Part shown: positions 1 to 64,000 of the stretch, piece by piece
Layout: every line of letters starts with the position of its first letter
Position numbering within the stretch: the stretch's first letter is position 1
Assembly (NCBI GenBank): GCA_009782385.1
Contig: WRJE01000003.1
Coordinates: forward strand, 1,711-65,710
Origin: Oscillospiraceae bacterium
Lineage (GTDB): Bacteria; Bacillota; Clostridia; Oscillospirales; UBA929
Length of the DNA: 64,000 nt
Reading direction: 5' to 3'
Program-made: the position numbers and the translations under genes
Notes under the pieces: generated by a model
What the model was told of the DNA's origin: nothing
Databases searched by the model: none
What the model saw: the letters and a program-made list of their open reading frames with translations, nothing else

Positions 1-799
1 CAGATTCTTCTCCGGTGAACTGCGCGTGTTCGCGGATATTTCCGTGTTCATGGCGGGCGGTTGTGTCGATTATAACACTGCGGTAAAGGTGTGCGCTCGG
101 CAGGGCAACGAACGACAGACGTTCGTTTATCCATTTAACCTCACCGTTTTTGTTCAGTATGCGGTACTCGTGCCAAAAATCTACATTCTGAGACTGTTCA
201 AGCAGGGGTTTGCGGCAATCCCAGTAGTCGTCAATATCATCGGGGTGTACATTATTAGCCCAGTCGTTCATGTGAGCCAGTCGGTTATGCTTGAGACCCA
301 AATATCTGATGTTGTCGGAAACAAAGTCAAGCTCCAAGGTGTCGGCATCCCACATCGCAACGACAAAAGAGTTGAAGTCCATGGTTTCGGACAGGGCGCG
401 GAAACGCGCTTTGCTCGCGGCGAGTTCATCGGTCAGCGCGACAACATCGCCGATGTCCTCTAATGTGCCGACAAGTCCGATAAGATTGCCTTCCTCATCG
501 TGCAGAGGTCTGCGCGACACGCGCTGCCACTTTGAATAGTTTTTGTTTTCCAGACTGAAAGGGTAGATTTCGGAGTTGGGCTGATGTGTTTCAAAAAGCA
601 GCTTGTCGAGGTGTACGGCCCATTGCGCGGACGATTTGGGCAGTATCTCGAAAGTTTTTTTGCCTATGACATCGGCGGGCGATTTGTTGCCTGTAAACTT
701 GGCAAACGCATCGCTGCAATTTATATATACGCCGTCTAAATCTTTAATAAATACCATGCCGGGGAAAGCGTCGATAATCTGCCGCAGAAAATTGTCCAT
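1..799 (-). CDS. PAS-domain signalling protein, N-terminal part (C-terminus lies beyond window edge)
   Basis: Absent from the ORF track because it runs off the edge. My minus-strand translation from the ATG at 799-797 (SD AGAGGTGA upstream) reads MDNFLRQIIDAFPGMVFIKDLDGVYINCSDAFAKFTG...HPDDIDDYW...WHEYRILNKNGEVKWINER. That gives two PAS-like repeats, and the frame stays open to position 1. Confidence 0.6.
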   Translation of the reverse strand, partial: MDNFLRQIIDAFPGMVFIKDLDGVYINCSDAFAKFTGNKSPADVIGKKTFEILPKSSAQWAVHLDKLLFETHQPNSEIYPFSLENKNYSKWQRVSRRPLHDEEGNLIGLVGTLEDIGDVVALTDELAASKARFRALSETMDFNSFVVAMWDADTLELDFVSDNIRYLGLKHNRLAHMNDWANNVHPDDIDDYWDCRKPLLEQSQNVDFWHEYRILNKNGEVKWINERLSFVALPSAHLYRSVIIDTTARHEHGNIREHAQFTGEES

Positions 800-854
800 G
801 CAATTCACCTCTTTTGGATATTGTACCATTTTTTAGCGAGGAAAGCAAGGGTTT

Positions 855-1286
855 TTATGTTTCGTTATTTAAGTCCAAGCGTGTGTTAGCCAATGGTTCA
901 AAGTCCCGGATTTGCCGGGCATATTCAAGTGCTTTTCGCATATCGTTTTCAGTTATTCCCAACTCATTGGGATAACGTGGCTGTACGCCATATCGGTTTA
1001 ACATATCACAAGCCCGCTCAACTTCACGAAAACGATTATCGTGTTCTATGCACATTTTGTTAAGAATAAGCAAATTGTGAATTTTGGGCGGTTCGGGAGT
1101 GCCTTTGAAAATCAAGTAGCCTTTAAGATTCTTTTCCGCTGATTGCTGACATAGAAAACAAATAATTTCAAGCGGTATCGGGCGTTTTCCTTGCAAATAC
1201 TCGGCAGAATCCAAATCCATATCGGCATACTGAAACCATTCGGAAATAAGGTCAAGCTCCATACAGTACGGCTCCTCTCTGTGCAA
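855..1286 (-). CDS. HEPN domain protein (putative toxin of a HEPN/MNT pair)
   Basis: 143-aa ORF. It has a HEPN-like helical pattern (AEKNLKGYL...RYGVQPRYP) and overlaps the upstream nucleotidyltransferase gene. The real start may be the internal ATG at 1262. Confidence 0.7.
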   Translation of the reverse strand: MHREEPYCMELDLISEWFQYADMDLDSAEYLQGKRPIPLEIICFLCQQSAEKNLKGYLIFKGTPEPPKIHNLLILNKMCIEHDNRFREVERACDMLNRYGVQPRYPNELGITENDMRKALEYARQIRDFEPLANTRLDLNNET

Positions 1287-1578
1287 TCACTCTTTCAAGT
1301 GTCGGACCGTTCTTCCTGCGATTAAATACGCTGGAACATCCCATCAACAAATCTAAATCCAAACGACCTTTGTTTTTACGGACAAGCCCAATAATATCTG
1401 CGTATAATTCGCCTAATTCCGTTGTGCCGTCCGGCACAACCACATAAATATCAATATCGCTGTCATCACGGGGAGTTCCGTAAGCGTACGAACCGAACAG
1501 GTAAATCGCTTCTGCCGAGACGGCTTGTAATACGCTTTCTTTTATTATTTTCAAATCATTATCCATTTTTGTATTCAA
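1252..1578 (-). CDS. Minimal nucleotidyltransferase (MNT) domain protein, putative antitoxin partner of HEPN
   Basis: 108 aa with the pol-beta-type motif LFGSYAYGTPRDDSDIDIYVVV (GS...DxD). Sits directly upstream of and overlapping the HEPN gene. Confidence 0.75.
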   Translation of the reverse strand: MNTKMDNDLKIIKESVLQAVSAEAIYLFGSYAYGTPRDDSDIDIYVVVPDGTTELGELYADIIGLVRKNKGRLDLDLLMGCSSVFNRRKNGPTLERVIAQRGAVLYGA

Positions 1579-1583
1579 ACGAC

Positions 1584-2501
1584 TTACCGCCCTTCATCTT
1601 CGGATTCTTCTGATTCATCGTCCTCTCCGCGTTCTCTTTCCATCGCGGGTATAATCAGTCTCTTGTGTATTATAGGATAGCTAATGAAGACGGAGGTCAA
1701 ACCAAGGAGAGAGAATCCTATTAAAGGCAGGAAGATAAGCTCGGCGGGTTCCCAAGCGAGGAATATCAGTATAAGGAAAACGCCGTTGATAACCGCCGTG
1801 AGCAAATGCCGCCACAGACCGTCAAGGGTAAGGATAAATGAGTTTCTCAGCAGGTTCATATTGCTAACCTCAACGGTTACCGCCATGAGAAACAGGGTGT
1901 TACGCATTGCGAGGTAGAAGATAAAGACGGCGACCGCCGCTCCAATCATAAAGGAAGGGATGGAAACATCGGGCTCAAACATAACGGAAATGTTGAAGAA
2001 ACCCATGGTGAACATAACGGCATCGAGGACACCAAGGAAAACCCCCTGTTTGAAATTCATACGCGCGCGCTGCCAGAAATCCGACACCCAAGCGTGTTCA
2101 TGCCGCACAAAATTCCGGAGTACATATGTCATTCCGCAGGTTGCCGGGCCGATGAGAAAGACACTGACCGCCAGAAGAACTATCAGAATAATCGGCGGCA
2201 GACGGAAAAGGAAAAGGAAAAACGTGAAAAACAGCGAATAGGTTAAGCCTTCGCCCGCGCCCGCTTCGCCGAACGGGACATTTTCAAGAAGGCGGATTAA
2301 AAGCGGCTCAAAGACAAAGGAGTGGAACGCGATTATTATCGGCAAACAAATAACGAAGTAGATAAAGTTGATTGCGACAAGTTTGCCCAGCTTGTGCCAG
2401 AGTATGTCGAGATAACGGAATAGGGCGCGTTTTTCAGGTTCGTCGGGGTCAACGCCCTTGCCCGGTTTTGTATAATCAAAGAAACCGAATATGCCTGCCA
2501 T
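1584..2501 (-). CDS. Polytopic membrane protein, DUF624/YesL-like
   Basis: 305 aa. The N-terminus FGFFDYTKPGKGV...LWHKLGKLVAINFIYF followed by several TM segments resembles the YesL family. The acidic C-tail is unusual. Confidence 0.55.
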   Translation of the reverse strand: MAGIFGFFDYTKPGKGVDPDEPEKRALFRYLDILWHKLGKLVAINFIYFVICLPIIIAFHSFVFEPLLIRLLENVPFGEAGAGEGLTYSLFFTFFLFLFRLPPIILIVLLAVSVFLIGPATCGMTYVLRNFVRHEHAWVSDFWQRARMNFKQGVFLGVLDAVMFTMGFFNISVMFEPDVSIPSFMIGAAVAVFIFYLAMRNTLFLMAVTVEVSNMNLLRNSFILTLDGLWRHLLTAVINGVFLILIFLAWEPAELIFLPLIGFSLLGLTSVFISYPIIHKRLIIPAMERERGEDDESEESEDEGR

Positions 2502-2563
2502 AAACTACCTCCTGCAAATCCAACACATTATATCACAAGTTTTTGGTTTCTACAATATTTTTC

Positions 2564-2592
2564 TTGACTATATTGAGCGGAGGATATATAAT
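2564..2592 (+). promoter_or_regulatory. Sigma-A type promoter of the rpmH operon
   Basis: TTGACT (2564-2569), a 17-nt spacer, then TATAAT (2587-2592), about 60 nt upstream of rpmH. Confidence 0.6.
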
Positions 2593-2654
2593 GCAAAGTG
2601 CTGCAATATAATTGGAGTTAATTTTACTTGTGAATATGAAAGGTGGTGTTCGAG

Positions 2655-2789
2655 TTGGTAAGGACATATCAGCCCAAGAAACGTCAGCGAGCGAAGGAAC
2701 ACGGCTTCCGCAAGCGTATGAAAACACGCAGTGGGCGCAATGTATTAGCCCGCCGCCGCGCGCGCGGACGCAAGAAGCTCTCGGCATAA
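2655..2789 (+). CDS. rpmH: 50S ribosomal protein L34 (bL34)
   Basis: Below the ORF-track size cutoff. Hand translation from TTG 2655 (SD AAAGGTGGTG upstream) gives [44 protein letters not shown], a canonical L34. The TAA stop is at 2787-2789. Confidence 0.9.
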
Positions 2790-3112
2790 TGAAAGTGGAA
2801 TCGCTCAAGGAAAACCGTGATTTTAAGAGACTGTATTACAGAGGACAGTCGGTCGTGGGCGGTTGCATGGTACTTTACGTTATGCCGAACCGATTAGGCG
2901 TTAACCGCCTCGGGATTACCGCCAGCACAAAGATTGGCTGCGCGGTTAAGAGAAACCGCGCGAGGAGAAGACTGAAAGAGTGTTATCGGGCGTTGGGGCT
3001 CAGACAAGGTCTGGACATTGTCGTTGTTGCGCGTGCTCGCGCTGTTACAGCCCCCTTTACCGCGATTGAAAAAGAGATGCGGTCATTATTTTATAAGCTG
3101 AAAATGTTATGA
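2789..3112 (+). CDS. rnpA: Ribonuclease P protein component
   Basis: [21 protein letters not shown]...[13 protein letters not shown]. The ATG at 2789 overlaps the rpmH stop, and the rpmH-rnpA order is conserved. The ORF-track 2612 start is an in-frame upstream artefact. Confidence 0.9.
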
Positions 3113-3119
3113 AGAAATT

Positions 3120-3359
3120 ATGAAAAGATTTGTGATATGGCTTATAAAGGGTTACAGGAAAAATGTTTCGCCCGCTTTTCCGCCGAGCTGCCGTTTTATT
3201 CCCACTTGTTCCGCCTATGCTCTTGAGGCTGTTGAAACACACGGGGCTTTTCGCGGCGGGATTTTGGCACTGTACAGATTCTTGCGCTGCAACCCTTTCG
3301 CGCGACCCGGGTATGACCCCGTGCCGCCGAGAAGGGTAAAACACAAAGGAGATTTTTAA
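3120..3359 (+). CDS. yidD: Membrane protein insertion efficiency factor YidD
   Basis: 79 aa with the YidD signature [19 protein letters not shown]...RCNPF. Confidence 0.9.
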
Positions 3360-4373
3360 TTGGGACAGTTACTGGATTATTTAATTTACGGTCCGTTTTC
3401 ATGGCTGCTTGTCACGATGTACGATTTGACGCGCAATTACGCGGTGGCAATAATGCTGTTCGCGCTTGTAACAAAAATTGTTTTACTGTATTTCTCAGGT
3501 AAAGGTAAACTCAGTATGCTGCGACAGCAGCGTTTGCAGCCCAAAATTCAGGCGTTGCAGAAGCAATACCCGAAAGATAAGGAAAAACTTAACGCCGAGA
3601 CGATGAAGCTGTATCAAGCCGAGGGTGTGTCGCCGATGGGCGGCTGCCTGTGGATGCTTCTGCCGTTCCCGGTGCTTATCATGCTTTATCAGGTTGTGCG
3701 CCAGCCGTTAACACGCCTTATGAACTTGCCGTTGACGGTGGATGTAAATGGAGTTAACACAAAAATTACTGACTTTTTATCGAATCTATTCAGCAGCAAC
3801 GGGATTGAAGTGCCGGCTTTGAGCGCGGCGTTTGAAGAAATGCAGTTCGCGCAAATAGTACATGACAATTTTGATTTAGTGCAGAACGCTCTTGGAGAGA
3901 GTATTAGAAACATAAACTTTAATACATTCGGGTTAAACCTTACGCTTGTACCCAGCTTACCGTGGAACGGTTTTAGCTGGTTGTTTATTATTCCGATTAT
4001 TTCGGCCACCACGGCTTACATCCAATTCTATGTTACAAGCAAGATGTCGAAAGTACCGCAGACCAAACAATCCGCTTACATGGGATTTCTGGGACCCGGC
4101 ATATCGCTGTGGTTCGGGTACACAATGCCGGCGGTTATGAGCGTTTACTGGATTGCAAACAACCTTTTCGGCATGATTCAAGATGTTTTTCTGACAAAGC
4201 ATTATAATAAGGTGTTGGACGAGGCGGAAGCCAAAAGAGCGGAGCTTGAAGCGCGGCGCAAAGCCGCCGAGGCAAAACAGAAAGAAGAGGACAGACAGCG
4301 CAGGGCGGAAAAAATGGAGCAGAAGCATAAGAACGCGAAGAAGTATAAAATGACAAAGGGTCCGAAAAAGTAA
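3360..4373 (+). CDS. yidC: Membrane protein insertase YidC/Oxa1 family
   Basis: 337 aa with multiple TM segments and a basic K/R/E-rich C-tail. Position after rnpA-yidD fits. TTG start. Confidence 0.85.
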   Translation: MGQLLDYLIYGPFSWLLVTMYDLTRNYAVAIMLFALVTKIVLLYFSGKGKLSMLRQQRLQPKIQALQKQYPKDKEKLNAETMKLYQAEGVSPMGGCLWMLLPFPVLIMLYQVVRQPLTRLMNLPLTVDVNGVNTKITDFLSNLFSSNGIEVPALSAAFEEMQFAQIVHDNFDLVQNALGESIRNINFNTFGLNLTLVPSLPWNGFSWLFIIPIISATTAYIQFYVTSKMSKVPQTKQSAYMGFLGPGISLWFGYTMPAVMSVYWIANNLFGMIQDVFLTKHYNKVLDEAEAKRAELEARRKAAEAKQKEEDRQRRAEKMEQKHKNAKKYKMTKGPKK

Positions 4374-4385
4374 GGAGAATAAAAA

Positions 4386-5489
4386 ATGCCAACAAACATA
4401 GAGTCATCGGGCAAGACGCTTGATGAAGCAATACGCTCGGGATTGTCGGTACTCGGCGTTGAGCGCGAGGCCGTAACAGTTGAGATACTGAGCAAACCCA
4501 AGACAGGGTTTTTTGGAATCGGCACTACGCCGGCAAAGGTTAAACTGACGCTTGCCGTACCGGAAAAACCTTCGGCAAAGAGGTCTGATTTTGACAAGGT
4601 AAATAATTCCAACACGAGGACAGGCGGGACACCGAGGGCATCGTCCCCTACGAACAAGGTTGAAAAAAGACCCGCGAGCAATACCGCCGCCGCCCCTCAA
4701 AAAGAGTGGAACAAACAGTCTGAGAGGTTATCGCCGCCCGTTAACAAAGAGAGAACACGACGCGAGCATACCAGACGACCGACCGCTCCGGCTCTGGAAG
4801 CAGACCGCGCGAAAGCGCAGGAGTTTATTGACGGACTGCTGAAATGTATTGATATGGGCTTGACAGCGGTGACGGAGATAAAAGATGATATTGTTGCCAT
4901 CGGCATTGAGGGCGATAATGTCGGAAATCTGATTGGCAGGCACGGAGAGACACTGGACGCGGTTCAGCACATTGTCACTAACGCGGTTAACCTTAAAAGG
5001 GATGGAGACCCCGTGCGTATTCAGGTAGATGCCGCCGATTACCGGGGCAAACGTCAGGCGGCTCTTGAGCAGCTGGCGCGGCGCATGGCGGATAACGCGA
5101 AGAGATATAACTCCAATATGACGCTTGAACCTATGAACGCATATGAGCGGCACGTTATTCATGTTACGCTTCAAGATATGCCGGGAATAACCACGTTTTC
5201 TACAGGAACTGACCCGCAGAGACGGGTTGTCATATCCTCGGTGAACGCGCGAAGAGGGCGCAATGACAGGGGAGTTCCGCGCGGGGGGAACAGAAGCAAC
5301 AGCCCGGGCGACAGAACAAACCGTGACGGATACCGCAAGCCATACGACAATCAAGGGCATACGAACAACCCAAGACCCGCCGCGTTCAAGGCAGAAGAAA
5401 AGCCCGCGACCGCGATGACACCACCGCCGCCAACGGCGGAGCAGCCGCGCTCCTTACCGGTTAAGGAGTTCGGGGTAAAGAAACAGTAG
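4386..5489 (+). CDS. jag: Jag/KhpB RNA-binding protein (Jag_N + KH + R3H) with long disordered insertions
   Basis: N-terminus GKTLDEAIRSGLSVLGV (Jag_N), a KH-like GDNVGNLIGRHGETLDAVQ, and R3H-like MTLEPMNAYERHVIH. Follows yidC as expected. Confidence 0.85.
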   Translation: MPTNIESSGKTLDEAIRSGLSVLGVEREAVTVEILSKPKTGFFGIGTTPAKVKLTLAVPEKPSAKRSDFDKVNNSNTRTGGTPRASSPTNKVEKRPASNTAAAPQKEWNKQSERLSPPVNKERTRREHTRRPTAPALEADRAKAQEFIDGLLKCIDMGLTAVTEIKDDIVAIGIEGDNVGNLIGRHGETLDAVQHIVTNAVNLKRDGDPVRIQVDAADYRGKRQAALEQLARRMADNAKRYNSNMTLEPMNAYERHVIHVTLQDMPGITTFSTGTDPQRRVVISSVNARRGRNDRGVPRGGNRSNSPGDRTNRDGYRKPYDNQGHTNNPRPAAFKAEEKPATAMTPPPPTAEQPRSLPVKEFGVKKQ

Positions 5490-5495
5490 TTTTTG

Positions 5496-5517
5496 AGGAC
5501 GGCGGGAACGCCGTCCT
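5496..5517 (+). terminator. Hairpin terminator after jag
   Basis: AGGACGGCG-GGAA-CGCCGTCCT followed by TTTAGATT, 7 nt after the jag stop. Confidence 0.6.
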
Positions 5518-5607
5518 TTAGATTGCCATAAACAGTCTTCCAAATTGCTAAAAGAATCCATTGACAAATGTAATACAATGTGTTAAGCTCGATATGAGGT
5601 GAGAACT

Positions 5608-5832
5608 ATGGTTTCACAAGTAGCAAAGTGGGGCAACAGTCAAGGGATACGCATGGAAAAACGGTTATTACAGAGCTTGGGCTTATACATTGGCGACATG
5701 GTGGAAATTTCTAAAAAAGGTGAGGAAATAATTATAAAGCCCGCACACGGTATTGACTGGTTTCTTCAAGACTACGAAAGACCCGATGACGGTTGGGAAC
5801 ACATTACCCCGAAAGGGCGGGAAGTATGGTAA
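5608..5832 (+). CDS. mazE: MazE/AbrB-type antitoxin (SpoVT-AbrB domain)
   Basis: MVSQVAKWGNSQGIRMEKRLLQSLGL.GDMVEI. This is a swapped-hairpin AbrB motif. SD GAGGTGA precedes the ATG at 5608, and the stop overlaps the mazF start. Confidence 0.8.
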   Translation: MVSQVAKWGNSQGIRMEKRLLQSLGLYIGDMVEISKKGEEIIIKPAHGIDWFLQDYERPDDGWEHITPKGREVW

Positions 5833-6158
5833 ATCAAGGAGATATAATCTCTGTCAATTTTGCTCCTACAAAAGGTCGGGAGCAAACCGGAGAACGCCCC
5901 GCGCTTGTAATCAGCAATACAAAATACAATATTCAAAGCGGCTTTGTTTTAGCGTGTCCGATAACAGGCACAGTAAGAGCTATGAAGATTCGAGTTCCTC
6001 TCGATGAGCGAACAAAAACACAGGGCGATATACTCTGTGAGCAGGTTCGCATAATTGATTTGAGGGAGCGGACACATCGTGTAATCGAATCTGTGCCGCC
6101 GGATATACTCCAAGCCGTGTACAAAGTGGTAAACACCTTGATTGTACCATCTGTTTGA
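5826..6158 (+). CDS. mazF: MazF/PemK family endoribonuclease toxin
   Basis: MVNQGDIISVNFAPTKGREQTGERPALVISN...CEQVRIIDL is a typical PemK/MazF pattern. The ATG at 5826 overlaps the mazE stop (ATGGTAA). Confidence 0.85.
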   Translation: MVNQGDIISVNFAPTKGREQTGERPALVISNTKYNIQSGFVLACPITGTVRAMKIRVPLDERTKTQGDILCEQVRIIDLRERTHRVIESVPPDILQAVYKVVNTLIVPSV

Positions 6159-6234
6159 TACAGTTTTTCGGTCATGCCGTCAACAACACAGCAAAAGTCA
6201 AGGTTCGCTGGTGGCGATAGGAGGAGAAAGCGTT

Positions 6235-7050
6235 TTGGTTTTAATATCGGACACAAATGATTTTTCGCCCGCGCTGATGTTTGAGTGCGGGCAGTGTTTT
6301 AGATTCACGCAAACAGGAGACGGAGTATACAGAGGCGCGGCGTTTGGGCGTGTGCTGACGGTTAGCGATACGCCGGAGGGTGTTACTCTTGACTGTTCCC
6401 AAGATGATTTTGATAATATCTGGAAAAATTTCTTTGACCTCGGGTTGGATTACGCCGATGTGAGGGGAAAGATAACCACTGACGAATTTATGGAGAAAGC
6501 CGTGGAGTTCGGACGGGGCATAAGGATTCTTAGGCAGGATTTTTGGGAGGCTCTCTGCTCGTTTATTATTTCCCAGTGCAACAACATACCGCGCATACGC
6601 GGGGTAATTGAGCGGTTATGCGCGGCGTTCGGTGAGCCGATTGGACAGGGCTATCACGCTTTTCCCGCTCCCGTGACAGTCGCGGAATTGAGCGTTCAAG
6701 ATTTGCGCGGAATCGGCGCGGGATACCGCGCGGAGTATATTCTGAATGCCGCGATGGCGGTCAGAGATGGTGCGTTGACCGAAGAAGAGTTGTCGGGATT
6801 GAGTTTTGCGGACGCGAAGAAAAAGCTGACCGCTATGCACGGAATCGGAGACAAGGTGGCGCATTGCGTTTTGCTGTACGGTCTGCACAGGCTTGACGCG
6901 TTTCCCGAGGATGTGTGGATTAAGCGCGCCTTGAAAGAGCATTTTCCGCAGGAGTTTGATCCGGCGGTGTTCGGGGAGTACGCGGGAATAGCGCAGCAAT
7001 ATATATTTCATTACACAAGAATGCTTGGTAGAGAAATGAATAAAGTTTAA
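6235..7050 (+). CDS. ogg: 8-oxoguanine DNA glycosylase / HhH-GPD family DNA glycosylase (Ogg-like)
   Basis: HhH-GPD elements: WEALCSFIISQCNNIPRI, LTAMHGIGDKVAHCVLLYG, DAFPEDVW. The start is placed at TTG 6235, behind AGGAGGA (6219-6225). The ORF-track start at 6142 overlaps mazF and lacks an SD. Confidence 0.7.
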   Translation: MVLISDTNDFSPALMFECGQCFRFTQTGDGVYRGAAFGRVLTVSDTPEGVTLDCSQDDFDNIWKNFFDLGLDYADVRGKITTDEFMEKAVEFGRGIRILRQDFWEALCSFIISQCNNIPRIRGVIERLCAAFGEPIGQGYHAFPAPVTVAELSVQDLRGIGAGYRAEYILNAAMAVRDGALTEEELSGLSFADAKKKLTAMHGIGDKVAHCVLLYGLHRLDAFPEDVWIKRALKEHFPQEFDPAVFGEYAGIAQQYIFHYTRMLGREMNKV

Positions 7051-7099
7051 CCGCGTGGGAAAGAATACCAGTAAACCCAAATAACGGAGATGATAGACA

Positions 7100-7375
7100 T
7101 TGGTAAAAGGTATTTCTAAACGTGTGGTTGTGGTGCGCTTTCCCGACACGAGAGTGTTCGAGCAGGCGATTTTTATAGTGCGCGAAGATGAGAAGTATTC
7201 CGCTGTTTCGTCGGATAAAATTGTGGACGAAGCGTGCCGCGTTGCGGAGAGCTATGTGCAGAAGAAAGGAGCGCGGGGTCTCAGGCGGCTTTCGCCGCTC
7301 GCGTTCCTGATGGCAGGCGCGGGGGGCGTTGGGGTCATTTGGGGGCTGACGTGGCTGATGGGGTTGATTAGGTGA
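7100..7375 (+). CDS. Small hypothetical protein with C-terminal TM helix
   Basis: 91-aa ORF with a TTG start and a C-terminal hydrophobic segment (LAFLMAGAGGVGVIWGLTWLMGLI). I can name no family. Confidence 0.5.
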   Translation: MVKGISKRVVVVRFPDTRVFEQAIFIVREDEKYSAVSSDKIVDEACRVAESYVQKKGARGLRRLSPLAFLMAGAGGVGVIWGLTWLMGLIR

Positions 7376-7440
7376 TGTAGGGTCCTCTGCGACCCGTGTA
7401 TATAAAAAAACGCGGACGGTCGAGGGCGACCGTCCATACA
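7376..7440. terminator. Two back-to-back hairpins between convergent genes (members of the TGTAGGG-hairpin family)
   Basis: The plus-strand hairpin TGTAGGGTC-CTCTGC-GACCC (7376-7395) sits right after the stop at 7375. GGACGGTCG-AGGG-CGACCGTCC-ATACA (7414-7440) reads on the minus strand as TGTAT+hairpin, right after the stop of the 7443 gene. Confidence 0.6.
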
Positions 7441-7442
7441 TA

Positions 7443-8807
7443 TTACCGCAAATCCAAGGTCACATCGTTGTCATTCGGCGGAAGGTCGGCCCACAGTCCG
7501 TCTAGTACATATTGCTGAACCATCAGAACAACGCGCCCCCACAGTCCCAACCGGCTCTTGTCCAGTCCGGGATTCTTTGACGGGTCTTCATCGCCGTAGT
7601 AGTGTGCGACAAATCCATCGCCCACCGCGTTGGCGATAATTTCAGAATCCTTGTCGCTGACTTTGAATTTTTTCAGCGTTGAAAACGCCTCGAGATACAC
7701 CGTCTTTTTAACAAATGCTTCGGCATCATCGGCAAAGCTCGTACCCGGGCGTAAACGGTAGATTATTTTGTCGGAATTTATTGCAAGACTGCCATTGTTC
7801 AATTCACAGTAGCGTATGGGGCAGGGGTGCGTTACGAGCGAGCCTGTTTCAATGTCATATATGTAACCGCCATCGCCAAAGTCAGCGCGTGTTATGTCCT
7901 GCGCGTGGTAATGCCCGGTAAAGACGGCGCGGACGTTATATGACGCGAGCATTTTGCCGATATGTTTATAATCTTCGACAAGATACTGGGGGTGGAGCTT
8001 GCGCTGCCCGTCCCAGTGTTCGACAACGCCGTGGTGTGACAGGGCAATGACCGCCGCGCCTGATTTATGAGCGTTTGTGAGGACTTCGGCAATCCAGCGC
8101 ATGGTGGATTCTTTGAGACGGCCGCCCGTTACCGCGTGGTGGTCGGGTTCGTTTTCGTCATGGCGGCAGAAGTCGAGCCCCAGTATCAGCAGACCGGGCG
8201 CGGCTTCGGTTATGTAACTCAGAGAATCTTTATCGCGGGAGATAGCTCTGCCGTAACCCATTTCGGCGTAAATTTCCGCGAAATCGGTATTTTGGACAGT
8301 TTCGACAGGATAGGTGGAATCGCCGTTATAACCCTCGGACAGAGGGTTGTTTACGTCGTGGTTGCCGGGGACGACAAACACTTTAATACCCGCGTCTGTC
8401 AGTTTTTTTAGCTCGGCGGCGGCTTTGTCATGGTTGATACGCTCGCCGTCTTTTGTGATGTCGCCCGGTATAAGCACAAAATCCACACCCGAATCAAGCA
8501 GTTCGTTAATCGCAAAATTCAGAAGCTCGCCGCTCTCCGGCAGGAGCTTGCGGTCGGAGAGCATGACGCTCTCGAACGCCGACCCGTCAATGCCAAGGCT
8601 GTGGTCGTAATAGTGCAGGTCGCTGATGACAGCGAAGTTCACATTCGGATACTGCGCTTTGGGGCTTGAATCCGCGCTGTAAATGTAATCAAGTTTGGGG
8701 CGGCTGTCCAAGTAGTTGTTTGTCAGGATATACGCGGGAACTGCGATTGCCGCGAGCAGCAAAACAGCAAGGAAGATTTTGCGCCCGGTACGTTTCTTTT
8801 TTCTCAT
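7443..8807 (-). CDS. Membrane-anchored metallophosphoesterase (calcineurin-like)
   Basis: 454 aa with an N-terminal TM. Phosphoesterase motifs are present: VISDLH, PGDITKDG, GNHD, SHHG, GHYH. Confidence 0.8.
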   Translation of the reverse strand: MRKKKRTGRKIFLAVLLLAAIAVPAYILTNNYLDSRPKLDYIYSADSSPKAQYPNVNFAVISDLHYYDHSLGIDGSAFESVMLSDRKLLPESGELLNFAINELLDSGVDFVLIPGDITKDGERINHDKAAAELKKLTDAGIKVFVVPGNHDVNNPLSEGYNGDSTYPVETVQNTDFAEIYAEMGYGRAISRDKDSLSYITEAAPGLLILGLDFCRHDENEPDHHAVTGGRLKESTMRWIAEVLTNAHKSGAAVIALSHHGVVEHWDGQRKLHPQYLVEDYKHIGKMLASYNVRAVFTGHYHAQDITRADFGDGGYIYDIETGSLVTHPCPIRYCELNNGSLAINSDKIIYRLRPGTSFADDAEAFVKKTVYLEAFSTLKKFKVSDKDSEIIANAVGDGFVAHYYGDEDPSKNPGLDKSRLGLWGRVVLMVQQYVLDGLWADLPPNDNDVTLDLR

Positions 8808-10207
8808 CGCGGTAAGTCCTCTCCTTTATCAAGTAATTCAAATTTGCTGAGTATGCTGTCGTATACAGATGATTTGTAGGCAATATAACCGGTGTTTTCT
8901 CCGTTGTAAACTATGAGATACTGGCGTTCGTTTATGGCGTACAACTCCATGGTTCGTGATGTGCCGTCCAGAAGCGTTATGACGAACTTGTAGTCGGAGG
9001 GTGTTGACGGAATATCCGCATCGGTTGAGCCGTTGATAAAAACGGACAGTATACTGGAGTATATGCGTCGTCCGTTCAGTTCCTCCAGTTCCTTGCCGTC
9101 AATCCACGCCCTAAGTTCATCATCGCTGTGTTCGTATTTAATGAGACGGTGTATGCCCTCAAGATAGCAGTCTACATGACTGACATCATCTATGATAATA
9201 AGCTCCCAGAGCATACTTGAACGCAGATGGTGGTAGCTAACGTCAACAAACGAGTAGTCGCCGTCTCTGTCCAGAAGGACGGCGTTAATGCCCTCCGCCA
9301 TGACATACCGCCCCGTATTTTCGGTGTCGCGCTTGCCGACAAGCAAAACGCCCGACCAATCCTCGTGATCCTCCAATTCGACACGAACAGGATTATCTAA
9401 ACCGTACTGCGCTAAATCAACGGGGTTAATCTCGATAATTTCGGACGGGCTTATTGTCGTAAGGGGAATCATAAAGGCCTGTTGAGCGGCATAGGAGTTG
9501 AGGTCTGACTCTACGGGCAGGGTCATTTTTAAGAAACCGTTTTCTATTTCGCCCACAAAGGAGAGTTCGATGGTATCTTGCGCGGTGACCGCCATACGGG
9601 AAAAGTAATACCATGTTTGATTGTCATCGTTGGCGGGTGTTATATAATCCGGCAGGAAAGAAACGTTGTATAAGTCCTCCGGGGAGCGGCTTAACCGCTC
9701 CGCCTGCCGTGTGTCCATAATATAGACATCATTTTTATCCATTACGCGGACATACCGCGATAACAACGCGCCGCTCAGACCAATTTCGACAGAACTGCCA
9801 TCGTTTAGGGTTACGCGCCACTTAACGGGAGGGTCGGCGAGATCGTAATCTTCAAGTGTTCTATCATCGGCGTTTTCGGCTACGCGCTTTAGTTTTTTCG
9901 CGCTGATGGCATCGGCGAATTGATATGAAACGGCGTTGACATTAAACGGGAACAGGGCGCGGCTTGCCGCCACGGATAGTTCTCCGGTATCGCCGCCGCG
10001 AGTTATGGTATAAGGCGGGAAGTCCGCCGATGTGAAAGCTACGCTCCTAACCTCACTGAAAGAAAAGTTGATGATGTCGAACAGCTCCTCTTCCGTTTCG
10101 GGTGTAGTTTCGGGTTCAGGCTCGCCCATAAGGGCGAGCAGGGCAATCAGACCGCCGAGGAGCAGCAGTGCCGCAACGCTGAGAATCAGTATACGGGAAC
10201 GCGGCAT
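8804..10207 (-). CDS. DUF4340-like protein, membrane-anchored accessory protein of the GldG-type ABC system
   Basis: 467 aa with an N-terminal TM. It sits immediately downstream of a GldG-type gene, as DUF4340 genes usually do. The family call comes from context and memory, not from a search. Confidence 0.5.
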   Translation of the reverse strand: MPRSRILILSVAALLLLGGLIALLALMGEPEPETTPETEEELFDIINFSFSEVRSVAFTSADFPPYTITRGGDTGELSVAASRALFPFNVNAVSYQFADAISAKKLKRVAENADDRTLEDYDLADPPVKWRVTLNDGSSVEIGLSGALLSRYVRVMDKNDVYIMDTRQAERLSRSPEDLYNVSFLPDYITPANDDNQTWYYFSRMAVTAQDTIELSFVGEIENGFLKMTLPVESDLNSYAAQQAFMIPLTTISPSEIIEINPVDLAQYGLDNPVRVELEDHEDWSGVLLVGKRDTENTGRYVMAEGINAVLLDRDGDYSFVDVSYHHLRSSMLWELIIIDDVSHVDCYLEGIHRLIKYEHSDDELRAWIDGKELEELNGRRIYSSILSVFINGSTDADIPSTPSDYKFVITLLDGTSRTMELYAINERQYLIVYNGENTGYIAYKSSVYDSILSKFELLDKGEDLPR

Positions 10208-12336
10208 TACAGACTCCTCCTTTTACGCCACACAAAGCCGCCCGCAACGAATATTATCAGCGGCATTGCTATTACAAGCGCGAAGAATATCACGCGCACC
10301 TGTCCGGACATTATGGACATGGAAGAACCGGCAAGAACCTTGACCGGAATAATTACGCTTTCACCCGAGGGGTTGAAGTCATTGGCTATAACACCGAGCA
10401 GCTGGGCGTTTATAAAGTATTGGCTGTTGCCGAGCGCGGTGTCGTCTATCAGACAGTAGCTTGAAACGAGCATACGCGAGGTCACGGGATTAAGGTTAAC
10501 ATTACCCCTGTCGGTTGTTAGCATTGCGAGAATGAATGGACCTTCTTTGTCGCCGGGGGATTTTTCGGCTGTCGCGTTATCCGAATCAAAAGACTTTGAG
10601 TAAGATGTGGACCATGACGCTACCAGAGGTTCAGAGGTGCGCCATTCGCGCTCGCCTGTCGGCCACAGGGGCGTTAACGGGCGCGCGCCGCCCATCACCG
10701 CCATTTTGTTTACGGTATCAAGTGATTCCGCGGAGGGGAGCTTTTCCGGAGCTAACACCGCCGCGCCGATTGCGTAGAGATAACCGAAGTTATACGTGGG
10801 ATCAAGCACAAGCTCAGAACTAACGGAGACACCCCATTCCTCGATATATAAATCGAGATTCGGTAGCTTGGGGGTATCCATGTCATAGAAAATCATGGTG
10901 TTGCCGCCGGAGTTCATATATGCCTCAAGCCGCTCCATCTCCAACGGAAGAAGGTCGCTTTTGGGCGCGGCGCATATAACGACTGTTGTGTCGGCCGGCA
11001 GGTCGTTATGGGCAAGATTTATTGTTTCGACCTCATAATTTGAGGTTTCAAAGAGGGCTTGAAGCGCGGTTGTCGGGCTTTCGTTATGCCCCTCAAGGAA
11101 CACGGCGCGGGCGGTCACATCGGATAGGGTGTATAACAACGCGCTTGTAAGTTTCTGCTCGGCATCCATTGCAACGGGAGCGGGCTGATTTCTGTTGTTA
11201 TAGCTCCATAAAAAGAGATTTCCGGCATTGACTGAGGTATATCTTCTCGCGCTTTCGACTATAATATCGCCGGACACCACATCGGTAAGCGCGGGATACT
11301 GCTCTTTAATACGGGGGTTGAGGTCGGGGTCGATGTAATTGACCTTTACTCTGCCGCCGGAGTAAGAGGAGTACATATTAAGCGTTTCCATCAGGCGATA
11401 GCGGAGGTCTTCCGGGTTCTGCCATTCGGCCTCTTTGTCCAGAACGGTTATGGTTACGTCCTCACCGATGCCGCGAAGAACATCAATAGTCTGCTCCGAC
11501 AGTGTGTAAAATTTTTGCTCGGAGAGGTCGGCTTTAAGGTAAAAGCGAGTTGTGAGCTGGGTTGCCGCGATGTTTACGAGAACAACGCCAACAATAAAAA
11601 TTGCGGTTATAGCGATGGAGAAGCCGCGCTGCCTGTCCCAGCGGCGTGCGGTGAGGAACAGGAACAGCAGAGTTAAACTTATAAAAAACACGACATCGTC
11701 CAGAGCCAGTATACCGCTGTTAATAGAGCCGTAACGCCCGAAAACGGAGATTGAGCCGAGCGCGTTCATGAACCATAAAGGAAACGCGCCGTTGCTGTAA
11801 AAGAATGAGTGAATTACATCGAGAAGGTATAGTCCGATAAACATCCCGAGAGAGCCAACGGCGGCAACCACTTGATTTTCGGTTAATGACGAGATGAAAA
11901 TGCCCATTGCTATATATGCCGCGCCGATGAAGAACATACCGGCGTAGTTACCGATTACCTCCGCCACGTTGTTTGAAGCGAAAGCAGAGATTATTGCCGG
12001 CCATGTCAGCGTTAACGCGAGAAGCGTCACAAATACGAGCTGTGCCGACAGGAACTTGCCCGATACTATATCGAAAGTGCGGACGGGCGTTGTGAGCAGC
12101 AGCAGGTCGGTTTTCATTTTATATTCCTCGGAGAATACGCGCATTGTGAGGATGGGGGTCGTGAACATCATCACGAGCAGCATAAAGCCGAACACACCGG
12201 AGACCGACGCGGAGTTGCCCAAGGCATTGTTTAGGTAGAACACCAGATTCAACACAAAAATATACGAACCGATGTAAATATATCCTATGGGTGACGTGAA
12301 ATACGCCTTAAAATCCCTCTTTAGTATAGATGTCAT
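10207..12336 (-). CDS. Fused ABC-2 permease (GldF-like) and GldG-like auxiliary domain protein
   Basis: 709 aa. The N-terminal ~240 aa are polytopic and ABC-2-like. A large extracytoplasmic domain and a terminal TM follow. Start and stop overlap the neighbouring genes. Confidence 0.65.
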   Translation of the reverse strand: MTSILKRDFKAYFTSPIGYIYIGSYIFVLNLVFYLNNALGNSASVSGVFGFMLLVMMFTTPILTMRVFSEEYKMKTDLLLLTTPVRTFDIVSGKFLSAQLVFVTLLALTLTWPAIISAFASNNVAEVIGNYAGMFFIGAAYIAMGIFISSLTENQVVAAVGSLGMFIGLYLLDVIHSFFYSNGAFPLWFMNALGSISVFGRYGSINSGILALDDVVFFISLTLLFLFLTARRWDRQRGFSIAITAIFIVGVVLVNIAATQLTTRFYLKADLSEQKFYTLSEQTIDVLRGIGEDVTITVLDKEAEWQNPEDLRYRLMETLNMYSSYSGGRVKVNYIDPDLNPRIKEQYPALTDVVSGDIIVESARRYTSVNAGNLFLWSYNNRNQPAPVAMDAEQKLTSALLYTLSDVTARAVFLEGHNESPTTALQALFETSNYEVETINLAHNDLPADTTVVICAAPKSDLLPLEMERLEAYMNSGGNTMIFYDMDTPKLPNLDLYIEEWGVSVSSELVLDPTYNFGYLYAIGAAVLAPEKLPSAESLDTVNKMAVMGGARPLTPLWPTGEREWRTSEPLVASWSTSYSKSFDSDNATAEKSPGDKEGPFILAMLTTDRGNVNLNPVTSRMLVSSYCLIDDTALGNSQYFINAQLLGVIANDFNPSGESVIIPVKVLAGSSMSIMSGQVRVIFFALVIAMPLIIFVAGGFVWRKRRSL

Positions 12337-13274
12337 TGCTGCTTACCCCCTTCTTCCGTAAGTTTTAAGAATACTTCCTCAAGCGAGGCGTTCTGCGGGC
12401 GCAGCATGAGAATCGGGTAGCCCGCTTGGGCGAGAGCGGAGAACATGGGCTTGCGAATATCTATATTCGGCTGGCTCTCGAGTAAAAAGTCGGAGCTTCC
12501 GTTTTCCATATCGCCAACGTGCCGAACGTTTTTGACACCGTCTTGAGAGCGCAGAAGCTGCTGCACGTTATTCTTCGGACCCGCAACGCGAACTAACAGT
12601 TCGCGCTCGCCCGAGAGAGCGTTTAAAAGGTTTTCGGGCTTGTCATCGGCGACTATAACGCCGCCGGAGATAACCAAAACGCGCTCGCACACGGCGGATA
12701 CTTCGGGCAGTATGTGAGTTGACAGGATAATCGTGCGGCTTTTGCTCATATCTTTAATGACATTGCGTATTTCGACAATCTGGCGGGGGTCAAGCCCAAC
12801 GGTAGGTTCGTCTAATATCAGAACCTCCGGATCTCCGATAAGAGCCTGCGCGAGACCCACGCGCTGGCGGTAACCCTTTGATAAATGTCCGATGACACGC
12901 TCGTAAACATCGGTTAGTCCGACAATTTCAATAATGCCTTTGATATGTTCGTCTCTGTCTTTTATGCCTTTCAGGCCGCATACGAAATATAGGTACTCCT
13001 TTACGGTCATACCGAGATACAGCGGCGGCTGTTCGGGAAGGTAACCCATATGTTTTTTCGCGCCGAGCGGATTGTTCATGACATCTATTCCCGCTACTTT
13101 AACGCTGCCCGCTCCGGCGGGCAAGTAGCCCGTTATAACGTTCATCGTTGTGGACTTTCCCGCGCCGTTCGGCCCGAGAAACCCGACAATCTCACCTTCG
13201 CCAACGGTAAAGGTGATATCGGTTATTCCGCGATTTTTACCGTAGGACTTTGTAAGCCCCTGTACTTCTATCAT
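12333..13274 (-). CDS. ABC transporter ATP-binding protein (GldA-like)
   Basis: Walker A GPNGAGKST, signature LSKGYRQR and Walker B ILDEPTVGLD. Confidence 0.9.
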   Translation of the reverse strand: MIEVQGLTKSYGKNRGITDITFTVGEGEIVGFLGPNGAGKSTTMNVITGYLPAGAGSVKVAGIDVMNNPLGAKKHMGYLPEQPPLYLGMTVKEYLYFVCGLKGIKDRDEHIKGIIEIVGLTDVYERVIGHLSKGYRQRVGLAQALIGDPEVLILDEPTVGLDPRQIVEIRNVIKDMSKSRTIILSTHILPEVSAVCERVLVISGGVIVADDKPENLLNALSGERELLVRVAGPKNNVQQLLRSQDGVKNVRHVGDMENGSSDFLLESQPNIDIRKPMFSALAQAGYPILMLRPQNASLEEVFLKLTEEGGKQQ

Positions 13275-13316
13275 TTGTTATCCTCCTATTATTTATGGGC
13301 GGGACGCGCGTTGGGC

Positions 13317-13343
13317 GGGATGACCAAGGGCATCCCCTACGAG
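13317..13343 (-). repeat. TGTAGGG-hairpin family member, likely terminator after flhB
   Basis: On the minus strand, just after the flhB stop: CTCGTAGGGGATGCCCTTGGTCATCCC (hairpin GGGATG...CATCCC). Confidence 0.55.
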
Positions 13344-13344
13344 A

Positions 13345-14418
13345 TTACGCGGTTTTGCCTTTCATTTGGTAGACATATGCCAATATTTCGGCAACGGCGG
13401 CAAACATTTCCTCGGGAATTGAATCGCCGACATCAACGGCTGTATACAGAGCCTGCGCGATGGGCTTGTTTTCCACTAAGGGTATGCCGTGTTCCGCCGC
13501 TTTCCTTTTAATATTCTGGGCAACTATGTCCTTGCCCTTTGCAAGCACGACCGGAGTTTCCATTTCCTTATCTCTATACTCCAGAGCAACGGCATAATGA
13601 GTGGGGTTCGTGATGACGACATCGGCCTTTGGGATTGCCGCCATCATGCGCCGCTGTGACATTTCGCGCTGTTTCTGCTTGATGGCTTGCTTGATTTTCG
13701 GGTCGCCCTCAATCATTTTATACTCGTCTTTAATCTCCTGCTTTGACATTTTAAGGTTTTTTTCAAATTCCCACCACTGGTAGAGATAGTCAAACAGTCC
13801 AAGAGCAACGAGCGCGAGACACGCCTTAAACGCAACGCCAATGCACATATCAAATATTGCTTTTCCCGCGTCAGGGAGGTCAAGAGCCATGAAGTTAGCG
13901 AACATCGGCATACTTTTTCTATACTCAAGGTACACAACAAATCCGACAATGCCTATTTTCAACAGGGATTTCAAGAGTTCGACTATCGAACGCATAGAGA
14001 AGATACGCTTAAAGCCGCTTAGGGGACTTATGCGGTTAAACTGAGGTTTAATCGATTCGGGCGCGAAGAGAAAACCGACTTGCGCGAGATTGACGGCAAT
14101 GCCTGCCGCGAAAGCGACAACCAACAGCGGCCACGCAATCTTTATAATAGAGGTAAAGCCGCCGATTACAAGGTTGTGCATTCGCATTTCGTCCATGTTG
14201 TGAACGCCTTCTATAATAGTTGTTGTCAGCCCGTTTTCTATCAGTTCCGCCATGGTTTTCACGATATAGCCGGACATCGCGAAAATAATCGCGAACAGGG
14301 ACAGCACCATCACGGCGGTGTTAATCTCCGCGCTTTTCAGCACCTGACCTTTTTTGCGCGAATCCTCGCGCTTCTTAGGCGTTGCTTTTTCGGTCTTTTC
14401 CTGTGCGCCTGCCGGCAA
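13345..14418 (-). CDS. flhB: Flagellar biosynthesis protein FlhB (export gate, substrate specificity switch)
   Basis: EKTEKATPKKREDSRKKGQV at the N-terminus, four TM segments, and the NPTH autocleavage motif (VVITNPTHYAVAL). Confidence 0.9.
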   Translation of the reverse strand: MPAGAQEKTEKATPKKREDSRKKGQVLKSAEINTAVMVLSLFAIIFAMSGYIVKTMAELIENGLTTTIIEGVHNMDEMRMHNLVIGGFTSIIKIAWPLLVVAFAAGIAVNLAQVGFLFAPESIKPQFNRISPLSGFKRIFSMRSIVELLKSLLKIGIVGFVVYLEYRKSMPMFANFMALDLPDAGKAIFDMCIGVAFKACLALVALGLFDYLYQWWEFEKNLKMSKQEIKDEYKMIEGDPKIKQAIKQKQREMSQRRMMAAIPKADVVITNPTHYAVALEYRDKEMETPVVLAKGKDIVAQNIKRKAAEHGIPLVENKPIAQALYTAVDVGDSIPEEMFAAVAEILAYVYQMKGKTA

Positions 14419-14431
14419 AATGAATCACCCC

Positions 14432-14616
14432 TTACAATTAACAGATAACAATGAACAATGAACAATTATAATGAGCAATGAACAATTACCGCATAAAACA
14501 TAACAGATAATCATAGTTTTGTCAATCACAAACGACCGTTGTCCATTGTTTGTTTACAATTACATTGTTAATTAACCAATTATAATTGTTAATTGTTATC
14601 TGTTAATTGTTAATTG
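14432..14616. repeat. AT-rich palindromic element (about 40-bp inverted arms around about 100 bp) filling the fliR-flhB gap
   Basis: The left arm TTACAATTAACAGATAACAATGAACAAT... (from 14432) is the reverse complement of the right arm ...ATTGTTAATTGTTATCTGTTAATTGTTAATTGA (to 14616). There is also an internal 20-bp tandem: AATGAACAATGAACAATTAT / AATGAGCAATGAACAATTAC (14450-14489). Confidence 0.8.
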
Positions 14617-14617
14617 A

Positions 14618-15400
14618 TCATCCCGGCTGCATAACCGGAAGGATGGTATTTATAAATTCATACATCCGCTCGAATATGATGTTTGTAAAGCGGATGAACA
14701 CAGGCAATACAACCCCGAGCATTATTAACCCCAACAGTGTTTTTAAGGGTATGCCTATGACAAAAATGTTCATCTGGGGCGATGTACGCACGACTATGCC
14801 CAGTCCGACCTCCGCCACAAGCGCGGACGCGACAAGGGGTATCGCCACATTGACGGACAAGATAAAGGTCGTGACAAACCCGTTGAGCATTAGCGTTCCG
14901 ATTTCCGGGCGGAAAGCGGCGTGACCTACGGGAATATACTCAAATGTGGCGAACAACAGGCGTATCAGCTTTATATGACCGTTGGAGAGCAGTACGCATA
15001 TGAGCAGGATGGAGTTCATCAGCGTTCCGGCAACGGGCATTTGTGCGTTGGTGGCGACATCGTATATCTGCACCATGCCGAAGCCGATTTGTGTGTCGAT
15101 GATGTTTCCGGCGGTAAAGACAACACTGAAAAACATTGTGGTTACATAACCGATTATCAGACCGATAAGCAGCTCACCGAATATCGTAAAGACGAAGTGC
15201 AGAATTGTCGGCGGCAGTCCGGGCGCGGGCGGGAACATCTGAATGGCTATGAACGCCAGTATAACCGACAGCAGGACTTTTACATACGCGGGTATATTGT
15301 TTCGCCCGAAAATCGGCGACACGATGAACAGCGCGGACATACGCACAACAAACAGGAGAAAATGCACCACCCACTCAACAACATCGCCGGTGATAATCAT
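14618..15400 (-). CDS. fliR: Flagellar biosynthesis protein FliR
   Basis: Polytopic membrane protein downstream of fliQ. The start is placed at the ATG at 15400 (MIITGDVVEW...), giving 260 aa. The ORF-track start at 15433 would overlap fliQ by 37 nt. Confidence 0.85.
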   Translation of the reverse strand: MIITGDVVEWVVHFLLFVVRMSALFIVSPIFGRNNIPAYVKVLLSVILAFIAIQMFPPAPGLPPTILHFVFTIFGELLIGLIIGYVTTMFFSVVFTAGNIIDTQIGFGMVQIYDVATNAQMPVAGTLMNSILLICVLLSNGHIKLIRLLFATFEYIPVGHAAFRPEIGTLMLNGFVTTFILSVNVAIPLVASALVAEVGLGIVVRTSPQMNIFVIGIPLKTLLGLIMLGVVLPVFIRFTNIIFERMYEFINTILPVMQPG

Positions 15401-15678
15401 ATGCCCACACCTCTTGCAACGTTCCCAATCCATTCATATATTTGGAATGTAAAGTCTCTAAGTCTTATAAGCATCCAAGCCCCGAAGATAATAAGCCCGA
15501 TAAAAACGGACAATATCTTTGCCACAAACACGATAGTCTGTTCGTTTACCTGTGTTGTCGCCTGTATGATTGAGATTGTAAGCCCGACAATAAGCCCCAG
15601 TCCGAGCATGGGGAGAGAGAGCCATAAAATTTCAAATATAGCCATACTTATTATGGTTGTGATATTACCTTCGCTCAT
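15397..15678 (-). CDS. fliQ: Flagellar biosynthesis protein FliQ
   Basis: 93 aa with two TM segments and the conserved IIQATTQVNEQT motif. Confidence 0.9.
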   Translation of the reverse strand: MSEGNITTIISMAIFEILWLSLPMLGLGLIVGLTISIIQATTQVNEQTIVFVAKILSVFIGLIIFGAWMLIRLRDFTFQIYEWIGNVARGVGI

Positions 15679-15686
15679 AAAAACAC

Positions 15687-16517
15687 CTATCCGGTATTAA
15701 ATAGATTAAACAGGGTTCTAACCGTCAGATTCCAGCCGTCAACCAAAACGAACAGCATTATCTTGAACGGCAGGGATATCATGACAGGCGGGAGCATCAT
15801 CATACCCATTGACATGAGCGCGGACGCGACAACCATGTCGATGACGATAAACGGAATATATATCATAAAGCCGATGATAAACCCGGTCTTTATTTCACTT
15901 ATAATAAACGCGGGGATAAGTACGTGCGTGGGTATATCATCGAGACCATCGGGCCTGTCCAGTCCGGCAATCCCCATCATGTTAACCAAATCCTCCATAT
16001 TTTGCATAGCACCTATCTGTCTGAACATGAACCAACGGACGGGACCGATGGTGCGGTCAATCATTTCATCGAGCTGTATTTCCTCGGCGGCATACGGATC
16101 CCAAGCATTGGTTTTTATCTCGTCATAGACGGGGAACATGACAAAAAATGTTAAAAAGAGCGCGAGACCGATCATGACCTGATTCGGCGGCATTTGCTGA
16201 GTACCCATCGCGCTTCGGGTAAACGACAGCACGATGACGATACGGGTAAACGCCGTCACCATTATCAGTATCGAGGGGGCAAGGCTTAAAATTGTCAGCA
16301 GAACAAGGATTTCAACGGTGGTTGTCGCGTCTTCGAGTGTCATGTCGCCGCCGAATAGATTGAAAGGGAAATAGTCTGACAGTCTTGATGCCGTATCGGG
16401 TTCGGTATCTCCGCCGATAGTGACATCAAGCGGCGGAATTTCGGTTGCCAACGCGGTCGGCGCAAAGAGAAGCGCGGCGAAAAGGAACGCGAATATCACT
16501 AACGCGATTTTTTTCAT
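15687..16517 (-). CDS. fliP: Flagellar biosynthesis protein FliP
   Basis: Signal peptide, then FTRIVIVLSFTRSAMGTQQMPPNQV and the rest of the FliP core. Confidence 0.9.
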   Translation of the reverse strand: MKKIALVIFAFLFAALLFAPTALATEIPPLDVTIGGDTEPDTASRLSDYFPFNLFGGDMTLEDATTTVEILVLLTILSLAPSILIMVTAFTRIVIVLSFTRSAMGTQQMPPNQVMIGLALFLTFFVMFPVYDEIKTNAWDPYAAEEIQLDEMIDRTIGPVRWFMFRQIGAMQNMEDLVNMMGIAGLDRPDGLDDIPTHVLIPAFIISEIKTGFIIGFMIYIPFIVIDMVVASALMSMGMMMLPPVMISLPFKIMLFVLVDGWNLTVRTLFNLFNTG

Positions 16518-17401
16518 TTGCGTTCCCCTTTCTTAGAATACCTGTTATTTCTTTTTTCTATTCTGTCAAAAAGCTCGTCCAAATCATCGTTATTCGGCTC
16601 TCTGACAGGCGCGGGACTTACCGCTTTTGCGGGAGCTGCGGGAGCTGACGCTCTCTGCGTGTTGCCCGGCAAATTAGACACGGTGTTTTTGTATAAGGCG
16701 GCCGCGGCGGAGGCGGCGGTTACGGCGGGGGTTTCCGTGTTGCTCATTTGCTTTAAGCTGTCAATAGCCGCTTGATAATCTGGTGTTTTTGTTTGGGGTT
16801 CGGCAACGCTGCTTTCCGGACGCTCCGCGTTCCGCGCTTCGCCGCCGAGGAGTTCCAGTAAACCGTCTTTGTCACCATCGGCTTGGGCGCGGAGCAGCTC
16901 AAGCGCGAAAGATGAAGGCCCTGATTGGGGAGTGTTTTTTACGGGAGGACGAGCCGGAGGAGTATCTTTAGGCAGTAATCCCGCGTTAATTTTCATGTTG
17001 TGGATAAAGCGTTTCCCGAGCGAGCTGTTATCGGGATAATTATCTGAGGGAGACACTACGCGCGGAGCGGTGTCTGCCGGGGCTGTTTCGTTGTCCGCCC
17101 CGTTCAAATCCGCAGGGGACAACTCGCACAAAAAACGAAGCCCGTCCTTTGAGGAAGAGACGGCAATATACCGCCTTCCTATCTGAACGAGCATAATTCC
17201 GGCATCACGGGAGATATAGATACGTTCGAGAACGCGCATATTCTGCGCGCCGCCGATAGTACGCCTTTTAATCCATCGCATCGCCAAAAAACATAACGCG
17301 ACAATCGCCGCAAACGCTAAGAGCCCCCAAATGAGACTGCTGAAATCGTATACGGCGTTGTTAAGTCCGGAAGGCGTTGCGGTCAGCGCAAAGAGAGACA
17401 C
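16514..17401 (-). CDS. fliO: FliO/FliZ-type flagellar export protein with long low-complexity C-terminal extension
   Basis: The N-terminal TM plus RVLERIYISRDAGIMLVQIGRRYIAVS core is FliO-like. About 190 aa of A/P/S-rich tail follow. Position between cheY and fliP fits. Confidence 0.7.
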   Translation of the reverse strand: MSLFALTATPSGLNNAVYDFSSLIWGLLAFAAIVALCFLAMRWIKRRTIGGAQNMRVLERIYISRDAGIMLVQIGRRYIAVSSSKDGLRFLCELSPADLNGADNETAPADTAPRVVSPSDNYPDNSSLGKRFIHNMKINAGLLPKDTPPARPPVKNTPQSGPSSFALELLRAQADGDKDGLLELLGGEARNAERPESSVAEPQTKTPDYQAAIDSLKQMSNTETPAVTAASAAAALYKNTVSNLPGNTQRASAPAAPAKAVSPAPVREPNNDDLDELFDRIEKRNNRYSKKGERK

Positions 17402-17403
17402 GC

Positions 17404-17766
17404 CTATCCCAGCACCTTCTTAACGGCCTCGACCACGCGGTCGGCTTGGAAGGGCTTGACGATAAAGTCTTTCGCTCCGGACTGGATGGCTTCGATAACC
17501 ATTGCCTGCTGACCCATTGCCGAACACATAATGACCTTTGAAGCACCGTTGAACGCCTTAATGCTCTTGAGAGCCTCAATGCCGTTGACCTCAGGCATGG
17601 TGATGTCCATGATTACCAAGTCGGGGGTCAGCTCCTTGTATTTCTCAAGGGCGACCGCGCCGTTCTCGGCCTCACCGCAAACATCAAAGCCGTTCTTTGT
17701 CAGCACTTCTTTGATCATCATCCGCATAAACGCGGCGTCGTCAACAATCAGGATCCTATTACTCAT
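17404..17766 (-). CDS. cheY: Chemotaxis response regulator CheY
   Basis: 120-aa single receiver domain: ILIVDDAAFMR...DITMPEVNGIEAL...AKDFIVKPF. Its position in the fla operon matches Bacillus. Confidence 0.9.
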   Translation of the reverse strand: MSNRILIVDDAAFMRMMIKEVLTKNGFDVCGEAENGAVALEKYKELTPDLVIMDITMPEVNGIEALKSIKAFNGASKVIMCSAMGQQAMVIEAIQSGAKDFIVKPFQADRVVEAVKKVLG

Positions 17767-17787
17767 TATATTATTACCTCCCGGTCT

Positions 17788-19194
17788 CTATTTCGTGAGC
17801 CGTTTTGACGGACTAATTATATCTGTAACGCGCACACCATAGTTGTCATCAATGACAACGACCTCGCCTTTCGCAATCAGCTTTCCGTTAACCACAACAT
17901 CTACGAGTTCGCCTGCCATCTTATCAAGTACGACAATAGTTCCAACGTTAAAATCAAGAATTTCACGGATGTATTTTGAACTCTTGCCCAACTCGACCGA
18001 TACGGAGAGCGGCACATCCATCAGAAGATCCATGTTCTCGCCGCCGGCTGCCAAACCTAAACCGCCTGAATCAAAACTTCCGAAATTAGCCGGGTGTACA
18101 TCCACCAAGGGTTGCGGCGGCGGCGCGTATTGCGGCTGATACTGGGGCGGCGGCGCGTACTGAGGCGGATACTGCGGAGGATATTGGGGCGGATATTGCG
18201 GTGGATATCCGGGGTCAGGATACTGCGGTGGCGGCGGCGCGTATTGCGGCTGCTGGTCGAAGTATCCGGGCGGCGGTGGCGGGGGAGCTTGCTGCTGAGG
18301 CGGCGGCTCTTGATATGCCGGCTGCGGTGGCGGCGGAGGTGGTGGCGGTGGAGGAGCGGCTGCCGCTTGTGGCTGAGGTGGCGGTGCTGCTGCGGGTGCG
18401 CTCTCGGTTATTCCTGCCGCTTCGGCCGCGCCGCCGCTGTGAAGTCTTGATACTTGGTGTTTCGCGAAATCAATAGGCATAACCTGCATGATTTCGCTGT
18501 TGATAAGTCCTTCGACCACCATAGAAAAACTGGTGCAGACGAAAATCTCGTCAATATCTTTATAGACCAGAGCCGCGTCTTCGGAGAGATTGACTTGGAA
18601 AGAGCGGGGGGGCGATATGTCGATGCTAATACCCATCAGCTTGGCAAGGGATGTGCTTGATGAGCCAACCATCTGGTTCATAACCTCGCTGATTGCGGAC
18701 AGGTGCAGTTCGGTCAAGTCGGCCTCGGTGTTTGTGCCGTCGCCGCCCATTAACAGGTCGGTTATTATTTTAACATCAGTTTCGCGTAAAAACAAGATAT
18801 TTGTGCCTTCGAGCCCGATAGTATACTGAACTTCAACGACAACGAAAGGCATGGGGTATTCGGAAGCTATCTGACGCATTGTCGTGAGCTTAACCTTGGG
18901 TGTGGTTATATCTACCTTGTGGCTAAGAAGCGCGAAGAGCGTTGTCGCCGCCGTACCCATGCTGATGTTGCCGATTTCGCCGAGGGTGTCGATTTCCATC
19001 GGGGTCAAAAGTTCGTCCGTGTTCGGAATCGGGGCGATTGGGGCGGATTCGGCGACCGTTTCTTCGGGGGCGATGTCGCTTATATCGGCGGCACTTATAT
19101 CAGCGGCCGGTTCCGCTTCGGGTTCGGAAGCATCGGGTAGAACATCTCCGCTAAGAAGGGCATCGATTTCTGCCTGTGAAAGACCGCTACTCAT
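17788..19194 (-). CDS. fliY: Flagellar motor switch phosphatase FliY (CheC-like + FliN domains) with a ~108-aa proline-rich linker
   Basis: The N-terminal EIDALL peptide, CheC-like segments ([29 protein letters not shown]) and a C-terminal FliN/SpoA domain (VSVELGKS...IVVLDK...[17 protein letters not shown]). Confidence 0.85.
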
Positions 19195-20185
19195 TATCTG
19201 AAACCTCCTCGCGGATTAATTCCGTTATCCTAACGGCGTATCTATTGTCCTTAACACCTATTATACCATGAAACTTGGGTAAATGTCCAACCTTTAATGT
19301 TAACGGCAGGTTAATGTTGTGGTCAAGCTGAATTATATCACCCGCTTGAAGCCCTAAGATGTCACGCACGTTGCTTCCTGTCTCGGTGAAAACGGCGGTT
19401 ACCGGAAGCGGTGTCGTCTGAATCCGTGTCTTAATGTCGTCTGTCTTTGAGGCGTGCCTCCGCGCGTCGCTTGTTGTAAACATAAGTTTTGTGCTTAACT
19501 GCTTCGCTATGGGTTCGAGCGCGAGATGCGGAAGAACAAAATTTATCAAGCCTTCGTTTGAGCCGATTTTTACGTTAATGGTAATTAAGGCTATCGTATC
19601 GGTCATTGAAACAATTTGAGCGAACTGCGGGCTGGTTTCGATACGGTCGAGCATTGTTGTTATGGGAAGTATCTTTGCCCAAGATTCGACAAGCAGCCCG
19701 ATGAACTGGCGTATGATACGTTCTAGGAGAACCAACTCAATTTCTGTGAATGTGCGGCTTATTTCGAGTGAACCCGATTGATTAGAGCCGCCGAGAAGCC
19801 GTGATATCATGACATAAGCGACATCGGGCGCGATGGAGAGCATGGTCGGACCGACAAGCGGCGGCGTTTTGAGGATACCCAGCACAATGGGGGAGGGCAT
19901 CGCGTTAACAAACTCCTGATATTTTACTTCCTCAACGGACACAACGTCCGCCGAACACATGACCCTTAGAGTTCCCGAGAGATATGAGGTGAAAAGTCGG
20001 GCAAATGTATCGTAAATAATATTGAAGGTTTTAATTTGCTCCTTGGAGAATCTGTTCGCCGTGCGGAAATCGTAATCCTTTATTTTCAGCGCGGGGTCTT
20101 CCGCCATGGATTCTGGAGCGACATCACCGGAGCTTAAGGCGTTAAGCAGGGCATCTATTTCACTTTGCGAGAGTACGTCCGCCAA
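19187..20185 (-). CDS. fliM: Flagellar motor switch protein FliM
   Basis: [13 protein letters not shown]-terminal CheY-P binding peptide, the FliM middle domain, and a C-terminal SpoA-like domain. Confidence 0.9.
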
Positions 20186-20219
20186 TGCTTATCCCCCCTT
20201 TTGTAATGTACGGCCTTTC

Positions 20220-20450
20220 TTAACTTTCTATATCCTCAAAGTCTTCCTGTGAGATTACTTGCGGAAGACCCAAGAAAACTTTTTGCTTGAAGGCGACAAT
20301 TTTACTTATAACCTCGTCCACGGAATCCTCTACAACCAATTTCTTCCCTGTTGTAGTTGTCAGGACAGTGTCGGGGGTTTCTTCGAGAAATTCAATAAGG
20401 TCGGGATTGATGTAAAACACCTTTCCGTTTAATCTGGATACGCAGACCAT
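20220..20450 (-). CDS. flbD: Flagellar protein FlbD (SwrD-like)
   Basis: 76 aa from the ATG at 20450 (SD GAAGGGGA): MVCVSRLNGKVFYINPDLIEFLEETPDTVLTTTTGKKLVV.ES..EV. This is the FlbD pattern. The upstream part of the 106-aa ORF is leader sequence. Confidence 0.8.
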   Translation of the reverse strand: MVCVSRLNGKVFYINPDLIEFLEETPDTVLTTTTGKKLVVEDSVDEVISKIVAFKQKVFLGLPQVISQEDFEDIES

Positions 20451-20699
20451 AAAAATCCCCTTCCTTACAGAAAATAGCGCACGTAAATACGCAACCAAAT
20501 CCGGTGTAACAGGCAAGCCGGAAATCCGGCGTATAGCCACACGGACTATTATAACACAAGTTGCACCCGGAATGCCAACAATTTTTTCTAAAATAGACGA
20601 ACTTTTTTTAATTATCGGAAAATGCTTGAAAAAATGAACTTGCGGATATTGAAAAAAACCGCGAAAACACAGGGGTTAGCGGTCATGATGAAGTTTTTC

Positions 20700-20728
20700 T
20701 TGACAACCTCCCTCCTCCGTGCTACAAT
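20700..20728 (+). promoter_or_regulatory. Consensus sigma-A promoter driving the T-box leader
   Basis: TTGACA (20700-20705), a 17-nt spacer, then TACAAT (20723-20728). Confidence 0.7.
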
Positions 20729-20734
20729 AACCCA

Positions 20735-20992
20735 AAGCAATGACGGAGAAAGTAAGGAACACGCGAAAGCCTCAGTGAGCCGGGGACAGTGTGAACCCGG
20801 TGTCGGTAACGTTTCCCGAAACTCACTCCCGAGCCGCGTATCGAAAAGGCTTTGCCCCAGTAGGTTACGACGGAATCCCGCCGTTACAAGGGAACCCCGG
20901 TATCGCGTAAAAGGGTGGTATAGCGAAAGCGAACGCTTTCGTCCCATGCGTAAATGTCCAAAGGGCATATATCGTTTGGGGCGATTTTATTT
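20735..20992 (+). promoter_or_regulatory. T-box riboswitch leader (tRNA-sensing transcription attenuator), specifier probably CUC (Leu)
   Basis: - Stem I elements: AATGACGGAGAAAGTA (GA/AGTA), CAGTGAG and GGACAGTGTGAACC.
- Specifier-loop-like GAAACUCACUCCCGAGCC (20818-).
- T-box core AGGGTGGTATAGCG (20912-20925), matching 12 of 14 positions of AGGGTGGTACCGCG.
- CTTTCGTCCC follows the core.
- Terminator TCGTCCCA (20939-46) / TGGGGCGA (20977-84) plus TTTTATTT. Confidence 0.75.
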
Positions 20993-21016
20993 GCCCCTAT
21001 AAAAGGGAGAACTGCT

Positions 21017-22669
21017 ATGAAAACCGATTTTCTGAACTATACCATCGGCGATTGGATGGATAAAATCGCGTCAGAGTACCCGGACAACGATGCTCTGGTC
21101 TATCCGGAGCGCAAACTGCGCCTGTCGTGGCGGCAGCTTAACGAAAAAGCACGCGAAACAGCCAAGGGACTTATGGCTCTGGGAATCACAAAGGGCGACC
21201 ATGTGGCGGCCTGGGCGCAGAACTACCCCGAATGGGCGTATACCATGTTTGCCTGCTCCAAACTAGGCGCGGTAGTGGTGACCGTCAATACTAACTATAA
21301 AATCTTCGAGCTTGAATATCTCCTGCGCCAATCCGACTCAAAAATGCTGCTGTTCTCAGATGGCGTAAAGGGACTGGAATATACGCCTATTATCAAAGAC
21401 CTGCTGACCGGGCTTGAAACACAAAACCCCGATGAGTTTACATCGGAGCGTCTGCCCTTGCTGCGCCGTGTCATACATTTTTCAAAAAACGGCAGCGCGT
21501 CAGGGCTGAAAGGCACAATCACATTCGATGAAATGTTAAAGGCGGGAGAATCGGTATCCGACTTCGCGTTAGACGACATACAAAAAACCCTTGACCCCCA
21601 TGATGTCGTGTGCATACAGTACACATCCGGCACGACCGGATTCCCCAAGGGCGTTATGCTGTCACACTATAACATCCTCAATAACGGCTATTTTATAGGC
21701 AATAACATGAATTTCACACCCGAGGACAGGCTCTGTATACCCGTACCATTTTTCCACTGCTTCGGGCTTGTGCTGTCAATAATGGCGTGTATTACCCACG
21801 CCACAACCATGGTGCCTGTCGAAGCGTACAGTCCGCTCGTTGTGCTAAACGCGATACAGGCCGAAAAATGTACCGCCGTACACGGCGTTCCAACCATGTT
21901 CATCTTCATGCTCGACCACCCTGATTTCGGGAACTACGATGTAAGCTCTCTTAGGACGGGCATAATGGCGGGTTCGACCTGTCCCGTTGAGTTCATGCGC
22001 CGCGTTATCGACCGGATGAATATGTCCGAGGTCGTCATCGTATTCGGTCAAACCGAGAGCAGTCCGGGTATGACGATGTCCCAAACCGATGACCCGATTG
22101 AAAAGCGCGTTTCAACCGTGGGCAGGCTTCTGCCCCATACCGAGGGCAAGATAGTTGACCCCGAAACGGGGGCAACCCTGCCCCCGAATACCCCCGGCGA
22201 AGTCTGCACACGCGGCTACCTGCTGATGAAAGGTTACTATAAAATGCCCGAGGCGACCGCCGCCGCCATTGACGAAGACGGCTGGCTTCACACGGGCGAC
22301 ATCGGCGTGGTTGACGATGAGGGCTATTACAGCATAACCGGGCGTATAAAAGATATGATAATACGCGGCGGCGAAAACGTCTATCCCCGGGAAATAGAGG
22401 AGCTTATCTACCTGCACTCCGCCGTAAAGGACGTTCAAGTGGTTGGCGTTCCGAGCAAAAAGTTCGGCGAGGAGATTTGCGCGTTCATCATACTCAAAGA
22501 CGGCGAAACGGCGGACGAAACAGATATAAAGGGTTTTGTAGCGGAACGTATGTCCCGCCACAAAATACCGTCATATGTGATGTTCACCGATTCGTTCCCC
22601 ATGAACGCCGCCGGAAAAATCCTAAAATACAAAATGCGCGACACCGCCAAGGAAAAATTGAATCTGTAG
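21017..22669 (+). CDS. AMP-dependent synthetase/ligase (acyl-CoA synthetase family)
   Basis: 550 aa from the ATG at 21017 (SD AAAGGGAGA). AMP-binding motifs are YTSGTTGFPKGVMLSH, GEVCTRGYLLMKGYY, WLHTGDIG and GRIKDMIIRGGENVYPREIE. Confidence 0.85.
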   Translation: MKTDFLNYTIGDWMDKIASEYPDNDALVYPERKLRLSWRQLNEKARETAKGLMALGITKGDHVAAWAQNYPEWAYTMFACSKLGAVVVTVNTNYKIFELEYLLRQSDSKMLLFSDGVKGLEYTPIIKDLLTGLETQNPDEFTSERLPLLRRVIHFSKNGSASGLKGTITFDEMLKAGESVSDFALDDIQKTLDPHDVVCIQYTSGTTGFPKGVMLSHYNILNNGYFIGNNMNFTPEDRLCIPVPFFHCFGLVLSIMACITHATTMVPVEAYSPLVVLNAIQAEKCTAVHGVPTMFIFMLDHPDFGNYDVSSLRTGIMAGSTCPVEFMRRVIDRMNMSEVVIVFGQTESSPGMTMSQTDDPIEKRVSTVGRLLPHTEGKIVDPETGATLPPNTPGEVCTRGYLLMKGYYKMPEATAAAIDEDGWLHTGDIGVVDDEGYYSITGRIKDMIIRGGENVYPREIEELIYLHSAVKDVQVVGVPSKKFGEEICAFIILKDGETADETDIKGFVAERMSRHKIPSYVMFTDSFPMNAAGKILKYKMRDTAKEKLNL

Positions 22670-22688
22670 GGGCGGCCTTTGGCCGTCC
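22665..22688 (+). repeat. TGTAGGG-hairpin family member overlapping the ligase stop codon
   Basis: CTGTAGGGGCGGCCTTTGGCCGTCC. The TAG stop (22667-22669) lies inside the TGTAGGG motif. Confidence 0.5.
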
Positions 22689-22705
22689 GCGTTTAGGAGA
22701 TTATT

Positions 22706-23419
22706 ATGACCTCATTCATTCTAAAATGGATTGCCATAGCAAGTATGCTAATCGACCATATCGGCGCGTCCGGTCTGATACCGACCGATGGTCTGCCATA
22801 CTTTGTATGCCGCTCAATAGGGCGGCTGGCGTTCCCTCTGTTCGCGTTTATGATTGCGGAGGGTTATTTTTATACAAAAAACTACAAAAAGTATATCATG
22901 CGGCTGATAGTGTTCATGGCTATAAGCGAGATTCCGTTTGACCTGTTTCTTCGCGGCAGTTTTCCCGTGTGGGAATCCCAGAGTATATATGTGACCTTCA
23001 CAATAGCACTGGCGGGACTGTACTTCTTCGACCATTTCGCGGCAGCCGGAAAGCGTATGCAATCACTGCTGGCATTGCTGACGGCGGCTTTCGCCGCAGA
23101 GCAGTTAAACGCCGATTATGGGGTATACGGTATACTTATAGTGTTTATCTTCTACTTCTACCGTGACCGTCCGCGCTCTGCGGCGGCATGGTTCTCCGCA
23201 GTGGTGATAGTAAACGCTATTCTCAACGCGGTCAGCGCGATGCCTCTGACCAGAAGTGTCATATTCTCACTGATTAACATTTTCGCGCTGTTCGCGCTCA
23301 TCCCAATACTGCTCTACAACCGCAAAAAAGGCTATTCGTCTTCCAAGTGGCAATATTTCTTCTACGCATTTTACCCTGTTCACTTGATAATATTGTATTT
23401 TCTTGCCGGAATGCGTTAA
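22706..23419 (+). CDS. TraX family membrane protein
   Basis: MTSFILKWIAIASMLIDHIGA... This is the typical TraX N-terminus, and the protein is polytopic. Confidence 0.75.
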   Translation: MTSFILKWIAIASMLIDHIGASGLIPTDGLPYFVCRSIGRLAFPLFAFMIAEGYFYTKNYKKYIMRLIVFMAISEIPFDLFLRGSFPVWESQSIYVTFTIALAGLYFFDHFAAAGKRMQSLLALLTAAFAAEQLNADYGVYGILIVFIFYFYRDRPRSAAAWFSAVVIVNAILNAVSAMPLTRSVIFSLINIFALFALIPILLYNRKKGYSSSKWQYFFYAFYPVHLIILYFLAGMR

Positions 23420-24537
23420 TCGCTCGTTAATAGCGGTTTAATGACTTCTATTAAGATACGGTTAAATTCGTCTTTGTTATCAAGCATGGTAAGATGGCTT
23501 GCATTAGGGACTGAGAAAAACTCTTTATGCGGCGCGGAAATTTCTTCAAAGAAACTTTTAGCAAGCGGATACGGTGTTTGATAATCACGCTCACCCATTA
23601 TATAAAACACGGGAATTTCGTAATTTGCCCCATTATCGCGCATATTAAAATCATCTAAAAAATTAAAAAGCGGCTCTGAATAATGAAATGTATTTACATT
23701 CAGATAATACATCAGCTCATTAAATTTATAATGCGGCGATGTAACCGCAAGCATTATAAGCCTAAAGCTATAATCTTCCGCCATGTTATATTTATTCAGA
23801 TATTTTCTGATTCCCCAAAAATTTTCGCCCAATTCCGGGTCAAGTTTTTCCAATGCGGCAATATCTCTCTTATTCCCTTTACTAATCGCAAACTCAAGTG
23901 CCGCATGATACCCAACGGGAGTGTTTTCTTTCATGTTGACAATCTGCCCGACACCTATGTAAGCACTATAATACTGCGGATACTCCCGCACAAGCATAGT
24001 GCCTAAAACCGAACCCCAGCTGTGACCGAGAATAATAATCTTCTCTTTATTTAGTTTTTTCTTTATGTATTGAGTAACCTCATGCGCGTCAGCCAAAACG
24101 GTATCAATCGTCAATGTTTCCAAAATAATTTCGGGGTCGCTTAAATAAAATGTCTTCCCCGCGTTTCGCTGATCCCAATGTACAATCGTAAAATCACTCT
24201 CCCACTCATATTGAAATCCATGCAATAGCGGCATCATCGGCATTCCCGGTCCGCCATGAACATATAGGATTACAGGGTTATCCAAATTTTTGCCCCTAAA
24301 ATACAGTGCTTGGTTAATGCCGCCAATTTCAACAGTTTCCATTAAGTCTATACCGGGAGATTCGATTTTATGGTTCGCGCGTAAAACAGAAGGGTAAATA
24401 AATCGTAATACTAAAAGAAGCAGTAAGCTCAATATAAGTAATACGGCAAAAATAATGCCGATTTTTTTAATGATTGTCCTTATATTAACTTTTGATTTAG
24501 ACATCCAAGCAATCCCCCTTATGTTATGTAATCCCAT
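23416..24537 (-). CDS. Membrane-anchored alpha/beta hydrolase (prolyl aminopeptidase-like)
   Basis: N-terminal TM, an oxyanion HGGPG motif and the nucleophile elbow GHSWGS. The coding sequence is AT-rich. Confidence 0.75.
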   Translation of the reverse strand: MGLHNIRGIAWMSKSKVNIRTIIKKIGIIFAVLLILSLLLLLVLRFIYPSVLRANHKIESPGIDLMETVEIGGINQALYFRGKNLDNPVILYVHGGPGMPMMPLLHGFQYEWESDFTIVHWDQRNAGKTFYLSDPEIILETLTIDTVLADAHEVTQYIKKKLNKEKIIILGHSWGSVLGTMLVREYPQYYSAYIGVGQIVNMKENTPVGYHAALEFAISKGNKRDIAALEKLDPELGENFWGIRKYLNKYNMAEDYSFRLIMLAVTSPHYKFNELMYYLNVNTFHYSEPLFNFLDDFNMRDNGANYEIPVFYIMGERDYQTPYPLAKSFFEEISAPHKEFFSVPNASHLTMLDNKDEFNRILIEVIKPLLTSD

Positions 24538-24546
24538 AACGCGAAG

Positions 24547-25020
24547 TTAAGCTAATAAATGAATATCTGAATCTAAAAAACAATGTAATGAAGTATCAGA
24601 TATATTATTTATCCAATGCAAATAAAAAGACTTCATAAAGGCTGCCATGTCCAAATCTATCCCATCTTTTAGCTTTATCCAATATAGCTTTCCTTCTGAT
24701 GTTTCGTGCAGAGTAGGTTTTTCTTTCAATATGCCTGAAAAATAATAAATACTATGCAGAGCGTTTTCGTGTTTTAGTAACGTAAAATACCGTAATTGTA
24801 AAGTTTCGATTTGCGTAGAACTAATGCCCGTTTCTTCTTCTATTTCACGCAAACACGCCGTAAGCGGTGAAGCCATCTCTGACTGCTCTATGTGTCCGCC
24901 AATGCCTGCCCATAATCCCGGTCCTAAACTTCTATGTTTGCCTCGTTGCATAAGTAAAACCTCGTCTTGCCATTTTAGAAAAGCACCTACTAATATTATT
25001 GTTTGTATATCATTCATCAT
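24547..25020 (-). CDS. NUDIX hydrolase
   Basis: Nudix box GGHIEQSEMASPLTACLREIEEETGI. Confidence 0.8.
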   Translation of the reverse strand: MMNDIQTIILVGAFLKWQDEVLLMQRGKHRSLGPGLWAGIGGHIEQSEMASPLTACLREIEEETGISSTQIETLQLRYFTLLKHENALHSIYYFSGILKEKPTLHETSEGKLYWIKLKDGIDLDMAAFMKSFYLHWINNISDTSLHCFLDSDIHLLA

Positions 25021-25056
25021 AAAGCCCCTTTATTAGTACACGTTAATCGTTGTTTA

Positions 25057-25614
25057 TTAGGAACAGTTATCAATAAATCTCTTAGCTGAAACAAATAATC
25101 CCTCATAATCTATCTTGTCAAATGAAGTAGCGTTTACATTGATTACTTCTCCGCCGAATGAAACTTCTAAAATTTTAGTTTTCAAGACATAATTTTTAAT
25201 TGATTCTTTATTTTCGGCTTTACCGTGAACCCAATGCCTTTCTTTATCCCTGTTAAAATATCTTTCACCTAAAACGTCAAGGTTGCCGCCGAACATAAAA
25301 GTAAGGCAATCACAATCGTTTTTTTTAAGCAAAAGTTTTATTTGTTCACTGTCATGGTGTAAAAAATTGCTTTCAAGAATACATTTCTGCCCGGTTTGTA
25401 AAAATTGTTCGGCTATATGTAGCATTAGCATAAACGTAACTTTACTGCCGGTTTTATATACTTCGCCGCTTTCAGAACCATATCCGTCACCCATTATTTC
25501 TTTAATAATATCTTTACTAAAAAGCGGGATGTTTAATTTTTCTGATAATCTTAAAGCAAATGTAGATTTACCTGCCGCTGGGCAGCCCGTCACAAATATT
25601 ATCTTATTTCTCAA
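25057..25614 (-). CDS. P-loop NTPase / small-molecule kinase-like protein (AAA_33-like)
   Basis: Walker A VTGCPAAGKSTFA at the N-terminus, 185 aa. The substrate is unknown. Confidence 0.6.
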   Translation of the reverse strand: MRNKIIFVTGCPAAGKSTFALRLSEKLNIPLFSKDIIKEIMGDGYGSESGEVYKTGSKVTFMLMLHIAEQFLQTGQKCILESNFLHHDSEQIKLLLKKNDCDCLTFMFGGNLDVLGERYFNRDKERHWVHGKAENKESIKNYVLKTKILEVSFGGEVINVNATSFDKIDYEGLFVSAKRFIDNCS

Positions 25615-25627
25615 GTCTTACACCGCC

Positions 25628-26686
25628 TCAATCTCTCGCGTACCAATCCGGAATCCAAGTTCCGTCTTCTCCCGGACTGTACCCGACACAGAGCTTTTTA
25701 CCCTCAGACACCAACACGGAAGCGCGATGTTCAGGTATTAACCGCACGGATGTCACATCGAAAAAAGCCGGCGTAAGCCGTATCACCGCGTTGCGAAGAA
25801 TGCCGCCGCGTATGGCAAAAGCCGTTGTCCTGTCAAGAAATACCGCACCGCCTAATGTGTATGAAAAAAACACATCAAATCCATCGTCAAGCTCATTTAC
25901 AGAATTATAAACGAGCTGACCGTCACCCCAGAAAGCCGCGCCCAACGGCAGCTTGCCAAGGCACATTTTTACAGCCTCCCGCTCGTCAATCGGTTCGGTG
26001 TCTTCATAATTCGTACCATCGTGATAGACCACAAGCCCGTTTGCGCTGACGCGCAAATTACGCTCATCATCGATGACGACCCAATCTCCGGCTTGCTTGT
26101 ATTTGGATCTCGTGTTGGGGTTGAAACCGAGGCTTTCGAGCAGTTCGGAAAAATAAGGATCGTCAAAGATTCTGAACAATGTGACCGCGAGATAGTGATT
26201 CCCGCTGTCCTCTTCGCCTACAATGGGTTCGGGAAAGTCCGTTGGCTGTGACGTTGAAGAAAAGCCCATATACTTATCCCCGTCATAAACAAACAAACCC
26301 CCGCCGGTAAGAATCATCTCGCGTACTAAAACGCCGTCGAATATATCCGACGCAGTAAAAGAAAGCCCCTCGGCAATAAGCCAAACGGGCGTTGGAAATA
26401 AAAACTCAAAATGCGTTCCGCCGCTTTCCAGCGCGGCATCCCAAGCGCGTCTGTCCAAAGACGCGCTTTCGTCCGCAACGGCAAGGAACACTACCAACGA
26501 TTCTTGATACCTGTCAAAGTCGCCCGAAACGGGACGCGCGGCATCGTAGAACGCGCCGCGCCCGCTCTCCTCGGTAAACGCCGCCGTAAAGTCGTTGTCT
26601 CCCCAATAAAACCAGTTAAGCAGCGTAAGTCCGATTAGAGACAAAAACAGTGCCGCGATTATTACATTTTTAGCGCGTTCAATCAT
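25628..26686 (-). CDS. Membrane-anchored hypothetical protein (possible YycH/YycI-type accessory protein of the upstream kinase)
   Basis: 352 aa from the ATG at 26686 (SD AGGGGA): MIERAKNVIIAALFLSLIGLTLL, then an extracytoplasmic domain. The functional guess rests on operon context only. Confidence 0.45.
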   Translation of the reverse strand: MIERAKNVIIAALFLSLIGLTLLNWFYWGDNDFTAAFTEESGRGAFYDAARPVSGDFDRYQESLVVFLAVADESASLDRRAWDAALESGGTHFEFLFPTPVWLIAEGLSFTASDIFDGVLVREMILTGGGLFVYDGDKYMGFSSTSQPTDFPEPIVGEEDSGNHYLAVTLFRIFDDPYFSELLESLGFNPNTRSKYKQAGDWVVIDDERNLRVSANGLVVYHDGTNYEDTEPIDEREAVKMCLGKLPLGAAFWGDGQLVYNSVNELDDGFDVFFSYTLGGAVFLDRTTAFAIRGGILRNAVIRLTPAFFDVTSVRLIPEHRASVLVSEGKKLCVGYSPGEDGTWIPDWYARD

Positions 26687-26693
26687 GTTTCCC

Positions 26694-28142
26694 CTATAAA
26701 CTCTCACCAAAGTCCGTTTTGAATTTCTCCGCAAGTTTTAACTGCCAATCGGAATCGGGAGCGAGCTTACCAAAGAAGAAGCGCAGTATCTTAGGCTCTT
26801 CCGTGAAGTGAAGCCCCCCGATAAGATGCCGATTCTGATAAAGCCAGTTTATCCTGTCAATGGCAAATTTAACTTGCGAGAGCGTAAACACACGCCTTGG
26901 CAGGGCAAGGCGCACAAGCTCCATATGCGCCATCGGTTCGGTGCCGTCTTTGTTGCGCTGTTCGGAAAGAGTGCCGCGTTCCATGCCGCGTATGCCGCTG
27001 ACAATATATAACGCGGCGGCAAGCGCACCGGCGGGGTATTTTTCTTGGGGGACATGACTTAGTATTTCTCTCGCGTTCAAATGACACCCGAGCCCGCCCG
27101 CGGGAGTAACAACGGGAATGTTCATCGCTGAAAGCTCGTCAACCATATGCTTGATAAACTGCGGAGCTTGTGAAATCATGTCCATATCAAGCGTCTCGTC
27201 AAGCCCGACCGTCAACGCTTCCATCTCACGGACAGACATACCGCCATAGGTCAGAAATCCCTCAAAGAGCGGAACGAGTTCGCGGATTCTTTCCATTAAA
27301 TCCTCACGGTGCAGACAGATACCGCCGCCCCTCGCGCAGCCGAGCTTTCTTGCGGAGAAATATATAATGTCAAATAAAGAGCCTATTTCGCGCATGATTG
27401 TAAGAATAGGCACGTTTTTATACGCTTCATCCCTTGCTTTGATGAAATAGAGGTTGTCGGCGAGAAGACTGGCATCCAGTACGGATATAACGCCGCTTTC
27501 GCGGCAAATATTCGTTATATCCCTGAAGTTTGCCATGGATACGGGCTGACCGCCAACTAAGTTAGTCCCGGACTCGACCCTGACAAACGGAATATCATCT
27601 TTTCTCGCGTTAATTAAATCACGCAATTTTTGCAAGTTCATATTTCCCTTAAACGGATTATCGCTCTTTACAGCCAAGCCCTCGTCTATGATTATTTCCG
27701 CGACCTCCGCGCCGAATCGTGATATATGCGCTTTCGCCGTTGTAAAATGATAATTCATCGGTACTATCATGTTGGGCTTGTTAATGAGAGACTGCGCGAG
27801 CAAGTGTTCGCAGGCCCTGCCCTGATGTGCCGGCAGGAAATATTTCATGCCGAATATCTCTTGCAGCTTTGCTTCAAGACGATAGTAGGTTTCGCTTCCC
27901 GCGTAGCTGTCATCGGCAACCATCATTGCCGCGAGCTGCCTGTCGCTCATGGCGTTTGAGCCGCTGTCGGTAAGCATATCCAAAAAAACATCCCTGTTTT
28001 TTAGGAGAAATGTGTTGTTGCCCGCTTCCGATATTGCCGCCAAACGGTCGTCAATCGGTCTTAGGTTAAGTTTTTGAATAATCTTAACCTTGTGCATTTC
28101 GAGCGGCATATCCGCGCTTCCAAAAAATTTTACCTCTGCCAT
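26694..28142 (-). CDS. Tryptophanase / tyrosine phenol-lyase family PLP enzyme (beta-eliminating lyase)
   Basis: 482 aa. FLDMLTDSGSNAMSD, YAGSETYY and the PLP-lysine region YFSARKLGCARGGG resemble TnaA/TPL. The substrate is not assignable by eye. Confidence 0.75.
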   Translation of the reverse strand: MAEVKFFGSADMPLEMHKVKIIQKLNLRPIDDRLAAISEAGNNTFLLKNRDVFLDMLTDSGSNAMSDRQLAAMMVADDSYAGSETYYRLEAKLQEIFGMKYFLPAHQGRACEHLLAQSLINKPNMIVPMNYHFTTAKAHISRFGAEVAEIIIDEGLAVKSDNPFKGNMNLQKLRDLINARKDDIPFVRVESGTNLVGGQPVSMANFRDITNICRESGVISVLDASLLADNLYFIKARDEAYKNVPILTIMREIGSLFDIIYFSARKLGCARGGGICLHREDLMERIRELVPLFEGFLTYGGMSVREMEALTVGLDETLDMDMISQAPQFIKHMVDELSAMNIPVVTPAGGLGCHLNAREILSHVPQEKYPAGALAAALYIVSGIRGMERGTLSEQRNKDGTEPMAHMELVRLALPRRVFTLSQVKFAIDRINWLYQNRHLIGGLHFTEEPKILRFFFGKLAPDSDWQLKLAEKFKTDFGESL

Positions 28143-28179
28143 TTTTAATATCCTCCGTAAAATATAATTATAAAGAGAA

Positions 28180-29877
28180 TCACAACTTAATCTTCACCGT
28201 CACAGTCGTACCCTTGCCCTCTTTGCTGTCAATTTCAATGATACCGTTATGATACTCTATTATTTCCCTTGCGATACTCAACCCAAGCCCCGTGCCGCCT
28301 GAAGCGCGCGAACGAGCCTTGTCTACCCGATAAAACCGCTCAAAAACACGTTCGATGTCTTTTTTGGGGATTCCGATACCCGTATCCTTAACGCTCACGG
28401 TCAAATAACCGCCCCCAACCCAAGCGCGAACACCAATATCTCCGCCATCGGGCGTATACTTAATGGCGTTTGAGAGTATATTCACGAACACCTGCGCCAA
28501 ACGCTCCTTGTCGGCGTACAGCTCAGGCAACCCGAGCGGTATGTCAAGAGACAGTTTCTGTCCGCGGTGCAGAGCTTCGAGCCTCATAGCCTCAAACGCG
28601 CCCTTTAATAAATCGGTTGCGGAAAAATTCGACATATGCCAGTCCATTTGTCCGTAATCAAAGCGGCTTAGGGTGAAGAGGTCGGAAACAATGCGCGTCA
28701 TCCTGTCCGCCTCGTTTACAATGACAGACGAAAACTTTGCGATTGTGTCCGCGTCAATGTCTTCGGGATTGGTAAGCGTTTCGGCGTAACCCTTAACGTT
28801 GGTAAGCGGCGTTCTTAACTCATGCGAAACACTGGAAACGAACTCGCGCCGCATACGGTCAAGCCGCGCCTGCTCCGTGATGTCATATATCAACGCCATG
28901 ACACCGCCCTCAGTCACCTCGCCGCCAAAAGTTGTAAACGACATATTCAGCAGCAAATCGCCGCGCTCAACTGTTCGCGTTATAGTCTCCCCATGCACTT
29001 CGGCAAGTGTTATAATGTCATCGAACAATTCATCGAACGTAAGCGTATCCTTGAACTCGACACAGAGCATTGTTTCGGCGGCGGGATTCATGTGCAGTAT
29101 CATGCCGTGCTTGCCAAACGCGGCAACACCATCGTTCATGTGTAAAAACAGCGTACCCAGCTTGTCGCGCTCATTGCCAATCGCGTTAAGCGTGTCGCGC
29201 AGAATGACAGCCATACCGTTAAATGTTTTTGTAAGCACACCGATTTCATCGTTTGAGTGTACGGCAAGCGGTTCTGTAAAACTGCCTGAAGCCACTTGCT
29301 GCGCGCTCTTTGTAAGGTTTTCTATCGGGTTTGTCATCGTCTTTGACAGCGCGAAAGCGAGCAGAACGGCTATTACAAGCCCAATCATCAGTGCTTGCAC
29401 TATAATGATAAAGATATCATTCATCTGTTCCGACAGCTCTGTCTTTTCGTCACGGATATATATTATATAAGCGTTATCTCCGCCCGTTACGGGAACGGCA
29501 CAGTCCATAAATCTCCCCGAGAACAGAACCGCGTATCCGCTCTCACCCGACAGCGCGGTAACGATATTTGGTGACATCTCTAATCGCGCACCCAACTCAT
29601 CGTTGGAGCCGGCGATGTGTTCCCCGGTCATTGCATCGAGTATAAAGAAATTTCTCTGGTCAAGGTCTACACCTAAAATACCTGAATACGCCTCGAGTAC
29701 GTCTTTTAAGCCGGCAATATTACTTGCTCCGACATCTACCCTAAGCGCATCGACAAAATCGACATTTTCAAAACTTTTTTTCATGGCTTGTGAAAATCTT
29801 TCCATATAAAACTGCTGAACGATACGCGCGATTAAAAAACTCCCGACAACTGCCATAAGCGACACAATCAGCAGCAC
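28180..29877 (-). CDS. WalK/VicK-like sensor histidine kinase (TM-sensor-TM-HAMP-PAS-HisKA-HATPase); annotated start uncertain
   Basis: H-box SHELRTPLT, N-box NAIKYT and G-boxes DTGIGI and GGTGLGL. GTG 29877 is the first in-frame start, but conserved N-terminal sequence continues upstream without a start codon (see findings). Confidence 0.8.
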   Translation of the reverse strand: MLLIVSLMAVVGSFLIARIVQQFYMERFSQAMKKSFENVDFVDALRVDVGASNIAGLKDVLEAYSGILGVDLDQRNFFILDAMTGEHIAGSNDELGARLEMSPNIVTALSGESGYAVLFSGRFMDCAVPVTGGDNAYIIYIRDEKTELSEQMNDIFIIIVQALMIGLVIAVLLAFALSKTMTNPIENLTKSAQQVASGSFTEPLAVHSNDEIGVLTKTFNGMAVILRDTLNAIGNERDKLGTLFLHMNDGVAAFGKHGMILHMNPAAETMLCVEFKDTLTFDELFDDIITLAEVHGETITRTVERGDLLLNMSFTTFGGEVTEGGVMALIYDITEQARLDRMRREFVSSVSHELRTPLTNVKGYAETLTNPEDIDADTIAKFSSVIVNEADRMTRIVSDLFTLSRFDYGQMDWHMSNFSATDLLKGAFEAMRLEALHRGQKLSLDIPLGLPELYADKERLAQVFVNILSNAIKYTPDGGDIGVRAWVGGGYLTVSVKDTGIGIPKKDIERVFERFYRVDKARSRASGGTGLGLSIAREIIEYHNGIIEIDSKEGKGTTVTVKIKL

Positions 29878-29932
29878 AAAAATCCCGACCAGTTTTATAT
29901 GGATAGTACGAAAAATTCTAATCCCCCATTTC

Positions 29933-29959
29933 TGTAGGGGACGCAGTCCTCTGCGTCCC
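29933..29959. repeat. TGTAGGG-hairpin family member between the response regulator and kinase genes
   Basis: TGTAGGGGACGCAG-TCCT-CTGCGTCCC, with a 9-bp perfect stem. Confidence 0.6.
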
Positions 29960-29983
29960 GCCGATCTAAGGTCATATTATTTT

Positions 29984-30676
29984 TTACCCGTCTGACAACA
30001 GGTATCCCGTGCCTCTCTTTGTCAGAATCAGTTTCGGTTCGGCGGGGTTGTCCTCCGCTTTTTCCCTAAGCCGCCTTATGGTTACATCCACCGTCCGCGC
30101 ATCACCGTAATACTCATAATTCCAGACCTTTTCCATTAGCTCCTCGCGCGTGAACACCCGATTGGGATTCTTTGCGAAGAACGCCAAAAGGTCATATTCC
30201 TTCTGCGAAAGCTCAAGCGTTTTGCCGTCCTTCTTAACTTCCATGCTGTTCGTGTTGATAACGAGATTGCCGCGCTTCAAAGCCCCGTCATCGGACGCGG
30301 ATAACGCCGCGTTCCGCCGGATGTTTGCCTTTATGCGGGCCGACAGCTCTTTCAGTGACGCAAACGGCTTTGTCACATAATCGTCCGCGCCCAATTCAAG
30401 TCCTAAGACCTTATCGGATTCCTCCTGCCTCGCGGTAATCATAATAACGGGTACTTGCGAACCCTGTTCACGGATACGCTTGCAGACCTCAAATCCGTCA
30501 ATGCCCGGAAGCATAATGTCCAACAGTATTAAATCAGGATTCAACTCCGCCGCCATCCGCAAGCCTTTCAGCCCGTTGCCGCTTGAGTGAACCGCGTATC
30601 CCTCGCGCTCCAAATGAAATTTAAGTATATCAACGATTGTCAGCTCGTCTTCAATGATAAGAATTGTTTTTTGCAT
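29984..30676 (-). CDS. OmpR/PhoB-family response regulator (WalR-like)
   Basis: Receiver domain (ILIIEDE...DIMLPGIDG...KPF) plus a winged-helix C-terminus (LTQKEYDLL-type: LSQKEYDLLAFFAKNPNRVFTREEL...VDVTIRRLREK). Confidence 0.9.
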   Translation of the reverse strand: MQKTILIIEDELTIVDILKFHLEREGYAVHSSGNGLKGLRMAAELNPDLILLDIMLPGIDGFEVCKRIREQGSQVPVIMITARQEESDKVLGLELGADDYVTKPFASLKELSARIKANIRRNAALSASDDGALKRGNLVINTNSMEVKKDGKTLELSQKEYDLLAFFAKNPNRVFTREELMEKVWNYEYYGDARTVDVTIRRLREKAEDNPAEPKLILTKRGTGYLLSDG

Positions 30677-30678
30677 AA

Positions 30679-31203
30679 TTACACCTCTGCTCTAAATACC
30701 GCCGCGACAGTCTTCGCGTCCTCAATTTCACCGCTCCGGCACATCCCGCGCAGCTTATTCAGTGATACATACTCAACGCTCAAAAATTCGTCTTCGTCTG
30801 GGTTTTTCTCCGTCTCAGTCAATCCTTTAGCCAGAAATATGTGTATAATCTCCCCGCAGTATGCGGGTGTGGGATATATTCTGCCCAGTGATACAAAGCT
30901 ATCCGCATTTAATCCGCACTCCTCGGCAAGCTCGCGCCGTCCGCACGCTTCCGGTGATTCGCCAAGCTCCAGTTTCCCGGCGGGCAGTTCCAGCATTTCT
31001 TTGTCCGCGCCGTGACGGAATTGCCGCACAAGCGGCACGTTTCCGTCTTCTGTCAGAGCCAGAACGCAAACGCCGCCGTTATGATGCACAATCTCGCGTT
31101 CCGCGCTCCGACCGTCAGGCAGTTCCACAGTATCCACCGTAATTGTAAAAACCCGCCCCTTATATATCTCGTTACTCTTCATCCTTTGAAAAGAAAATGG
31201 CAT
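30679..31203 (-). CDS. nudF: ADP-ribose pyrophosphatase-type NUDIX hydrolase
   Basis: Nudix box GKLELGESPEACGRRELAEECG. The N-terminal Y.G.VF...D.V.LPDG pattern is typical of NudF. Confidence 0.75.
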   Translation of the reverse strand: MPFSFQRMKSNEIYKGRVFTITVDTVELPDGRSAEREIVHHNGGVCVLALTEDGNVPLVRQFRHGADKEMLELPAGKLELGESPEACGRRELAEECGLNADSFVSLGRIYPTPAYCGEIIHIFLAKGLTETEKNPDEDEFLSVEYVSLNKLRGMCRSGEIEDAKTVAAVFRAEV

Positions 31204-32486
31204 TATTTTATTACCTCAATACCGCCCATGTATTTCCGCAAAACTTCTGGAACAACAACGCTTCCGTCCTTCTGCTGATTTTGCTCGACAAGAGCCGGAA
31301 GTATCCTGCTAGTTGCCAATCCCGAACCGTTCAGCGTGTGCATGAACTCCGTCTTTCCCGCACCCTCGCGCTTAAAGCGCGCCGCGCCGCGCCGCGCCTG
31401 ATAATCACGCGCGTTGGAAACGGATGAGACCTCTTTATATCCGTTCATAGACGGAATCTGTATCTCTATATCATAAGTTCGCGCCATTGACGCGGAGCAA
31501 TCACCTGCGGCGAGTTTGACCGTCCTGAAATGAAATCCAAGAGCTGCTACAAGAGCCTCAGCCTTGCCTACAAGCTCGTCAAAAGCGTTGGAAGAACCTT
31601 CGGGTGTCGTGAACTGAAACATTTCCACTTTATTAAACTGATGTCCGCGCACCATTCCGCGTTCGTCCGAGCCGTATGTCCCCGCTTCGCGGCGGAAACA
31701 CGGTGTATAAGATATATACTTTTTCGGCAGCTCGGCTTCAGTTAAAATTTCTTCACGGTGGAGCGAAGCGAGCGCGGCCTCCGCCGTTGGGAGCATATAG
31801 TGCATTCTGTCATCGGTCGGATTGGAGATTTTATAAACTTCATCAGTAAACTTCGGGAATTGTCCCGCAGTCAATCCGCACTGATACTCAAGCATATGCG
31901 GCACAAATAAAAGCTCGTACCCGTCCGCTAAATGTGTATCGATGAAAAAGTTGAGCAATGCCCATTCCAACCTCGCGCCAAGCCCCCGGTATATCCAAAA
32001 GCCGCTGCCCGCGAGCTTTACACCGCGCTGATAGTCAATAAGTCCGAGCTTTGTGCAAAGGTCGTAATGATTATGCGGCTCGAAGTCAAACTTATGCGGC
32101 TCTCCGTAATAACGCAAAGGCTCGTTGTTTTCTTTGCCGCCGGGAGAGAGGTCATCGTCCGGAGTGTTAGGGAGTTTAAGCATAAGGTCGTTATATTCAT
32201 CCCCGACCGCGCGCAGTTCCGTTTCGGCATCTTTAACCTTATCTTTCAGCGCGTTTAACCGCGCCAAGACTTCGGACGCATCACCGCCGGATTTTTTTAT
32301 CTCCGGGATTTGTTTAGAAACCCTGTTCTGCTCCGCTTTATCGGCTTCGCTCGCGGCGATAATCTCACGGCGGCGCAAGTCCAGTGAAATTATCCGGTCA
32401 ATATCAGCGGAACAGTCCGCGCCTTTTTTTAATAGGCTCTGCTTTATTGTGTCCGGGTTATCGCGTATAAGTTTTATATCAAGCAT
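31203..32486 (-). CDS. serS: Seryl-tRNA synthetase
   Basis: MLDIKLIRDNP... N-terminal coiled coil and class II motifs (FRREAG, GSGLA.SR). Confidence 0.95.
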   Translation of the reverse strand: MLDIKLIRDNPDTIKQSLLKKGADCSADIDRIISLDLRRREIIAASEADKAEQNRVSKQIPEIKKSGGDASEVLARLNALKDKVKDAETELRAVGDEYNDLMLKLPNTPDDDLSPGGKENNEPLRYYGEPHKFDFEPHNHYDLCTKLGLIDYQRGVKLAGSGFWIYRGLGARLEWALLNFFIDTHLADGYELLFVPHMLEYQCGLTAGQFPKFTDEVYKISNPTDDRMHYMLPTAEAALASLHREEILTEAELPKKYISYTPCFRREAGTYGSDERGMVRGHQFNKVEMFQFTTPEGSSNAFDELVGKAEALVAALGFHFRTVKLAAGDCSASMARTYDIEIQIPSMNGYKEVSSVSNARDYQARRGAARFKREGAGKTEFMHTLNGSGLATSRILPALVEQNQQKDGSVVVPEVLRKYMGGIEVIK

Positions 32487-32512
32487 TATTAATCATCTCC
32501 TTGCTGCTTATC

Positions 32513-32983
32513 TTATTCTTCTGCAAGTAATTCCTGAATTAACTTTTGGATTCTCTCCAGTTCTGTGTTTTCGCCTTCATCATTTGGTAAATGGTCTATC
32601 AGCTCATTGTACAAACGTATTAGCTCTGTTAGTTTTTCGCGATAGTAAATTAAGTTGTTATTTATTATCTCTCCAGTGTTGTACAGCTCATTGGTCTTCT
32701 TATTGCCCTCCTCCAACTCAAGTTTCAAGGTGGAAATTGATTCTTCCGCAGCAGCCAACTTGTTTGTTAAGGTTCTGTTGTCGTCCATTAAATTCTCAAC
32801 GGATTGCATAGCGGACAGCGAAACCCTCCGTGACTCCTCAAGTTCCTCCTCCGAACGCTCCATGCGCGATGAGTACAAGTATGACAGCAAGATTATAACC
32901 GCCGCCGCAGAAAACAACGCCACTGAGTAGAAAATTAGAAAAGCACGTTTCTTTCTTGGGGTATGTTCATTTCCCTCGTTCAT
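32513..32983 (-). CDS. Membrane-anchored coiled-coil protein (DUF4446-like, typical neighbour of parB in Clostridia)
   Basis: 156 aa: an N-terminal TM, then heptad-rich E/L/K sequence. It overlaps the parB stop. The family name is from memory of context only. Confidence 0.45.
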   Translation of the reverse strand: MNEGNEHTPRKKRAFLIFYSVALFSAAAVIILLSYLYSSRMERSEEELEESRRVSLSAMQSVENLMDDNRTLTNKLAAAEESISTLKLELEEGNKKTNELYNTGEIINNNLIYYREKLTELIRLYNELIDHLPNDEGENTELERIQKLIQELLAEE

Positions 32984-33840
32984 TTCGGGCCTCCGATCAG
33001 TGACTCCATCAGCGTTTCAAGGTCTTCCGGACTGTAAAATTCCATCTCGATTTTCCCGCGCTTCGATCCCGCCTTTATTTTGACCTTTCGCCCGTAAAGT
33101 TTGCACAGATGCCGCTCGTAATCGTCTACATAGTTCGGCTCGGGGTTAAGTTTGGGCTTGTAATCGACCGTGAGCCGCTTGACCATACTTTCCGTGTCTC
33201 TGACGTTCAAATCCTCGTTGATGACGGCAATCGCGGCCGCCTCCTGCAAGGCGGGGTCTGACAACGGAAGCAGTGCGCGCGCGTGACCGGAAGACAAATC
33301 CCCCTCGGCGACACGCTGTCTGTTTCGCCCGGTAAGCCCGAGCAGGCGCATTGCGTTTGCCACGGCGGGACGCGACTTGCCCACGCGGTCGGCGACATCT
33401 TCCTGTGTAAGCCCGTAGACATCCACAAGGGCTCTGTAGCCCTCCGCTTCGTCAATGGGATTCAAATCCTCGCGCTGAAGGTTTTCAATGAGAGCCAATT
33501 CCAGAGCGTGACGGTCATCTGTATTATAGATAACCGCGGGAATATCGTTGAGACCCGCCATTTTTGCCGCCCGCCAGCGGCGTTCGCCGGCGATAATCTG
33601 ATAGTAACCGGTTGGCAGACGGCGCACAACCAAAGGTTGTATCACTCCGTGCTGCTTTATACTCTCGGACAGTTCAAAAAGAGTAGTATCATTAAATATA
33701 CTCCTAGGCTGATCGGAACGCGGCTCTATCTCGGATAAGCGCAGCTTAAAGGTGCTGCTGCCGCTCTCCGAATCGCGCACGGCATCGTCCCCGAATAACG
33801 CTCCAAGTCCGCGACCAAGCCCTGTATTTCTATTCGCCAT
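32980..33840 (-). CDS. parB: Chromosome partitioning protein ParB/Spo0J
   Basis: GLGRGLGALF, the ParB box GERRWRAA, and an HTH (LTQEDVADRVGKSRPAVANAMRLL). Confidence 0.95.
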   Translation of the reverse strand: MANRNTGLGRGLGALFGDDAVRDSESGSSTFKLRLSEIEPRSDQPRSIFNDTTLFELSESIKQHGVIQPLVVRRLPTGYYQIIAGERRWRAAKMAGLNDIPAVIYNTDDRHALELALIENLQREDLNPIDEAEGYRALVDVYGLTQEDVADRVGKSRPAVANAMRLLGLTGRNRQRVAEGDLSSGHARALLPLSDPALQEAAAIAVINEDLNVRDTESMVKRLTVDYKPKLNPEPNYVDDYERHLCKLYGRKVKIKAGSKRGKIEMEFYSPEDLETLMESLIGGPK

Positions 33841-33841
33841 A

Positions 33842-34600
33842 TCAAACTCCCCCCTTCTTCACAAGTTCATCTGCCAATTCTATATAGCTGTCCGCACCTC
33901 TGGATGAACGGTCGTAGTGTATGATAGGGAGTCCATGGCTTGGAGCTTCCGACAGCCGCACATTGCGCGGTATTGTAGCCTTGAACACCTTGCCGGGGAA
34001 ATGCCGTTTGACCTCGTCCGCAACTTGAGTGGACAGATTTGTCCGGGAATCGTACATTGTCAGCAGGACACCCTCGATTTCAAGCCCGGGGTGCAGTCTT
34101 CCTCTCACGAAACGCACGGTTTGCATAAGGTCGGACAATCCCTCAAGCGCGTAATACTCGCACTGTACGGGAATCAACACAGTGTCACTGGCACAGAGAG
34201 CGTTAAGCGTTAAAAGTCCGAGCGACGGCGGGCAGTCGATGATTATGTAGTCATATACGTCTTTCACGGATTCCAAGGCGTTTCTTAGCCTGAACTCTCG
34301 TTCCTCTAAAGACACCAACTCAAGTTCGGCGGCGGATAGCGAAACGCCCGTTGGAATAATATTTGAAAAATGTGTAGGTACAATGGCTTTAGCCGTATTA
34401 ACGCCGCCGACTACAACATCATAGACATTCGGACTTGAGGTCTTATTCACGCCCATGCCGGATGTCGCGTTGCCCTGCGGGTCAAAATCGACAAGCAGAA
34501 CATGGAGTTTCTTTTCATATAAACAAGCCGACAGATTAACGGCTGTGGTTGTTTTGCCAACGCCACCCTTTTGGTTAACAACGGCGATAGTCTTTCCCAT
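33842..34600 (-). CDS. parA: Chromosome partitioning ATPase ParA/Soj
   Basis: Deviant Walker A NQKGGVGKTTT. The sequence is full-length Soj-like. Confidence 0.95.
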   Translation of the reverse strand: MGKTIAVVNQKGGVGKTTTAVNLSACLYEKKLHVLLVDFDPQGNATSGMGVNKTSSPNVYDVVVGGVNTAKAIVPTHFSNIIPTGVSLSAAELELVSLEEREFRLRNALESVKDVYDYIIIDCPPSLGLLTLNALCASDTVLIPVQCEYYALEGLSDLMQTVRFVRGRLHPGLEIEGVLLTMYDSRTNLSTQVADEVKRHFPGKVFKATIPRNVRLSEAPSHGLPIIHYDRSSRGADSYIELADELVKKGGV

Positions 34601-34694
34601 TCATAGTCTCCTTCGGAAGATGCTTCTTCCATGCAAAATAATTACAAAGCTCATTCTAACACAACAACTGTTTTTTCGCAACAAAAATCAAAAA

Positions 34695-34710
34695 TGTTTC
34701 ACGTGAAACA
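34695..34710. other. parS centromere-like site, perfect consensus
   Basis: TGTTTCACGTGAAACA, a perfect 16-bp palindrome, 95 nt upstream of the parA start. Confidence 0.9.
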
Positions 34711-34718
34711 ATATATAT

Positions 34719-34739
34719 GGGCGGATTCAAAATCCGCCC
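34719..34739. terminator. GC hairpin between sleB and parA
   Basis: GGGCGGAT-TCAAA-ATCCGCCC flanked by A/T runs. The same stem sequence recurs at 37500-37519. Confidence 0.55.
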
Positions 34740-34765
34740 ATTATATTGAGTTTACATAAAATATA

Positions 34766-35443
34766 TCACAGGCAAAACCTGTAACTGCCTATATCCAAAA
34801 CCGTCTCGCGCATATACATTTTATGATTTGTTTCCGACCTTGGGTTATAGTAATAAAGCGAGCCGAAGCCGGGGTCAATGCCGCTGATGGCATCTAATGC
34901 TGCTTTTTTTGCGCTCTCAGCGGCGATTTTTTCAAGTTTCCCTGCTTCCGCAAACGCGCCGGGCTGAAAAATAACGCCGGACATTGTGTTTGGAAATGAA
35001 GGGTGTCGCATTCGGTTTAGCACCACCGCGCCTATGGCGACCTGTGCGCTGTACGGTTCTCCCTTAGCTTCGGCATATATAAGGCGGGCGAGCAGTTCCG
35101 CGTCATTGTCCCTCTGTTCGGAGTTTGTGTTTGACACCGGGAGGTATATGCCCAGTGCCTGAAGAGTGCGCGTTCCGGCAATTCCATCGGAATGCAAGTC
35201 GTTTTTGCGTTGGAAGCGCGTTACGGCATCGGCGGTTTTGGGACCGTAATCCCCGTCAATGGCGGCTTCATAAAAACCCCAGTTTTGAAGTTTAGTTTGT
35301 ATCTGACGCACAACATCGCCCTTAGAACCCTGACGGAAGGTCGCGGCCTGAGCGTCCGGTACAGACTTCATGGCAAGTATCAGCAGTATATTCGCCGCGA
35401 ACAGGGCGATTAGTGATAGAATGAGCTTTTTTCTGTTTTGCAT
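34766..35443 (-). CDS. sleB: Spore cortex-lytic enzyme SleB-type cell wall hydrolase (PG_binding_1 + Hydrolase_2)
   Basis: Signal/TM, a PG-binding repeat (GDVVRQIQTKLQNWGFY...DGDYGPKTADAVTRFQ), then the catalytic region LLARLIYAEAKGEPY..QVAIGAVVLNRM. ATG 35443 has SD GGGAGGG. Confidence 0.8.
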   Translation of the reverse strand: MQNRKKLILSLIALFAANILLILAMKSVPDAQAATFRQGSKGDVVRQIQTKLQNWGFYEAAIDGDYGPKTADAVTRFQRKNDLHSDGIAGTRTLQALGIYLPVSNTNSEQRDNDAELLARLIYAEAKGEPYSAQVAIGAVVLNRMRHPSFPNTMSGVIFQPGAFAEAGKLEKIAAESAKKAALDAISGIDPGFGSLYYYNPRSETNHKMYMRETVLDIGSYRFCL

Positions 35444-35562
35444 GGTAACAACCCTCCCGATGACTTTACATGACAATACTATTGCGGTATTTATGGAAGT
35501 ATGTCCATAATGAGGGTTGTTATGCGAGGGGATGATGTGGGGAATGTGGTGCTTCTAAATGT

Positions 35563-35590
35563 GGCGCGTCAAGGATGCCGCGCCCTACAG
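35563..35590 (+). repeat. CCCTACAG-hairpin family member (near-identical to the copy at 52901-52928)
   Basis: GGCGCGTCAAGGATGCCGCGCCCTACAG versus GGCGCGTCAGGGATGCCGCGCCCTACGG at 52901. Confidence 0.75.
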
Positions 35591-35623
35591 GACAATGCTT
35601 TTGAAACTTTTTTCAAAAAACAT

Positions 35624-35650
35624 TAAAGTTCTATAAAAATCGTTCGATAA
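35624..35650 (+). promoter_or_regulatory. Sigma-D (sigma-28) type promoter for flagellin
   Basis: TAAA (35624-27), a 15-nt spacer, then TTCGATAA (35643-50), compared with the consensus TAAA-N15-GCCGATAA. Confidence 0.65.
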
Positions 35651-35875
35651 TTCTAGCGTGAGACAAAAACGCAAAACACCAACACCGCGAAAGTTCTCAT
35701 TCCAAGGAAGTTCCCCGGACAGAGCGCACATGATGTGCACTATGCTCAGGTTACCAACTGCTCAAAGACAAGGACGTTTTTAGCTGGTAGCAAAGATCGC
35801 ACCACTAAAAGGCAAGCATGAGGACAGGGTCCGCATGACGCGAACGCCGCTTGAAATTTGAGGAGGAGTATAACC

Positions 35876-36973
35876 ATGCGTATTCAAAACAACATCGTAG
35901 CAATGAACACCCACCGCCAGCTCGCGATTAACCAGACAAACCAAGCCAAATCAACCGAAAAACTCAGTTCGGGCTACCGCATTAACAGAGCCGCCGACGA
36001 TGCCGCGGGTCTCGCGATTTCAGAAAAAATGCGCGCTCAAGTAAGAGGATTAAACAGAGCCTCGATGAACGCACAGGACGGCATTTCAATGATTCAGGCC
36101 GCTGAAGGCGCGTTGCAAGAAGCACACTCGATTCTCCAGCGTATCCGCGAACTCTCAGTACAGGGCGCAAACGATGTAAACCAAGCGGAAGACCGCGAAG
36201 CCATTGTTAAAGAAATCAACCAGCTCGGCGTTGAGCTTGACCGCATAGCCGGTTCGACAGTGTTCAACGGAAAGTACATACTCTCCGGCATATATGACGA
36301 CCCAGAAGGTCCCACAGGCTCAGACAGCGCGTTTGCCGCACAAGAAGATGTATGGGCAATAGATGTGGCCGACCGCACTCAAATCGAAGAAGTCAAAGGC
36401 GCGCTTAATCTCCAAGTCGGCGCGAACACCATAGCCAGTGACGTTATCCAAGTCAGAATGCGCGGCGTTGGCGCGAAAGACCTTTTGAAAGACGCTTGGG
36501 TCAGTATCACCGAATACTCAAATATGCTCGACCCCCTGTCCTTCGCAAACGAAGGCTTTAACCCCGAAGATGTCAGCCCTCCCAACGATGACCTCTTTAA
36601 TCTGGGAGAGACAGTAGCTTCTGACAACGGCGAATATCTTATCACCGCTTTCCAATCCCTCATCAATGTAATTGACGGGTTAGATATAGAAACAGGGCAG
36701 CCTCTCGACCCCGATTTGCCCAAGACCGGACTTAACTTAGTCAGCGAACTGCGCTCCGAACTGGGTGCTGTCCAGAACCGCCTTGAGCATACCATAGCTA
36801 ACGTTGACACCATATCCGAGAACCTGCAAGCCGCCGAGAGCCGCATCCGTGACGTTGACATGGCGAAAGAGATGATGGCGTTTACCACGAGCAACATCTT
36901 AAACCAAGCCGCCACCGCCATGCTCGCGCAGGCGAACCAACTCCCGCAGACCGTACTATCACTGCTGAGATAA
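35876..36973 (+). CDS. fliC: Flagellin
   Basis: MRIQNNIVAMNTHRQL...SSGYRINRAADDAAGLAISEKMRAQVRGL at the N-terminus and ...NRLEHTI.N......AESRIRDVDMAKEM..FT..NIL.QA..AMLAQANQLPQ.VL.LL at the C-terminus. SD GAGGAGGAG precedes the ATG at 35876. Confidence 0.95.
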   Translation: MRIQNNIVAMNTHRQLAINQTNQAKSTEKLSSGYRINRAADDAAGLAISEKMRAQVRGLNRASMNAQDGISMIQAAEGALQEAHSILQRIRELSVQGANDVNQAEDREAIVKEINQLGVELDRIAGSTVFNGKYILSGIYDDPEGPTGSDSAFAAQEDVWAIDVADRTQIEEVKGALNLQVGANTIASDVIQVRMRGVGAKDLLKDAWVSITEYSNMLDPLSFANEGFNPEDVSPPNDDLFNLGETVASDNGEYLITAFQSLINVIDGLDIETGQPLDPDLPKTGLNLVSELRSELGAVQNRLEHTIANVDTISENLQAAESRIRDVDMAKEMMAFTTSNILNQAATAMLAQANQLPQTVLSLLR

Positions 36974-36994
36974 CAACCTCCCTAAATAAATTAC

Positions 36995-37036
36995 AAAAGA
37001 TCTCTTGTAATCCCTGCGGTTACAAGAGATTTTTGT
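36995..37036 (+). terminator. Rho-independent terminator of flagellin
   Basis: AAAAGATCTCTTGTAA-TCCCTGCGG-TTACAAGAGATTTTT. This is a 14-bp-plus stem with a T-run. Confidence 0.85.
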
Positions 37037-37076
37037 ATAATTGGTGTGGCACGCAGTGCCGAGGTGGTCGCTAATA

Positions 37077-37105
37077 TTGACAATTTCGCTAAATTATGCT
37101 ACAAT
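37077..37105 (+). promoter_or_regulatory. Strong extended -10 sigma-A promoter for the small-peptide transcript
   Basis: TTGACA (37077-82), a 17-nt spacer, then TGcTACAAT (37097-37105). Confidence 0.65.
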
Positions 37106-37191
37106 ACGCCTTGCAAGAGGGTGTCGGTGCCGTCTACGCCGCCGTTCGTACTTCCCCGCATATTATGTGTGGAGGAAGGAGGTGGTTGCCA

Positions 37192-37284
37192 ATGGGAAAT
37201 CGCGGAAAACAGGTTCTTCGTATTATCATCTGGTTGCTCATACTTATCATCACGTCCTGTTTGTACGCCCCAAACGCTTTGTAG
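37192..37284 (+). CDS. 30-aa hydrophobic peptide (candidate type I toxin, or a lipobox-bearing micropeptide)
   Basis: MGNRGKQVLRIIIWLLILIITSCLYAPNAL. A very strong SD, GGAGGAAGGAGGTGG (37171-85), lies 7 nt upstream of the ATG. The peptide is the 3' part of the 62-aa track ORF 37096..37284. Confidence 0.45.
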   Translation: MGNRGKQVLRIIIWLLILIITSCLYAPNAL

Positions 37285-37313
37285 CCGCCCTACCTTGACC
37301 GGATGGCGGCTAC
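37281..37313. terminator. Hairpin shared by the convergent peptide and antisense transcripts
   Basis: GTAGCCGCC-(15 nt)-GGCGGCTAC. The 9-bp stem begins inside the TAG stop codon, and there is no T-run. Confidence 0.45.
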
Positions 37314-37366
37314 ATAGTCGTTAAATTCGGCGGCGTGTCGGTTTCCGGCACGCTCTTGTTATATCC

Positions 37367-37395
37367 ATATTACCACAGAAGCGTACCTCTGTCAA
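37367..37395 (-). promoter_or_regulatory. Strong convergent sigma-A promoter (candidate antisense/antitoxin RNA promoter)
   Basis: The minus strand reads TTGACA (37395-37390), a 17-nt spacer, then TGgTAATAT (-10 at 37372-37367). It fires toward the peptide ORF. Confidence 0.55.
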
Positions 37396-37448
37396 CCAAA
37401 ATTTTCAAACATCATAACCCCGCCAACACTCCTTATTTTCAATCCACG

Positions 37449-37526
37449 GACAACCGAGGGCGGTCGTCCCTACAAACGGCGCGGTGGTGGTGGAACACGG
37501 GCGGATTGCCATCCGCCCTTACAAGC
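37449..37526 (-). repeat. Two TGTAGGG/TGTAAGG-hairpin family members downstream of the 37568 gene
   Basis: The plus strand reads GGACAACCGAGGGCGGTCGTCCCTACAA (37449-76) and GGGCGGATTGCCATCCGCCCTTACAAG (37500-26). On the minus strand they read TGTA(G/A)GG+hairpin after the gene stop. Confidence 0.6.
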
Positions 37527-37567
37527 AAAAACAACGCTATTTATCCACTCCTTTTATAACGAAGTGA

Positions 37568-38803
37568 CTATGACATTGCTATTTCCATTGCTGTTTCCGC
37601 CCAATGGGACAATCGCTGCGGCTGTGATTTAACCGTGCTTATATCTTTTAGTATAAATTCTAGGGGACTGCCGTTGCGGGCGCAAGCCGCCTTTATCTTT
37701 TTAAGCTCATTTATAATCGGTTCTTCGTCAAAGGAATCGAACGCCAAAAATGACGGGTTAGGTTTGCTTGAGAACACGAAACTATTCCCCAGACCCTCCG
37801 CGCCTCTCTCCGCGTCAGTCCACGGACTCATGGAAACTTTGCGGAGGTTCGGTATCTTTGTCACGATGTCCAACTTGCGGTCGAGCGGCTCGCAGCAACC
37901 GTAGTAAACAAGTCCGAAACGTTCGTATATAGGCTTTGCGTAGGACAGTTCAAATTCCTCGTGCATAGCTCCCGACACCGTTGAAAACATCTGCGCCATT
38001 CCGGCAATCCACAGGTCTTTGCAGCGCGGTTTCTCCAGATTGTATCCGGGGGCGGGGAGTTCATCGGCATACGCGCCGGTGCAGTGTATTGTCGTTTGAA
38101 GACGCGCATCGGGAAGCAGCCCCTGCTCCTCGAGCTGATCCAACATACCCGAAAACGACCGCGTCAGTTTCGCGGCAACGCGGTGCATAAACTCCGGCTC
38201 GTCTATAATCGCGTAGAGAGCGTTCTCAACGCCCTTTACCTGAGATATAAAGTCCCAAATACAAAGGAAAAACTCTTCGCCGCCGACAGGACGGACATCC
38301 AGTATTCCGCCGAAAATATTGCGAGCCTCCTCCAGTCTGCGTGAGGTATCCGCCGAATCGTGCGATATATCCGGCACGGTTATTTTTTCGATATCTTCCT
38401 CGGTTTGCAGTATATCTTTGTAACTGTGGGACATCACATCGTTTAACGGGTCTGTCGCCAGTGTTTCATCTTGAACCTTTATACCGTACCCCGTGTTGTT
38501 TATCTTTCTATTAACTTTAATGTAAGGCTCGACAACCATATCGGCGGGAAAGTGCTTCCACTTGAACAGCTGACGGCGCAGAAATTCCTCATACACACGC
38601 AGCTCGGGGTTTTCACAGCGCAGTGTCAGCAAGCCGTCATAGTTCATCTCATTCCAGCACACTTGGTCTATCATCACCATGGGACGCTGAGGATTGAGAC
38701 CGTTCAGTTTGCGCCATAGAACACGCTTCTCTTCCTGTATCGGAAGTGCCGCGATTTCTGCGGTTTCTTTTGCCAGTTCACGTAAAATTGATTTATCGGT
38801 CAT
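37568..38803 (-). CDS. Conserved hypothetical cytoplasmic protein (possibly URO-D/MtaA-like TIM-barrel family; unverified)
   Basis: 411 aa from the ATG at 38803 (SD GAGGTGA): MTDKSILRELAKE... No motif I can assign with confidence. Confidence 0.5.
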   Translation of the reverse strand: MTDKSILRELAKETAEIAALPIQEEKRVLWRKLNGLNPQRPMVMIDQVCWNEMNYDGLLTLRCENPELRVYEEFLRRQLFKWKHFPADMVVEPYIKVNRKINNTGYGIKVQDETLATDPLNDVMSHSYKDILQTEEDIEKITVPDISHDSADTSRRLEEARNIFGGILDVRPVGGEEFFLCIWDFISQVKGVENALYAIIDEPEFMHRVAAKLTRSFSGMLDQLEEQGLLPDARLQTTIHCTGAYADELPAPGYNLEKPRCKDLWIAGMAQMFSTVSGAMHEEFELSYAKPIYERFGLVYYGCCEPLDRKLDIVTKIPNLRKVSMSPWTDAERGAEGLGNSFVFSSKPNPSFLAFDSFDEEPIINELKKIKAACARNGSPLEFILKDISTVKSQPQRLSHWAETAMEIAMS

Positions 38804-38825
38804 TGTTATCACCTCGCTAATAGTT

Positions 38826-40184
38826 TTAATTTCTGAAGCTATGCACGGGCGGCGGTATTCTGCCGCCCCTGTTAATAAAATCATCACAGCCGAAACGGTT
38901 GACTTGCATTATTGGCGCACGCCCGAGAAGTCCGCCGAACAACGCTTCATCGCCAACGGTTTTCCCGTAAACGGGAATGATTCTGACCGCCGTTGTTTTG
39001 CCGTTTATCATGCCTATCGCCATTTCATCCGCGATGATGCCCGAAATCGTTGAATCGGGTGTGTCGCCCGGGATTGCGACCATATCCAGTCCAACCGAAC
39101 ATACGCAGGTCATTGCTTCGAGTTTTTCCAATGTTAAAGCTCCGCACTCGGCGGCTTCAATCATAGCGTTGTCTTCGCTAACGGGTATAAACGCGCCGCT
39201 CATTCCGCCGACATATGACGATGCCATAATACCGCCTTTTTTTACGTTGTCGTTGAGAATCGCCACGGCGGCGGTCGTGCCGGGCGCACCCGCCCGCTCA
39301 AGCCCCATCTCCTGAAGAATTTCAGCCACGCTGTCGCCCATGGCGGGTGTTGGCGCGAGCGAGAGGTCGATAATGCCGAACGGTACGCCGAGCCTTTTGG
39401 ACGCTTCTAACGCGACAAGCTGTCCAACCCTTGTTATCTTGAACGCCGTTCTTTTGACGGTTTCGCACACAGTTTCAAAGTCCGCGCCGCGTACCTGCTC
39501 CAAGCTGCGCTTTACCACGCCCGGACCGCTTACCCCAACGTTAATTACTAAATCCCGTTCACCCACTCCGTGATACGCTCCCGCCATGAACGGATTATCC
39601 TCGACAGAGTTACAAAACACTACAAATTTCGCGCAAGCTACCGAGTCTTTCTCTTTTGTGAGAAACGCCATTTCTTTGATAATCTGTCCCATGCGTTTAA
39701 CGGCGTTCATGTTTATACCGTTCTTAGTGCTGGCGGCGTTTACGGACGAGCAGACACGCTCGGTGACGCTCAAGGCCTCAGGTATGCTGTTAATAAGCAC
39801 GGTATCGCTCTGCGAGCTGCCTTTTTGCACAAGCGCGGAAAACCCTCCGATAAAGTTCACGCCCACTGTTTTAGCCGCGCTGTCAAGGGCTTCCGCAACC
39901 GGAACATAGCTGTCTGTCCGGCACGCCGAAGCCGCTATAGAGATAGGTGTTACGGAAATTCTCTTGTTCACAACCGGCACGCCGAATTGCCGCGCTATGT
40001 CATCGCCTGTTTTGACGAGATTTTCAGCGGCTTTCGTTATTTTATCGTATGCCTTGCGGCAGAACGAGTTCAAATCGGAATCGGCGCAATCTGTCAGGCT
40101 TATGCCCATTGTAATAGTCCGCACGTCAAGATTTGCCTCGTCAATCATGCGGTTCGTCTCTTGTATTTCAAAATTTGTAACCAC
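38826..40184 (-). CDS. UPF0210 (DUF711, PFL-like) family protein
   Basis: 452 aa. The N-terminus I.ETNRMI....[12 protein letters not shown] is typical of UPF0210. Paired with an upstream small ACT protein, as in other Firmicutes. Confidence 0.75.
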
Positions 40185-40195
40185 GCCTACACCCC

Positions 40196-40465
40196 CTATA
40201 TCCTGTGCATGACGTTAAAAATGTCTTCGTGCTGCAGTTTTATGACGACACCTATCTCATTACCAAGAATTTCAAGCTCCGCCGCGAGTTCCTCAAACTT
40301 TTTCTCCGCGCCGGAAAGGTCGGCAATCATCATCATGTTAAAGTATCCGCCGACTATTGTCTGCGAAATGTCAAGGATGTTTGCGCCGTTATCTGAGAGA
40401 TATACGCACACTTTGGCGATTATCCCCACACGGTCTTTGCCGATTACAGTTATAATACCTTTCAT
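40196..40465 (-). CDS. ACT domain protein (UPF0237 family)
   Basis: 89 aa: [36 protein letters not shown]. Confidence 0.8.
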
Positions 40466-40486
40466 CTTTCCGTCCTCCCGCGCGTT

Positions 40487-41260
40487 TTACGTTATTTCTA
40501 TCCTTTTTACACCAAGGCATTTTCCGGTATCCTCATCAACGTCAAAGAGTGCGCCTTGCAGCTTGCAGTCTCCCGGCGCGGATTCAAACATCTGCGGCAA
40601 ACCGCCGCAGAAATAGTTGACGGATTGCTCGGGCTTTACGCCCAAAACGGATTCTATGGGGCCTGTCATGCCTAAATCCGTAATATAACCCATACCTTTG
40701 GGGAACACACGCTCGTCAGCGGTCGGCACATGGGTATGTGTGCCGAACAGGACACCGGCGCGACCGTCAAGGTGGTATGCCATCGCCAGTTTTTCGGAAG
40801 TCGCTTCGGCATGGAAGTCCACAACTAAAATATCAAAATCGGCTTCGTTAAACAATCGGTTGACGCGCCAGAAAGGGCTGTCTGTCGAAACATCATTCAT
40901 TTCCAGCCGTCCTAAAAGGTTTGTTACACAGACACGCTTGCCTTTCGGGCTGTGAACAACGCAAAAGCCGCTGCCGGGTAACGGCGCGGCGTAGTTGAGA
41001 GGACGGATTATACGGGTTTCGTCCTCAATAAATTTTGCGATATTCACTTTGCGCCAAGCGTGATTGCCAAGCGTTATAATGTCCGCGCCATTGTCAAGCA
41101 GCTCTTGAGCCTGCGCGGGTTTAATGCCAAGTATCGCCGCGTTCTCGCCGTTAACAATGCACAGGTGCACATCATACAGTTTTTTCAGCGCAAAAAGGTG
41201 TTTGACGGCCATTTTCAGGCCGCCCTCCCCGCAAATATCACCGATTGCAAGAATGTTCAT
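40487..41260 (-). CDS. ymdB: YmdB-like metallophosphoesterase (2',3'-cyclic-nucleotide 2'-phosphodiesterase family)
   Basis: MNILAIGDICGEGG...VNGENAA.G.G......L...GADIITLGNHAW...GTHTHV. Confidence 0.85.
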   Translation of the reverse strand: MNILAIGDICGEGGLKMAVKHLFALKKLYDVHLCIVNGENAAILGIKPAQAQELLDNGADIITLGNHAWRKVNIAKFIEDETRIIRPLNYAAPLPGSGFCVVHSPKGKRVCVTNLLGRLEMNDVSTDSPFWRVNRLFNEADFDILVVDFHAEATSEKLAMAYHLDGRAGVLFGTHTHVPTADERVFPKGMGYITDLGMTGPIESVLGVKPEQSVNYFCGGLPQMFESAPGDCKLQGALFDVDEDTGKCLGVKRIEIT

Positions 41261-41363
41261 AATAAATAATCCGCCTAACTACTTGAAGTATAGCACAGCG
41301 AGACGAAATGTCAAGGTGTTTATCCTTTGAAAAAATGGTGATTTTCGGGGGTCTGTTTTCCAC

Positions 41364-41390
41364 GGCGCGACCAAAGGGCGCGCCCTACAG
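41364..41390 (+). repeat. CCCTACAG-hairpin family member
   Basis: GGCGCGACCAAAGGGCGCGCCCTACAG. Downstream, AATGCTTTTTGAAAAACT resembles the tail of the 35563 copy. Confidence 0.65.
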
Positions 41391-41481
41391 CAGGGACGGG
41401 GCAGAAATGCTTTTTGAAAAACTGTGGTTTTTTCGCGTATAGTATGATATATTGTGATGAAAGTAAGGAGGGAATTAAGCT

Positions 41482-42009
41482 ATGATTGAGGTTAAGACAA
41501 AGTATACAAAGGAATCATTTCTGAGATTTCAATGGTTTCATCTAATTAGGGGAGGCGCACGAAGAGTGGTCTCTATCGCAATTTTTGTGCTTATGTTCTT
41601 TTGCGGGGTCGGGTCGCTAGTCATGTTCATCTTCGATGGAGGAGAGTCAACATCAATATTTTATCCGGTATTTCTGCTCGCCATGACGATATTTTTTATT
41701 ATTATGCCCCGAATATCTACCCGCTCCGCGCTCAAGAACAGCCCCGCGCTCTTTGATACGGGGCTTGCTTTCACTTTTCATGAGGATTATTTTACAGTGC
41801 TTACCACGGGGATGATGAGCGGTACGACCGACATTCGGTATGAGGCACTGTACTTTGCTTATCAGACCAAGGACAGTTTTTACCTATATCTGCAACAAAA
41901 GCAATCATACTTAATTAATAAAGCAGACTTCACTGCCGGAACGCCGGAGGATTTTGCAGAGCTGCTTAAAAAAGTGATGCCCGCTAAGAAATACCGCAGT
42001 TATAATTAA
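41482..42009 (+). CDS. YcxB-like membrane protein
   Basis: 175 aa with two TM helices, then a soluble domain ending ...YLINKADF..G....F...L. Confidence 0.5.
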   Translation: MIEVKTKYTKESFLRFQWFHLIRGGARRVVSIAIFVLMFFCGVGSLVMFIFDGGESTSIFYPVFLLAMTIFFIIMPRISTRSALKNSPALFDTGLAFTFHEDYFTVLTTGMMSGTTDIRYEALYFAYQTKDSFYLYLQQKQSYLINKADFTAGTPEDFAELLKKVMPAKKYRSYN

Positions 42010-42045
42010 GATAACAAAAATATTTTCAGAAATTTTCAAAAAACT

Positions 42046-42074
42046 ATTGACAAACGAAAACGCACGGGTTATAA
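42046..42074 (+). promoter_or_regulatory. Consensus sigma-A promoter of the S10 ribosomal protein operon
   Basis: TTGACA (42046-51), a 17-nt spacer, then TATAAT (42069-74), with an A/T-rich UP-like tract upstream. Confidence 0.75.
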
Positions 42075-42079
42075 TGCCA

Positions 42080-42346
42080 AACGGTGTCTATGTATAGATG
42101 CCGCCAGCTATGATGTCGCAGGTTGCAGAAAGGAACCGCCGCCATTGCGCTCTATATAATAGACGCGGCAATGTTTGCGGGTCGAACTGGTAACTGCGGC
42201 GGAGTCAGTCCGACAATCGGGCGCACGGGAATAAACGCCGTCTGTCAGTGCCGGAGCAATGCTTCGGTTTTTACGTGGAAAGCACGCGACACACACGGAG
42301 GAGTTATGACTTTCTCGTCCCGAAAATAAAAGGAGGAAGCAAAGAA
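42080..42346 (+). promoter_or_regulatory. Long structured 5' leader of the S10 operon with an internal terminator-like hairpin
   Basis: About 270 nt lie between the promoter and rpsJ. A CCGGAGCAATGCTTCGG hairpin (42251-67) is followed by TTTTT (42268-72). Confidence 0.45.
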
Positions 42347-42697
42347 ATGGCGGAGACCAACAAAAAAACAAAAAAAACGCAGCAGCCGCAAAGCAAAGAG
42401 ATGATACGTATTCACCTTAAAGCCTATGACCATCAGCTTATAGACCAATCGGCTGAGCGTATCGTTGAAACGGCGAAACGCAACGGAGCGGCAGTATCCG
42501 GACCGATACCGCTGCCGACGCATAAGGAAATCATCACCATTCTGAGAGCGGTTCACAAGTATAAGGATTCCAGAGAACAGTTCGAGCGCAGGACGCATAA
42601 GAGGCTTATTGATATTCTGAATCCGGGATCGAAAGTAGTCGAAGCGTTAATGGCGTTGGATTTGCCGGCCGGAGTGGAGTTTGAGATAAAGTTGTAG
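42347..42697 (+). CDS. rpsJ: 30S ribosomal protein S10 (uS10) with ~16-aa basic N-terminal extension
   Basis: [35 protein letters not shown].... SD AAAGGAGGAAG precedes the ATG at 42347. Confidence 0.95.
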
Positions 42698-42771
42698 GGC
42701 GTGACGACCCCGGCACGCTGTTATAATAGTTATGTTGGGGCAATCCTCAACCAATGATTTAGGAGGTTCTG

Positions 42772-43401
42772 ATGAACAAGGCAATTCTTGGCCGCAAGGT
42801 CGGTATGACGCAAATATACGGCGCGGACGGCGCGGTTATACCCTGTACTGTCATAAAAGCCGGACCGTGTATGGTTTCGCAGGTTAAAACCGCAGAAAAG
42901 GACGGCTATGATTCGATTCAACTCGCGTTTGAGACGACAAAGGAATCAAGGGTAACGAAGCCCGAGATGGGGCATTTTAAGAAAGCCGGCATCGGCGCGT
43001 TTAAGGAAGTTAGAGAATTTAGGCTTGAGAATTCACAACTTAAAACAGGCGATGAGGTAAAAGCGGATGTATTCGCCGAAGGTGACATTGTAGATGTGAT
43101 AGGAATCAGCAAGGGTAAAGGCTATCAAGGTGTTATTAAGCGTCACGGATTCTCCAGAACCGCTGAATCCCACGGCGGAGGTCCAGTACACAGGCATCAA
43201 GGCTCAATGGGAGCGAACTCCGATCCAAGCCGCGTATTTCCCGGAAAAAAGATGGCGGGGCATATGGGCGCGGAACAAGTTACGATACTCAACCTTGAGG
43301 TCGTCAAGGTAGACCCAGAACTAAACGTAATCGCCGTCAAGGGCGCGATACCGGGTCCCAAGGGCGGGCTTGTCACGGTTCGCAACGCCGTGAAGGCCTA
43401 G
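42772..43401 (+). CDS. rplC: 50S ribosomal protein L3 (uL3)
   Basis: ILGRKVGMTQIY...GKGYQGVIKRHGF. S10 operon order. Confidence 0.95.
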   Translation: MNKAILGRKVGMTQIYGADGAVIPCTVIKAGPCMVSQVKTAEKDGYDSIQLAFETTKESRVTKPEMGHFKKAGIGAFKEVREFRLENSQLKTGDEVKADVFAEGDIVDVIGISKGKGYQGVIKRHGFSRTAESHGGGPVHRHQGSMGANSDPSRVFPGKKMAGHMGAEQVTILNLEVVKVDPELNVIAVKGAIPGPKGGLVTVRNAVKA

Positions 43402-43418
43402 GAAAGGAGTATTCACCA

Positions 43419-44042
43419 ATGCCTAAAGCTACGATTTATGATATGGACGGCAAGCAAGTCGGCGAGATGGAGTTAAGCGATGCCGTGTTCGGCATTGTAC
43501 CGCACGAGTCGGCAATGCACGAAGCGGTTAAGAACCATTTGGCGAATTGCCGTCAAGGTACGCAGTCCACGCTCACGCGCGCCGAGGTCGCCGGAGGCGG
43601 ACGCAAACCGTGGAGACAAAAAGGAACGGGACGGGCGCGTCAAGGCTCGACACGTTCGCCGCAATGGACGCACGGCGGCGTTGCTCTCGGACCGAAACCG
43701 CGCACTTACCGCTATACCGTTAACAAGAAACAGCGCAGATTGGCGATACTCTCCGCGCTTTCGGCAAAAGCCGCCGCAGGGGAAATCAAAGTCATTGATA
43801 ATCTTGATTTGAAAGAGATTAAGACCAAGGCATTCATCCAGTTTCTCGATAAAATCAATGTGTCGGGGAAAGCGTTGGTAGTCACTCCCGAGCCGAGGGT
43901 TAATGTTTATAAGTCCGCCAGAAATGTTCCGGGTATCAAGACGACAATATCCGGGGTGCTGAATGTATATGACATACTCAACGCGGGACAGTTTATTATT
44001 GATAAGCAAGCCGTTAAGAAAATTGAGGAGGTGTATTCATGA
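43419..44042 (+). CDS. rplD: 50S ribosomal protein L4 (uL4)
   Basis: [33 protein letters not shown]. Confidence 0.95.
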
Positions 44043-44329
44043 ACGTCAGTGATGTGATACGCCGTCCGTTGATTACGGAGCAGTCGATGTCGGAGGGTGA
44101 ACTTAAAAAATACTCCTTTGAGGTTGACAAAAGCGCGAATAAAATCGAGATTCGCAAAGCCGTTGAGGAATTATTCGGGGTTAAGGTTCTAAGCGTTAAC
44201 ACAATGAATATGTACGGCAAAGAAAAACGGCAGGGCGTTCATATCGGGCGCAGGCCGGCATGGAAGAAAGCAATCGTCAGGCTGACGGAAAACAGCAAGC
44301 CCATCGAATTCTTCGAGGGTATGGTGTAG
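44039..44329 (+). CDS. rplW: 50S ribosomal protein L23 (uL23)
   Basis: [12 protein letters not shown]...[24 protein letters not shown]. Confidence 0.95.
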
Positions 44330-44347
44330 AAAGGGGTTTAATGAATA

Positions 44348-45181
44348 ATGGCAATTAAAACATACAAGCCGACAACGCCCTCTCGCCGCCATATGACTTC
44401 TCTGGACTATTCCGAGCTGACTAAGAAGAAGCCGGAAAAAAGCCTGTTAGAACCTGTTAAGAAGACGGCGGGACGCAACAGCTACGGGCGCATTACCGTT
44501 CGCCATCACGGCGGCGGCAACAAGAGGAAGTACCGTATTATAGATTTCAAGCGCAAGCGTATTGACGAGTTCGCGGAAGTCATCGCGTTGGAGTACGATC
44601 CGAACCGCAGCGCGAACATCGCGCTCATTAAATACGATGACGGCGAAAAGGCATATATACTTGCACCGGTAGGGCTGAAAGTCGGCGCGAAGGTCATGTC
44701 CGGCATTGGCGCGGATATTAAACCGGGTAACTGTTTGCCGTTAGCGAACATTCCGTTGGGAACGTTCATTCACAACATCGAAATGTACCCCGGCAAAGGC
44801 GGACAGCTCGTCCGCGGAGCGGGAACTTCCGCTCAACTTATGGCTAAAGAGAACGGCATGGCGCAGGTAAGGCTGCCCAGCGGCGAAGTGAGAATCATCC
44901 GCTTGGAATGCAAGGCTACAATCGGGCAAGTCGGCAATGTGGATTATGAAAATGTTAAAATCGGAAAGGCCGGAAGAAAACGCAACATGGGTATCCGTCC
45001 AACGGTACGCGGCTCGGTCATGAACCCGGTGGATCACCCGCACGGCGGCGGCGAGGGACGCTCACCAATCGGACGGCCGGGACCGGTTACTCCGTGGGGC
45101 AAGCCGACGCTTGGTTATAAGACGAGAAAATCACGTAACCGCACGGATAAATTTATTATCAAGCGGCGCGGAAAGAAATAG
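44348..45181 (+). CDS. rplB: 50S ribosomal protein L2 (uL2)
   Basis: [14 protein letters not shown]...[10 protein letters not shown]. Confidence 0.95.
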
Positions 45182-45195
45182 GAGGGAAGCTGTAA

Positions 45196-45471
45196 ATGAG
45201 CAGAAGCGTTAAAAAGGGTCCGTTTGCGGCTCCCGAATTACTGAAACGTGTTGGGGAACTTAATAAGACCGGGCAGAAAAAGGTGCTGAAGACTTGGTCA
45301 CGCGCGAGTACAATATTCCCTGAGTTTGTTGGGCATACGTTCGCCGTGCATGACGGAAGAAAGCACGTTCCGGTATACGTTACGGAAGATATGGTAGGAT
45401 GCAAGCTCGGAGAGTTTGCGCCGACAAGGACGTTCAGAGGTCACGCGGGCAGCAAGACCTCGGGCAGGTAG
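45196..45471 (+). CDS. rpsS: 30S ribosomal protein S19 (uS19)
   Basis: [10 protein letters not shown]...[28 protein letters not shown]. Confidence 0.95.
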
Positions 45472-45483
45472 GGGGTGGACATT

Positions 45484-45819
45484 ATGAAAGCTACCGCGCA
45501 TATGAAATATGTCCGCATATCGCCGAGAAAGATATCGATTGTCGGTGACCTAATACGCGGCAAAGAAGTGGAATACGCGAAAGCCGTTCTGAGAAATACG
45601 CCGAAAGCCGCGAGCGAGCCGCTTCTGAAAACGCTGAACAGCGCGTGTGCAAACGCAGAAAACAACTTTGAGATGGACGTTGATAACCTTATCGTAGCCG
45701 AAGTACTTGTCGGAGCGGGACCGATACTGAAGCGTATCAGACCGCGCGCGCAGGGCAGAGCGTTCAGAATTTTCAAACGCACATCGCATATAACCGTTTC
45801 GGTTGCTGAGAGGAGTTAG
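45484..45819 (+). CDS. rplV: 50S ribosomal protein L22 (uL22)
   Basis: MKATAHMKYVRISPRKISIVGDLIRGK. The ATG at 45484 sits behind AGGGGGTGG. The track start GTG 45475 is probably too early. Confidence 0.9.
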   Translation: MKATAHMKYVRISPRKISIVGDLIRGKEVEYAKAVLRNTPKAASEPLLKTLNSACANAENNFEMDVDNLIVAEVLVGAGPILKRIRPRAQGRAFRIFKRTSHITVSVAERS

Positions 45820-45822
45820 TTT

Positions 45823-46713
45823 ATGGGTCAGAAAGTTAATCCGCACGGTTTACGCGTTGGCGTTATCAAAGGTTGGGATTCACGCTGGTACGCCAGAGAC
45901 GAAAAAGTGGGCGACCTTATAGTCGAGGATTATAAAATCCGCGAGTATATTAAGAAAAAACTCTATTCCGCCGGTGTGCCGCGCATTGAGATTGAGCGCG
46001 ACACGGCAAGGGTAAGGATTTTCATTCACTGTGCCAGACCGGGCGCGGTCATTGGCAAGAGCGGCGCGGACATCGAGGTTCTTCGCGCTGAAATAGAGAA
46101 GATGATCGGCAAGACCGTTGCGCCGATAAATATTGTTGAAGTACGTTCGCCCGATATGAACGCACAGCTCGTTGCCGAGAACATCGCGGCGCAGCTGGAG
46201 AAGCGTATTTCGTTCAGAAGGGCACTCAAGCAGGCTATGGGACGCTCGATGCGCCTTGGCGCGAGAGGTATAAAGACACAAGTGTCCGGTCGTCTTGGCG
46301 GCGCGGAGATTGCGCGTACCGAGCATTATCACGAGGGAACAATACCTTTGCAGACACTTAGAGCGGACATTGATTACGGATTTGCCGAAGCGCACACGAC
46401 CTATGGGCGTATTGGCATAAAAGTTTGGATTTATAAAGGCGAGGTTCTGACGGTCGGGAACAGAATGGGACCGCGTACAATCGAGACCGCGCGTCCGCGC
46501 GATAACCGTGAAAGACGCGACAGACGCGACAACCGCGATGGATTCAGAGGAGACAGACGTGACGGCAATTTCCGCCGTGACGGCGGAGGAAGACCGCAGG
46601 GCGGAGGTTTTGGCGGTCAGAGGAATCAGGGCGGTTACGGACAACGTCCGCAGGGCGGCGGCTTTAACAGCAGTCCGCGTCCGCCTGCGAACAGGGAAGG
46701 AGGAAACAAATAA
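45823..46713 (+). CDS. rpsC: 30S ribosomal protein S3 (uS3) with ~75-aa Arg/Gly/Asp-rich C-terminal extension
   Basis: [13 protein letters not shown]... KH and S3_C core, then [58 protein letters not shown].... Confidence 0.95.
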
Positions 46714-47132
46714 TGGCACTTCTCCCTAAGAGAGTGAAATACCGCCGCGTACACCGCGGAAGGTTAAGAGGAAAGGCTCTTCGCGGCAACACTATAAGCT
46801 ACGGTGAGTTCGGCTTGGTTGCAATGGAACCGTCGTGGATAACGGGAAATCAGATAGAGGCGGCTCGTATTGCCATGACGCGCTATATTAAGCGCGGAGG
46901 TAAGGTTTGGATTAAGATTTTCCCCGACAAACCGGTGACATCAAAGCCCGCCGAAACGCGCATGGGTTCCGGTAAAGGCTCGCCAGAGTTTTGGGTGGCG
47001 GTTGTTAAGCCGGGGCGCGTAATGTTTGAAATCGCGGGTGTTCCCAGAGAGTTGGCGCATGAGGCGTTTCGTCTGGCAAGTCATAAGCTGCCCATAAAGA
47101 CGAAAATTGTTGACAGGGAGGCCGAATCATGA
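46713..47132 (+). CDS. rplP: 50S ribosomal protein L16 (uL16)
   Basis: [19 protein letters not shown]. Confidence 0.95.
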
Positions 47133-47335
47133 AGATAGATCAAATACGTGATTTGAGTAGGCCGGAAATGGAACGCAAGCTGCATGATTTGAAGAGAGAC
47201 TTATTTAACCTAAGATTTCAGCACGCGACGAACCAGCTCGATAACCCGATGCGCATCGGGCAGGTTAAAAAAGATATTGCGAAGGTGCTTACGGCTATTC
47301 GTGAAGATGAACTTAAGGAGGCCGCCGGGAAATGA
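47129..47335 (+). CDS. rpmC: 50S ribosomal protein L29 (uL29)
   Basis: [22 protein letters not shown]. Operon position fits. Confidence 0.9.
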
Positions 47336-47592
47336 GTCAAGACAGAGCGTTTCGTAAAACCAGAACAGGGCGCGTAATGTCCGACAAGATGGATAAAACC
47401 GTTGTGGTCGCCATTGAGTACAGGGTAAAGCATCCGCTTTACAAGAAAATCGTTAAGAAAACTTATAAACTAAAAGCGCATGACGAAAATAACGAGTGCC
47501 GCGTTGGCGATGTTATTAAAGTCATGGAGACCCGCCCGCTTTCTAAAGAGAAACGTTGGCGTTTGGTCGAGATAATTGAGAAAGCGAAGTAA
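47332..47592 (+). CDS. rpsQ: 30S ribosomal protein S17 (uS17)
   Basis: [32 protein letters not shown]. Confidence 0.95.
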
Positions 47593-47606
47593 AGGAGGCT
47601 TCTGCC

Positions 47607-47975
47607 GTGGTACAGCAAGAGACATATCTGCGGGTTGCCGATAATACGGGCGCGAAGGAAATTAAGTGCATTCGCGTTCTGGGCGGCTCAGCCCGCCGTT
47701 ACGGTAACGTCGGAGACGTTGTGGTGGCCTCTGTTCGCAAGGCGGCGCCGGGAGGCGTTGTTAAGAAGGGCGAGGTTGTCAGAGCCGTTATAGTGCGTAC
47801 GGCGCACGGCGTTAGAAGGCAGGACGGTACGAGAGTACGTTTTGACGACAACGCGGCGGTAATTATTAAAGAAGATAACAACCCCAGAGGGACGCGCATT
47901 TTCGGCCCGGTGGCGAGAGAGCTGCGCGACAAGGACTATATGAAGATACTGTCCTTGGCTCCCGAAGTTTTGTAA
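47607..47975 (+). CDS. rplN: 50S ribosomal protein L14 (uL14)
   Basis: (M)[28 protein letters not shown] start. Confidence 0.95.
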
Positions 47976-47990
47976 GGGGGGCGGTATATT

Positions 47991-48308
47991 ATGAGTAAGA
48001 TGCACATCCGCGCGGGCGACACGGTTATGGTGATGTCCGGTAAGGATAAGGGCAAAAAGGGTAAGGTATTGTCTGTTGTTACGGATAAACTGCAAGCAAC
48101 GGTCGAGGGTATAAATATCGCTACAAAGCATACCAAGCCGCGCAGGCAGGGCGATGTTGGGGGTATTATAAAAAAGGAAATACCCGTCAAGGCGTGTAAA
48201 CTTATACGTGTATGCCCGAAATGCAATAAGCCCACAAGACTTGGACACAAGATATTGCCGGACGGCAATAAAAGCCGCGTATGTAAAAAATGCGGCGAGT
48301 TGATTTGA
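47991..48308 (+). CDS. rplX: 50S ribosomal protein L24 (uL24)
   Basis: [25 protein letters not shown] is a KOW motif. The C-terminus has a CPKC...CKKC zinc-ribbon-like pair. Confidence 0.9.
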
Positions 48309-48322
48309 CGGGGGGCGTTCGT

Positions 48323-48868
48323 ATGGCACGTTTGAAAGAGAGATATAAGGCTGAGGTCGCGCCCGCGCTGATGAAGAAATTCGGTTATAAAAGTCCTATG
48401 CAGTTACCCACACTCGAAAAAATAGTAGTCAATGTCGGGTGCGGTGAGGCCAGAGATAACGCGAAGGTACTGGACGCGGTGGTAAGCGACATCACCAAGA
48501 TTACCGGGCAGAAGGCCGTTGTAACAAAAGCTCGCAAGAGCGTTGCGAACTTTAAGGTGCGCGAGGGTATGCCTGTAGGCGTTAAGGTTACTTTACGCGG
48601 CGAACGTATGTGGGAGTTCTATGACAAACTTGTAAACATCGCGCTCCCGCGCGTCCGCGACTTCCGCGGCATAAACCCAAACGCTTTTGACGGACGCGGG
48701 AACTACGCGATGGGCGTTAAAGAGCAGCTTATCTTCCCGGAGATAGACTATGATAAAATCGACAAAATCAGAGGTATGGACATAATTATCTGTACAACCG
48801 CGAAAACGGATGAGGAAGCCCGCGAGTTATTATCACTGATGGGTGCCCCGTTCACAAGAAACGCTTAG
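48323..48868 (+). CDS. rplE: 50S ribosomal protein L5 (uL5)
   Basis: [39 protein letters not shown] at 48323. Confidence 0.95.
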
Positions 48869-48880
48869 GAGGGTTGAATA

Positions 48881-49066
48881 ATGGCTAAGAAATCTATGAT
48901 ACTCAAACAACAGCGCACACCCAAGTATTCGACCCGCGCGTATACGCGCTGTAAGATATGCGGTCGTCCGCACGCTTACCTGCGTAACTATGGGGTCTGC
49001 CGCATCTGTTTCAGAGAACTGGCATACAAAGGTCAAATTCCCGGCGTCCGCAAGGCCAGCTGGTAA
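48881..49066 (+). CDS. rpsZ: 30S ribosomal protein S14 type Z (uS14, zinc-binding)
   Basis: 61 aa with [23 protein letters not shown]. Confidence 0.95.
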
Positions 49067-49079
49067 AGGAGGTCATATA

Positions 49080-49478
49080 ATGCACATCACCGATTCCGTG
49101 GCCGATATGCTGACCCGTATCCGCAACGCCAGCGCGGCCAAACACGACACGGTCGAGATTCCCGCCTCCAACCTGAAAAGGGCTATTGCGGAGATACTGT
49201 TGGAGGAAGGCTATATCAAGAATTTTCAATTTATCGGAGATAACGGTCAGGGTGTACTGCGCGTTTCGCTTAAATACGGCGAAGGCAAGAAGCAGGTAAT
49301 CACGGGTCTGCGCCGCGTCTCTAAACCCGGTCTGCGCGTTTACGCGGGAGCGGAGGAACTTCCGAAAGTCCTTAGAGGACTTGGAATCGCTATAATTTCT
49401 ACATCTCAGGGACTGATGACGGACAAAAAGGCCAGAGCCGCGCACGTTGGCGGTGAAGTCCTTGCGTTTGTCTGGTAA
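49080..49478 (+). CDS. rpsH: 30S ribosomal protein S8 (uS8)
   Basis: [17 protein letters not shown]. The ATG at 49080 sits behind GGAGGT. Confidence 0.95.
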
Positions 49479-49490
49479 GGGGGTATTTGA

Positions 49491-50039
49491 ATGTCAAGAA
49501 TAGGCAGAATGCCCATAGCTGTCCCGGCGGGCGTGGATATAAATGTCGGTGAGGGCAACTTAGTTACCGTCAAGGGACCTAAGGGGACGCTGACGCAAGC
49601 TCTGCACCCGAGAATGAAACTTGAGAAAACGGAGACAGGCTGGGAAGTAAAGCGCCCCTCGGAGCAAAAGAGCGACAAGGCACTCCACGGGCTGACCCGC
49701 ACATTATTCAACAACATGGTTACGGGGGTTTCCGCCGGATTTACAAAAGAACTGGAAATTAACGGCGTTGGTTACCGCGCGGCTAAACAGGGAAAACAGC
49801 TTATAATGAACTTAGGGTTTTCGCATCAGGTAATTTTTGAGGAGAGCGATGACATTAAGCTGGAAGCTCCCAGTCCGAACAAGGTTATCGTCAGCGGCTG
49901 CGACAGGCAGAAGGTAGGACAGTTCGCCGCCGAGATACGCGAAAAACGTCCGCCGGAACCCTATAAGGGCAAAGGCATCAAATATGTTGACGAGGTCATT
50001 CGCCGCAAAGAGGGCAAGACCGGCGCAAAGAAAAAGTAA
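49491..50039 (+). CDS. rplF: 50S ribosomal protein L6 (uL6)
   Basis: MSRIGRMPIAVPAGVDI.... Confidence 0.95.
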   Translation: MSRIGRMPIAVPAGVDINVGEGNLVTVKGPKGTLTQALHPRMKLEKTETGWEVKRPSEQKSDKALHGLTRTLFNNMVTGVSAGFTKELEINGVGYRAAKQGKQLIMNLGFSHQVIFEESDDIKLEAPSPNKVIVSGCDRQKVGQFAAEIREKRPPEPYKGKGIKYVDEVIRRKEGKTGAKKK

Positions 50040-50054
50040 GGGAGGGACGTTTAT

Positions 50055-50417
50055 ATGGTTAAGAAACCCAACACGAACGCGCAGCGTTTGCACAGGCATA
50101 AGCGTGTGCGCGGCAAGGTTACCGGCACTGCCGAGCGTCCCCGCCTTAATGTTTTCCGCAGCGCGAATCATATTTACGCACAGCTTATTGACGATGTGAA
50201 GGGTGTAACAATTACCGCTATGTCGTCTAACGCTAAGGATTACAAAGGGAAAACAGGCGGTAACAGCGCGGCCGCCGCCGATGTCGGCAAGGCTCTTGCC
50301 GCAAAGGCGAAAAAGTTAAAAATTACCAAGGTGGTCTTTGACCGCGGCGGTTATCTGTACCACGGGCGTGTCAAGGCTCTTGCCGATGGCGCGCGCGAGG
50401 GCGGACTTGAGTTTTAG
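50055..50417 (+). CDS. rplR: 50S ribosomal protein L18 (uL18)
   Basis: [31 protein letters not shown]. Confidence 0.95.
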
Positions 50418-50432
50418 GAGAGGGAGGACATT

Positions 50433-50942
50433 ATGGAAAGAATAGATGGAGCCGCCCTTGACCTAAGGGAAAAAATCGTATCACTGAACCGTGTTTCCAA
50501 GACTGTCAAAGGCGGGCGTATCTTTAAGTTTGCCGCTTTGGTCGTTGTGGGCGATGGCAACGGTGTCGTTGGTTTCGGTCTGGGTAAAGCGGGCGAGGTG
50601 CCCGATGCAATCCGCAAGGGTATCGAAGACGCGAAAAAGAATTTGGTTAGAGTAAACCTTTTCGGTACAACCATACCGCATGAAATTACCGGTGAGTTCG
50701 GAGCTGCCAGAGTGCTTCTGAAACCCGCCCCTCCGGGTACGGGCGTTATCGCCGGCGGACCGGTACGTGCCGTTCTGGAGACTGCGGGTATACGCGATGT
50801 GCGTACAAAATCACTTCGCTCAAAAAACTCACAAAATGTCGTTAGGGCTACAATGCAGGGTTTGAGAGCGTTGAAGAGTGTCGCCGAGGTTGCGAAAGCT
50901 CGCGGCAAATCACCCGATGAAATATTGGCGAAGAAGGTGTAG
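50433..50942 (+). CDS. rpsE: 30S ribosomal protein S5 (uS5)
   Basis: [38 protein letters not shown]. Confidence 0.95.
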
Positions 50943-50944
50943 TT

Positions 50945-51118
50945 ATGCTGAAAATTAAACTCGTAAAAAGCCTTTCGGGGCGACATGACAAGCATATCGC
51001 CACCGCTCACTCGCTGGGGCTTAGGCGTATCGGCAATACGGTCACACAGCCCGATAATCCGCAGACGCGCGGTAAGATAGAGCAAATTAAGTATCTTATC
51101 TGCGTTTCGGAAGCATAG
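50945..51118 (+). CDS. rpmD: 50S ribosomal protein L30 (uL30)
   Basis: Below the track cutoff. Hand translation gives MLKIKLVKSLSGRHDKHIATAHSLGLRRIGNTVTQPDNPQTRGKIEQIKYLICVSEA (57 aa). Confidence 0.9.
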   Translation: MLKIKLVKSLSGRHDKHIATAHSLGLRRIGNTVTQPDNPQTRGKIEQIKYLICVSEA

Positions 51119-51127
51119 GAGGTCATT

Positions 51128-51568
51128 ATGAAACTGCATGAGCTTTCCCCCGCGCCGGATTCCACCCGTGAAGCGTGGCGCGTTGGACGCGGCATTGGCT
51201 CGGGTAACGGCAAGACCTCGGGTAAAGGGCATAAAGGCGCGAAGTCTCGCTCCGGTTATTCGCGCAAGCGCGGATTTGAGGGCGGTCAGATGCCTCTTGC
51301 CAGACGTTTGCCCAAGCGCGGGTTTAACAATATTTTCGCGAAACCGTTGGAGATTGTTAATCTAAGGGACTTTAACGTATTTGACGACGGGGCGGTTGTT
51401 GACATCAACACCCTGCTTGAGGAAGGTATTCTCAGGAAACCGGGGTACGGAGTTAAGGTTCTGGCGAACGGCGAAATCACCAAGAAAATAACAATTAAGG
51501 CGAATGCCTTTTCCGAGTCGGCAAAACAAAAGATTGAAGCTGCCGGAGCAAAAGCAGAGGTGGTGTAG
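51128..51568 (+). CDS. rplO: 50S ribosomal protein L15 (uL15)
   Basis: [37 protein letters not shown]. Confidence 0.95.
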
Positions 51569-51570
51569 AA

Positions 51571-52860
51571 GTGCTTCAAACCGTCCGCAACGCCTGGAAT
51601 ATACCGGAGCTAAGGCGTAAAATCCTGTTTACCGCTTTTATACTCTTGATTTACCGTTTCGGCTCGGCTATTTGGGTGCCGTTTATTAACCGTGACCTGC
51701 TGGCGGAGTTCTTCTCGTCCAGCGGTCTTGGCGACACTATCTTCGGAATGTTTGATATGATGTCGGGCGGCGCGTTCTCGCAGGCCACTATATTTGCCAT
51801 GTCGATACAGCCGTATATTAACGCCTCGATTATTATGAACCTTCTGACCGTTGGTATTCCCGCGCTGGAGCGCATGGTCAAGGAGGGCGGTGAGGACGGC
51901 AAAAAGAAAATTGCCAGTATTACCCGTTTTGTAACGGTTTTGCTCGGTATCCTTATGGGTATCGGTTACTATGCGACTTTAAGCACGAACAACCTTGTTA
52001 CCCCGAACAACTGGTTTACCGCGACTGTTATAGTTCTCACGTTTACTGCCGGTACGGCGTTTATCATGTGGTTGGGCGAGCAGGTGACGGAGTTTGGTAT
52101 CGGCAACGGTATTTCGATTATACTTTTTGCCAGTATCGTGTCACGCGGACCGTCTATTGTATCCGCCGCTTATACTGGTATTTCGTCCGGTGCGCTGCAG
52201 TGGTGGCAGTTGATTATCATTCTCGCGCTGGCGTTGGTTGTCGTTGCGTTTGTCGTGTTCATCACGCAGGCTGAACGGCGCATACCGATTCAGTACGCGA
52301 AACGCATGGTCGGACGCAAAATGTACGGCGGACAGAGTACGCATTTGCCGCTGAAGGTGAATATGTCGGGCGTTATGCCGATTATCTTCGCACAGACGTT
52401 TGCGTCATTTCCGGCTACGATTGCCATGTTCTTCCGCGAACCCGCTCCCGGCACATTTATGAAAGGGTTCTTGGACGCTATAAAATACGGATCAACCATT
52501 TATGTCGTGGCATACTTCCTGCTCATACTCGGGTTCAGCTATTTCTATACGTCTATACAGTTTAACCCTGTTGAGATTGCGAATAACCTTAAACAGAACG
52601 GCGGGTTTATACCCGGATTCAGACCGGGCAAGCCGACTTCGGACTTTATATCCAAAGTTATCAACAAGATAACCCTGTTCGGCGCGTTGTTCCTTGCGAT
52701 TGTCGCGCTTATGCCGATATTGATGAGCCGGGTCGTCAGCGTTCAGGGATTGGCTTGGGGCGGAACGTCTGTGCTGATTGTCGTTGGTGTTGCGTTGGAG
52801 ACTGTTAAGCAGATGGAACAGCAGATGCTGATGAGGCATTATAAGGGATTCTTAGAATAA
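51571..52860 (+). CDS. secY: Preprotein translocase subunit SecY
   Basis: 429 aa with 10 TM segments. ELRRKILFT...IYRFGS at the N-terminus. GTG start. Confidence 0.95.
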   Translation: MLQTVRNAWNIPELRRKILFTAFILLIYRFGSAIWVPFINRDLLAEFFSSSGLGDTIFGMFDMMSGGAFSQATIFAMSIQPYINASIIMNLLTVGIPALERMVKEGGEDGKKKIASITRFVTVLLGILMGIGYYATLSTNNLVTPNNWFTATVIVLTFTAGTAFIMWLGEQVTEFGIGNGISIILFASIVSRGPSIVSAAYTGISSGALQWWQLIIILALALVVVAFVVFITQAERRIPIQYAKRMVGRKMYGGQSTHLPLKVNMSGVMPIIFAQTFASFPATIAMFFREPAPGTFMKGFLDAIKYGSTIYVVAYFLLILGFSYFYTSIQFNPVEIANNLKQNGGFIPGFRPGKPTSDFISKVINKITLFGALFLAIVALMPILMSRVVSVQGLAWGGTSVLIVVGVALETVKQMEQQMLMRHYKGFLE

Positions 52861-52864
52861 TTGG

Positions 52865-52928
52865 GGGACGCTGTCCTCAGCGTCCCGCATATAAAAGTGC
52901 GGCGCGTCAGGGATGCCGCGCCCTACGG
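52865..52928 (+). repeat. Two GC-hairpin family members inserted between secY and adk
   Basis: GGGACGCTG-TCCT-CAGCGTCCC (52865-86) and GGCGCGTCAGGGATGCCGCGCCCTACGG (52901-28). Confidence 0.75.
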
Positions 52929-52945
52929 GAAAGGTGTGGGTTTCT

Positions 52946-53572
52946 TTGAAAATTATCATGCTTGGACCGCCGGGGTCGGGCAAAGGGACACAGGCGGCTA
53001 TGCTTAAAGAGCAGCTCGGCGTTCCCGCTATTTCTACAGGAGCGATTTTACGCTCGGAGATTGCCGCCGGTACTGACATCGGGCTTAAAGCCGATGGGTA
53101 TATATCACGCGGTGAGCTTGTCCCGGACGATGTTATTATTGATATCGTTGAGAGACGTTTCTTGCAGCCGGACTGTCAAAAGGGATTTATTCTGGACGGA
53201 TTTCCGCGTACTACGGCTCAGGCGGAGGCGTTAGACGCTAAAGGCGTTAAGATTGACGCGGTTGTCGTTTTGAATCTCGATGATGAGGTTATTGTCAAAC
53301 GCATGAGCGGGAGACGCATTTGTAAAAAATGCGACGCGTCGTTCCATGTGGAGAAGAATCCCCCGAAAGCCGAAGGTATTTGCGATTTCTGCGGCGGCGC
53401 ACTTTATACCCGTGTGGATGACGCGCCGGAGACCGTTCGGAACAGATTGGATACCTATCATAAGAACACAGAACCGCTGCTGGATTACTACAAAAATCTG
53501 TTGCGTAATGTGGAAAGTTATGGTAATATAGATGATGTTCTGAAATCGATACTGGCGGCTCTCGGTGTATGA
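52946..53572 (+). CDS. adk: Adenylate kinase (zinc-lid type)
   Basis: (M)KIIMLGPPGSGKGTQA from TTG 52946. The lid has CKKC...CDFCGG. Confidence 0.9.
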   Translation: MKIIMLGPPGSGKGTQAAMLKEQLGVPAISTGAILRSEIAAGTDIGLKADGYISRGELVPDDVIIDIVERRFLQPDCQKGFILDGFPRTTAQAEALDAKGVKIDAVVVLNLDDEVIVKRMSGRRICKKCDASFHVEKNPPKAEGICDFCGGALYTRVDDAPETVRNRLDTYHKNTEPLLDYYKNLLRNVESYGNIDDVLKSILAALGV

Positions 53573-54330
53573 TTACAATTAAATCACAGCGGGAGATAGA
53601 GATAATGCGCCGCGCCGGGCATATAACAGGCAAAGCACTCGCGGCGGCGGGTGCGGCGGTCAGACCGGGCGTTACAACGATGGAGCTTAACGATATAGCG
53701 CATAGGGTTATCGTTAAAGCGGGCGCAAGACCTTCATTTTTGGGATATAACAAGTTTCCCGCATCGGTCTGTGTATCGGTAAACGATGAGCTGATACACG
53801 GGATACCTGGCAGACGAAAGCTCGCTGAAGGCGACATCGTCAGCATAGATGTAGGGGCTTATCTGAACGGTTATCACGGCGACTCCGCGGCAACGTTCGC
53901 GGTGGGAAGGATTTCAGACGAAGCGAGGCTTTTGATAGAGAACACGAGGTTATGTTTTTTTAAGGCGGCTGAGAGAGCGCGGCGAGGCTTGAGAGTGTCG
54001 GACATATCGCGGACAATACAGCAGACTGCCGAAAACGCGGGATACGGTGTTGTTAAAAAGTGGACAGGACACGGCATCGGACGCGCGTTACACGAAGCAC
54101 CGGACATACCGTGTTTTACGGAGAGAGCGCGAGGCGCGTTGTTATCGGAGGGCATGACGCTTGCGATTGAACCGATGCTTAGTGCCGGAAGCGGCGATGT
54201 TGATGTTGCCGATGATAACACAACGGTTATAACAGTTGATAGGAAACTGTGCGCTCACTATGAACATACGGTGTTGGTGACAAGAGACGGGTATGAGCTT
54301 TTGACTTATATCGAGGGGTTAAGCGTATGA
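53569..54330 (+). CDS. map: Type I methionine aminopeptidase
   Basis: MITIKSQREIEIMRRAG...HGIGR..HE.P. Confidence 0.95.
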   Translation: MITIKSQREIEIMRRAGHITGKALAAAGAAVRPGVTTMELNDIAHRVIVKAGARPSFLGYNKFPASVCVSVNDELIHGIPGRRKLAEGDIVSIDVGAYLNGYHGDSAATFAVGRISDEARLLIENTRLCFFKAAERARRGLRVSDISRTIQQTAENAGYGVVKKWTGHGIGRALHEAPDIPCFTERARGALLSEGMTLAIEPMLSAGSGDVDVADDNTTVITVDRKLCAHYEHTVLVTRDGYELLTYIEGLSV

Positions 54331-54593
54331 CACCGGGAAATGTGGTTATACCGATTGCCGGACGTGAAAAAGGACGGCTTCACATAGTTCTCGATATTGA
54401 TAATGAGTTTGCCCTTATCGCGGACGGGAAACGGCGGAGGGTTGAAAAGCCCAAACGCAAGAAGATAAAGCATATGGAAGTTGCGGAAGGTTATTTTTCG
54501 GAGAACGCAAAGACAAACAAAGAAATCAGAAGAGTTTTAGCGATTATTAAGAATGAAATCGAGGAGGGTGAGCCTTGTCAAAAGAAGATATGA
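54327..54593 (+). CDS. KOW-domain RNA-binding protein (L14e-like) commonly found between map and infA
   Basis: 88 aa: [17 protein letters not shown]...[19 protein letters not shown]. Confidence 0.7.
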
Positions 54594-54793
54594 TAGAGAT
54601 TGAAGGTACTATCTTAGAGGCGTTGCCCAACGCGACATTTCAGGTCGATATCGGCAACGGTCATAAGGTTCTGGCGCATATTTCAGGTAAATTGCGTATG
54701 AACTTTATACGCATTTTGCCGGGAGATAAGGTCACGGTGCAAATGTCGCCGTATGACCTGACTAAGGGGCGTATTACCTGGCGTTTCAAATAG
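54575..54793 (+). CDS. infA: Translation initiation factor IF-1
   Basis: (M)[23 protein letters not shown]...[22 protein letters not shown] start. Confidence 0.95.
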
Positions 54794-54893
54794 CGGTTTT
54801 GGCTGAACCGTTATAGCGCAACCGTCATTGCGTTGAATTGCCGGGTGTTATATGGATCGGGTTACCGGTCGTTAAAAAGGGAGGTTTTTGATT

Positions 54894-55007
54894 ATGAAGG
54901 TTCGTCCATCGGTAAAACCCATGTGTGAAAAATGTAAGATTATTAAGCGTCATGGGCGGGTCATGGTCATCTGCATAAACCCCAAGCACAAGCAGAGACA
55001 AGGATAA
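54894..55007 (+). CDS. rpmJ: 50S ribosomal protein L36 (bL36)
   Basis: Below the track cutoff. Hand translation gives [37 protein letters not shown]. Confidence 0.95.
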
Positions 55008-55045
55008 TTACAATTAACAGATAACAGTTAACAATTAACAATGAG
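55008..55045 (+). repeat. Third copy of the AT-rich TTACAATTAACAGATAACA module, abutting the rpmJ stop codon
   Basis: TTACAATTAACAGATAACAGTTAACAATTAACAATGAG. The first 19 nt are identical to 14432-14450. Confidence 0.8.
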
Positions 55046-55106
55046 TGGTTGCGAATAGTTTCAAAATAGCATTTATTGTCAATAATTATTGGAGGTGCTT
55101 GAATAA

Positions 55107-55475
55107 ATGGCACGTATCGCCGGCGTTGACTTGCCCAGAGAGAAGCGCGTTGAAATCGGATTAACGTATATTTTCGGTATCGGCAGGAAATCGTCAAACG
55201 AAATTTTAAGTAAAGCGGGAGTTTCTCCCGACATTCGCGTTAAGAATCTTACCGAAGACGATGTCGCCAAACTGCGCGACATCATAGATAAGGATTACCG
55301 CGTTGAGGGTGACTTGCGCCGTGATGTCGCAATGGACATTAAACGCCTGATTGAAATAGGGTCTTACAGGGGTATCAGGCATCGCAGAGGTCTGCCGGTT
55401 CGCGGGCAGCGCAGCAAGACAAACGCCCGTACCCGCAAGGGACCGAAGCGCACCGTCGCTAACAAGAAGAAGTAG
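55107..55475 (+). CDS. rpsM: 30S ribosomal protein S13 (uS13)
   Basis: [26 protein letters not shown]. Confidence 0.95.
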
Positions 55476-55486
55476 GAGGGGAGAAT

Positions 55487-55894
55487 ATGGCACAGCCTAA
55501 GGCAGCAAGGCGCGGCGCGGCAACGCGCAAACGCCGCGAAAAGAAAAACATTGAGAAGGGTGCGGCTCATATCCGCTCCTCATTCAACAACACTATGGTT
55601 ACCATCACCGACTTGCAGGGCAATGCCCTTTCGTGGGCATCATCGGGCGGTCTGGGATTCAGGGGTTCGCGTAAATCCACACCTTTCGCCGCTCAGATGG
55701 CGGCGGAAACAGCGGCGAAAGCCGCAATGGAGCATGGGCTTAAAACGGTCGAGGTTTATGTTAAGGGTCCGGGGTCGGGACGTGAGGCGGCTATACGCGC
55801 TTTGCAGACGGCGGGACTTGAAGTAAACATGATAAAAGACGTTACGCCCATCCCGCACAACGGCTGCCGTCCGCCTAAGCGCAGACGCGTGTAA
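55487..55894 (+). CDS. rpsK: 30S ribosomal protein S11 (uS11)
   Basis: [28 protein letters not shown]. Confidence 0.95.
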
Positions 55895-55911
55895 ACAGGA
55901 GGTAGAAGAAT

Positions 55912-56538
55912 ATGGCTAGATATACAGACGCTGTTTGCCGCCAGTGCCGCCGCGAAGGACAGAAACTGTTCCTAAAGGGCGATCGCTGCTATACAGGCAA
56001 ATGCGGTGTTACAAGACGCGCGTATGCGCCCGGAATGCACGGGCAGAGCCGGAAAAAACCCAGCGAGTACGGCATTCAGCTCCGTGAAAAGCAAAAAGCG
56101 CGCCGCTTTTACGGCGTGTTGGAAAGTCAGTTTGAAAAATACTTTGAAATGGCTAATAAACAGAAAGGTGTCACCGGTGAAAACCTGTTGAGGATTCTGG
56201 AGTCCAGACTCGATAACGTGGTTTACCGCCTCGGGTTTGCTATGTCGCGCAGAGAGGCGCGTCAAATGGTAACTCACCGTCACTTCAACGTCAACGGTCG
56301 CTGTGTAAACATACCGTCATACTTGCTCAAGGCGGGAGACGTTGTGGAACTGCGCCCGAACGCCAAGCAAAAGGATCGCTTCAAGTCAACTCTTGAGAGC
56401 AACGCTTCGCGTCCTATGCCGCGCTGGCTCGAGATTGACAGAGACGCATATGCTGCTAAAATCGTTAATCTGCCTTCGAGAGATGAAATAGACCTTCCGA
56501 TTGAAGAGCACCTTATCGTGGAGTTGTATTCCAAGTAG
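55912..56538 (+). CDS. rpsD: 30S ribosomal protein S4 (uS4)
   Basis: [26 protein letters not shown]. Confidence 0.95.
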
Positions 56539-56602
56539 CGGCGGATAATCATTTCGCCCACAGTCATTATTCACCCAATTATTTCACGAGGAGGTTTGCG
56601 TT

Positions 56603-57550
56603 TTGATAGAAATAGAAAGACCTCGCATACAATGTTTTGAGGAGTCGGATGATCCGTCATACGGAAAGTTTGTTGTCGAACCGCTTGAGCGCGGTTACGG
56701 CACAACTCTCGGAAACTCTTTACGCAGGGTACTGCTGTCTTCGTTGCCCGGAACGGCTGTAACGACCGTTAAAATTACAGGAGTACAGCATGAGTTTTCG
56801 ACAATACCGGGCGTTAAAGAAGATGTTACCGAAATAGTTCTCAACATTAAGCGTTTGGTGACGAAGCTCCACGCGCCGGTTACAAAAACCATATACATTA
56901 ACGCGGTGGGGGAAGGCGCGGTTACGGCAGCCGACATCAAAGATGACGCTGAGGTTGAAATACTGAATCCGGAACTGCACATCGCATCGCTCGCGGACGG
57001 CGCACAGCTCGAAATAGAGATGACGCTCAGTCACGGGCGGGGGTACGTATCGGCGGAACGCAACAAACCGACACAGTCGATTATCGGGCTTATACCTGTG
57101 GATTCGATTTTTTCGCCTGTCGTCAAGGTTAATTATATAGTCGAGAACGCGCGTGTCGGCAGTATGACCGACTTTGATAAGCTGACGCTTGAGGTATGGA
57201 CCGATGGCACGTTATCGGCGCGGGACGCTGTTTCGCTTGCGGCAAAGATATTGAGCGATCATCTGATGCTGTTCACAGACTTGTCAGAGGCTTTGAGCGC
57301 GAGGACTACCGTTGTTGAGAAACCGGAGACACAGCGCGACAGGATGCTCAATATGACCATTGAGGAACTGGATTTATCCGTGCGCTCGTTTAACTGCCTG
57401 AAACGCGCGGGCATAAATACTGTCGAGGATCTTACGAACAGGTCTGAGGAAGATATGATGAAGGTTCGGAATCTCGGGCGCAAGTCATTGGAAGAGATAA
57501 TCCACAAGTTGGCGGCTTTGGAACTCGGTTTAGCCGAGGCCGCGGAATAG
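56603..57550 (+). CDS. rpoA: DNA-directed RNA polymerase alpha subunit
   Basis: [30 protein letters not shown] and a C-terminal domain with [20 protein letters not shown] start. Confidence 0.95.
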
Positions 57551-57558
57551 GAGTAGAA

Positions 57559-57891
57559 ATGCGTAAGTTAGGAAAGCCGACAGATCAGCGTATGGCTATG
57601 TTAAGGAATATGGTTACGGTTCTGATTGATAATGGCAGGATGGAAACGACATATATGCGAGCTAAGGAAGTATCTTCTCTCGCGGATAAGATGATTGCGC
57701 TCGGAAAAGAGAACAATCTTGCCAATAAACGCCGCGCCATGTCTTTTATGACAAGCGAGGATGTTGTCAGAAAACTGTTTGATGAAGTATCGCCCAAGTA
57801 TGCCGACCGCAACGGCGGATTCACCCGTATTACGAAGCTGGGACCCAGACGCGGCGACGCGGCTGAGGCGGCGGTTATTGAGCTAGTCTGA
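57559..57891 (+). CDS. rplQ: 50S ribosomal protein L17 (bL17)
   Basis: [18 protein letters not shown]...TT..RAKE. Confidence 0.95.
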
Positions 57892-57912
57892 TTTTTGTTT
57901 AAGTAAAATTTA

Positions 57913-57934
57913 ATACCGCGCAAACGCGCGGTAT
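57913..57934 (+). other. 9-bp GC hairpin between rplQ and tRNA-Ser
   Basis: ATACCGCGC-AAAC-GCGCGGTAT ends 2 nt before the tRNA 5' end. There is no T-run, so it may be a terminator or a processing element. Confidence 0.4.
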
Positions 57935-57936
57935 AT

Positions 57937-58026
57937 GGAGAAGTACCCAAGTGGTGAAGGGGCTCCCCTGCTAAGGGAGTAGGCTGTTAACGCGGCGCGG
58001 GGGTTCAAATCCCCCCTTCTCCGCCA
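57937..58026 (+). tRNA. tRNA-Ser (anticodon GCU), CCA encoded
   Basis: - Acceptor GGAGAAG / CTTCTCC.
- Anticodon stem CTCCC / GGGAG with loop CT-GCT-AA.
- Long variable arm.
- T-arm GGGGG-TTCAAAT-CCCCC.
- 3' GCCA. Confidence 0.9.
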
Positions 58027-58189
58027 TTAGGAACTAATGCGAACTCCCCCCGATTCTTTTTTGTCGGGGAGACGTTCGCTTTTTCCTTTCCGCTGGTATA
58101 AGCAACAATAAAAATTTGGGAAACAATTTCAATAACCCAGATTTGGGGGCATTGATTGAAAAAGGAAATTAAACACAAAATGTGTCCTA

Positions 58190-58221
58190 CTGAGATGCCC
58201 TCAAAATTGAGGGCATCTCAG
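58190..58221 (+). terminator. Strong rho-independent terminator upstream of the AT-rich cassette
   Basis: CTGAGATGCCCTC-AAAATT-GAGGGCATCTCAG (13-bp perfect stem) followed by TTTTGAATTT. Confidence 0.8.
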
Positions 58222-58291
58222 TTTTGAATTTATACGAAATCCTCCATTCAATTTATCATCGTGATAATATATGATAAAATGAAATATGCTA

Positions 58292-58320
58292 TTGACAAAT
58301 CAAATTATCTGTGTTATCAT
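58292..58320 (+). promoter_or_regulatory. Extended -10 sigma-A promoter of the AT-rich cassette
   Basis: TTGACA (58292-97), a 17-nt spacer, then TGtTATCAT (58312-20). SD AAAGGAGGG follows, then the ATG at 58344. Confidence 0.65.
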
Positions 58321-58343
58321 CATTGATAAAAGGAGGGTGTGCC

Positions 58344-59312
58344 ATGAATTACGAAAAAATCATATTGGAACTGATGGGAAGAATCCAAGACCTTGAGGGG
58401 TCTGTAAAATCGCTTGACCAGCGGCTTTTGTTAGTCGAAGAAGAAAACGTACTTAATACCGACCTTGAAACCGACGGACAAGGAAAATTTACAAGGTCGC
58501 AGGCGCGAGAGGTTACGATAGAAAAAATCCAAGAGATTTTCCCTGATTATTTTCCGAGCAAAGCCTCAAGAAATGAAGGTAGTGGAATAAAATTAAGTAA
58601 GCCGGATTCCCCAAGACCCTTGATAATAAAGTTTAATCACAGCAGGGGCTATCCTCTTGAACCCGGCTTATCAGACCAATCCGGCGATTATGAACGAGGA
58701 TGGCACATTGTAAGAGTGAGCGAAGTGGTCGGAAGCATTTATGACCTCTGCTTATTTTCTATGTATGACTCCGATGGAAACTGGAATTATTTTTTATTTT
58801 CTCCCGATGAACTCGGAATTTACAACGAAGAAAACAGACAAAATCATGGCGATGAGCTTTGGCTGTATTTCAGCGTACAAGGTAATCATGCTTATGAATT
58901 GCGCGAGGGAAAAATTGATGTCACTAATCACCTTAACAACTGGAAGCTGATTGAATCTTATATGATAACAGTAGGAGATACTTCTAAAAAAGAACCGGAG
59001 GAAAGCGTAGTGAACGAATTAGAAAACAAGTTTCACAATGACATGGTTAATATTTATCAATCAGCAAAGAAGTTAAAATATAATGCCGGATATTTTTGGC
59101 AGATGGTTTGTGAGAAAGGTGGACTCCAAACTGCCAAACATTTAATTCATACTGAACAGCCGTCCGAAGGGTTTTCAAAACTCTGGGAATTAAAACGCTT
59201 AGACCTTTCTGTTGAAGCGCACGTTATTAAGCCGGAGTACAATGAACTCTTTACTGATGCAGAGCGGCAAATTTGTTTGGCTCGGCTTGAAGAATACGGT
59301 TATACGCCTTAA
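58344..59312 (+). CDS. Hypothetical protein: N-terminal coiled coil, unassigned central domain, conserved C-terminal helical module
   Basis: 322 aa from the ATG at 58344. The C-terminus is YNAGYFWQMVCEKGGLQTAKHLIH...SEGFSKLWELKRLDLSVEAHVIKPEY...ARLEEYGY. I can name no family. Confidence 0.7.
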   Translation: MNYEKIILELMGRIQDLEGSVKSLDQRLLLVEEENVLNTDLETDGQGKFTRSQAREVTIEKIQEIFPDYFPSKASRNEGSGIKLSKPDSPRPLIIKFNHSRGYPLEPGLSDQSGDYERGWHIVRVSEVVGSIYDLCLFSMYDSDGNWNYFLFSPDELGIYNEENRQNHGDELWLYFSVQGNHAYELREGKIDVTNHLNNWKLIESYMITVGDTSKKEPEESVVNELENKFHNDMVNIYQSAKKLKYNAGYFWQMVCEKGGLQTAKHLIHTEQPSEGFSKLWELKRLDLSVEAHVIKPEYNELFTDAERQICLARLEEYGYTP

Positions 59313-59358
59313 TATTTTTTTCATACAGTCTACACCTGTTGAGAAAGGGGTTAATCCG

Positions 59359-59799
59359 ATGAAAACGGTTGTCTTAATTTCCTGCACTAAAAGCAAGCGC
59401 CAAGTAAATTCATGTACCGCGCGCTTGATGTATGATACCAGCGATTTATTCAGAAAATCTTTAGCTTATGCGGAGGTAATATCAAAAGACATTTTTGTTA
59501 TTTCCGCGAAGTACGGTCTTGTTCCTTTGAATCAAGTCATAAATCATTATGACGAAACATTAAAGGGTAAACGGAAAGCAGAAAAAGACGCTTGGGGGCG
59601 CAGGGTTGCGGAGCAAATTTCCGAATTGTTCGACGTAAAAAATACCGAATTTGTAATCCTTTCCGGGAGAGATTATTACGCGCCGTTACAACCTTACCTT
59701 CCACATATAAAACTCCCGCTTGGCAACTTAACTCTTTTCAAAAGACCACCGGCGTTAGAGTTGCTGACAAAGGAGGCGAAGGAGGCAAAGCGCGTATGA
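59359..59799 (+). CDS. Small DUF6884-like protein
   Basis: 146 aa: MKTVVLISCTKSKRQ...LMYDTSDLFRKSLAYAE...DIFVISAKYGLVPLNQVINHYDETL. The family call is from memory of the pattern. Confidence 0.6.
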   Translation: MKTVVLISCTKSKRQVNSCTARLMYDTSDLFRKSLAYAEVISKDIFVISAKYGLVPLNQVINHYDETLKGKRKAEKDAWGRRVAEQISELFDVKNTEFVILSGRDYYAPLQPYLPHIKLPLGNLTLFKRPPALELLTKEAKEAKRV

Positions 59800-60425
59800 C
59801 AACGAACCTACATAGACTTTTTAACTCCATGCCTCGGTTCAAATGGGATATGATTGGCAGAGTTGCTTTTGACAATGGTATCTACATAATTTTTGAGGAC
59901 GGAGAAACATATCACGGCACAGATAGGATTGTCCGTGTCGGAACGCATGACAGCGACGGAAGATTAAGGAAAAGGCTCAAAAATCATTTTATCAACGAAA
60001 ATAAAGACGGGAGCATTTTCCGAAAGAATGTTGGGAAAGCAATCCTCAATAAAAACAACGACCCATATTTGAACATTTGGAATAAAAATTCCAGCAAAAA
60101 AAGCTCGATGATTGGTGTTAGTGGATATGATTCAGCATACCAAAAATCAATAGAAAAAACCGTAAGCCATTATATGCGCGAGCATTTTTCATTCGTATGC
60201 TTTCCTGTTTCAACTATGGCGGAGCGGCATCGTTTAGAAGAAGGAATTATTGCGTTGTTGAATGGTGCTACCGATTTTTGTGCAGGGTCGGCTTGGCTCG
60301 GAAACCATAGCCCCGAACGCGAGATTGTTCAAAGCGGTATGTGGTTGAAGCAAGGTCTTGATGGAGTACCACTTACAGAAAATGAATACAGAGATATAGT
60401 TGAGTATTGTTCAGCAATTTTCTAA
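59796..60425 (+). CDS. GIY-YIG nuclease-fold protein
   Basis: 209 aa. GIYIIFEDGETYHG (GIY-N8-YxG), RIVRVGTH...RLRKRLKNHF and ERHRLEEGIIALL. The ATG overlaps the upstream stop (ATGA). Confidence 0.65.
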   Translation: MTTNLHRLFNSMPRFKWDMIGRVAFDNGIYIIFEDGETYHGTDRIVRVGTHDSDGRLRKRLKNHFINENKDGSIFRKNVGKAILNKNNDPYLNIWNKNSSKKSSMIGVSGYDSAYQKSIEKTVSHYMREHFSFVCFPVSTMAERHRLEEGIIALLNGATDFCAGSAWLGNHSPEREIVQSGMWLKQGLDGVPLTENEYRDIVEYCSAIF

Positions 60426-60430
60426 AACGG

Positions 60431-60649
60431 GTGGTGAGCGTTTTGCCCTTCATCGACTGGAACGGTGACGGAAAAATTGACCCGGTGGACATCGGTATCA
60501 GCATCGCAACAGAATTAGATAACGAAGATGAAGAATTTGCGCCACCGCCCGAAGCAAAGCAAAAAACTGGGTGCGGATGTTTAACCGCAACATTGACTTT
60601 TATCGGTATCGCAACCGCCGTAATTTTTATGATTATAGGATGGGCGTAG
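60431..60649 (+). CDS. Small tail-anchored protein with an EF-hand/dockerin-like calcium-binding loop
   Basis: DWNGDGKIDPVD loop, an acidic linker, and the C-terminal TM CLTATLTFIGIATAVIFMIIGWA. The start is ambiguous (GTG 60431 or 60434, TTG 60443, or the track ATG at 60407). Confidence 0.45.
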   Translation: MVSVLPFIDWNGDGKIDPVDIGISIATELDNEDEEFAPPPEAKQKTGCGCLTATLTFIGIATAVIFMIIGWA

Positions 60650-60696
60650 ACCATCCGCAGCAGCCAACTGTCCCGCGACACGCTAATATAGGTGTA

Positions 60697-60779
60697 AACG
60701 ACACGGTAAAAGTGATGATATAGAGGCAGAGAACGACAAGGAGCAATCGGAACGACACAGACCCATCACGGAAACGACA
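60697..60779 (+). repeat. Four direct AACGACA(C/A)(G/A)G repeats, putative transposase-binding sites of the transposon end
   Basis: AACGACA occurs at 60697, 60732, 60751 and 60773, all in the same orientation. Confidence 0.65.
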
Positions 60780-60926
60780 AGAAAAAGTAGGATGAAGGCA
60801 GAGGGCAGAGAACGGATACTACCCCGAATCTGGGCGATAATAATACGGGCAACGCCGACGCCCGCAATAGCGCGGGCGAGCGGCGCGGCAAAAAGATATA
60901 TAACATAGAAAACAGCATTGACCATA

Positions 60927-61202
60927 TCAGAAGGGCGCTTCGTGAACGGGGCCATCACAAAAACGCAGGGAGTTTCTCAACCGTAGGTACTCGATACGCG
61001 CGTCGTGCCTGGCGTCATCGTTGTCAGCGGAAATCATCCTCGCGTAGGCATCGCGGGCCTCAAGCCTCCGCAGTTTAACATTCAAATCAAAAAGCAGGTC
61101 ATAGAAATCGCAGCAGTTGGGGTGTGCCGAAAAGTCCAGGCATTCAAGCAGGGAAACGGTTTTTTCCAAGGTAGCGCGCGGGATCAAAACATTTTTATTC
61201 AT
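60927..61202 (-). CDS. Small hypothetical protein of the transposon
   Basis: 91 aa: MNKNVLIPRATLEKTVSLLE...ARHDARIEYLRL. It sits directly downstream of the ATPase gene. No family is assignable. Confidence 0.55.
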   Translation of the reverse strand: MNKNVLIPRATLEKTVSLLECLDFSAHPNCCDFYDLLFDLNVKLRRLEARDAYARMISADNDDARHDARIEYLRLRNSLRFCDGPVHEAPF

Positions 61203-61225
61203 AACAACAGTCCTTTCAAATACGG

Positions 61226-62032
61226 TCAGGCAAACGCCAGGCTGTTTGCGGCGGCCATAATGGTGTCAGTGTCGAGAGTTGGTTTTTCAAGCTGGGCGCC
61301 GAGCATGAGGGCTTCGTTCATGAGGTTGTCGAGGAGCCTGGGGCAGCCGCGGGCATAGCCGATGGCGGCGGCGACCGCGCCCTCGCCGAGGATGGACTCC
61401 GCAGCGCCGGCGACGCGCAGCTTGTGGAGCAGGTATTGTTCGGTCTCAGAATCCGAAAGCCCGGAGAATCCATAGTGGATAACGATGCGCTGGCGCAGGG
61501 CCTCGTGCACGGCTTTTTCCAAAGTGCGGTTGAGGTGCGGCTCGCCGGCGAGGACGAGGGTGAAGCAGTTGACCGAGTCGAAATCATGGTTCATGATCAT
61601 TTTGAGGTCTTTCAATATCACGTCGGAAAGCTCGTGGGCCTCGTCGACCAGCAGCAGGAACGGCTTCTTTTTCTCTTTGAACAGATGATAGAGCCGGTCC
61701 TGGATGGCGCGGAACATTGCGGGCTTCCTGCCGGCCGCGTCAATGCCGAGCGCGGCGCAGAACAGGCGGTAAAACTCCATCGTGCTGACGGTGGAGAGGC
61801 AGACGTATGCGAACTCGTTGAGGTTCCGGTCGAGCGTCTTTGCGAAGCACCGCAGGGCGAAGGTCTTGCCGAACCCCGGCGCCGAGGTGAACACGCCGAT
61901 GCCCCGCTTTTCATTGAGAAAGGACAGCCTGCCCGTCATCTCCTTGTGGTCCTTTGAGGGGAAGGCATCCTTCACGGAGAGCGACTGCTTGTCGAAAGGG
62001 TTCTTTGAGAGCCCGTAGTATTCCTTAAACAC
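61226..62032 (-). CDS. AAA+ ATPase, ExeA/TniB-like transposition helper
   Basis: MFKEYYGLSKNPFDK..., Walker A SAPGFGKTF and Walker B LLLVDEAHEL. It overlaps the transposase stop by 8 nt. Confidence 0.8.
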   Translation of the reverse strand: MFKEYYGLSKNPFDKQSLSVKDAFPSKDHKEMTGRLSFLNEKRGIGVFTSAPGFGKTFALRCFAKTLDRNLNEFAYVCLSTVSTMEFYRLFCAALGIDAAGRKPAMFRAIQDRLYHLFKEKKKPFLLLVDEAHELSDVILKDLKMIMNHDFDSVNCFTLVLAGEPHLNRTLEKAVHEALRQRIVIHYGFSGLSDSETEQYLLHKLRVAGAAESILGEGAVAAAIGYARGCPRLLDNLMNEALMLGAQLEKPTLDTDTIMAAANSLAFA

Positions 62033-63299
62033 CGGCAGCCGCCCCCTTCGAATAGTCCACCGTGGGCCAGTCCTCGCGCTTCGCCCTGCTGTTCGCCTGT
62101 TTGTCCGTCCGCTTCAGCGGGAAATGCTTGCCGTTGTCGTAGATGTAGGCCTCGTCAATCCTGTCGGGGAGGAAACGGACCTCGACGGTCTGGCGGATGA
62201 ACTGCATGGGCGCGTCGAACTGCGTGTTCTGCATGGACAGGGTAGCGTCGTTCTTGACTTTCCGGCTGATGCGGTTCATGAAGCATTCGTCAAGCCATTC
62301 CTGGGATTCAGGAACCCGGATTTTCCCGCGCGTGGCAAGGAAACGGCTCATCGGCGTTTCCTTGGTGGACGAGTTGACGGCCAAGTTGTGCGCGCGCACC
62401 GCCTCGGCAAGCTCCGCGTTGAACTCCTCGATGGAGCGTATCTGCCCCGTGTCGAGGCCGTGGAGCCAGCGGGACTTGACGACGCCGAAGAACCTTTCCA
62501 CCTTTGCTTTCGCCGCGCCGTCCCTGATGGGGGCGTGTATCAGGACTGTGCCGATGCTTCCGCAGATGTACGGCAGCTGCGAGTTCTCATAAGAAGGCCC
62601 GTGGTCGACGTAAAGTTTTTGCGGGATCCCGTGAGTGGCGACGGCGTCTTTGAACACTTTCTGGAAATTGTAGGCGTCGTCGGCGAAGAAAAGCCTCGCG
62701 CCGACGACCATTCTGGAATAATCGTCGACGATAGCGATCAGGTACGTGCGCTGTTTCTTGCCGTTTTCGTCGGGGACATAAGGGAAGTAGCACGTGTCCG
62801 CCTGAAACATGGCTCCGAAATACGGCTCCTCAAAAGCCTTGCGGTCTTTCAGCGGACCGGAAGCGGCCGGGTTTTTAAGGTCATGCAGCTTGATATACCG
62901 CTGCACCGCCCTTACGGATACCGTCGCGGGGATGAAGCCGTCCTGGACAAGGCGGGCGTGTATCTGCACCGCGTTGAGCCTGGGGAACTTATCCTTGATC
63001 CCGTATATCTCGGAGATCGCCTCGTCCGAAAGGGTTTTGGTTCTGCCCTTGTCGGAACGCGCCCTCGGCATAAGTTCCTCCATGCCGCCGAACTTGTAGA
63101 GGTCGACCCATTTCGAGAGCGTGCCCGGCTTGTACTGGAACGCCGTCCCGTCCGGCCTGACGATTGGTTTCTCCGTGATCCGCCGGCAGTACGCCGCCAC
63201 CGAGGCGTCGGGAAAAGTCCCCTGGATCACAGGGGCGATGAGGGCGAACCGGAAGTACGCCAATTCCCGGCCCATATCCTTGGTATTCCGTTTTTCCAT
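62025..63299 (-). CDS. DDE-type transposase/integrase (rve core, Mu/Tn552-like)
   Basis: 424 aa with an N-terminal HTH region. The rve core is FQADTCYFPYV...YLIAIVDDYSRMVVG...LYVDHGPSY. Confidence 0.85.
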   Translation of the reverse strand: MEKRNTKDMGRELAYFRFALIAPVIQGTFPDASVAAYCRRITEKPIVRPDGTAFQYKPGTLSKWVDLYKFGGMEELMPRARSDKGRTKTLSDEAISEIYGIKDKFPRLNAVQIHARLVQDGFIPATVSVRAVQRYIKLHDLKNPAASGPLKDRKAFEEPYFGAMFQADTCYFPYVPDENGKKQRTYLIAIVDDYSRMVVGARLFFADDAYNFQKVFKDAVATHGIPQKLYVDHGPSYENSQLPYICGSIGTVLIHAPIRDGAAKAKVERFFGVVKSRWLHGLDTGQIRSIEEFNAELAEAVRAHNLAVNSSTKETPMSRFLATRGKIRVPESQEWLDECFMNRISRKVKNDATLSMQNTQFDAPMQFIRQTVEVRFLPDRIDEAYIYDNGKHFPLKRTDKQANSRAKREDWPTVDYSKGAAAGV

Positions 63300-63422
63300 C
63301 TGTTTTTGCCACCTTTTCTTTGATAGCTCCGACGTAAGCCGGGCAAAAACAGAGTATCAAAGCCACCGCTGAATTGGTATTCCGATGGTATTGCAAAGGC
63401 AAAAACAGTAGGCTGCCAGAAA

Positions 63423-63974
63423 TTACGGCGGGCGGCACCGCGACGCTGGCGCGGATCGCCTTTGCATGAATGAGAAGCCGTATTTGCGGAAGAAACGCCG
63501 AAGGGTATCGGACAGATCGTTGGAATCCAGAAGCCCCAAAACATAGGAATGGGCGCGCTGTTTTTGGCTGAGGAGCGCGCCGAGCATAAGTTCTTTGTGC
63601 GAGGCGATGCGGCCCCTCCAGTCGTATATAGTGGAGACGGCGATGCCGAATTGCCCGCAGATTTTCTCGACGGTATCCGCCCTCTCGAAATACGCGATCA
63701 GGGCGGCTAGGACAAAGAGCAGGCTGTATCTGCCGTAAGGTATGATGATGTCCGGGAGAAGCGCATGTGAAGTTTCGCAGGAGGCGCAGAAAAAGAGTTT
63801 GGGCCTGACTTCCGAGTCGATGATCCGGCCGTCTTCGTAGGATGTCAAGCCTCTGCCGTAGTCGCCGTTTTCAACAAGTTTGCCGACCGCGCCGCATTTG
63901 GGGCATGGCTCCCCCGAGTGTCTGAACGCACCCGTTGCCTCCTGAAATTTCTGCCTGTCGGATAATTCTTTCAA
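63423..63974 (-). CDS. DUF6431-like zinc-ribbon protein associated with this transposase family
   Basis: CPKCGA...FFCASCETSHALLPDIIIPYGRYSL. A TTG start at 63974 is assumed, and the true start could lie closer to the window edge. Confidence 0.6.
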   Translation of the reverse strand: MKELSDRQKFQEATGAFRHSGEPCPKCGAVGKLVENGDYGRGLTSYEDGRIIDSEVRPKLFFCASCETSHALLPDIIIPYGRYSLLFVLAALIAYFERADTVEKICGQFGIAVSTIYDWRGRIASHKELMLGALLSQKQRAHSYVLGLLDSNDLSDTLRRFFRKYGFSFMQRRSAPASRCRPP

Positions 63975-64000
63975 AAAAGACTTGCAAAGCGCTGTGAATA

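What the first reader, a model, noticed from the sequence alone, without database searches (positions are those of the whole stretch)
20700..22669. T-box (probably Leu-CUC) leader controlling an acyl-CoA synthetase-type AMP ligase rather than an aaRS, biosynthesis or transport gene
**Evidence for a T-box.**
- A perfect TTGACA-17-TACAAT promoter precedes a leader of about 260 nt.
- The leader carries Stem I hallmarks: a GA/AGTA motif, a CAGTGAG AG-bulge-like element, and GGACAGTGTGAACC as the distal loop.
- The T-box core AGGGTGGTATAGCG is followed by CTTTCGTCCC.
- A mutually exclusive terminator (TCGTCCCA / TGGGGCGA plus TTTTATTT) ends 25 nt before the ATG at 21017.

**Specifier.** I aligned the specifier region GAAACUCACUCCCGAGCC against my memory of the B. 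subtilis glyQS leader (GAA-GGC-ACUUCGAGCA). That places CUC (Leu, 20822-24) as the specifier. ACU (Thr) is the alternative.

**Why it is unusual.** The controlled gene is a 550-aa AMP-dependent acyl-CoA ligase. To my knowledge this is not a classical T-box target.

**Hypothesis (inference).** The enzyme activates a branched short-chain acid such as isovalerate for reductive carboxylation to leucine. That salvage route is known in rumen and gut anaerobes, so uncharged tRNA-Leu would induce precursor activation.
Basis: partly seen in the sequence, partly recalled or inferred. Interest (0 to 1): 0.66.

Follow-up and report, generated by a model that had tools for sequence, protein, structure and literature searches.

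The report
Leucine-sensing T-box controlling an acyl-CoA ligase
A tRNA-sensing RNA switch specific for leucine sits in front of a fatty-acid-activating enzyme gene, and the same pairing recurs in 32 other loci from anaerobic Clostridia-class bacteria, which marks this uncharacterised enzyme as part of the cell's response to leucine shortage.

Summary
Window 20731-20992 is a complete transcriptional T-box leader. Rfam RF00230 matches it full length at 72.3 bits, below the curated cut-off of 93, but with E=1e-13 across the window. It sits behind a TTGACA-17-TACAAT promoter and has mutually exclusive antiterminator and terminator helices. The terminator's T-run ends 24 nt before the ATG of a 550-aa ANL-family ligase.

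The specifier is CUC (Leu). Across 33 T-boxes linked to homologous ligases, that position is CUC in 31 and CUG in 2, both leucine codons. All but one of these ligases form a single clade of 65 sampled, from Clostridia-class genomes and metagenomes.

In other genomes the ligase is often adjacent or fused to a xylose-isomerase-like TIM barrel. It is sometimes co-operonic with a LeuA-like synthase, IlvE or leuS. A sister branch in Bacillaceae sits in yng/liu-type leucine-catabolic operons.

This supports, but does not prove, the idea that the enzyme activates a leucine-skeleton acid such as isovalerate.

Caveats:
- The window's T-box is the most divergent of the set (AGUGA bulge, odd distal loop, AUA in the T-box bulge).
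- Its seven nearest relatives have lost the T-box.
- No ferredoxin oxidoreductase gene lies nearby.

The T-box itself is a known kind. The regulated target is unreported in the literature I could search.

The parts
20700..20728 (+). Sigma-70-type promoter: TTGACA, 17-nt spacer, TGcTACAAT
   Evidence: 11 of 12 consensus matches with TG before the -10 hexamer. It is the only promoter-like site in 20400-21200.
20731..20992 (+). T-box leader RNA, from Stem I through the terminator T-run
   Evidence: RF00230 matches 20731-20949 at 72.3 bits, E=1.1e-13 window-wide, model positions 1-219 of 219. One search gives the terminator.
20737..20834 (+). Stem I: K-turn, specifier loop, AG bulge (AGUGA 20774-78), distal loop (20785-95)
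   Evidence: One search gives the covariance alignment. My own Stem I model R1 scores it 67.5 bits; it is the only one of 33 leaders with AGUGA instead of AGAGA and without the GGUG/GCUG distal-loop motif.
20822..20824 (+). Specifier codon CUC (Leu), followed by A20825 and the basal helix CUCC 20826-29
   Evidence: the aligned position is CUC in 31 and CUG in 2 of 33 ligase-linked T-boxes. The position rule is the one stated in the TBDB paper.
20913..20945 (+). Antiterminator with the T-box bulge UGGUAUA (20916-22); UGGU 20916-19 would pair with the tRNA 3' end ACCA
   Evidence: minimum-free-energy fold -13.5 kcal/mol, z=-2.75. One search aligns it to the T-box core.
20939..20992 (+). Intrinsic terminator: hairpin 20939-20984 plus T-run 20985-20992; its 5' arm overlaps the antiterminator's 3' strand
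   Evidence: -24.4 kcal/mol for the stretch folded, z=-3.34.
21003..21009 (+). Ribosome-binding site AAGGGAG
   Evidence: Read directly from the sequence. It lies 7 nt before the ATG.
21017..22669 (+). 550-aa ANL-superfamily acyl-CoA ligase, YngI/ACSF2-like
   Evidence: AMP-binding 321 bits plus AMP-binding_C; best NCBIfam hit PRK12583 at 757.5 bits, below its cut-off of 832; homologues reach 80% identity, in Oscillospiraceae metagenome-assembled genomes.
22706..23419 (+). TraX-family membrane protein, probably co-transcribed
   Evidence: PF05857 at 147.9 bits. It starts 36 nt after the ligase stop with no + strand terminator between. A TraX gene lies downstream of the ligase, directly or 1-2 genes away, in 8 of its 9 closest relatives examined; the ninth contig ends first.

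Best explanation
This is a leucine-specific transcriptional T-box attenuator that controls an operon of a YngI-like acyl-CoA ligase and, probably, a TraX-family membrane protein.

**Mechanism, read from sequence and from established T-box biology.**
1. RNA polymerase starts about 6 nt downstream of the -10 element.
2. Stem I presents CUC to the anticodon of tRNA-Leu(GAG).
3. If the tRNA is uncharged, its free ACCA end pairs with UGGU in the bulge. This stabilises the antiterminator (20913-45), and transcription reads into the ligase gene.
4. If the tRNA is charged, the terminator (20939-92) forms instead.

The ligase is therefore made when leucyl-tRNA runs short.

**Inferred function.** The ligase converts a free branched carboxylic acid with the leucine carbon skeleton, most likely isovalerate, to its CoA thioester. 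That lets the cell restore its leucine supply. The route would be reductive carboxylation to 2-ketoisocaproate by a 2-oxoacid:ferredoxin oxidoreductase encoded elsewhere, followed by transamination.

**Confidence by step.**
- A Leu T-box that controls the ligase: about 0.9.
- This particular copy is still fully functional: about 0.7.
- The substrate is isovalerate and the purpose is leucine supply: about 0.35-0.4.
For: **The T-box**
- RF00230 matches full length, E=1.1e-13.
- The antiterminator and terminator are mutually exclusive.
- A promoter precedes the leader.

**Leu specificity**
- Rfam alignments of seven ligase-linked leaders all place CUC plus a purine just before the basal helix.
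- My own Stem I model, run over 169 loci, plus one Rfam-only hit, gives 33 ligase-linked T-boxes: 31 CUC and 2 CUG.
- The flanking triplets vary between leaders.
- The synonymous CUC/CUG change argues that selection acts on Leu identity, not on the sequence as such.
- The bulge reads UGGU, which fits a tRNA with discriminator A73. That tRNA-Leu carries A73 is established knowledge, not tested here.

**Link to leucine metabolism in other genomes**
- Desulfotruncus alcoholivorax: T-box, ligase, leuS, with no terminator between the ligase and leuS.
- L159, L138 and L131: T-box, LeuA-like synthase, TIM::ligase fusion. IlvE follows in L138 (478 bits, above the equivalog cut-off). Amidohydro_2 follows in L159.
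- In the non-T-box branch, at least 9 Bacillaceae-type loci place the ligase between an acyl-CoA dehydrogenase and biotin carboxylase, HMG-CoA lyase and enoyl-CoA hydratase. This is a yng/liu-type leucine/isovalerate catabolic operon.

**Habitat**
- The closest relatives come from Oscillospiraceae metagenome-assembled genomes.
- By general knowledge, not tested here, gut and digester habitats are rich in isovalerate.
Against: - The Rfam score is below the gathering threshold.
- The window's leader is the outlier of the 33:
  - AGUGA instead of the otherwise invariant AGAGA.
  - A distal loop without the GGUG/GCUG motif.
  - AUA instead of ACC in the T-box bulge.
- All seven nearest relatives (78-80% identical ligases) lack any T-box. 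Leucine control is therefore dispensable in this lineage, and this copy may be decaying.
- No 2-oxoacid:ferredoxin oxidoreductase, leu or ilv gene was found among the window ORFs I annotated (1.5-41 kb). None recurs next to the ligase in 65 clade loci.
- The isovalerate route does not explain the recurrent partners: the xylose-isomerase-like TIM barrel, Amidohydro_2 and TraX.
- No biochemically characterised close homologue exists:
  - The best PDB hits cover only the C-terminal two-thirds of the protein, at about 266 bits.
  - The role of YngI is described as unresolved (PMC10988940).
Confidence: 0.55

Rival explanations
1. Leucine sparing for membrane lipids. The ligase makes isovaleryl-CoA, or another branched short acyl-CoA, from external acids. 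That product primes branched-chain fatty acid synthesis, so scarce leucine need not be degraded for primers. The Leu T-box switches the primer source.
For: - Control is Leu-specific.
- There is a documented precedent in Staphylococcus aureus MbcS, which activates external 2-methylbutyrate and isobutyrate for FabH priming (PMC10026030).
- The downstream TraX-family protein is a membrane protein from a family named for an acetylase. It could use an acyl-CoA.
Against: - Co-operonic LeuA-like, IlvE and leuS genes in other genomes point to leucine supply rather than lipid priming.
- MbcS is not a close homologue; it is absent from the PDB hits at E<1e-40.
- The lipid composition of these uncultured organisms is unknown.
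Confidence: 0.2
2. The ligase belongs to an undescribed CoA-dependent, leucine-related pathway. The other parts would be the xylose-isomerase-like TIM barrel and Amidohydro_2, and in some genomes a divergent LeuA-like synthase. The substrate would not be isovalerate; it could be a hydroxy, keto or dicarboxylic acid intermediate. In the window's genome the partners would be encoded elsewhere or replaced.
For: - A TIM barrel (PF01261) is adjacent or fused N-terminally to the ligase in 41 of 167 loci. That is 17 of the 33 T-box loci against 24 of the 134 others.
- Amidohydro_2 follows in L002, L087, L114 and L159.
- The LeuA-like gene scores well below the LeuA equivalog cut-offs, 276 against 532 bits.
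- A fusion implies consecutive steps.
Against: - tblastn found no TIM barrel, Amidohydro_2 or LeuA-like gene in the 64-kb window.
- About half of the T-box-linked ligases stand alone.
- The partner families give no clear chemistry: only weak matches to sugar epimerases, and uncharacterised PDB entries.
Confidence: 0.2
3. In this genome the T-box is a decaying relic. It still looks like a T-box but no longer binds tRNA productively. The ligase would then be either constitutively terminated or expressed without regard to leucine.
For: - The window's full-length Rfam score is the lowest among the ligase-linked leaders I scanned.
- It has unique substitutions in the tRNA-elbow platform and in the conserved ACC of the bulge.
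- All seven nearest relatives have lost the leader entirely.
Against: - The specifier plus purine, the UGGU, both alternative helices, the T-run, the promoter and the ribosome-binding site are all intact.
- A strong terminator without a working antiterminator would silence an otherwise intact, conserved gene.
Confidence: 0.2
4. The specifier is ACU (Thr), so the switch senses tRNA-Thr.
For: ACU directly follows the GAA of the specifier loop, the register seen in the B. subtilis glyQS leader.
Against: - Here the 3' side of the loop has 8 nt (GAAACUCA). By the standard rule the codon is the triplet just before the loop's last nucleotide, which gives CUC.
- In 32 related leaders the triplet in the ACU register varies freely, while the CUC/CUG column is fixed.
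Confidence: 0.02

Closest known systems
Leucine-specific T-box leaders of leuS, ilv-leu and leuA (Bacillus subtilis type; Geobacter leuA T-box, PMC2700814)
   Same: - The architecture matches: Stem I with a specifier loop, a Stem II and IIA/B region, and an antiterminator with a UGGN bulge that competes with an intrinsic terminator.
- The specifier is the same. The TBDB paper reports CUC in 74% of Leu T-boxes.
   Different: - The controlled gene is an acyl-CoA ligase, not an aaRS, a biosynthetic enzyme or a transporter.
- This copy deviates at the AG bulge, the distal loop and the ACC of the bulge.
- It scores below Rfam's gathering cut-off.
YngI of Bacillus subtilis, human ACSF2 and NCBIfam PRK12583 (fatty acid CoA ligase family)
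   Same: - This is the best-scoring family model: 757.5 bits over the full length.
- Homologues at about 51-56% identity sit in yng/liu-type operons with acyl-CoA dehydrogenase, biotin carboxylase, HMG-CoA lyase and enoyl-CoA hydratase.
   Different: - The score is below the family's curated cut-off of 832.
- The window's protein belongs to a separate Clostridia clade.
- Its context is biosynthetic (Leu T-box), not catabolic.
- The substrate of YngI itself is unresolved.
MbcS, the methylbutyryl-CoA synthetase of Staphylococcus aureus (PMC10026030, PMC11167679)
   Same: It is an AMP-forming ligase that activates external short branched acids to feed a pathway normally supplied from branched-chain amino acids.
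   Different: - It is not a close sequence relative.
- It prefers 2-methylbutyrate and isobutyrate, and isovalerate is a poor substrate.
- A T-box is not known to control it.
Reductive carboxylation of isovalerate to leucine in rumen and gut anaerobes (classical labelling work; cited from my own knowledge)
   Same: - It supplies the physiological logic for the proposed role.
- It takes place in the same kind of habitat.
   Different: - No gene for the activation step has been tied to this family.
- No oxidoreductase gene is linked to the ligase in any locus examined.

Membership tests
T-box leader (Rfam RF00230) | Significant full-length match to the covariance model | tested here: met
   model positions 1-219 of 219, E=6.6e-16 on the leader alone and 1.1e-13 on the whole window.
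T-box leader (Rfam RF00230) | Score at or above Rfam's curated gathering threshold (93 bits) | tested here: not met
   72.3 bits. Related ligase leaders score 130.7, 113.4 and 99.6 (above the threshold) and 92.0 and 79.2 (below it).
T-box leader (Rfam RF00230) | Stem I with a K-turn, a specifier loop that places the codon before the loop's last nucleotide, and an AG bulge plus distal loop platform | tested here: inconclusive
   The K-turn, the specifier loop and CUC+A are present. The platform deviates: AGUGA, and a distal loop that lacks the GGUG/GCUG motif. Both are unique among 33 leaders.
T-box leader (Rfam RF00230) | Conserved T-box sequence forming an antiterminator with a UGGN bulge | tested here: met
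   AGGGUGGUAUAGCG matches 12 of 14 consensus positions. The 7-nt bulge UGGUAUA folds as predicted.
T-box leader (Rfam RF00230) | A mutually exclusive intrinsic terminator directly upstream of the regulated gene | tested here: met
   hairpin 20939-84 plus T-run. It shares 20939-45 with the antiterminator.
T-box leader (Rfam RF00230) | Binding of uncharged cognate tRNA causes read-through | not testable with these tools
   This needs in vitro antitermination or an in vivo reporter.
Leucine-specific T-box | A Leu codon at the specifier position, conserved among orthologous leaders | tested here: met
   31 CUC and 2 CUG among 33 leaders.
ANL superfamily (acyl/aryl-CoA synthetases, adenylation domains, luciferases) | An AMP-binding N-terminal domain plus the C-terminal domain, with the core motifs | tested here: met
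   PF00501 at 321.5 bits and PF13193 at 59.2 bits. The alignment of 19 homologues keeps YTSGTTGFPKG, the GRxKD hinge and the C-terminal Lys invariant.
NCBIfam PRK12583 (YngI-like fatty acid CoA ligase family) | Score at or above the curated cut-off (832 bits) | tested here: not met
   757.5 bits. It is the best-scoring family by far but falls below the cut-off. The tree places the protein in a separate clade.
Isovalerate-CoA ligase (a functional class) | Catalytic preference for isovalerate | not testable with these tools
   The only evidence is context: Leu T-box control and liu/yng-type operons in the sister branch.

The most novel reading that the evidence does not exclude
The Leu T-box flags an unrecognised leucine-supply module of anaerobic Clostridia-class bacteria. 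Its core is a YngI-like ligase. In many genomes that ligase is fused or adjacent to a xylose-isomerase-like TIM barrel. Amidohydro_2, a divergent LeuA-like synthase and IlvE join it in some operons. Together these would form a route into leucine that uses no currently assigned enzymes. It could be the missing genetic basis for assimilating isovalerate into leucine, or a CoA-dependent bypass within leucine biosynthesis.
Probability: 0.25. Interest if true: 0.8.

Novelty: new member of a known kind. Interest (0 to 1): 0.55.

Why it matters
T-box specificity is a reliable guide to gene function, because genes behind a T-box almost always raise the supply of the cognate aminoacyl-tRNA. Here it ties an uncharacterised clade of acyl-CoA ligases, and their TIM barrel partner, to leucine in gut and digester Clostridia.

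Those habitats are rich in isovalerate. Assimilation of branched acids into amino acids has been known there from labelling studies for decades, yet the activation step has never been assigned a gene.

The finding gives concrete candidates that can be expressed and assayed. It also provides one cultured carrier, Desulfotruncus alcoholivorax DSM 16058. Finally, it adds a non-classical target class to the Leu T-box regulon.

Tried and rejected
- **Default Rfam scan.** At the gathering threshold it found no T-box. Only the permissive mode did.
- **Regex for the T-box core.** GGTGGNA upstream of the homologues missed variants such as GAGUGGUA and AAGUGGUA. I replaced it with a covariance model of Stem I.
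  - That model was trained on CUC leaders, so it leans slightly towards them.
  - It still found a Tyr (UAC) T-box in L076, which belongs to a different gene 1.8 kb upstream.
  - A permissive Rfam scan of seven clade loci without model hits found no further T-boxes.
- **Thr (ACU) reading.** Rejected on the comparative alignment.
- **Exact-match look-up of the window's ligase.** Nothing is on record, so the source genome could not be retrieved. It could not be checked for leuABCD or oxidoreductases.
- **TraX as a general partner.** tblastn found it only in the window's own subclade.
- **Other recurrent neighbours.** All-against-all clustering of neighbouring ORFs in 65 clade loci found nothing beyond the TIM barrel, Amidohydro_2, LeuA-like and TraX genes.
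- **Leucine depletion of the enzyme.** Uninformative: 8.2% Leu against a window mean of 9.7% (sd 2.5), and 7.0% in T-box-linked ligases against 7.8% in the other branch.
- **PDB sequence searches.** No close characterised relative turned up for the ligase, the TIM barrel or Amidohydro_2.
- **Literature.**
  - No paper in the held library links a T-box to an acyl-CoA ligase.
  - Two T-box surveys and their supplements mention none.
  - The Vitreschak 2008 and Gutierrez-Preciado 2009 reviews are not held. TBDB itself could not be queried. Prior listing in those sources cannot be excluded.
Full report
**Observation**

A sigma-70-type promoter lies at 20700-20728: TTGACA, 17 nt, TACAAT with a TG extension, 11 of 12 consensus matches.

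Rfam's T-box model RF00230 aligns over its whole length to 20731-20949. E is 6.6e-16 on the leader alone and 1.1e-13 on the whole window. The score is 72.3 bits, below the curated gathering score of 93, which is why the default scan reported only a tRNA.

The alignment places the following elements:
- The K-turn: AUGA at 20740-43.
- AGUA at 20751-54.
- An AG-bulge-like AGUGA at 20774-78.
- The distal loop at 20785-95.
- The 3' side of the specifier loop, GAAACUCA, at 20818-25.
- The basal helix GGAG/CUCC.

Downstream lie a weak Stem II, a IIA/B-like hairpin and the T-box core AGGGUGGUAUAGCG.

Folding gives a canonical antiterminator: GGG/CCC closing a 7-nt bulge UGGUAUA, above an 8-bp helix, -13.5 kcal/mol, z=-2.75. 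It also gives a competing terminator hairpin at 20939-20984, followed by TTTTATTT at 20985-92 (-24.4 kcal/mol for the stretch folded, z=-3.3). The terminator's 5' arm is the antiterminator's 3' strand.

The coding start is the ATG at 21017, behind an AAGGGAG ribosome-binding site. The product is a 550-aa ANL-family ligase.

**Specifier**

By the standard rule, restated in the TBDB paper, the codon is the triplet just 5' of the last nucleotide of the specifier loop. Here that is CUC at 20822-24, followed by A. I tested this by comparison with other genomes.

Sampling and scanning:
1. Homologues of the ligase were collected from one genome per species and from metagenomes, and from contigs encoding the closest proteins. 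This gave 169 loci.
2. Rfam alignments of six further ligase-linked leaders all show CUC plus a purine at the same place.
3. A covariance model of Stem I built from ten such leaders was run over all loci.

Results:
- The model run, plus one Rfam-only hit, gave 33 ligase-linked T-boxes including the window's.
- In the model alignment the specifier column is CUC in 31 and CUG in 2.
- The preceding triplet varies freely, which excludes the Thr (ACU) reading.
- The two CUG cases argue for selection on leucine identity.
- The only non-Leu hit, UAC in L076, lies 1.8 kb upstream in front of a different gene.
- Every T-box core whose sequence I read carries UGGU in the bulge.

**Distribution**

A neighbour-joining tree of the ligase sequences puts all but one of the T-box-linked ligases in a single clade of 65 loci. 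They come from Clostridia-class genomes and metagenomes: Oscillospiraceae, Acutalibacteraceae, Christensenellaceae, Dehalobacter and others. About half of that clade (32 loci) have the leader. A permissive Rfam scan of seven members without a model hit found none.

The exception outside the clade is Desulfotruncus alcoholivorax (L027), which has the best-scoring leader at 130.7 bits.

The link is therefore old, recurrent and patchy. In the window's own subclade:
- The ligases at 72% and 66% identity (L085, L086) have canonical Leu T-boxes.
- All seven relatives at 78-80% identity have none. Their ligase gene follows a short promoter region or abuts an upstream gene.

**State of this copy**

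Among the 33 leaders the window's is the outlier:
- It alone has AGUGA where the others have AGAGA.
- Its distal loop (GACAGUGUGAA) lacks the GGUG/GCUG motif shared by the rest.
- The conserved ACC of the T-box bulge reads AUA.

These positions build the platform that docks the tRNA elbow and the pocket that receives the tRNA 3' end (established structural knowledge). They account for the low bit score. Everything needed for the switch logic is intact, but with the losses in the nearest relatives, reduced or lost tRNA response in this genome is a real possibility. I put it at about 0.2-0.3.

**The enzyme and its partners**

The ligase has both ANL domains and the invariant core motifs. Its best family model is NCBIfam PRK12583, the YngI/ACSF2-like family: 757.5 bits against a cut-off of 832. 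No solved structure is close.

In the non-T-box branch of the family, at least nine Bacillaceae-type loci place the gene between an acyl-CoA dehydrogenase and biotin carboxylase, HMG-CoA lyase and enoyl-CoA hydratase. That is a yng/liu-type leucine/isovalerate catabolic operon. The substrate of YngI itself is unresolved in the literature.

Inside the T-box clade the ligase shows these arrangements:
- It is adjacent to, or fused at its N-terminus with, a xylose-isomerase-like TIM barrel (PF01261) in 41 of 167 loci. That is 17 of the 33 T-box loci.
- An Amidohydro_2 gene follows in several loci.
- In L159, L138 and L131 the order is Leu T-box, a divergent LeuA-like synthase, then the TIM::ligase fusion.
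  - In L138 a true IlvE follows.
  - In L159, Amidohydro_2 and a Cys/Met-type PLP enzyme follow.
- In Desulfotruncus the order is T-box, ligase, leuS, with no terminator between the last two.

In the window itself the only likely co-transcribed gene is a TraX-family membrane protein. It starts 36 nt downstream with no terminator between. That pairing is kept in the window's subclade only.

The rest of the window gives no metabolic clue. It holds:
- Flagellar genes.
- An alpha/beta hydrolase, a NUDIX protein, a tryptophanase and a two-component system.
- SerS, ParAB and YidC/Jag.

**Mechanism**

*Shown by sequence and comparison:* a Leu-tRNA-sensing transcription attenuator controls the ligase.

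*Inferred:* the enzyme helps restore leucine. The simplest reading combines three facts:
- The enzyme is induced by leucine shortage.
- The enzyme activates a carboxylic acid.
- A sister branch of the family sits in isovalerate/leucine catabolism.

Together these suggest activation of isovalerate, or another acid with the leucine skeleton, to its CoA ester.

*Rivals:*
- Supply of isovaleryl-CoA as a primer for branched-chain fatty acids. S. aureus MbcS sets a precedent for this.
- A still-unknown CoA-dependent pathway that also uses the TIM barrel and Amidohydro_2.

*Against the simple reading:* no ferredoxin oxidoreductase is ever linked to the ligase, and the conserved partners are unexplained.

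**Novelty**

The T-box is an ordinary member of a well-known class. The target is unusual. Two published T-box surveys with their supplements and five targeted full-text searches show no acyl-CoA ligase under T-box control. I could not read the 2008-2009 reviews or query TBDB.

The value lies in the functional prediction. It covers a widespread but uncharacterised ligase clade and its fused partner, and it offers a candidate gene for the long-known but genetically unassigned assimilation of isovalerate into leucine by gut and rumen anaerobes.

Noticed in passing
L027:3793-3868 (Desulfotruncus alcoholivorax DSM 16058, NZ_KE387267.1): A complete tRNA-Ala(GGC) gene is nested inside the Leu T-box leader. 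It has G3:U70 and an encoded CCA, and it sits as an insertion of about 80 nt in the Stem III loop, between Stem IIA/B and the antiterminator. Rfam's tmRNA model also hits it weakly.
   Followed up: partly
L054:327-2999, L119:1026-3536, L079:3131-5665, and about 20 further loci: Proteins of about 830-890 aa fuse an N-terminal xylose-isomerase-like TIM barrel (PF01261) to the YngI-like ligase. In other loci the two are separate adjacent genes. The TIM barrel has no characterised close relative.
   Followed up: partly
L159:484-6763 and L138:461-5731 (metagenome contigs): Leu(CUC) T-box operons that carry a short, divergent LeuA-like synthase followed by the TIM::ligase fusion. In L159, Amidohydro_2 and a Cys/Met-type PLP enzyme follow. 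In L138, a genuine IlvE follows. The arrangement looks like a compact, undescribed leucine-related pathway.
   Followed up: partly
L114:145-5692: A T-box with CUC, here followed by C rather than a purine, precedes four genes in order: a DAHP-synthase-family gene, a GNAT acetyltransferase, the TIM::ligase fusion and Amidohydro_2. A different carbon-carbon bond-forming enzyme occupies the position the LeuA-like gene holds elsewhere.
   Followed up: no
L081:5290-5560: In the closest relative (ligase 80% identical), a GC-rich stretch occupies the position where the window has its T-box. It carries repeated ...CCGTAGGG[GC]CG... units and inverted repeats. A TTGACA-type promoter right at the gene follows.
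   Followed up: no
window 22706-23419; L081, L082-84, L085, L167-168: A TraX-family membrane protein lies downstream of the ligase in this subclade only. In some members its start overlaps the ligase stop. In others an unannotated gene of about 188 aa, or in L085 a BipA GTPase gene plus a 189-aa gene, lies between the two. Its function next to a ligase is unexplained.
   Followed up: partly
window 3360-5489, 31203-34600, 13345-20540, 35858-36973: The window carries markers typical of the replication-origin region (YidC, Jag/KhpB, ParA, ParB, SerS). It also carries a long minus-strand flagellar gene block (FlhB, FliR, FliY, FliM, FlbD) and a flagellin gene. The host is therefore a motile bacterium.
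   Followed up: no
window 26694-28142 (-): A tryptophanase-family beta-eliminating lyase (NCBIfam PRK13238, 567 bits) lies 4 kb downstream of the ligase, in a block that is absent from the syntenic region of L081 and L082.
   Followed up: no
window 57937-58026 (+): The window's only tRNA gene is tRNA-Ser(GCU). No tRNA-Leu is present, so pairing with the T-box could not be checked.
   Followed up: yes
L070:3706-3850 (-); L016:797-974 (-); L041:8689-8883 (-): Other RNA elements lie near ligase homologues. An FMN riboswitch on the opposite strand sits just upstream of the L070 ligase. 6S RNA genes occur in L016 and L041.
   Followed up: no

What the first reader, a model, noticed from the sequence alone, without database searches (positions are those of the whole stretch)
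37077..37395. Convergent strong promoters flanking a 30-aa hydrophobic ORF: candidate type I toxin-antitoxin locus in the flagellin-downstream gap
The roughly 600-bp gap between the flagellin terminator and the next gene has no credible long ORF, but it is highly organised.

**Plus strand**
- Promoter TTGACA-17-TGcTACAAT at 37077-37105.
- A leader of about 80 nt.
- An unusually strong SD, GGAGGAAGGAGGTGG.
- The ORF MGNRGKQVLRIIIWLLILIITSCLYAPNAL at 37192-37284: a basic N-terminus, one TM helix and a short polar tail.
- A 9-bp hairpin (37281-37313) that begins inside the stop codon.

**Minus strand**
- An equally good promoter, TTGACA-17-TGgTAATAT (37395-37367), fires toward the ORF.
- Its transcript would run into the same hairpin, and if it reads through it would be fully antisense to the peptide mRNA.
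- I find no ORF with an SD on this antisense transcript.

This layout matches the txpA/RatA and bsrG/SR4-type type I TA architecture: convergent transcripts overlapping at their 3' ends. The leader also contains CTTCC (37151-55), which could pair with the SD.

An alternative reading is that IITSC fits a lipobox ([LVI][ASTVI][GAS]C). That would leave an 8-residue lipidated mature peptide, which would be odd in itself.
Basis: partly seen in the sequence, partly recalled or inferred. Interest (0 to 1): 0.7.

Follow-up and report, generated by a model that had tools for sequence, protein, structure and literature searches.

The report
Candidate type I toxin-antitoxin cassette
A self-contained ~320-bp cassette downstream of a flagellin gene encodes a 30-residue membrane peptide on a tightly folded mRNA, faced by a promoter for a convergent antisense RNA; two conserved copies in other genomic contexts suggest an unannotated family of type I toxin-antitoxin modules, though toxicity is untested.

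Summary

I found two homologous cassettes in a JGI metagenome (L084, L085), in unrelated genomic contexts. Both keep:
- the two promoters
- a nearly invariant leader
- the SD
- a 30-codon ORF
- the hairpin
- the 3' element

The ORF diverges to 57% nucleotide identity. It still keeps its length, basic N-terminus, 15-residue hydrophobic core and YAP(K/N)A tail.

[quoted passage not shown] It is conserved and strand-specific through G-U pairs. The predicted ~90-nt antisense RNA covers exactly this 3' arm, and its 5' end resembles the mRNA's own 5' arm. An anti-SD stem and an AUG-sequestering stem show compensatory changes.

L084 carries an adjacent second cassette of the same design with an unrelated hydrophobic peptide.

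There is no match in Rfam, Pfam, NCBIfam, PADLOC or PHROGs, and no homologue among billions of predicted proteins.

Best reading: a new type I TA family, with a 3'-overlapping antitoxin as in txpA/RatA and bsrG/SR4 and a fold-back mRNA as in hok and AapA1. The lipobox, MITE and invertible-element readings are not supported. Toxicity and transcription remain untested.

The parts
37077..37105 (+). Promoter of the peptide mRNA: TTGACA-17-TACAAT with an extended -10 TG. Predicted TSS is about 37112-37113.
   Evidence: Both hexamers are identical in L084 cassette B (TTGACA-17-TACAAT). L085 has TTGCGC-17-TAAAAT with TG.
37113..37144 (+). 5' arm of the long-distance 5'-3' helix of the + RNA.
   Evidence: I1; MFE; duplex -52.6 vs shuffles -22.0 +/- 3.9., helix 1: 28 pairs, 98.8% of cells paired across 3 loci. 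The arm differs at 1 of 32 positions across the three loci.
37151..37178 (+). Anti-SD hairpin: CUUCCCCGC (37151-37159) pairs with the first half of the SD, GYGGAGGAAG (37169-37178).
   Evidence: helix 2: 9 pairs, 100% paired, one C-G to U-A double change in L085.
37171..37185 (+). Shine-Dalgarno GGAGGAAGGAGGTGG. GAAGGAGGTG is invariant in all three loci, about 9 nt upstream of the ATG.
37192..37284 (+). 30-codon ORF MGNRGKQVLRIIIWLLILIITSCLYAPNAL: basic N-terminus, one 15-residue hydrophobic segment, YAPNAL tail. Candidate toxin.
   Evidence: Homologues are MENRGKQVLRIIIWLLILIIMSCVYAPKAL (L084:623-715) and MGKRFMRVMRFIICLMITFAICLIYAPKAM (L085:1368-1460); 39/90 nt differences, distributed 11/8/20 by codon position; hydropathy r = 0.76; simulation P = 0.00065. 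In the consensus fold the AUG pairs with codons 12-13 (helix 4).
37275..37317 (.). Palindromic hairpin starting in the stop codon; core stem 37280-37289 / 37305-37314. It lies inside the sense/antisense overlap. On the - strand it is followed by AAAGCGUUUGG, the likely terminator of the antisense RNA.
   Evidence: I4., helix 6, with a C-G to U-A double change in L084; the - RNA consensus has UUUU after the stem in L084 and L085, UUU in the window.
37328..37359 (+). 3' arm of the long-distance helix. It includes a local terminator-like hairpin (37332-37354) followed by CTTGTTATAT. The same DNA encodes the 5' stem-loop of the antisense RNA.
37270..37360 (-). Predicted antisense RNA (candidate antitoxin), about 90 nt, two stem-loops, no SD-preceded ORF. 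It is fully complementary to the last ~5 codons and the whole 3' UTR of the peptide mRNA.
   Evidence: conserved two-hairpin fold; antisense:3'-arm duplex -76 to -77.5 kcal/mol, against -48 to -53 for the intramolecular 5'-3' helix. The ends are inferred from promoter and terminator positions, not measured.
37367..37395 (-). Promoter of the antisense RNA: TTGACA-17-TAATAT with TG. Predicted TSS is about 37360.
   Evidence: Conserved in L084 (831-802, TTGACA-18-TAATAT, TG) and L085 (1572-1545, TTGACA-16-TATGCT, TG).

Best explanation
The cassette at about 37077-37395 is an autonomous type I toxin-antitoxin-like module of a previously unannotated family.

**What the sequence and tools show**
- The + promoter makes a ~250-nt mRNA whose 5' end (37113-37144) pairs with its 3' end (37328-37359).
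- The SD is half-buried by a conserved CUUCC stem, and the AUG is paired.
- The mRNA encodes a 30-aa single-TM peptide.
- A conserved convergent promoter would make a ~90-nt antisense RNA complementary to the mRNA's last ~90 nt, which include the 3' arm of the fold-back.
- The antisense RNA's 5' end resembles the mRNA's own 5' arm.

**What is inferred**
- The fold-back keeps the mRNA compact, stable and poorly translated.
- The antisense RNA docks through the complementary hairpin loops and displaces the weaker intramolecular helix. This gives a ~90-bp perfect duplex that is cut by RNase III and then degraded, as for txpA/RatA and bsrG/SR4.
- When the antisense RNA falls, the stable mRNA is translated and the peptide inserts into the membrane and arrests or kills the cell.
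For: **Anatomy**
- The anatomy is confirmed.

**RNA folding**
- The + RNA folds far better than shuffles: -111.5 kcal/mol, z -6.7. The complementary strand gives -90.7, z -4.0.
- The 5'-3' duplex (-52.6) is the best partner for the 5' arm in the whole window. It beats all 2000 shuffles.
- In all three loci the duplex is 12-16 kcal/mol stronger on the + strand, because substitutions are G-U-compatible only there.

**Homologous loci**
- Two homologous loci lie in other contexts (nhmmer E about 1e-117 to 1e-130).
- The leader is 91% conserved, while the ORF is only 57% identical between the window and L085.
- In the consensus structure 96.4% of cells are paired, against 33-50% in slid controls. 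Eight pairs carry double changes. In 0 of 500 shuffles was the observed value reached for percentage paired, number of double changes and covariation score; it was reached in 3 of 500 for further pair types.

**Peptide**
- Third-position changes are enriched (11/8/20).
- Random mutation at the same divergence keeps an open frame and an equally hydrophobic core in 0.065% of trials.

**Antisense side**
- The antisense promoter and the two-hairpin antisense fold are conserved.

**Neighbouring cassette**
- L084 carries an adjacent cassette of identical design with an unrelated 28-aa hydrophobic peptide ending in KKRDDK.

**Literature**
- 3'-overlapping antitoxins that promote RNase III decay: PMC4147584, PMC3834814, PMC3531473.
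- 5'-3' fold-back toxin mRNAs: AapA1 is 30 aa on a 253-nt mRNA (PMC5416894).
Against: - There are no expression or toxicity data of any kind.
- Only three distinct loci are known, two of them from one metagenome. The closest pair differs by 4 non-synonymous changes and 1 synonymous change.
- The peptide lacks the charged C-terminal tail common in Gram-positive type I toxins (PMC6563280). Its charges are N-terminal.
- The antisense terminator has a weak U-tract in the window (UUU).
- Predicted SD accessibility does not rise when the 3' arm is removed (0.29 full length, 0.13-0.17 truncated). Fold-back-controlled translation as in hok or AapA1 is therefore not supported by folding alone.
- There is no sequence homology to any known toxin or antitoxin family.
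Confidence: 0.65

Rival explanations
1. This is a non-toxic small membrane protein gene under cis-antisense and mRNA-structure control. The peptide would modulate some membrane process, and the antisense RNA would simply tune its level. There would be no addiction or toxin function.
For: All the RNA and ORF conservation evidence fits this reading equally well. The peptide lacks a charged C-terminal tail. The SD is unusually strong, which suits a protein meant to be made.
Against: The module stands alone in three unrelated contexts, so it has no conserved partner gene. In L084 it sits in tandem with another cassette of the same design that carries an unrelated hydrophobic peptide. Heavy occlusion of both SD and AUG plus a dedicated antisense RNA is the hallmark of genes whose product must normally not be made (PMC5416894, PMC3834814).
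Confidence: 0.2
2. This is a pair of non-coding structured RNAs, such as a convergent sRNA pair or transcription-interference switch. The 30-codon ORF would be incidental.
For: The RNA elements (leader, arms, hairpins) are much better conserved than the ORF. A stop-free 30-codon frame survives in about 34% of random-mutation trials. No gene caller predicted this ORF in any database.
Against: The SD GAAGGAGGTG is invariant at fixed spacing from the ATG. The hydrophobic core and basic N-terminus are kept through 39 nucleotide changes (P = 0.00065), with excess third-position change. The other frames are not conserved and contain stops in L085.
Confidence: 0.07
3. This is a secreted or lipidated peptide. 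The ORF would be a lipoprotein signal peptide (lipobox IITSC) that releases a 7-8-residue lipopeptide, or a RiPP or pheromone precursor.
For: The window peptide matches [LVI][ASTVI][GAS]C, and the Cys region and the YAP(K/N)A tail are conserved.
Against: The lipobox is not conserved. L084 has I-M-S-C, and L085 has F-A-I-C with the Cys shifted by one residue. No maturation or export genes are shared among the three contexts. The conservation of the tail codons is also explained by the antisense terminator U-tract encoded on the opposite strand.
Confidence: 0.04
4. This is a DNA-level element. The 31-nt inverted repeats would be the ends of a MITE or the recombination sites of an invertible segment.
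For: Imperfect inverted repeats flank the ORF symmetrically. Each arm begins about 7-8 nt after a -10 box. The locus lies next to a flagellin gene, a classic setting for invertible switches.
Against: Substitutions in the arms keep pairing only in the + strand RNA. They are G-U there and A-C on the other strand, and this holds in all three loci. Conservation extends beyond the repeats to both promoters. All four assemblies have the same orientation, and inversion would not change which strand is transcribed. The homologues are not near flagellin genes.
Confidence: 0.03

Closest known systems
txpA/RatA and bsrG/SR4 (also bsrE/SR5, yonT/SR6) type I TA systems of Bacillus subtilis
   Same: Convergent promoters. 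The antisense RNA overlaps the 3' end of the toxin mRNA, not the ribosome-binding site. The toxin is a small single-TM peptide. The SD is partly sequestered by an intramolecular stem. Expected action is through duplex formation and RNase III-initiated decay (PMC4147584, PMC3834814, PMC3531473).
   Different: No sequence similarity of peptide or RNA. The peptide is shorter (30 aa against 38-59) and its charges are N-terminal. The overlap here coincides with one arm of a 28-bp 5'-3' fold-back helix. There is no evidence of a prophage location.
aapA1/IsoA1 (Helicobacter pylori) and hok/Sok (plasmid R1)
   Same: The toxin mRNA is locked by a long-distance interaction between its 5' and 3' ends. 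AapA1 is also 30 aa, on a 253-nt mRNA (PMC5416894). The mRNA is highly structured, with an occluded SD.
   Different: In those systems the antitoxin pairs with the 5' UTR or translation initiation region, and 3' processing activates the mRNA. Here the antisense promoter sits at the 3' end and targets the 3' arm itself. The SD is masked by a local stem, not by the fold-back. The phylum is different and there is no homology.
par (fst / RNA I-RNA II) of Enterococcus faecalis pAD1 and the Fst/Ldr family
   Same: Convergent promoters about 300 bp apart. Complementary stem-loops lie in the 3' overlap. The toxin is about 30 aa. Intramolecular helices sequester the SD and the 5' end of the toxin mRNA (PMC7472228).
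   Different: There are no DRa/DRb-type direct repeats giving a second complementarity to the initiation region. The flanking repeats here are inverted, so the two RNAs have similar 5' ends, not complementary ones. There is no PXXXG motif or charged C-terminal tail, and no Pfam or NCBIfam hit.
Clostridioides difficile type I TA modules (CD2517.1/RCd8 and related)
   Same: Clostridia host class. Small hydrophobic toxin with a cis-antisense RNA (PMC6563280, PMC5961336).
   Different: The C. difficile toxins are 34-59 aa with charged C-termini, and many lie in prophages or next to CRISPR arrays. There is no sequence similarity.

Membership tests
Type I toxin-antitoxin system (class) | Small (<60 aa) hydrophobic, membrane-spanning peptide ORF with its own SD | tested here: met
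   30 aa. Residues 11-25 have mean Kyte-Doolittle 2.7-2.9 in all three homologues. The SD GAAGGAGGTG is invariant.
Type I toxin-antitoxin system (class) | A non-coding antisense RNA gene whose transcript is complementary to the toxin mRNA | tested here: inconclusive
   A conserved convergent TG-extended promoter and a conserved two-hairpin fold are predicted. No SD-preceded ORF is present. Transcription itself cannot be shown with these tools.
Type I toxin-antitoxin system (class) | The peptide is toxic on overexpression and is neutralised by the RNA | not testable with these tools
   This needs an experiment.
Type I toxin-antitoxin system (class) | Highly structured toxin mRNA with an occluded translation start | tested here: met
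   Fold z -6.7. The anti-SD and AUG-sequestering helices are conserved, with double changes. SD unpaired probability is 0.13-0.29.
TxpA/BsrG-type loci (B. subtilis) | Antitoxin overlaps the 3' end of the toxin mRNA | tested here: met
   The predicted - TSS (~37360) coincides with the predicted + RNA 3' end. The overlap is about 90 nt.
TxpA/BsrG-type loci (B. subtilis) | Sequence homology of the toxin to the family | tested here: not met
   No Pfam, NCBIfam, PADLOC or PHROG family at E<=10, apart from one sub-threshold DUF5433 hit for the L084 peptide. No homologue in 1.84e9 representatives or 5.8e9 clusters.
hok/Sok and aapA/IsoA | Long-distance 5'-3' interaction in the full-length toxin mRNA | tested here: met
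   A 28-bp helix, -48 to -53 kcal/mol, conserved and strand-specific.
hok/Sok and aapA/IsoA | Antitoxin complementary to the 5' UTR or translation initiation region | tested here: not met
   The antisense promoter lies at the 3' end. There is no significant complementarity to the 5' part.
hok/Sok and aapA/IsoA | Activation by 3' processing that opens the SD | tested here: inconclusive
   In silico 3' truncation does not increase SD accessibility. Processing itself cannot be tested here.
Fst/par family | Direct repeats (DRa/DRb) giving antitoxin complementarity to the toxin initiation region; PXXXG motif and charged C-terminal tail | tested here: not met
   No such direct repeats. The best trans duplex is no better than shuffles. 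The peptide sequence lacks the motif and the tail.
Bacterial lipoprotein signal peptide | Conserved lipobox [LVI][ASTVI][GAS]C followed by a mature protein | tested here: not met
   Window ITSC fits. L084 IMSC and L085 FAIC (Cys shifted) do not. The mature part would be 7-8 residues.
Any Rfam RNA family | Covariance-model score at or above the gathering threshold | tested here: not met
   Nothing in the region at gathering threshold. The best sub-threshold hits have E 0.05-6.7 and are unrelated families.
MITE / invertible DNA segment | Terminal inverted repeats that act at the DNA level, so are symmetric on both strands; alternative orientations or target-site duplications | tested here: not met
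   The repeat pairs 12-16 kcal/mol better as + strand RNA in all three loci. A single orientation is seen in four assemblies. Conservation extends outside the repeats.

The most novel reading that the evidence does not exclude
The antisense RNA is a molecular mimic of the toxin mRNA's own 5' arm. It would act by displacing a hok/AapA1-type 5'-3' fold-back from the 3' side. As far as I know, an antitoxin that targets the lock itself, and not the ribosome-binding site, has not been described for type I TA systems. Depending on what the freed 5' arm does, the antisense RNA could trigger decay or could even license translation.

These modules also appear to be organised as interchangeable cassettes. 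In L084 a shared unit (terminator, REP-like hairpin, promoter) precedes each of two unrelated toxin ORFs. This hints at arrays of diversifying small-toxin cassettes in uncultured Oscillospiraceae.
Probability: 0.25. Interest if true: 0.65.

Novelty: new member of a known kind. Interest (0 to 1): 0.5.

Why it matters
Type I TA systems are hard to find by homology. They are essentially unexplored in uncultured gut Clostridia such as Oscillospiraceae.

This locus defines a family invisible to every protein and RNA library tested. No gene caller predicted the peptide. The family comes with a clear structural signature that can be searched for:
- convergent TG-extended promoters
- a conserved 5'-3' helix
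- an anti-SD stem
- a hairpin at the stop codon

The locus combines two regulatory designs that I found described only separately in the papers read: a fold-back-locked mRNA (hok, AapA1) and a 3'-overlapping antitoxin (txpA, bsrG). The antitoxin is aimed at the lock itself. That makes a specific mechanistic hypothesis directly testable.

In practical terms, the 594-bp "empty" gap after the flagellin gene is not empty, and the flagellin adjacency has no functional meaning.

Tried and rejected
- **Synteny through neighbours.** A genome-contig scan with the downstream 412-aa protein returned 80 loci. The best is 68% identical, they are scattered over many phyla, and none has the element. Contigs of the closest flagellin relatives (66-73% identity; L082, L083, L087-L090) have different neighbours and no element.
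- **Peptide homology.** An exact look-up found nothing. phmmer against 1.84e9 representatives gave one spurious repetitive 755-aa hit. Word-indexed searches with the peptide and with the three-member alignment found nothing. These used tandem duplicates to satisfy the 40-aa minimum.
- **Family libraries.** Pfam, NCBIfam, PADLOC and PHROGs gave nothing for this family. Rfam gave nothing.
- **DNA similarity.** Plasmids gave one chance 44-nt match in a Rhodococcus oxidoreductase gene, and phages gave none.
- **Viral contig scans.** Three conserved patterns gave one hit (L086), which lies inside a high-GC phage capsid gene and is spurious.
- **More copies in held DNA.** nhmmer over all held DNA found none.
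- **par-like second complementarity.** The antisense RNA's best duplex with the initiation region is no better than shuffles.
- **Sibling modules in the window.** The other strong TG-extended promoters inspected (20700, 56435, 58292) belong to a T-box leader and ordinary genes.
- **Rejected readings.** The lipobox, MITE and invertible-switch readings, and any functional link to flagellin.
Full report
**1. The observation**

The window is a contig of an uncultured Oscillospiraceae bacterium. Its flagellin is 100% identical to an NCBI/ENA MAG protein. The flagellin gene ends at 36973 and is followed by a hairpin with a T-run (36996-37034). The next gene, on the minus strand, ends at 37568.

- + promoter TTGACA-17-TACAAT with an extended -10 TG (37077-37105, 11/12)
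- convergent - promoter TTGACA-17-TAATAT with TG (37395-37367, 10/12)
- a double SD, GGAGGAAGGAGGTGG (37171-37185)
- the ORF MGNRGKQVLRIIIWLLILIITSCLYAPNAL (37192-37284)
- a 10-13-bp hairpin that begins in the stop codon (37277-37317)

Only eight TG-extended sites of >=10/12 exist on both strands of the 64-kb window. It found only this locus, its duplicate assembly and two cassettes in a homologous contig. An independent ENA assembly of the same species (L081) is 99.6% identical over 4.5 kb. It has 18 SNPs, none of them in the 598-bp query spanning the gap, and no gene was called there.

**2.

The + transcript's 5' end (37113-37144) is complementary to its 3' end (37328-37359), as an imperfect 31-nt inverted repeat. 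Each arm starts about 7-8 nt after a -10 box, so the locus is mirror-symmetric.

Folding results:
- The 254-nt + RNA folds to -111.5 kcal/mol (z = -6.7), with the two ends paired.
- The complementary strand reaches only -90.7 (z = -4.0).
- The arm-arm duplex is -52.6 kcal/mol, against -22.0 +/- 3.9 for shuffles (best of 2000: -40.3).
- It is the best partner for the 5' arm anywhere in the window.

The 3' arm also forms a local terminator-like hairpin (37332-37354, followed by CTTGTTATAT). The predicted - TSS (~37360) falls exactly at this 3' end. The antisense RNA is therefore complementary to the 3' arm, and its own 5' 32 nt resemble the mRNA's 5' arm.

**3. Relatives**

*Searches that found nothing*
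- The peptide is in no protein collection.
- It matches no Pfam, NCBIfam, PADLOC or PHROG family.
- The RNA matches no Rfam family.
- Synteny-based searches failed. The downstream gene is horizontally scattered, and flagellin relatives at 66-73% identity have other neighbours.

*The two homologous cassettes*
- A metagenome scan with the in-frame 62-aa translation found two cassettes in JGI metagenome Ga0082212: L084:510-835 and L085:1240-1575.
- Their flanks are unrelated to the window and to each other. L085 lies between an oxidoreductase-like gene and a small lipoprotein/SOD pair. L084 lies among REP-like repeats.
- Flagellin adjacency is therefore incidental, and the cassette is an autonomous unit.

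*Alignment*
- Both promoters are kept.
- The leader is 91% identical, and the 5' arm differs at 1 of 32 positions.
- GAAGGAGGTG is invariant.
- The ORF has 30 codons in every locus.
- The TGTAGCCG...CGGCTACA hairpin and the 3' arm are kept.

**4. Coding evidence**

The window and L085 ORFs differ at 39 of 90 nucleotides, distributed 11/8/20 over codon positions. Only 13 of 30 residues are identical. Both peptides nevertheless have 3-4 net positive charges in residues 1-10, a 15-residue core of mean hydropathy 2.7-2.8, and Y-A-P-(N/K)-A-(L/M) at the end. Their hydropathy profiles correlate at r = 0.76.

Random mutation of the window ORF to the same divergence keeps an open frame and an equally hydrophobic core in 0.065% of trials. 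The other frames are not conserved.

The closest pair (window and L084) differs by four conservative non-synonymous changes and one synonymous change. That is too few to interpret. The tail codons may be doubly constrained, because their complement supplies the U-tract after the antisense RNA's terminator hairpin.

**5. RNA structure evidence**

The RNAalifold consensus of the three + RNAs, counted with controls, has 75 pairs:
- 96.4% of cells are paired, against 33-50% when partners are slid by 1-3 columns.
- Eight pairs have changes on both sides.
- In 0 of 500 shuffles was the observed value reached for percentage paired, pairs with double changes and covariation score. It was reached in 3 of 500 for further pair types.

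| Helix | What it is | Result |
|---|---|---|
| 1 | 5'-3' lock, 28 pairs | 98.8% paired; the only changes are G-U/G-C/U-A switches |
| 2 | anti-SD stem | C-G to U-A double change |
| 4 | pairs the AUG with codons 12-13 | two double changes |
| 6 | stop-codon hairpin | double changes |

With three sequences this is suggestive, not statistically rigorous.

The strand asymmetry is the more telling result. In all three loci the lock is 12-16 kcal/mol stronger as + RNA than as - RNA. That argues for a + transcript structure and against a DNA-level inverted repeat.

**6. The antisense side**

The - RNA consensus has two hairpins followed by AUGCUUUUGG in the homologues and AAGCGUUUGG in the window. 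This predicts a product of about 90 nt (37360 to about 37270) with no SD-preceded ORF.

Its duplex with the mRNA 3' arm is -76 to -77.5 kcal/mol, so it should outcompete the intramolecular lock. It has no significant second complementarity to the initiation region.

**7. Corroboration by a sibling cassette**

L084 carries a second module immediately upstream (135-422). It has the same kind of convergent TG-extended promoters, its own 5'-3' pairing and anti-SD stem (fold z = -8.7), and two terminator-like hairpins. Its peptide is unrelated: the 28-aa MITYSELFQLFLVIIAVITLCLKKRDDK, hydrophobic with a charged C-terminus. That is the pattern typical of Gram-positive type I toxins (PMC6563280). It gives a weak PHROG holin hit (E = 0.031).

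Both L084 modules are preceded by the same unit of terminator, REP-like hairpin and promoter.

**8. Mechanism**

*Shown by sequence and tools*
- the parts listed above
- their conservation
- the occlusion of SD and AUG
- the 5'-3' lock
- the perfect complementarity of the predicted antisense RNA to the lock's 3' arm

*Inferred by analogy*
- From txpA/RatA and bsrG/SR4 (PMC4147584, PMC3834814, PMC3531473): the antisense RNA binds through the complementary hairpins, opens the lock and creates a long duplex for RNase III, so the mRNA is degraded.
- From hok and AapA1 (PMC5416894): the lock makes the mRNA compact and long-lived.
- In silico, removing the 3' arm does not open the SD. I therefore assign the lock to stability or antisense targeting, not to translational control. 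This point is open.

**9. Comparison and novelty**

The layout is that of the Bacillus 3'-overlap type I systems. The fold-back is that of hok and AapA1, where AapA1 is also 30 aa on a 253-nt mRNA. The convergent promoters with complementary hairpins recall par/Fst (PMC7472228).

Membership in each of those families fails on sequence homology. It also fails on one architectural feature per family: the antitoxin target site for hok and AapA, and the direct repeats for par.

I file the locus as a new family within a known kind. The rival readings, with my confidence in each, are:
- non-toxic regulated small protein, 0.2
- non-coding RNA pair, 0.07
- lipopeptide, 0.04
- DNA element, 0.03

**10. 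Verdict**

Comparative evidence and a newly recognised 5'-3' lock targeted by the antisense RNA strengthen it.

It remains a computational candidate. I put confidence in the type I TA reading at 0.65 and interest at 0.5.

Noticed in passing
L084:135-422: A second, unrelated cassette of the same design. It has convergent TG-extended promoters, 5'-3' pairing, an anti-SD stem and a 28-aa peptide (MITYSELFQLFLVIIAVITLCLKKRDDK). Fold z is -8.7 and there is a weak PHROG holin hit (E 0.031). Each L084 cassette is preceded by the same ~65-nt unit of terminator, REP-like hairpin and promoter (75-140, 450-515, partly 1017-1040). This suggests an array of interchangeable small-toxin cassettes.
   Followed up: partly
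window 13340(-), 29934(+), 35588(-), 37452-37475(-), 37499-37527(-), 41388(-), 52926(-): A family of REP-like intergenic repeats: YGTAGGG or GTAAGG followed by a GC-rich hairpin. Two copies lie in the same gap, between the antisense promoter and the next gene. Many more occur in L084 and one in L083. Their function is unknown.
   Followed up: partly
window 20731-20949 (+): A T-box leader behind a strong TG-extended promoter (20700). It scores 72.3 bits (E 5.8e-16), below Rfam's gathering score of 93, so the default Rfam scan of the window misses it.
   Followed up: yes
window 37568-38806 (-): The ~411-aa gene downstream of the cassette has no Pfam or NCBIfam family. It has 50-68% identical homologues in many phyla, including Armatimonadota, Planctomycetota, Chloroflexota, Lentisphaerota, Spirochaetota and Hydrogenedentota. 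It is a widespread, apparently horizontally spread protein of unknown function.
   Followed up: no
L081 (ENA ERZ27257320 contig k141_1788133) vs window 35598-40134: An independent assembly of the same species is 99.6% identical, with 18 SNPs in 4537 bp. None falls in the 598-bp query spanning the gap, where about 2.4 would be expected. This is mild, non-significant evidence of constraint.
   Followed up: yes
window 38826-40465 (-): The neighbouring genes are a PRK05313-family (UPF0210-like) protein of 452 aa and a PRK00194 ACT-domain protein of 89 aa, a commonly paired duo of unknown function.
   Followed up: no
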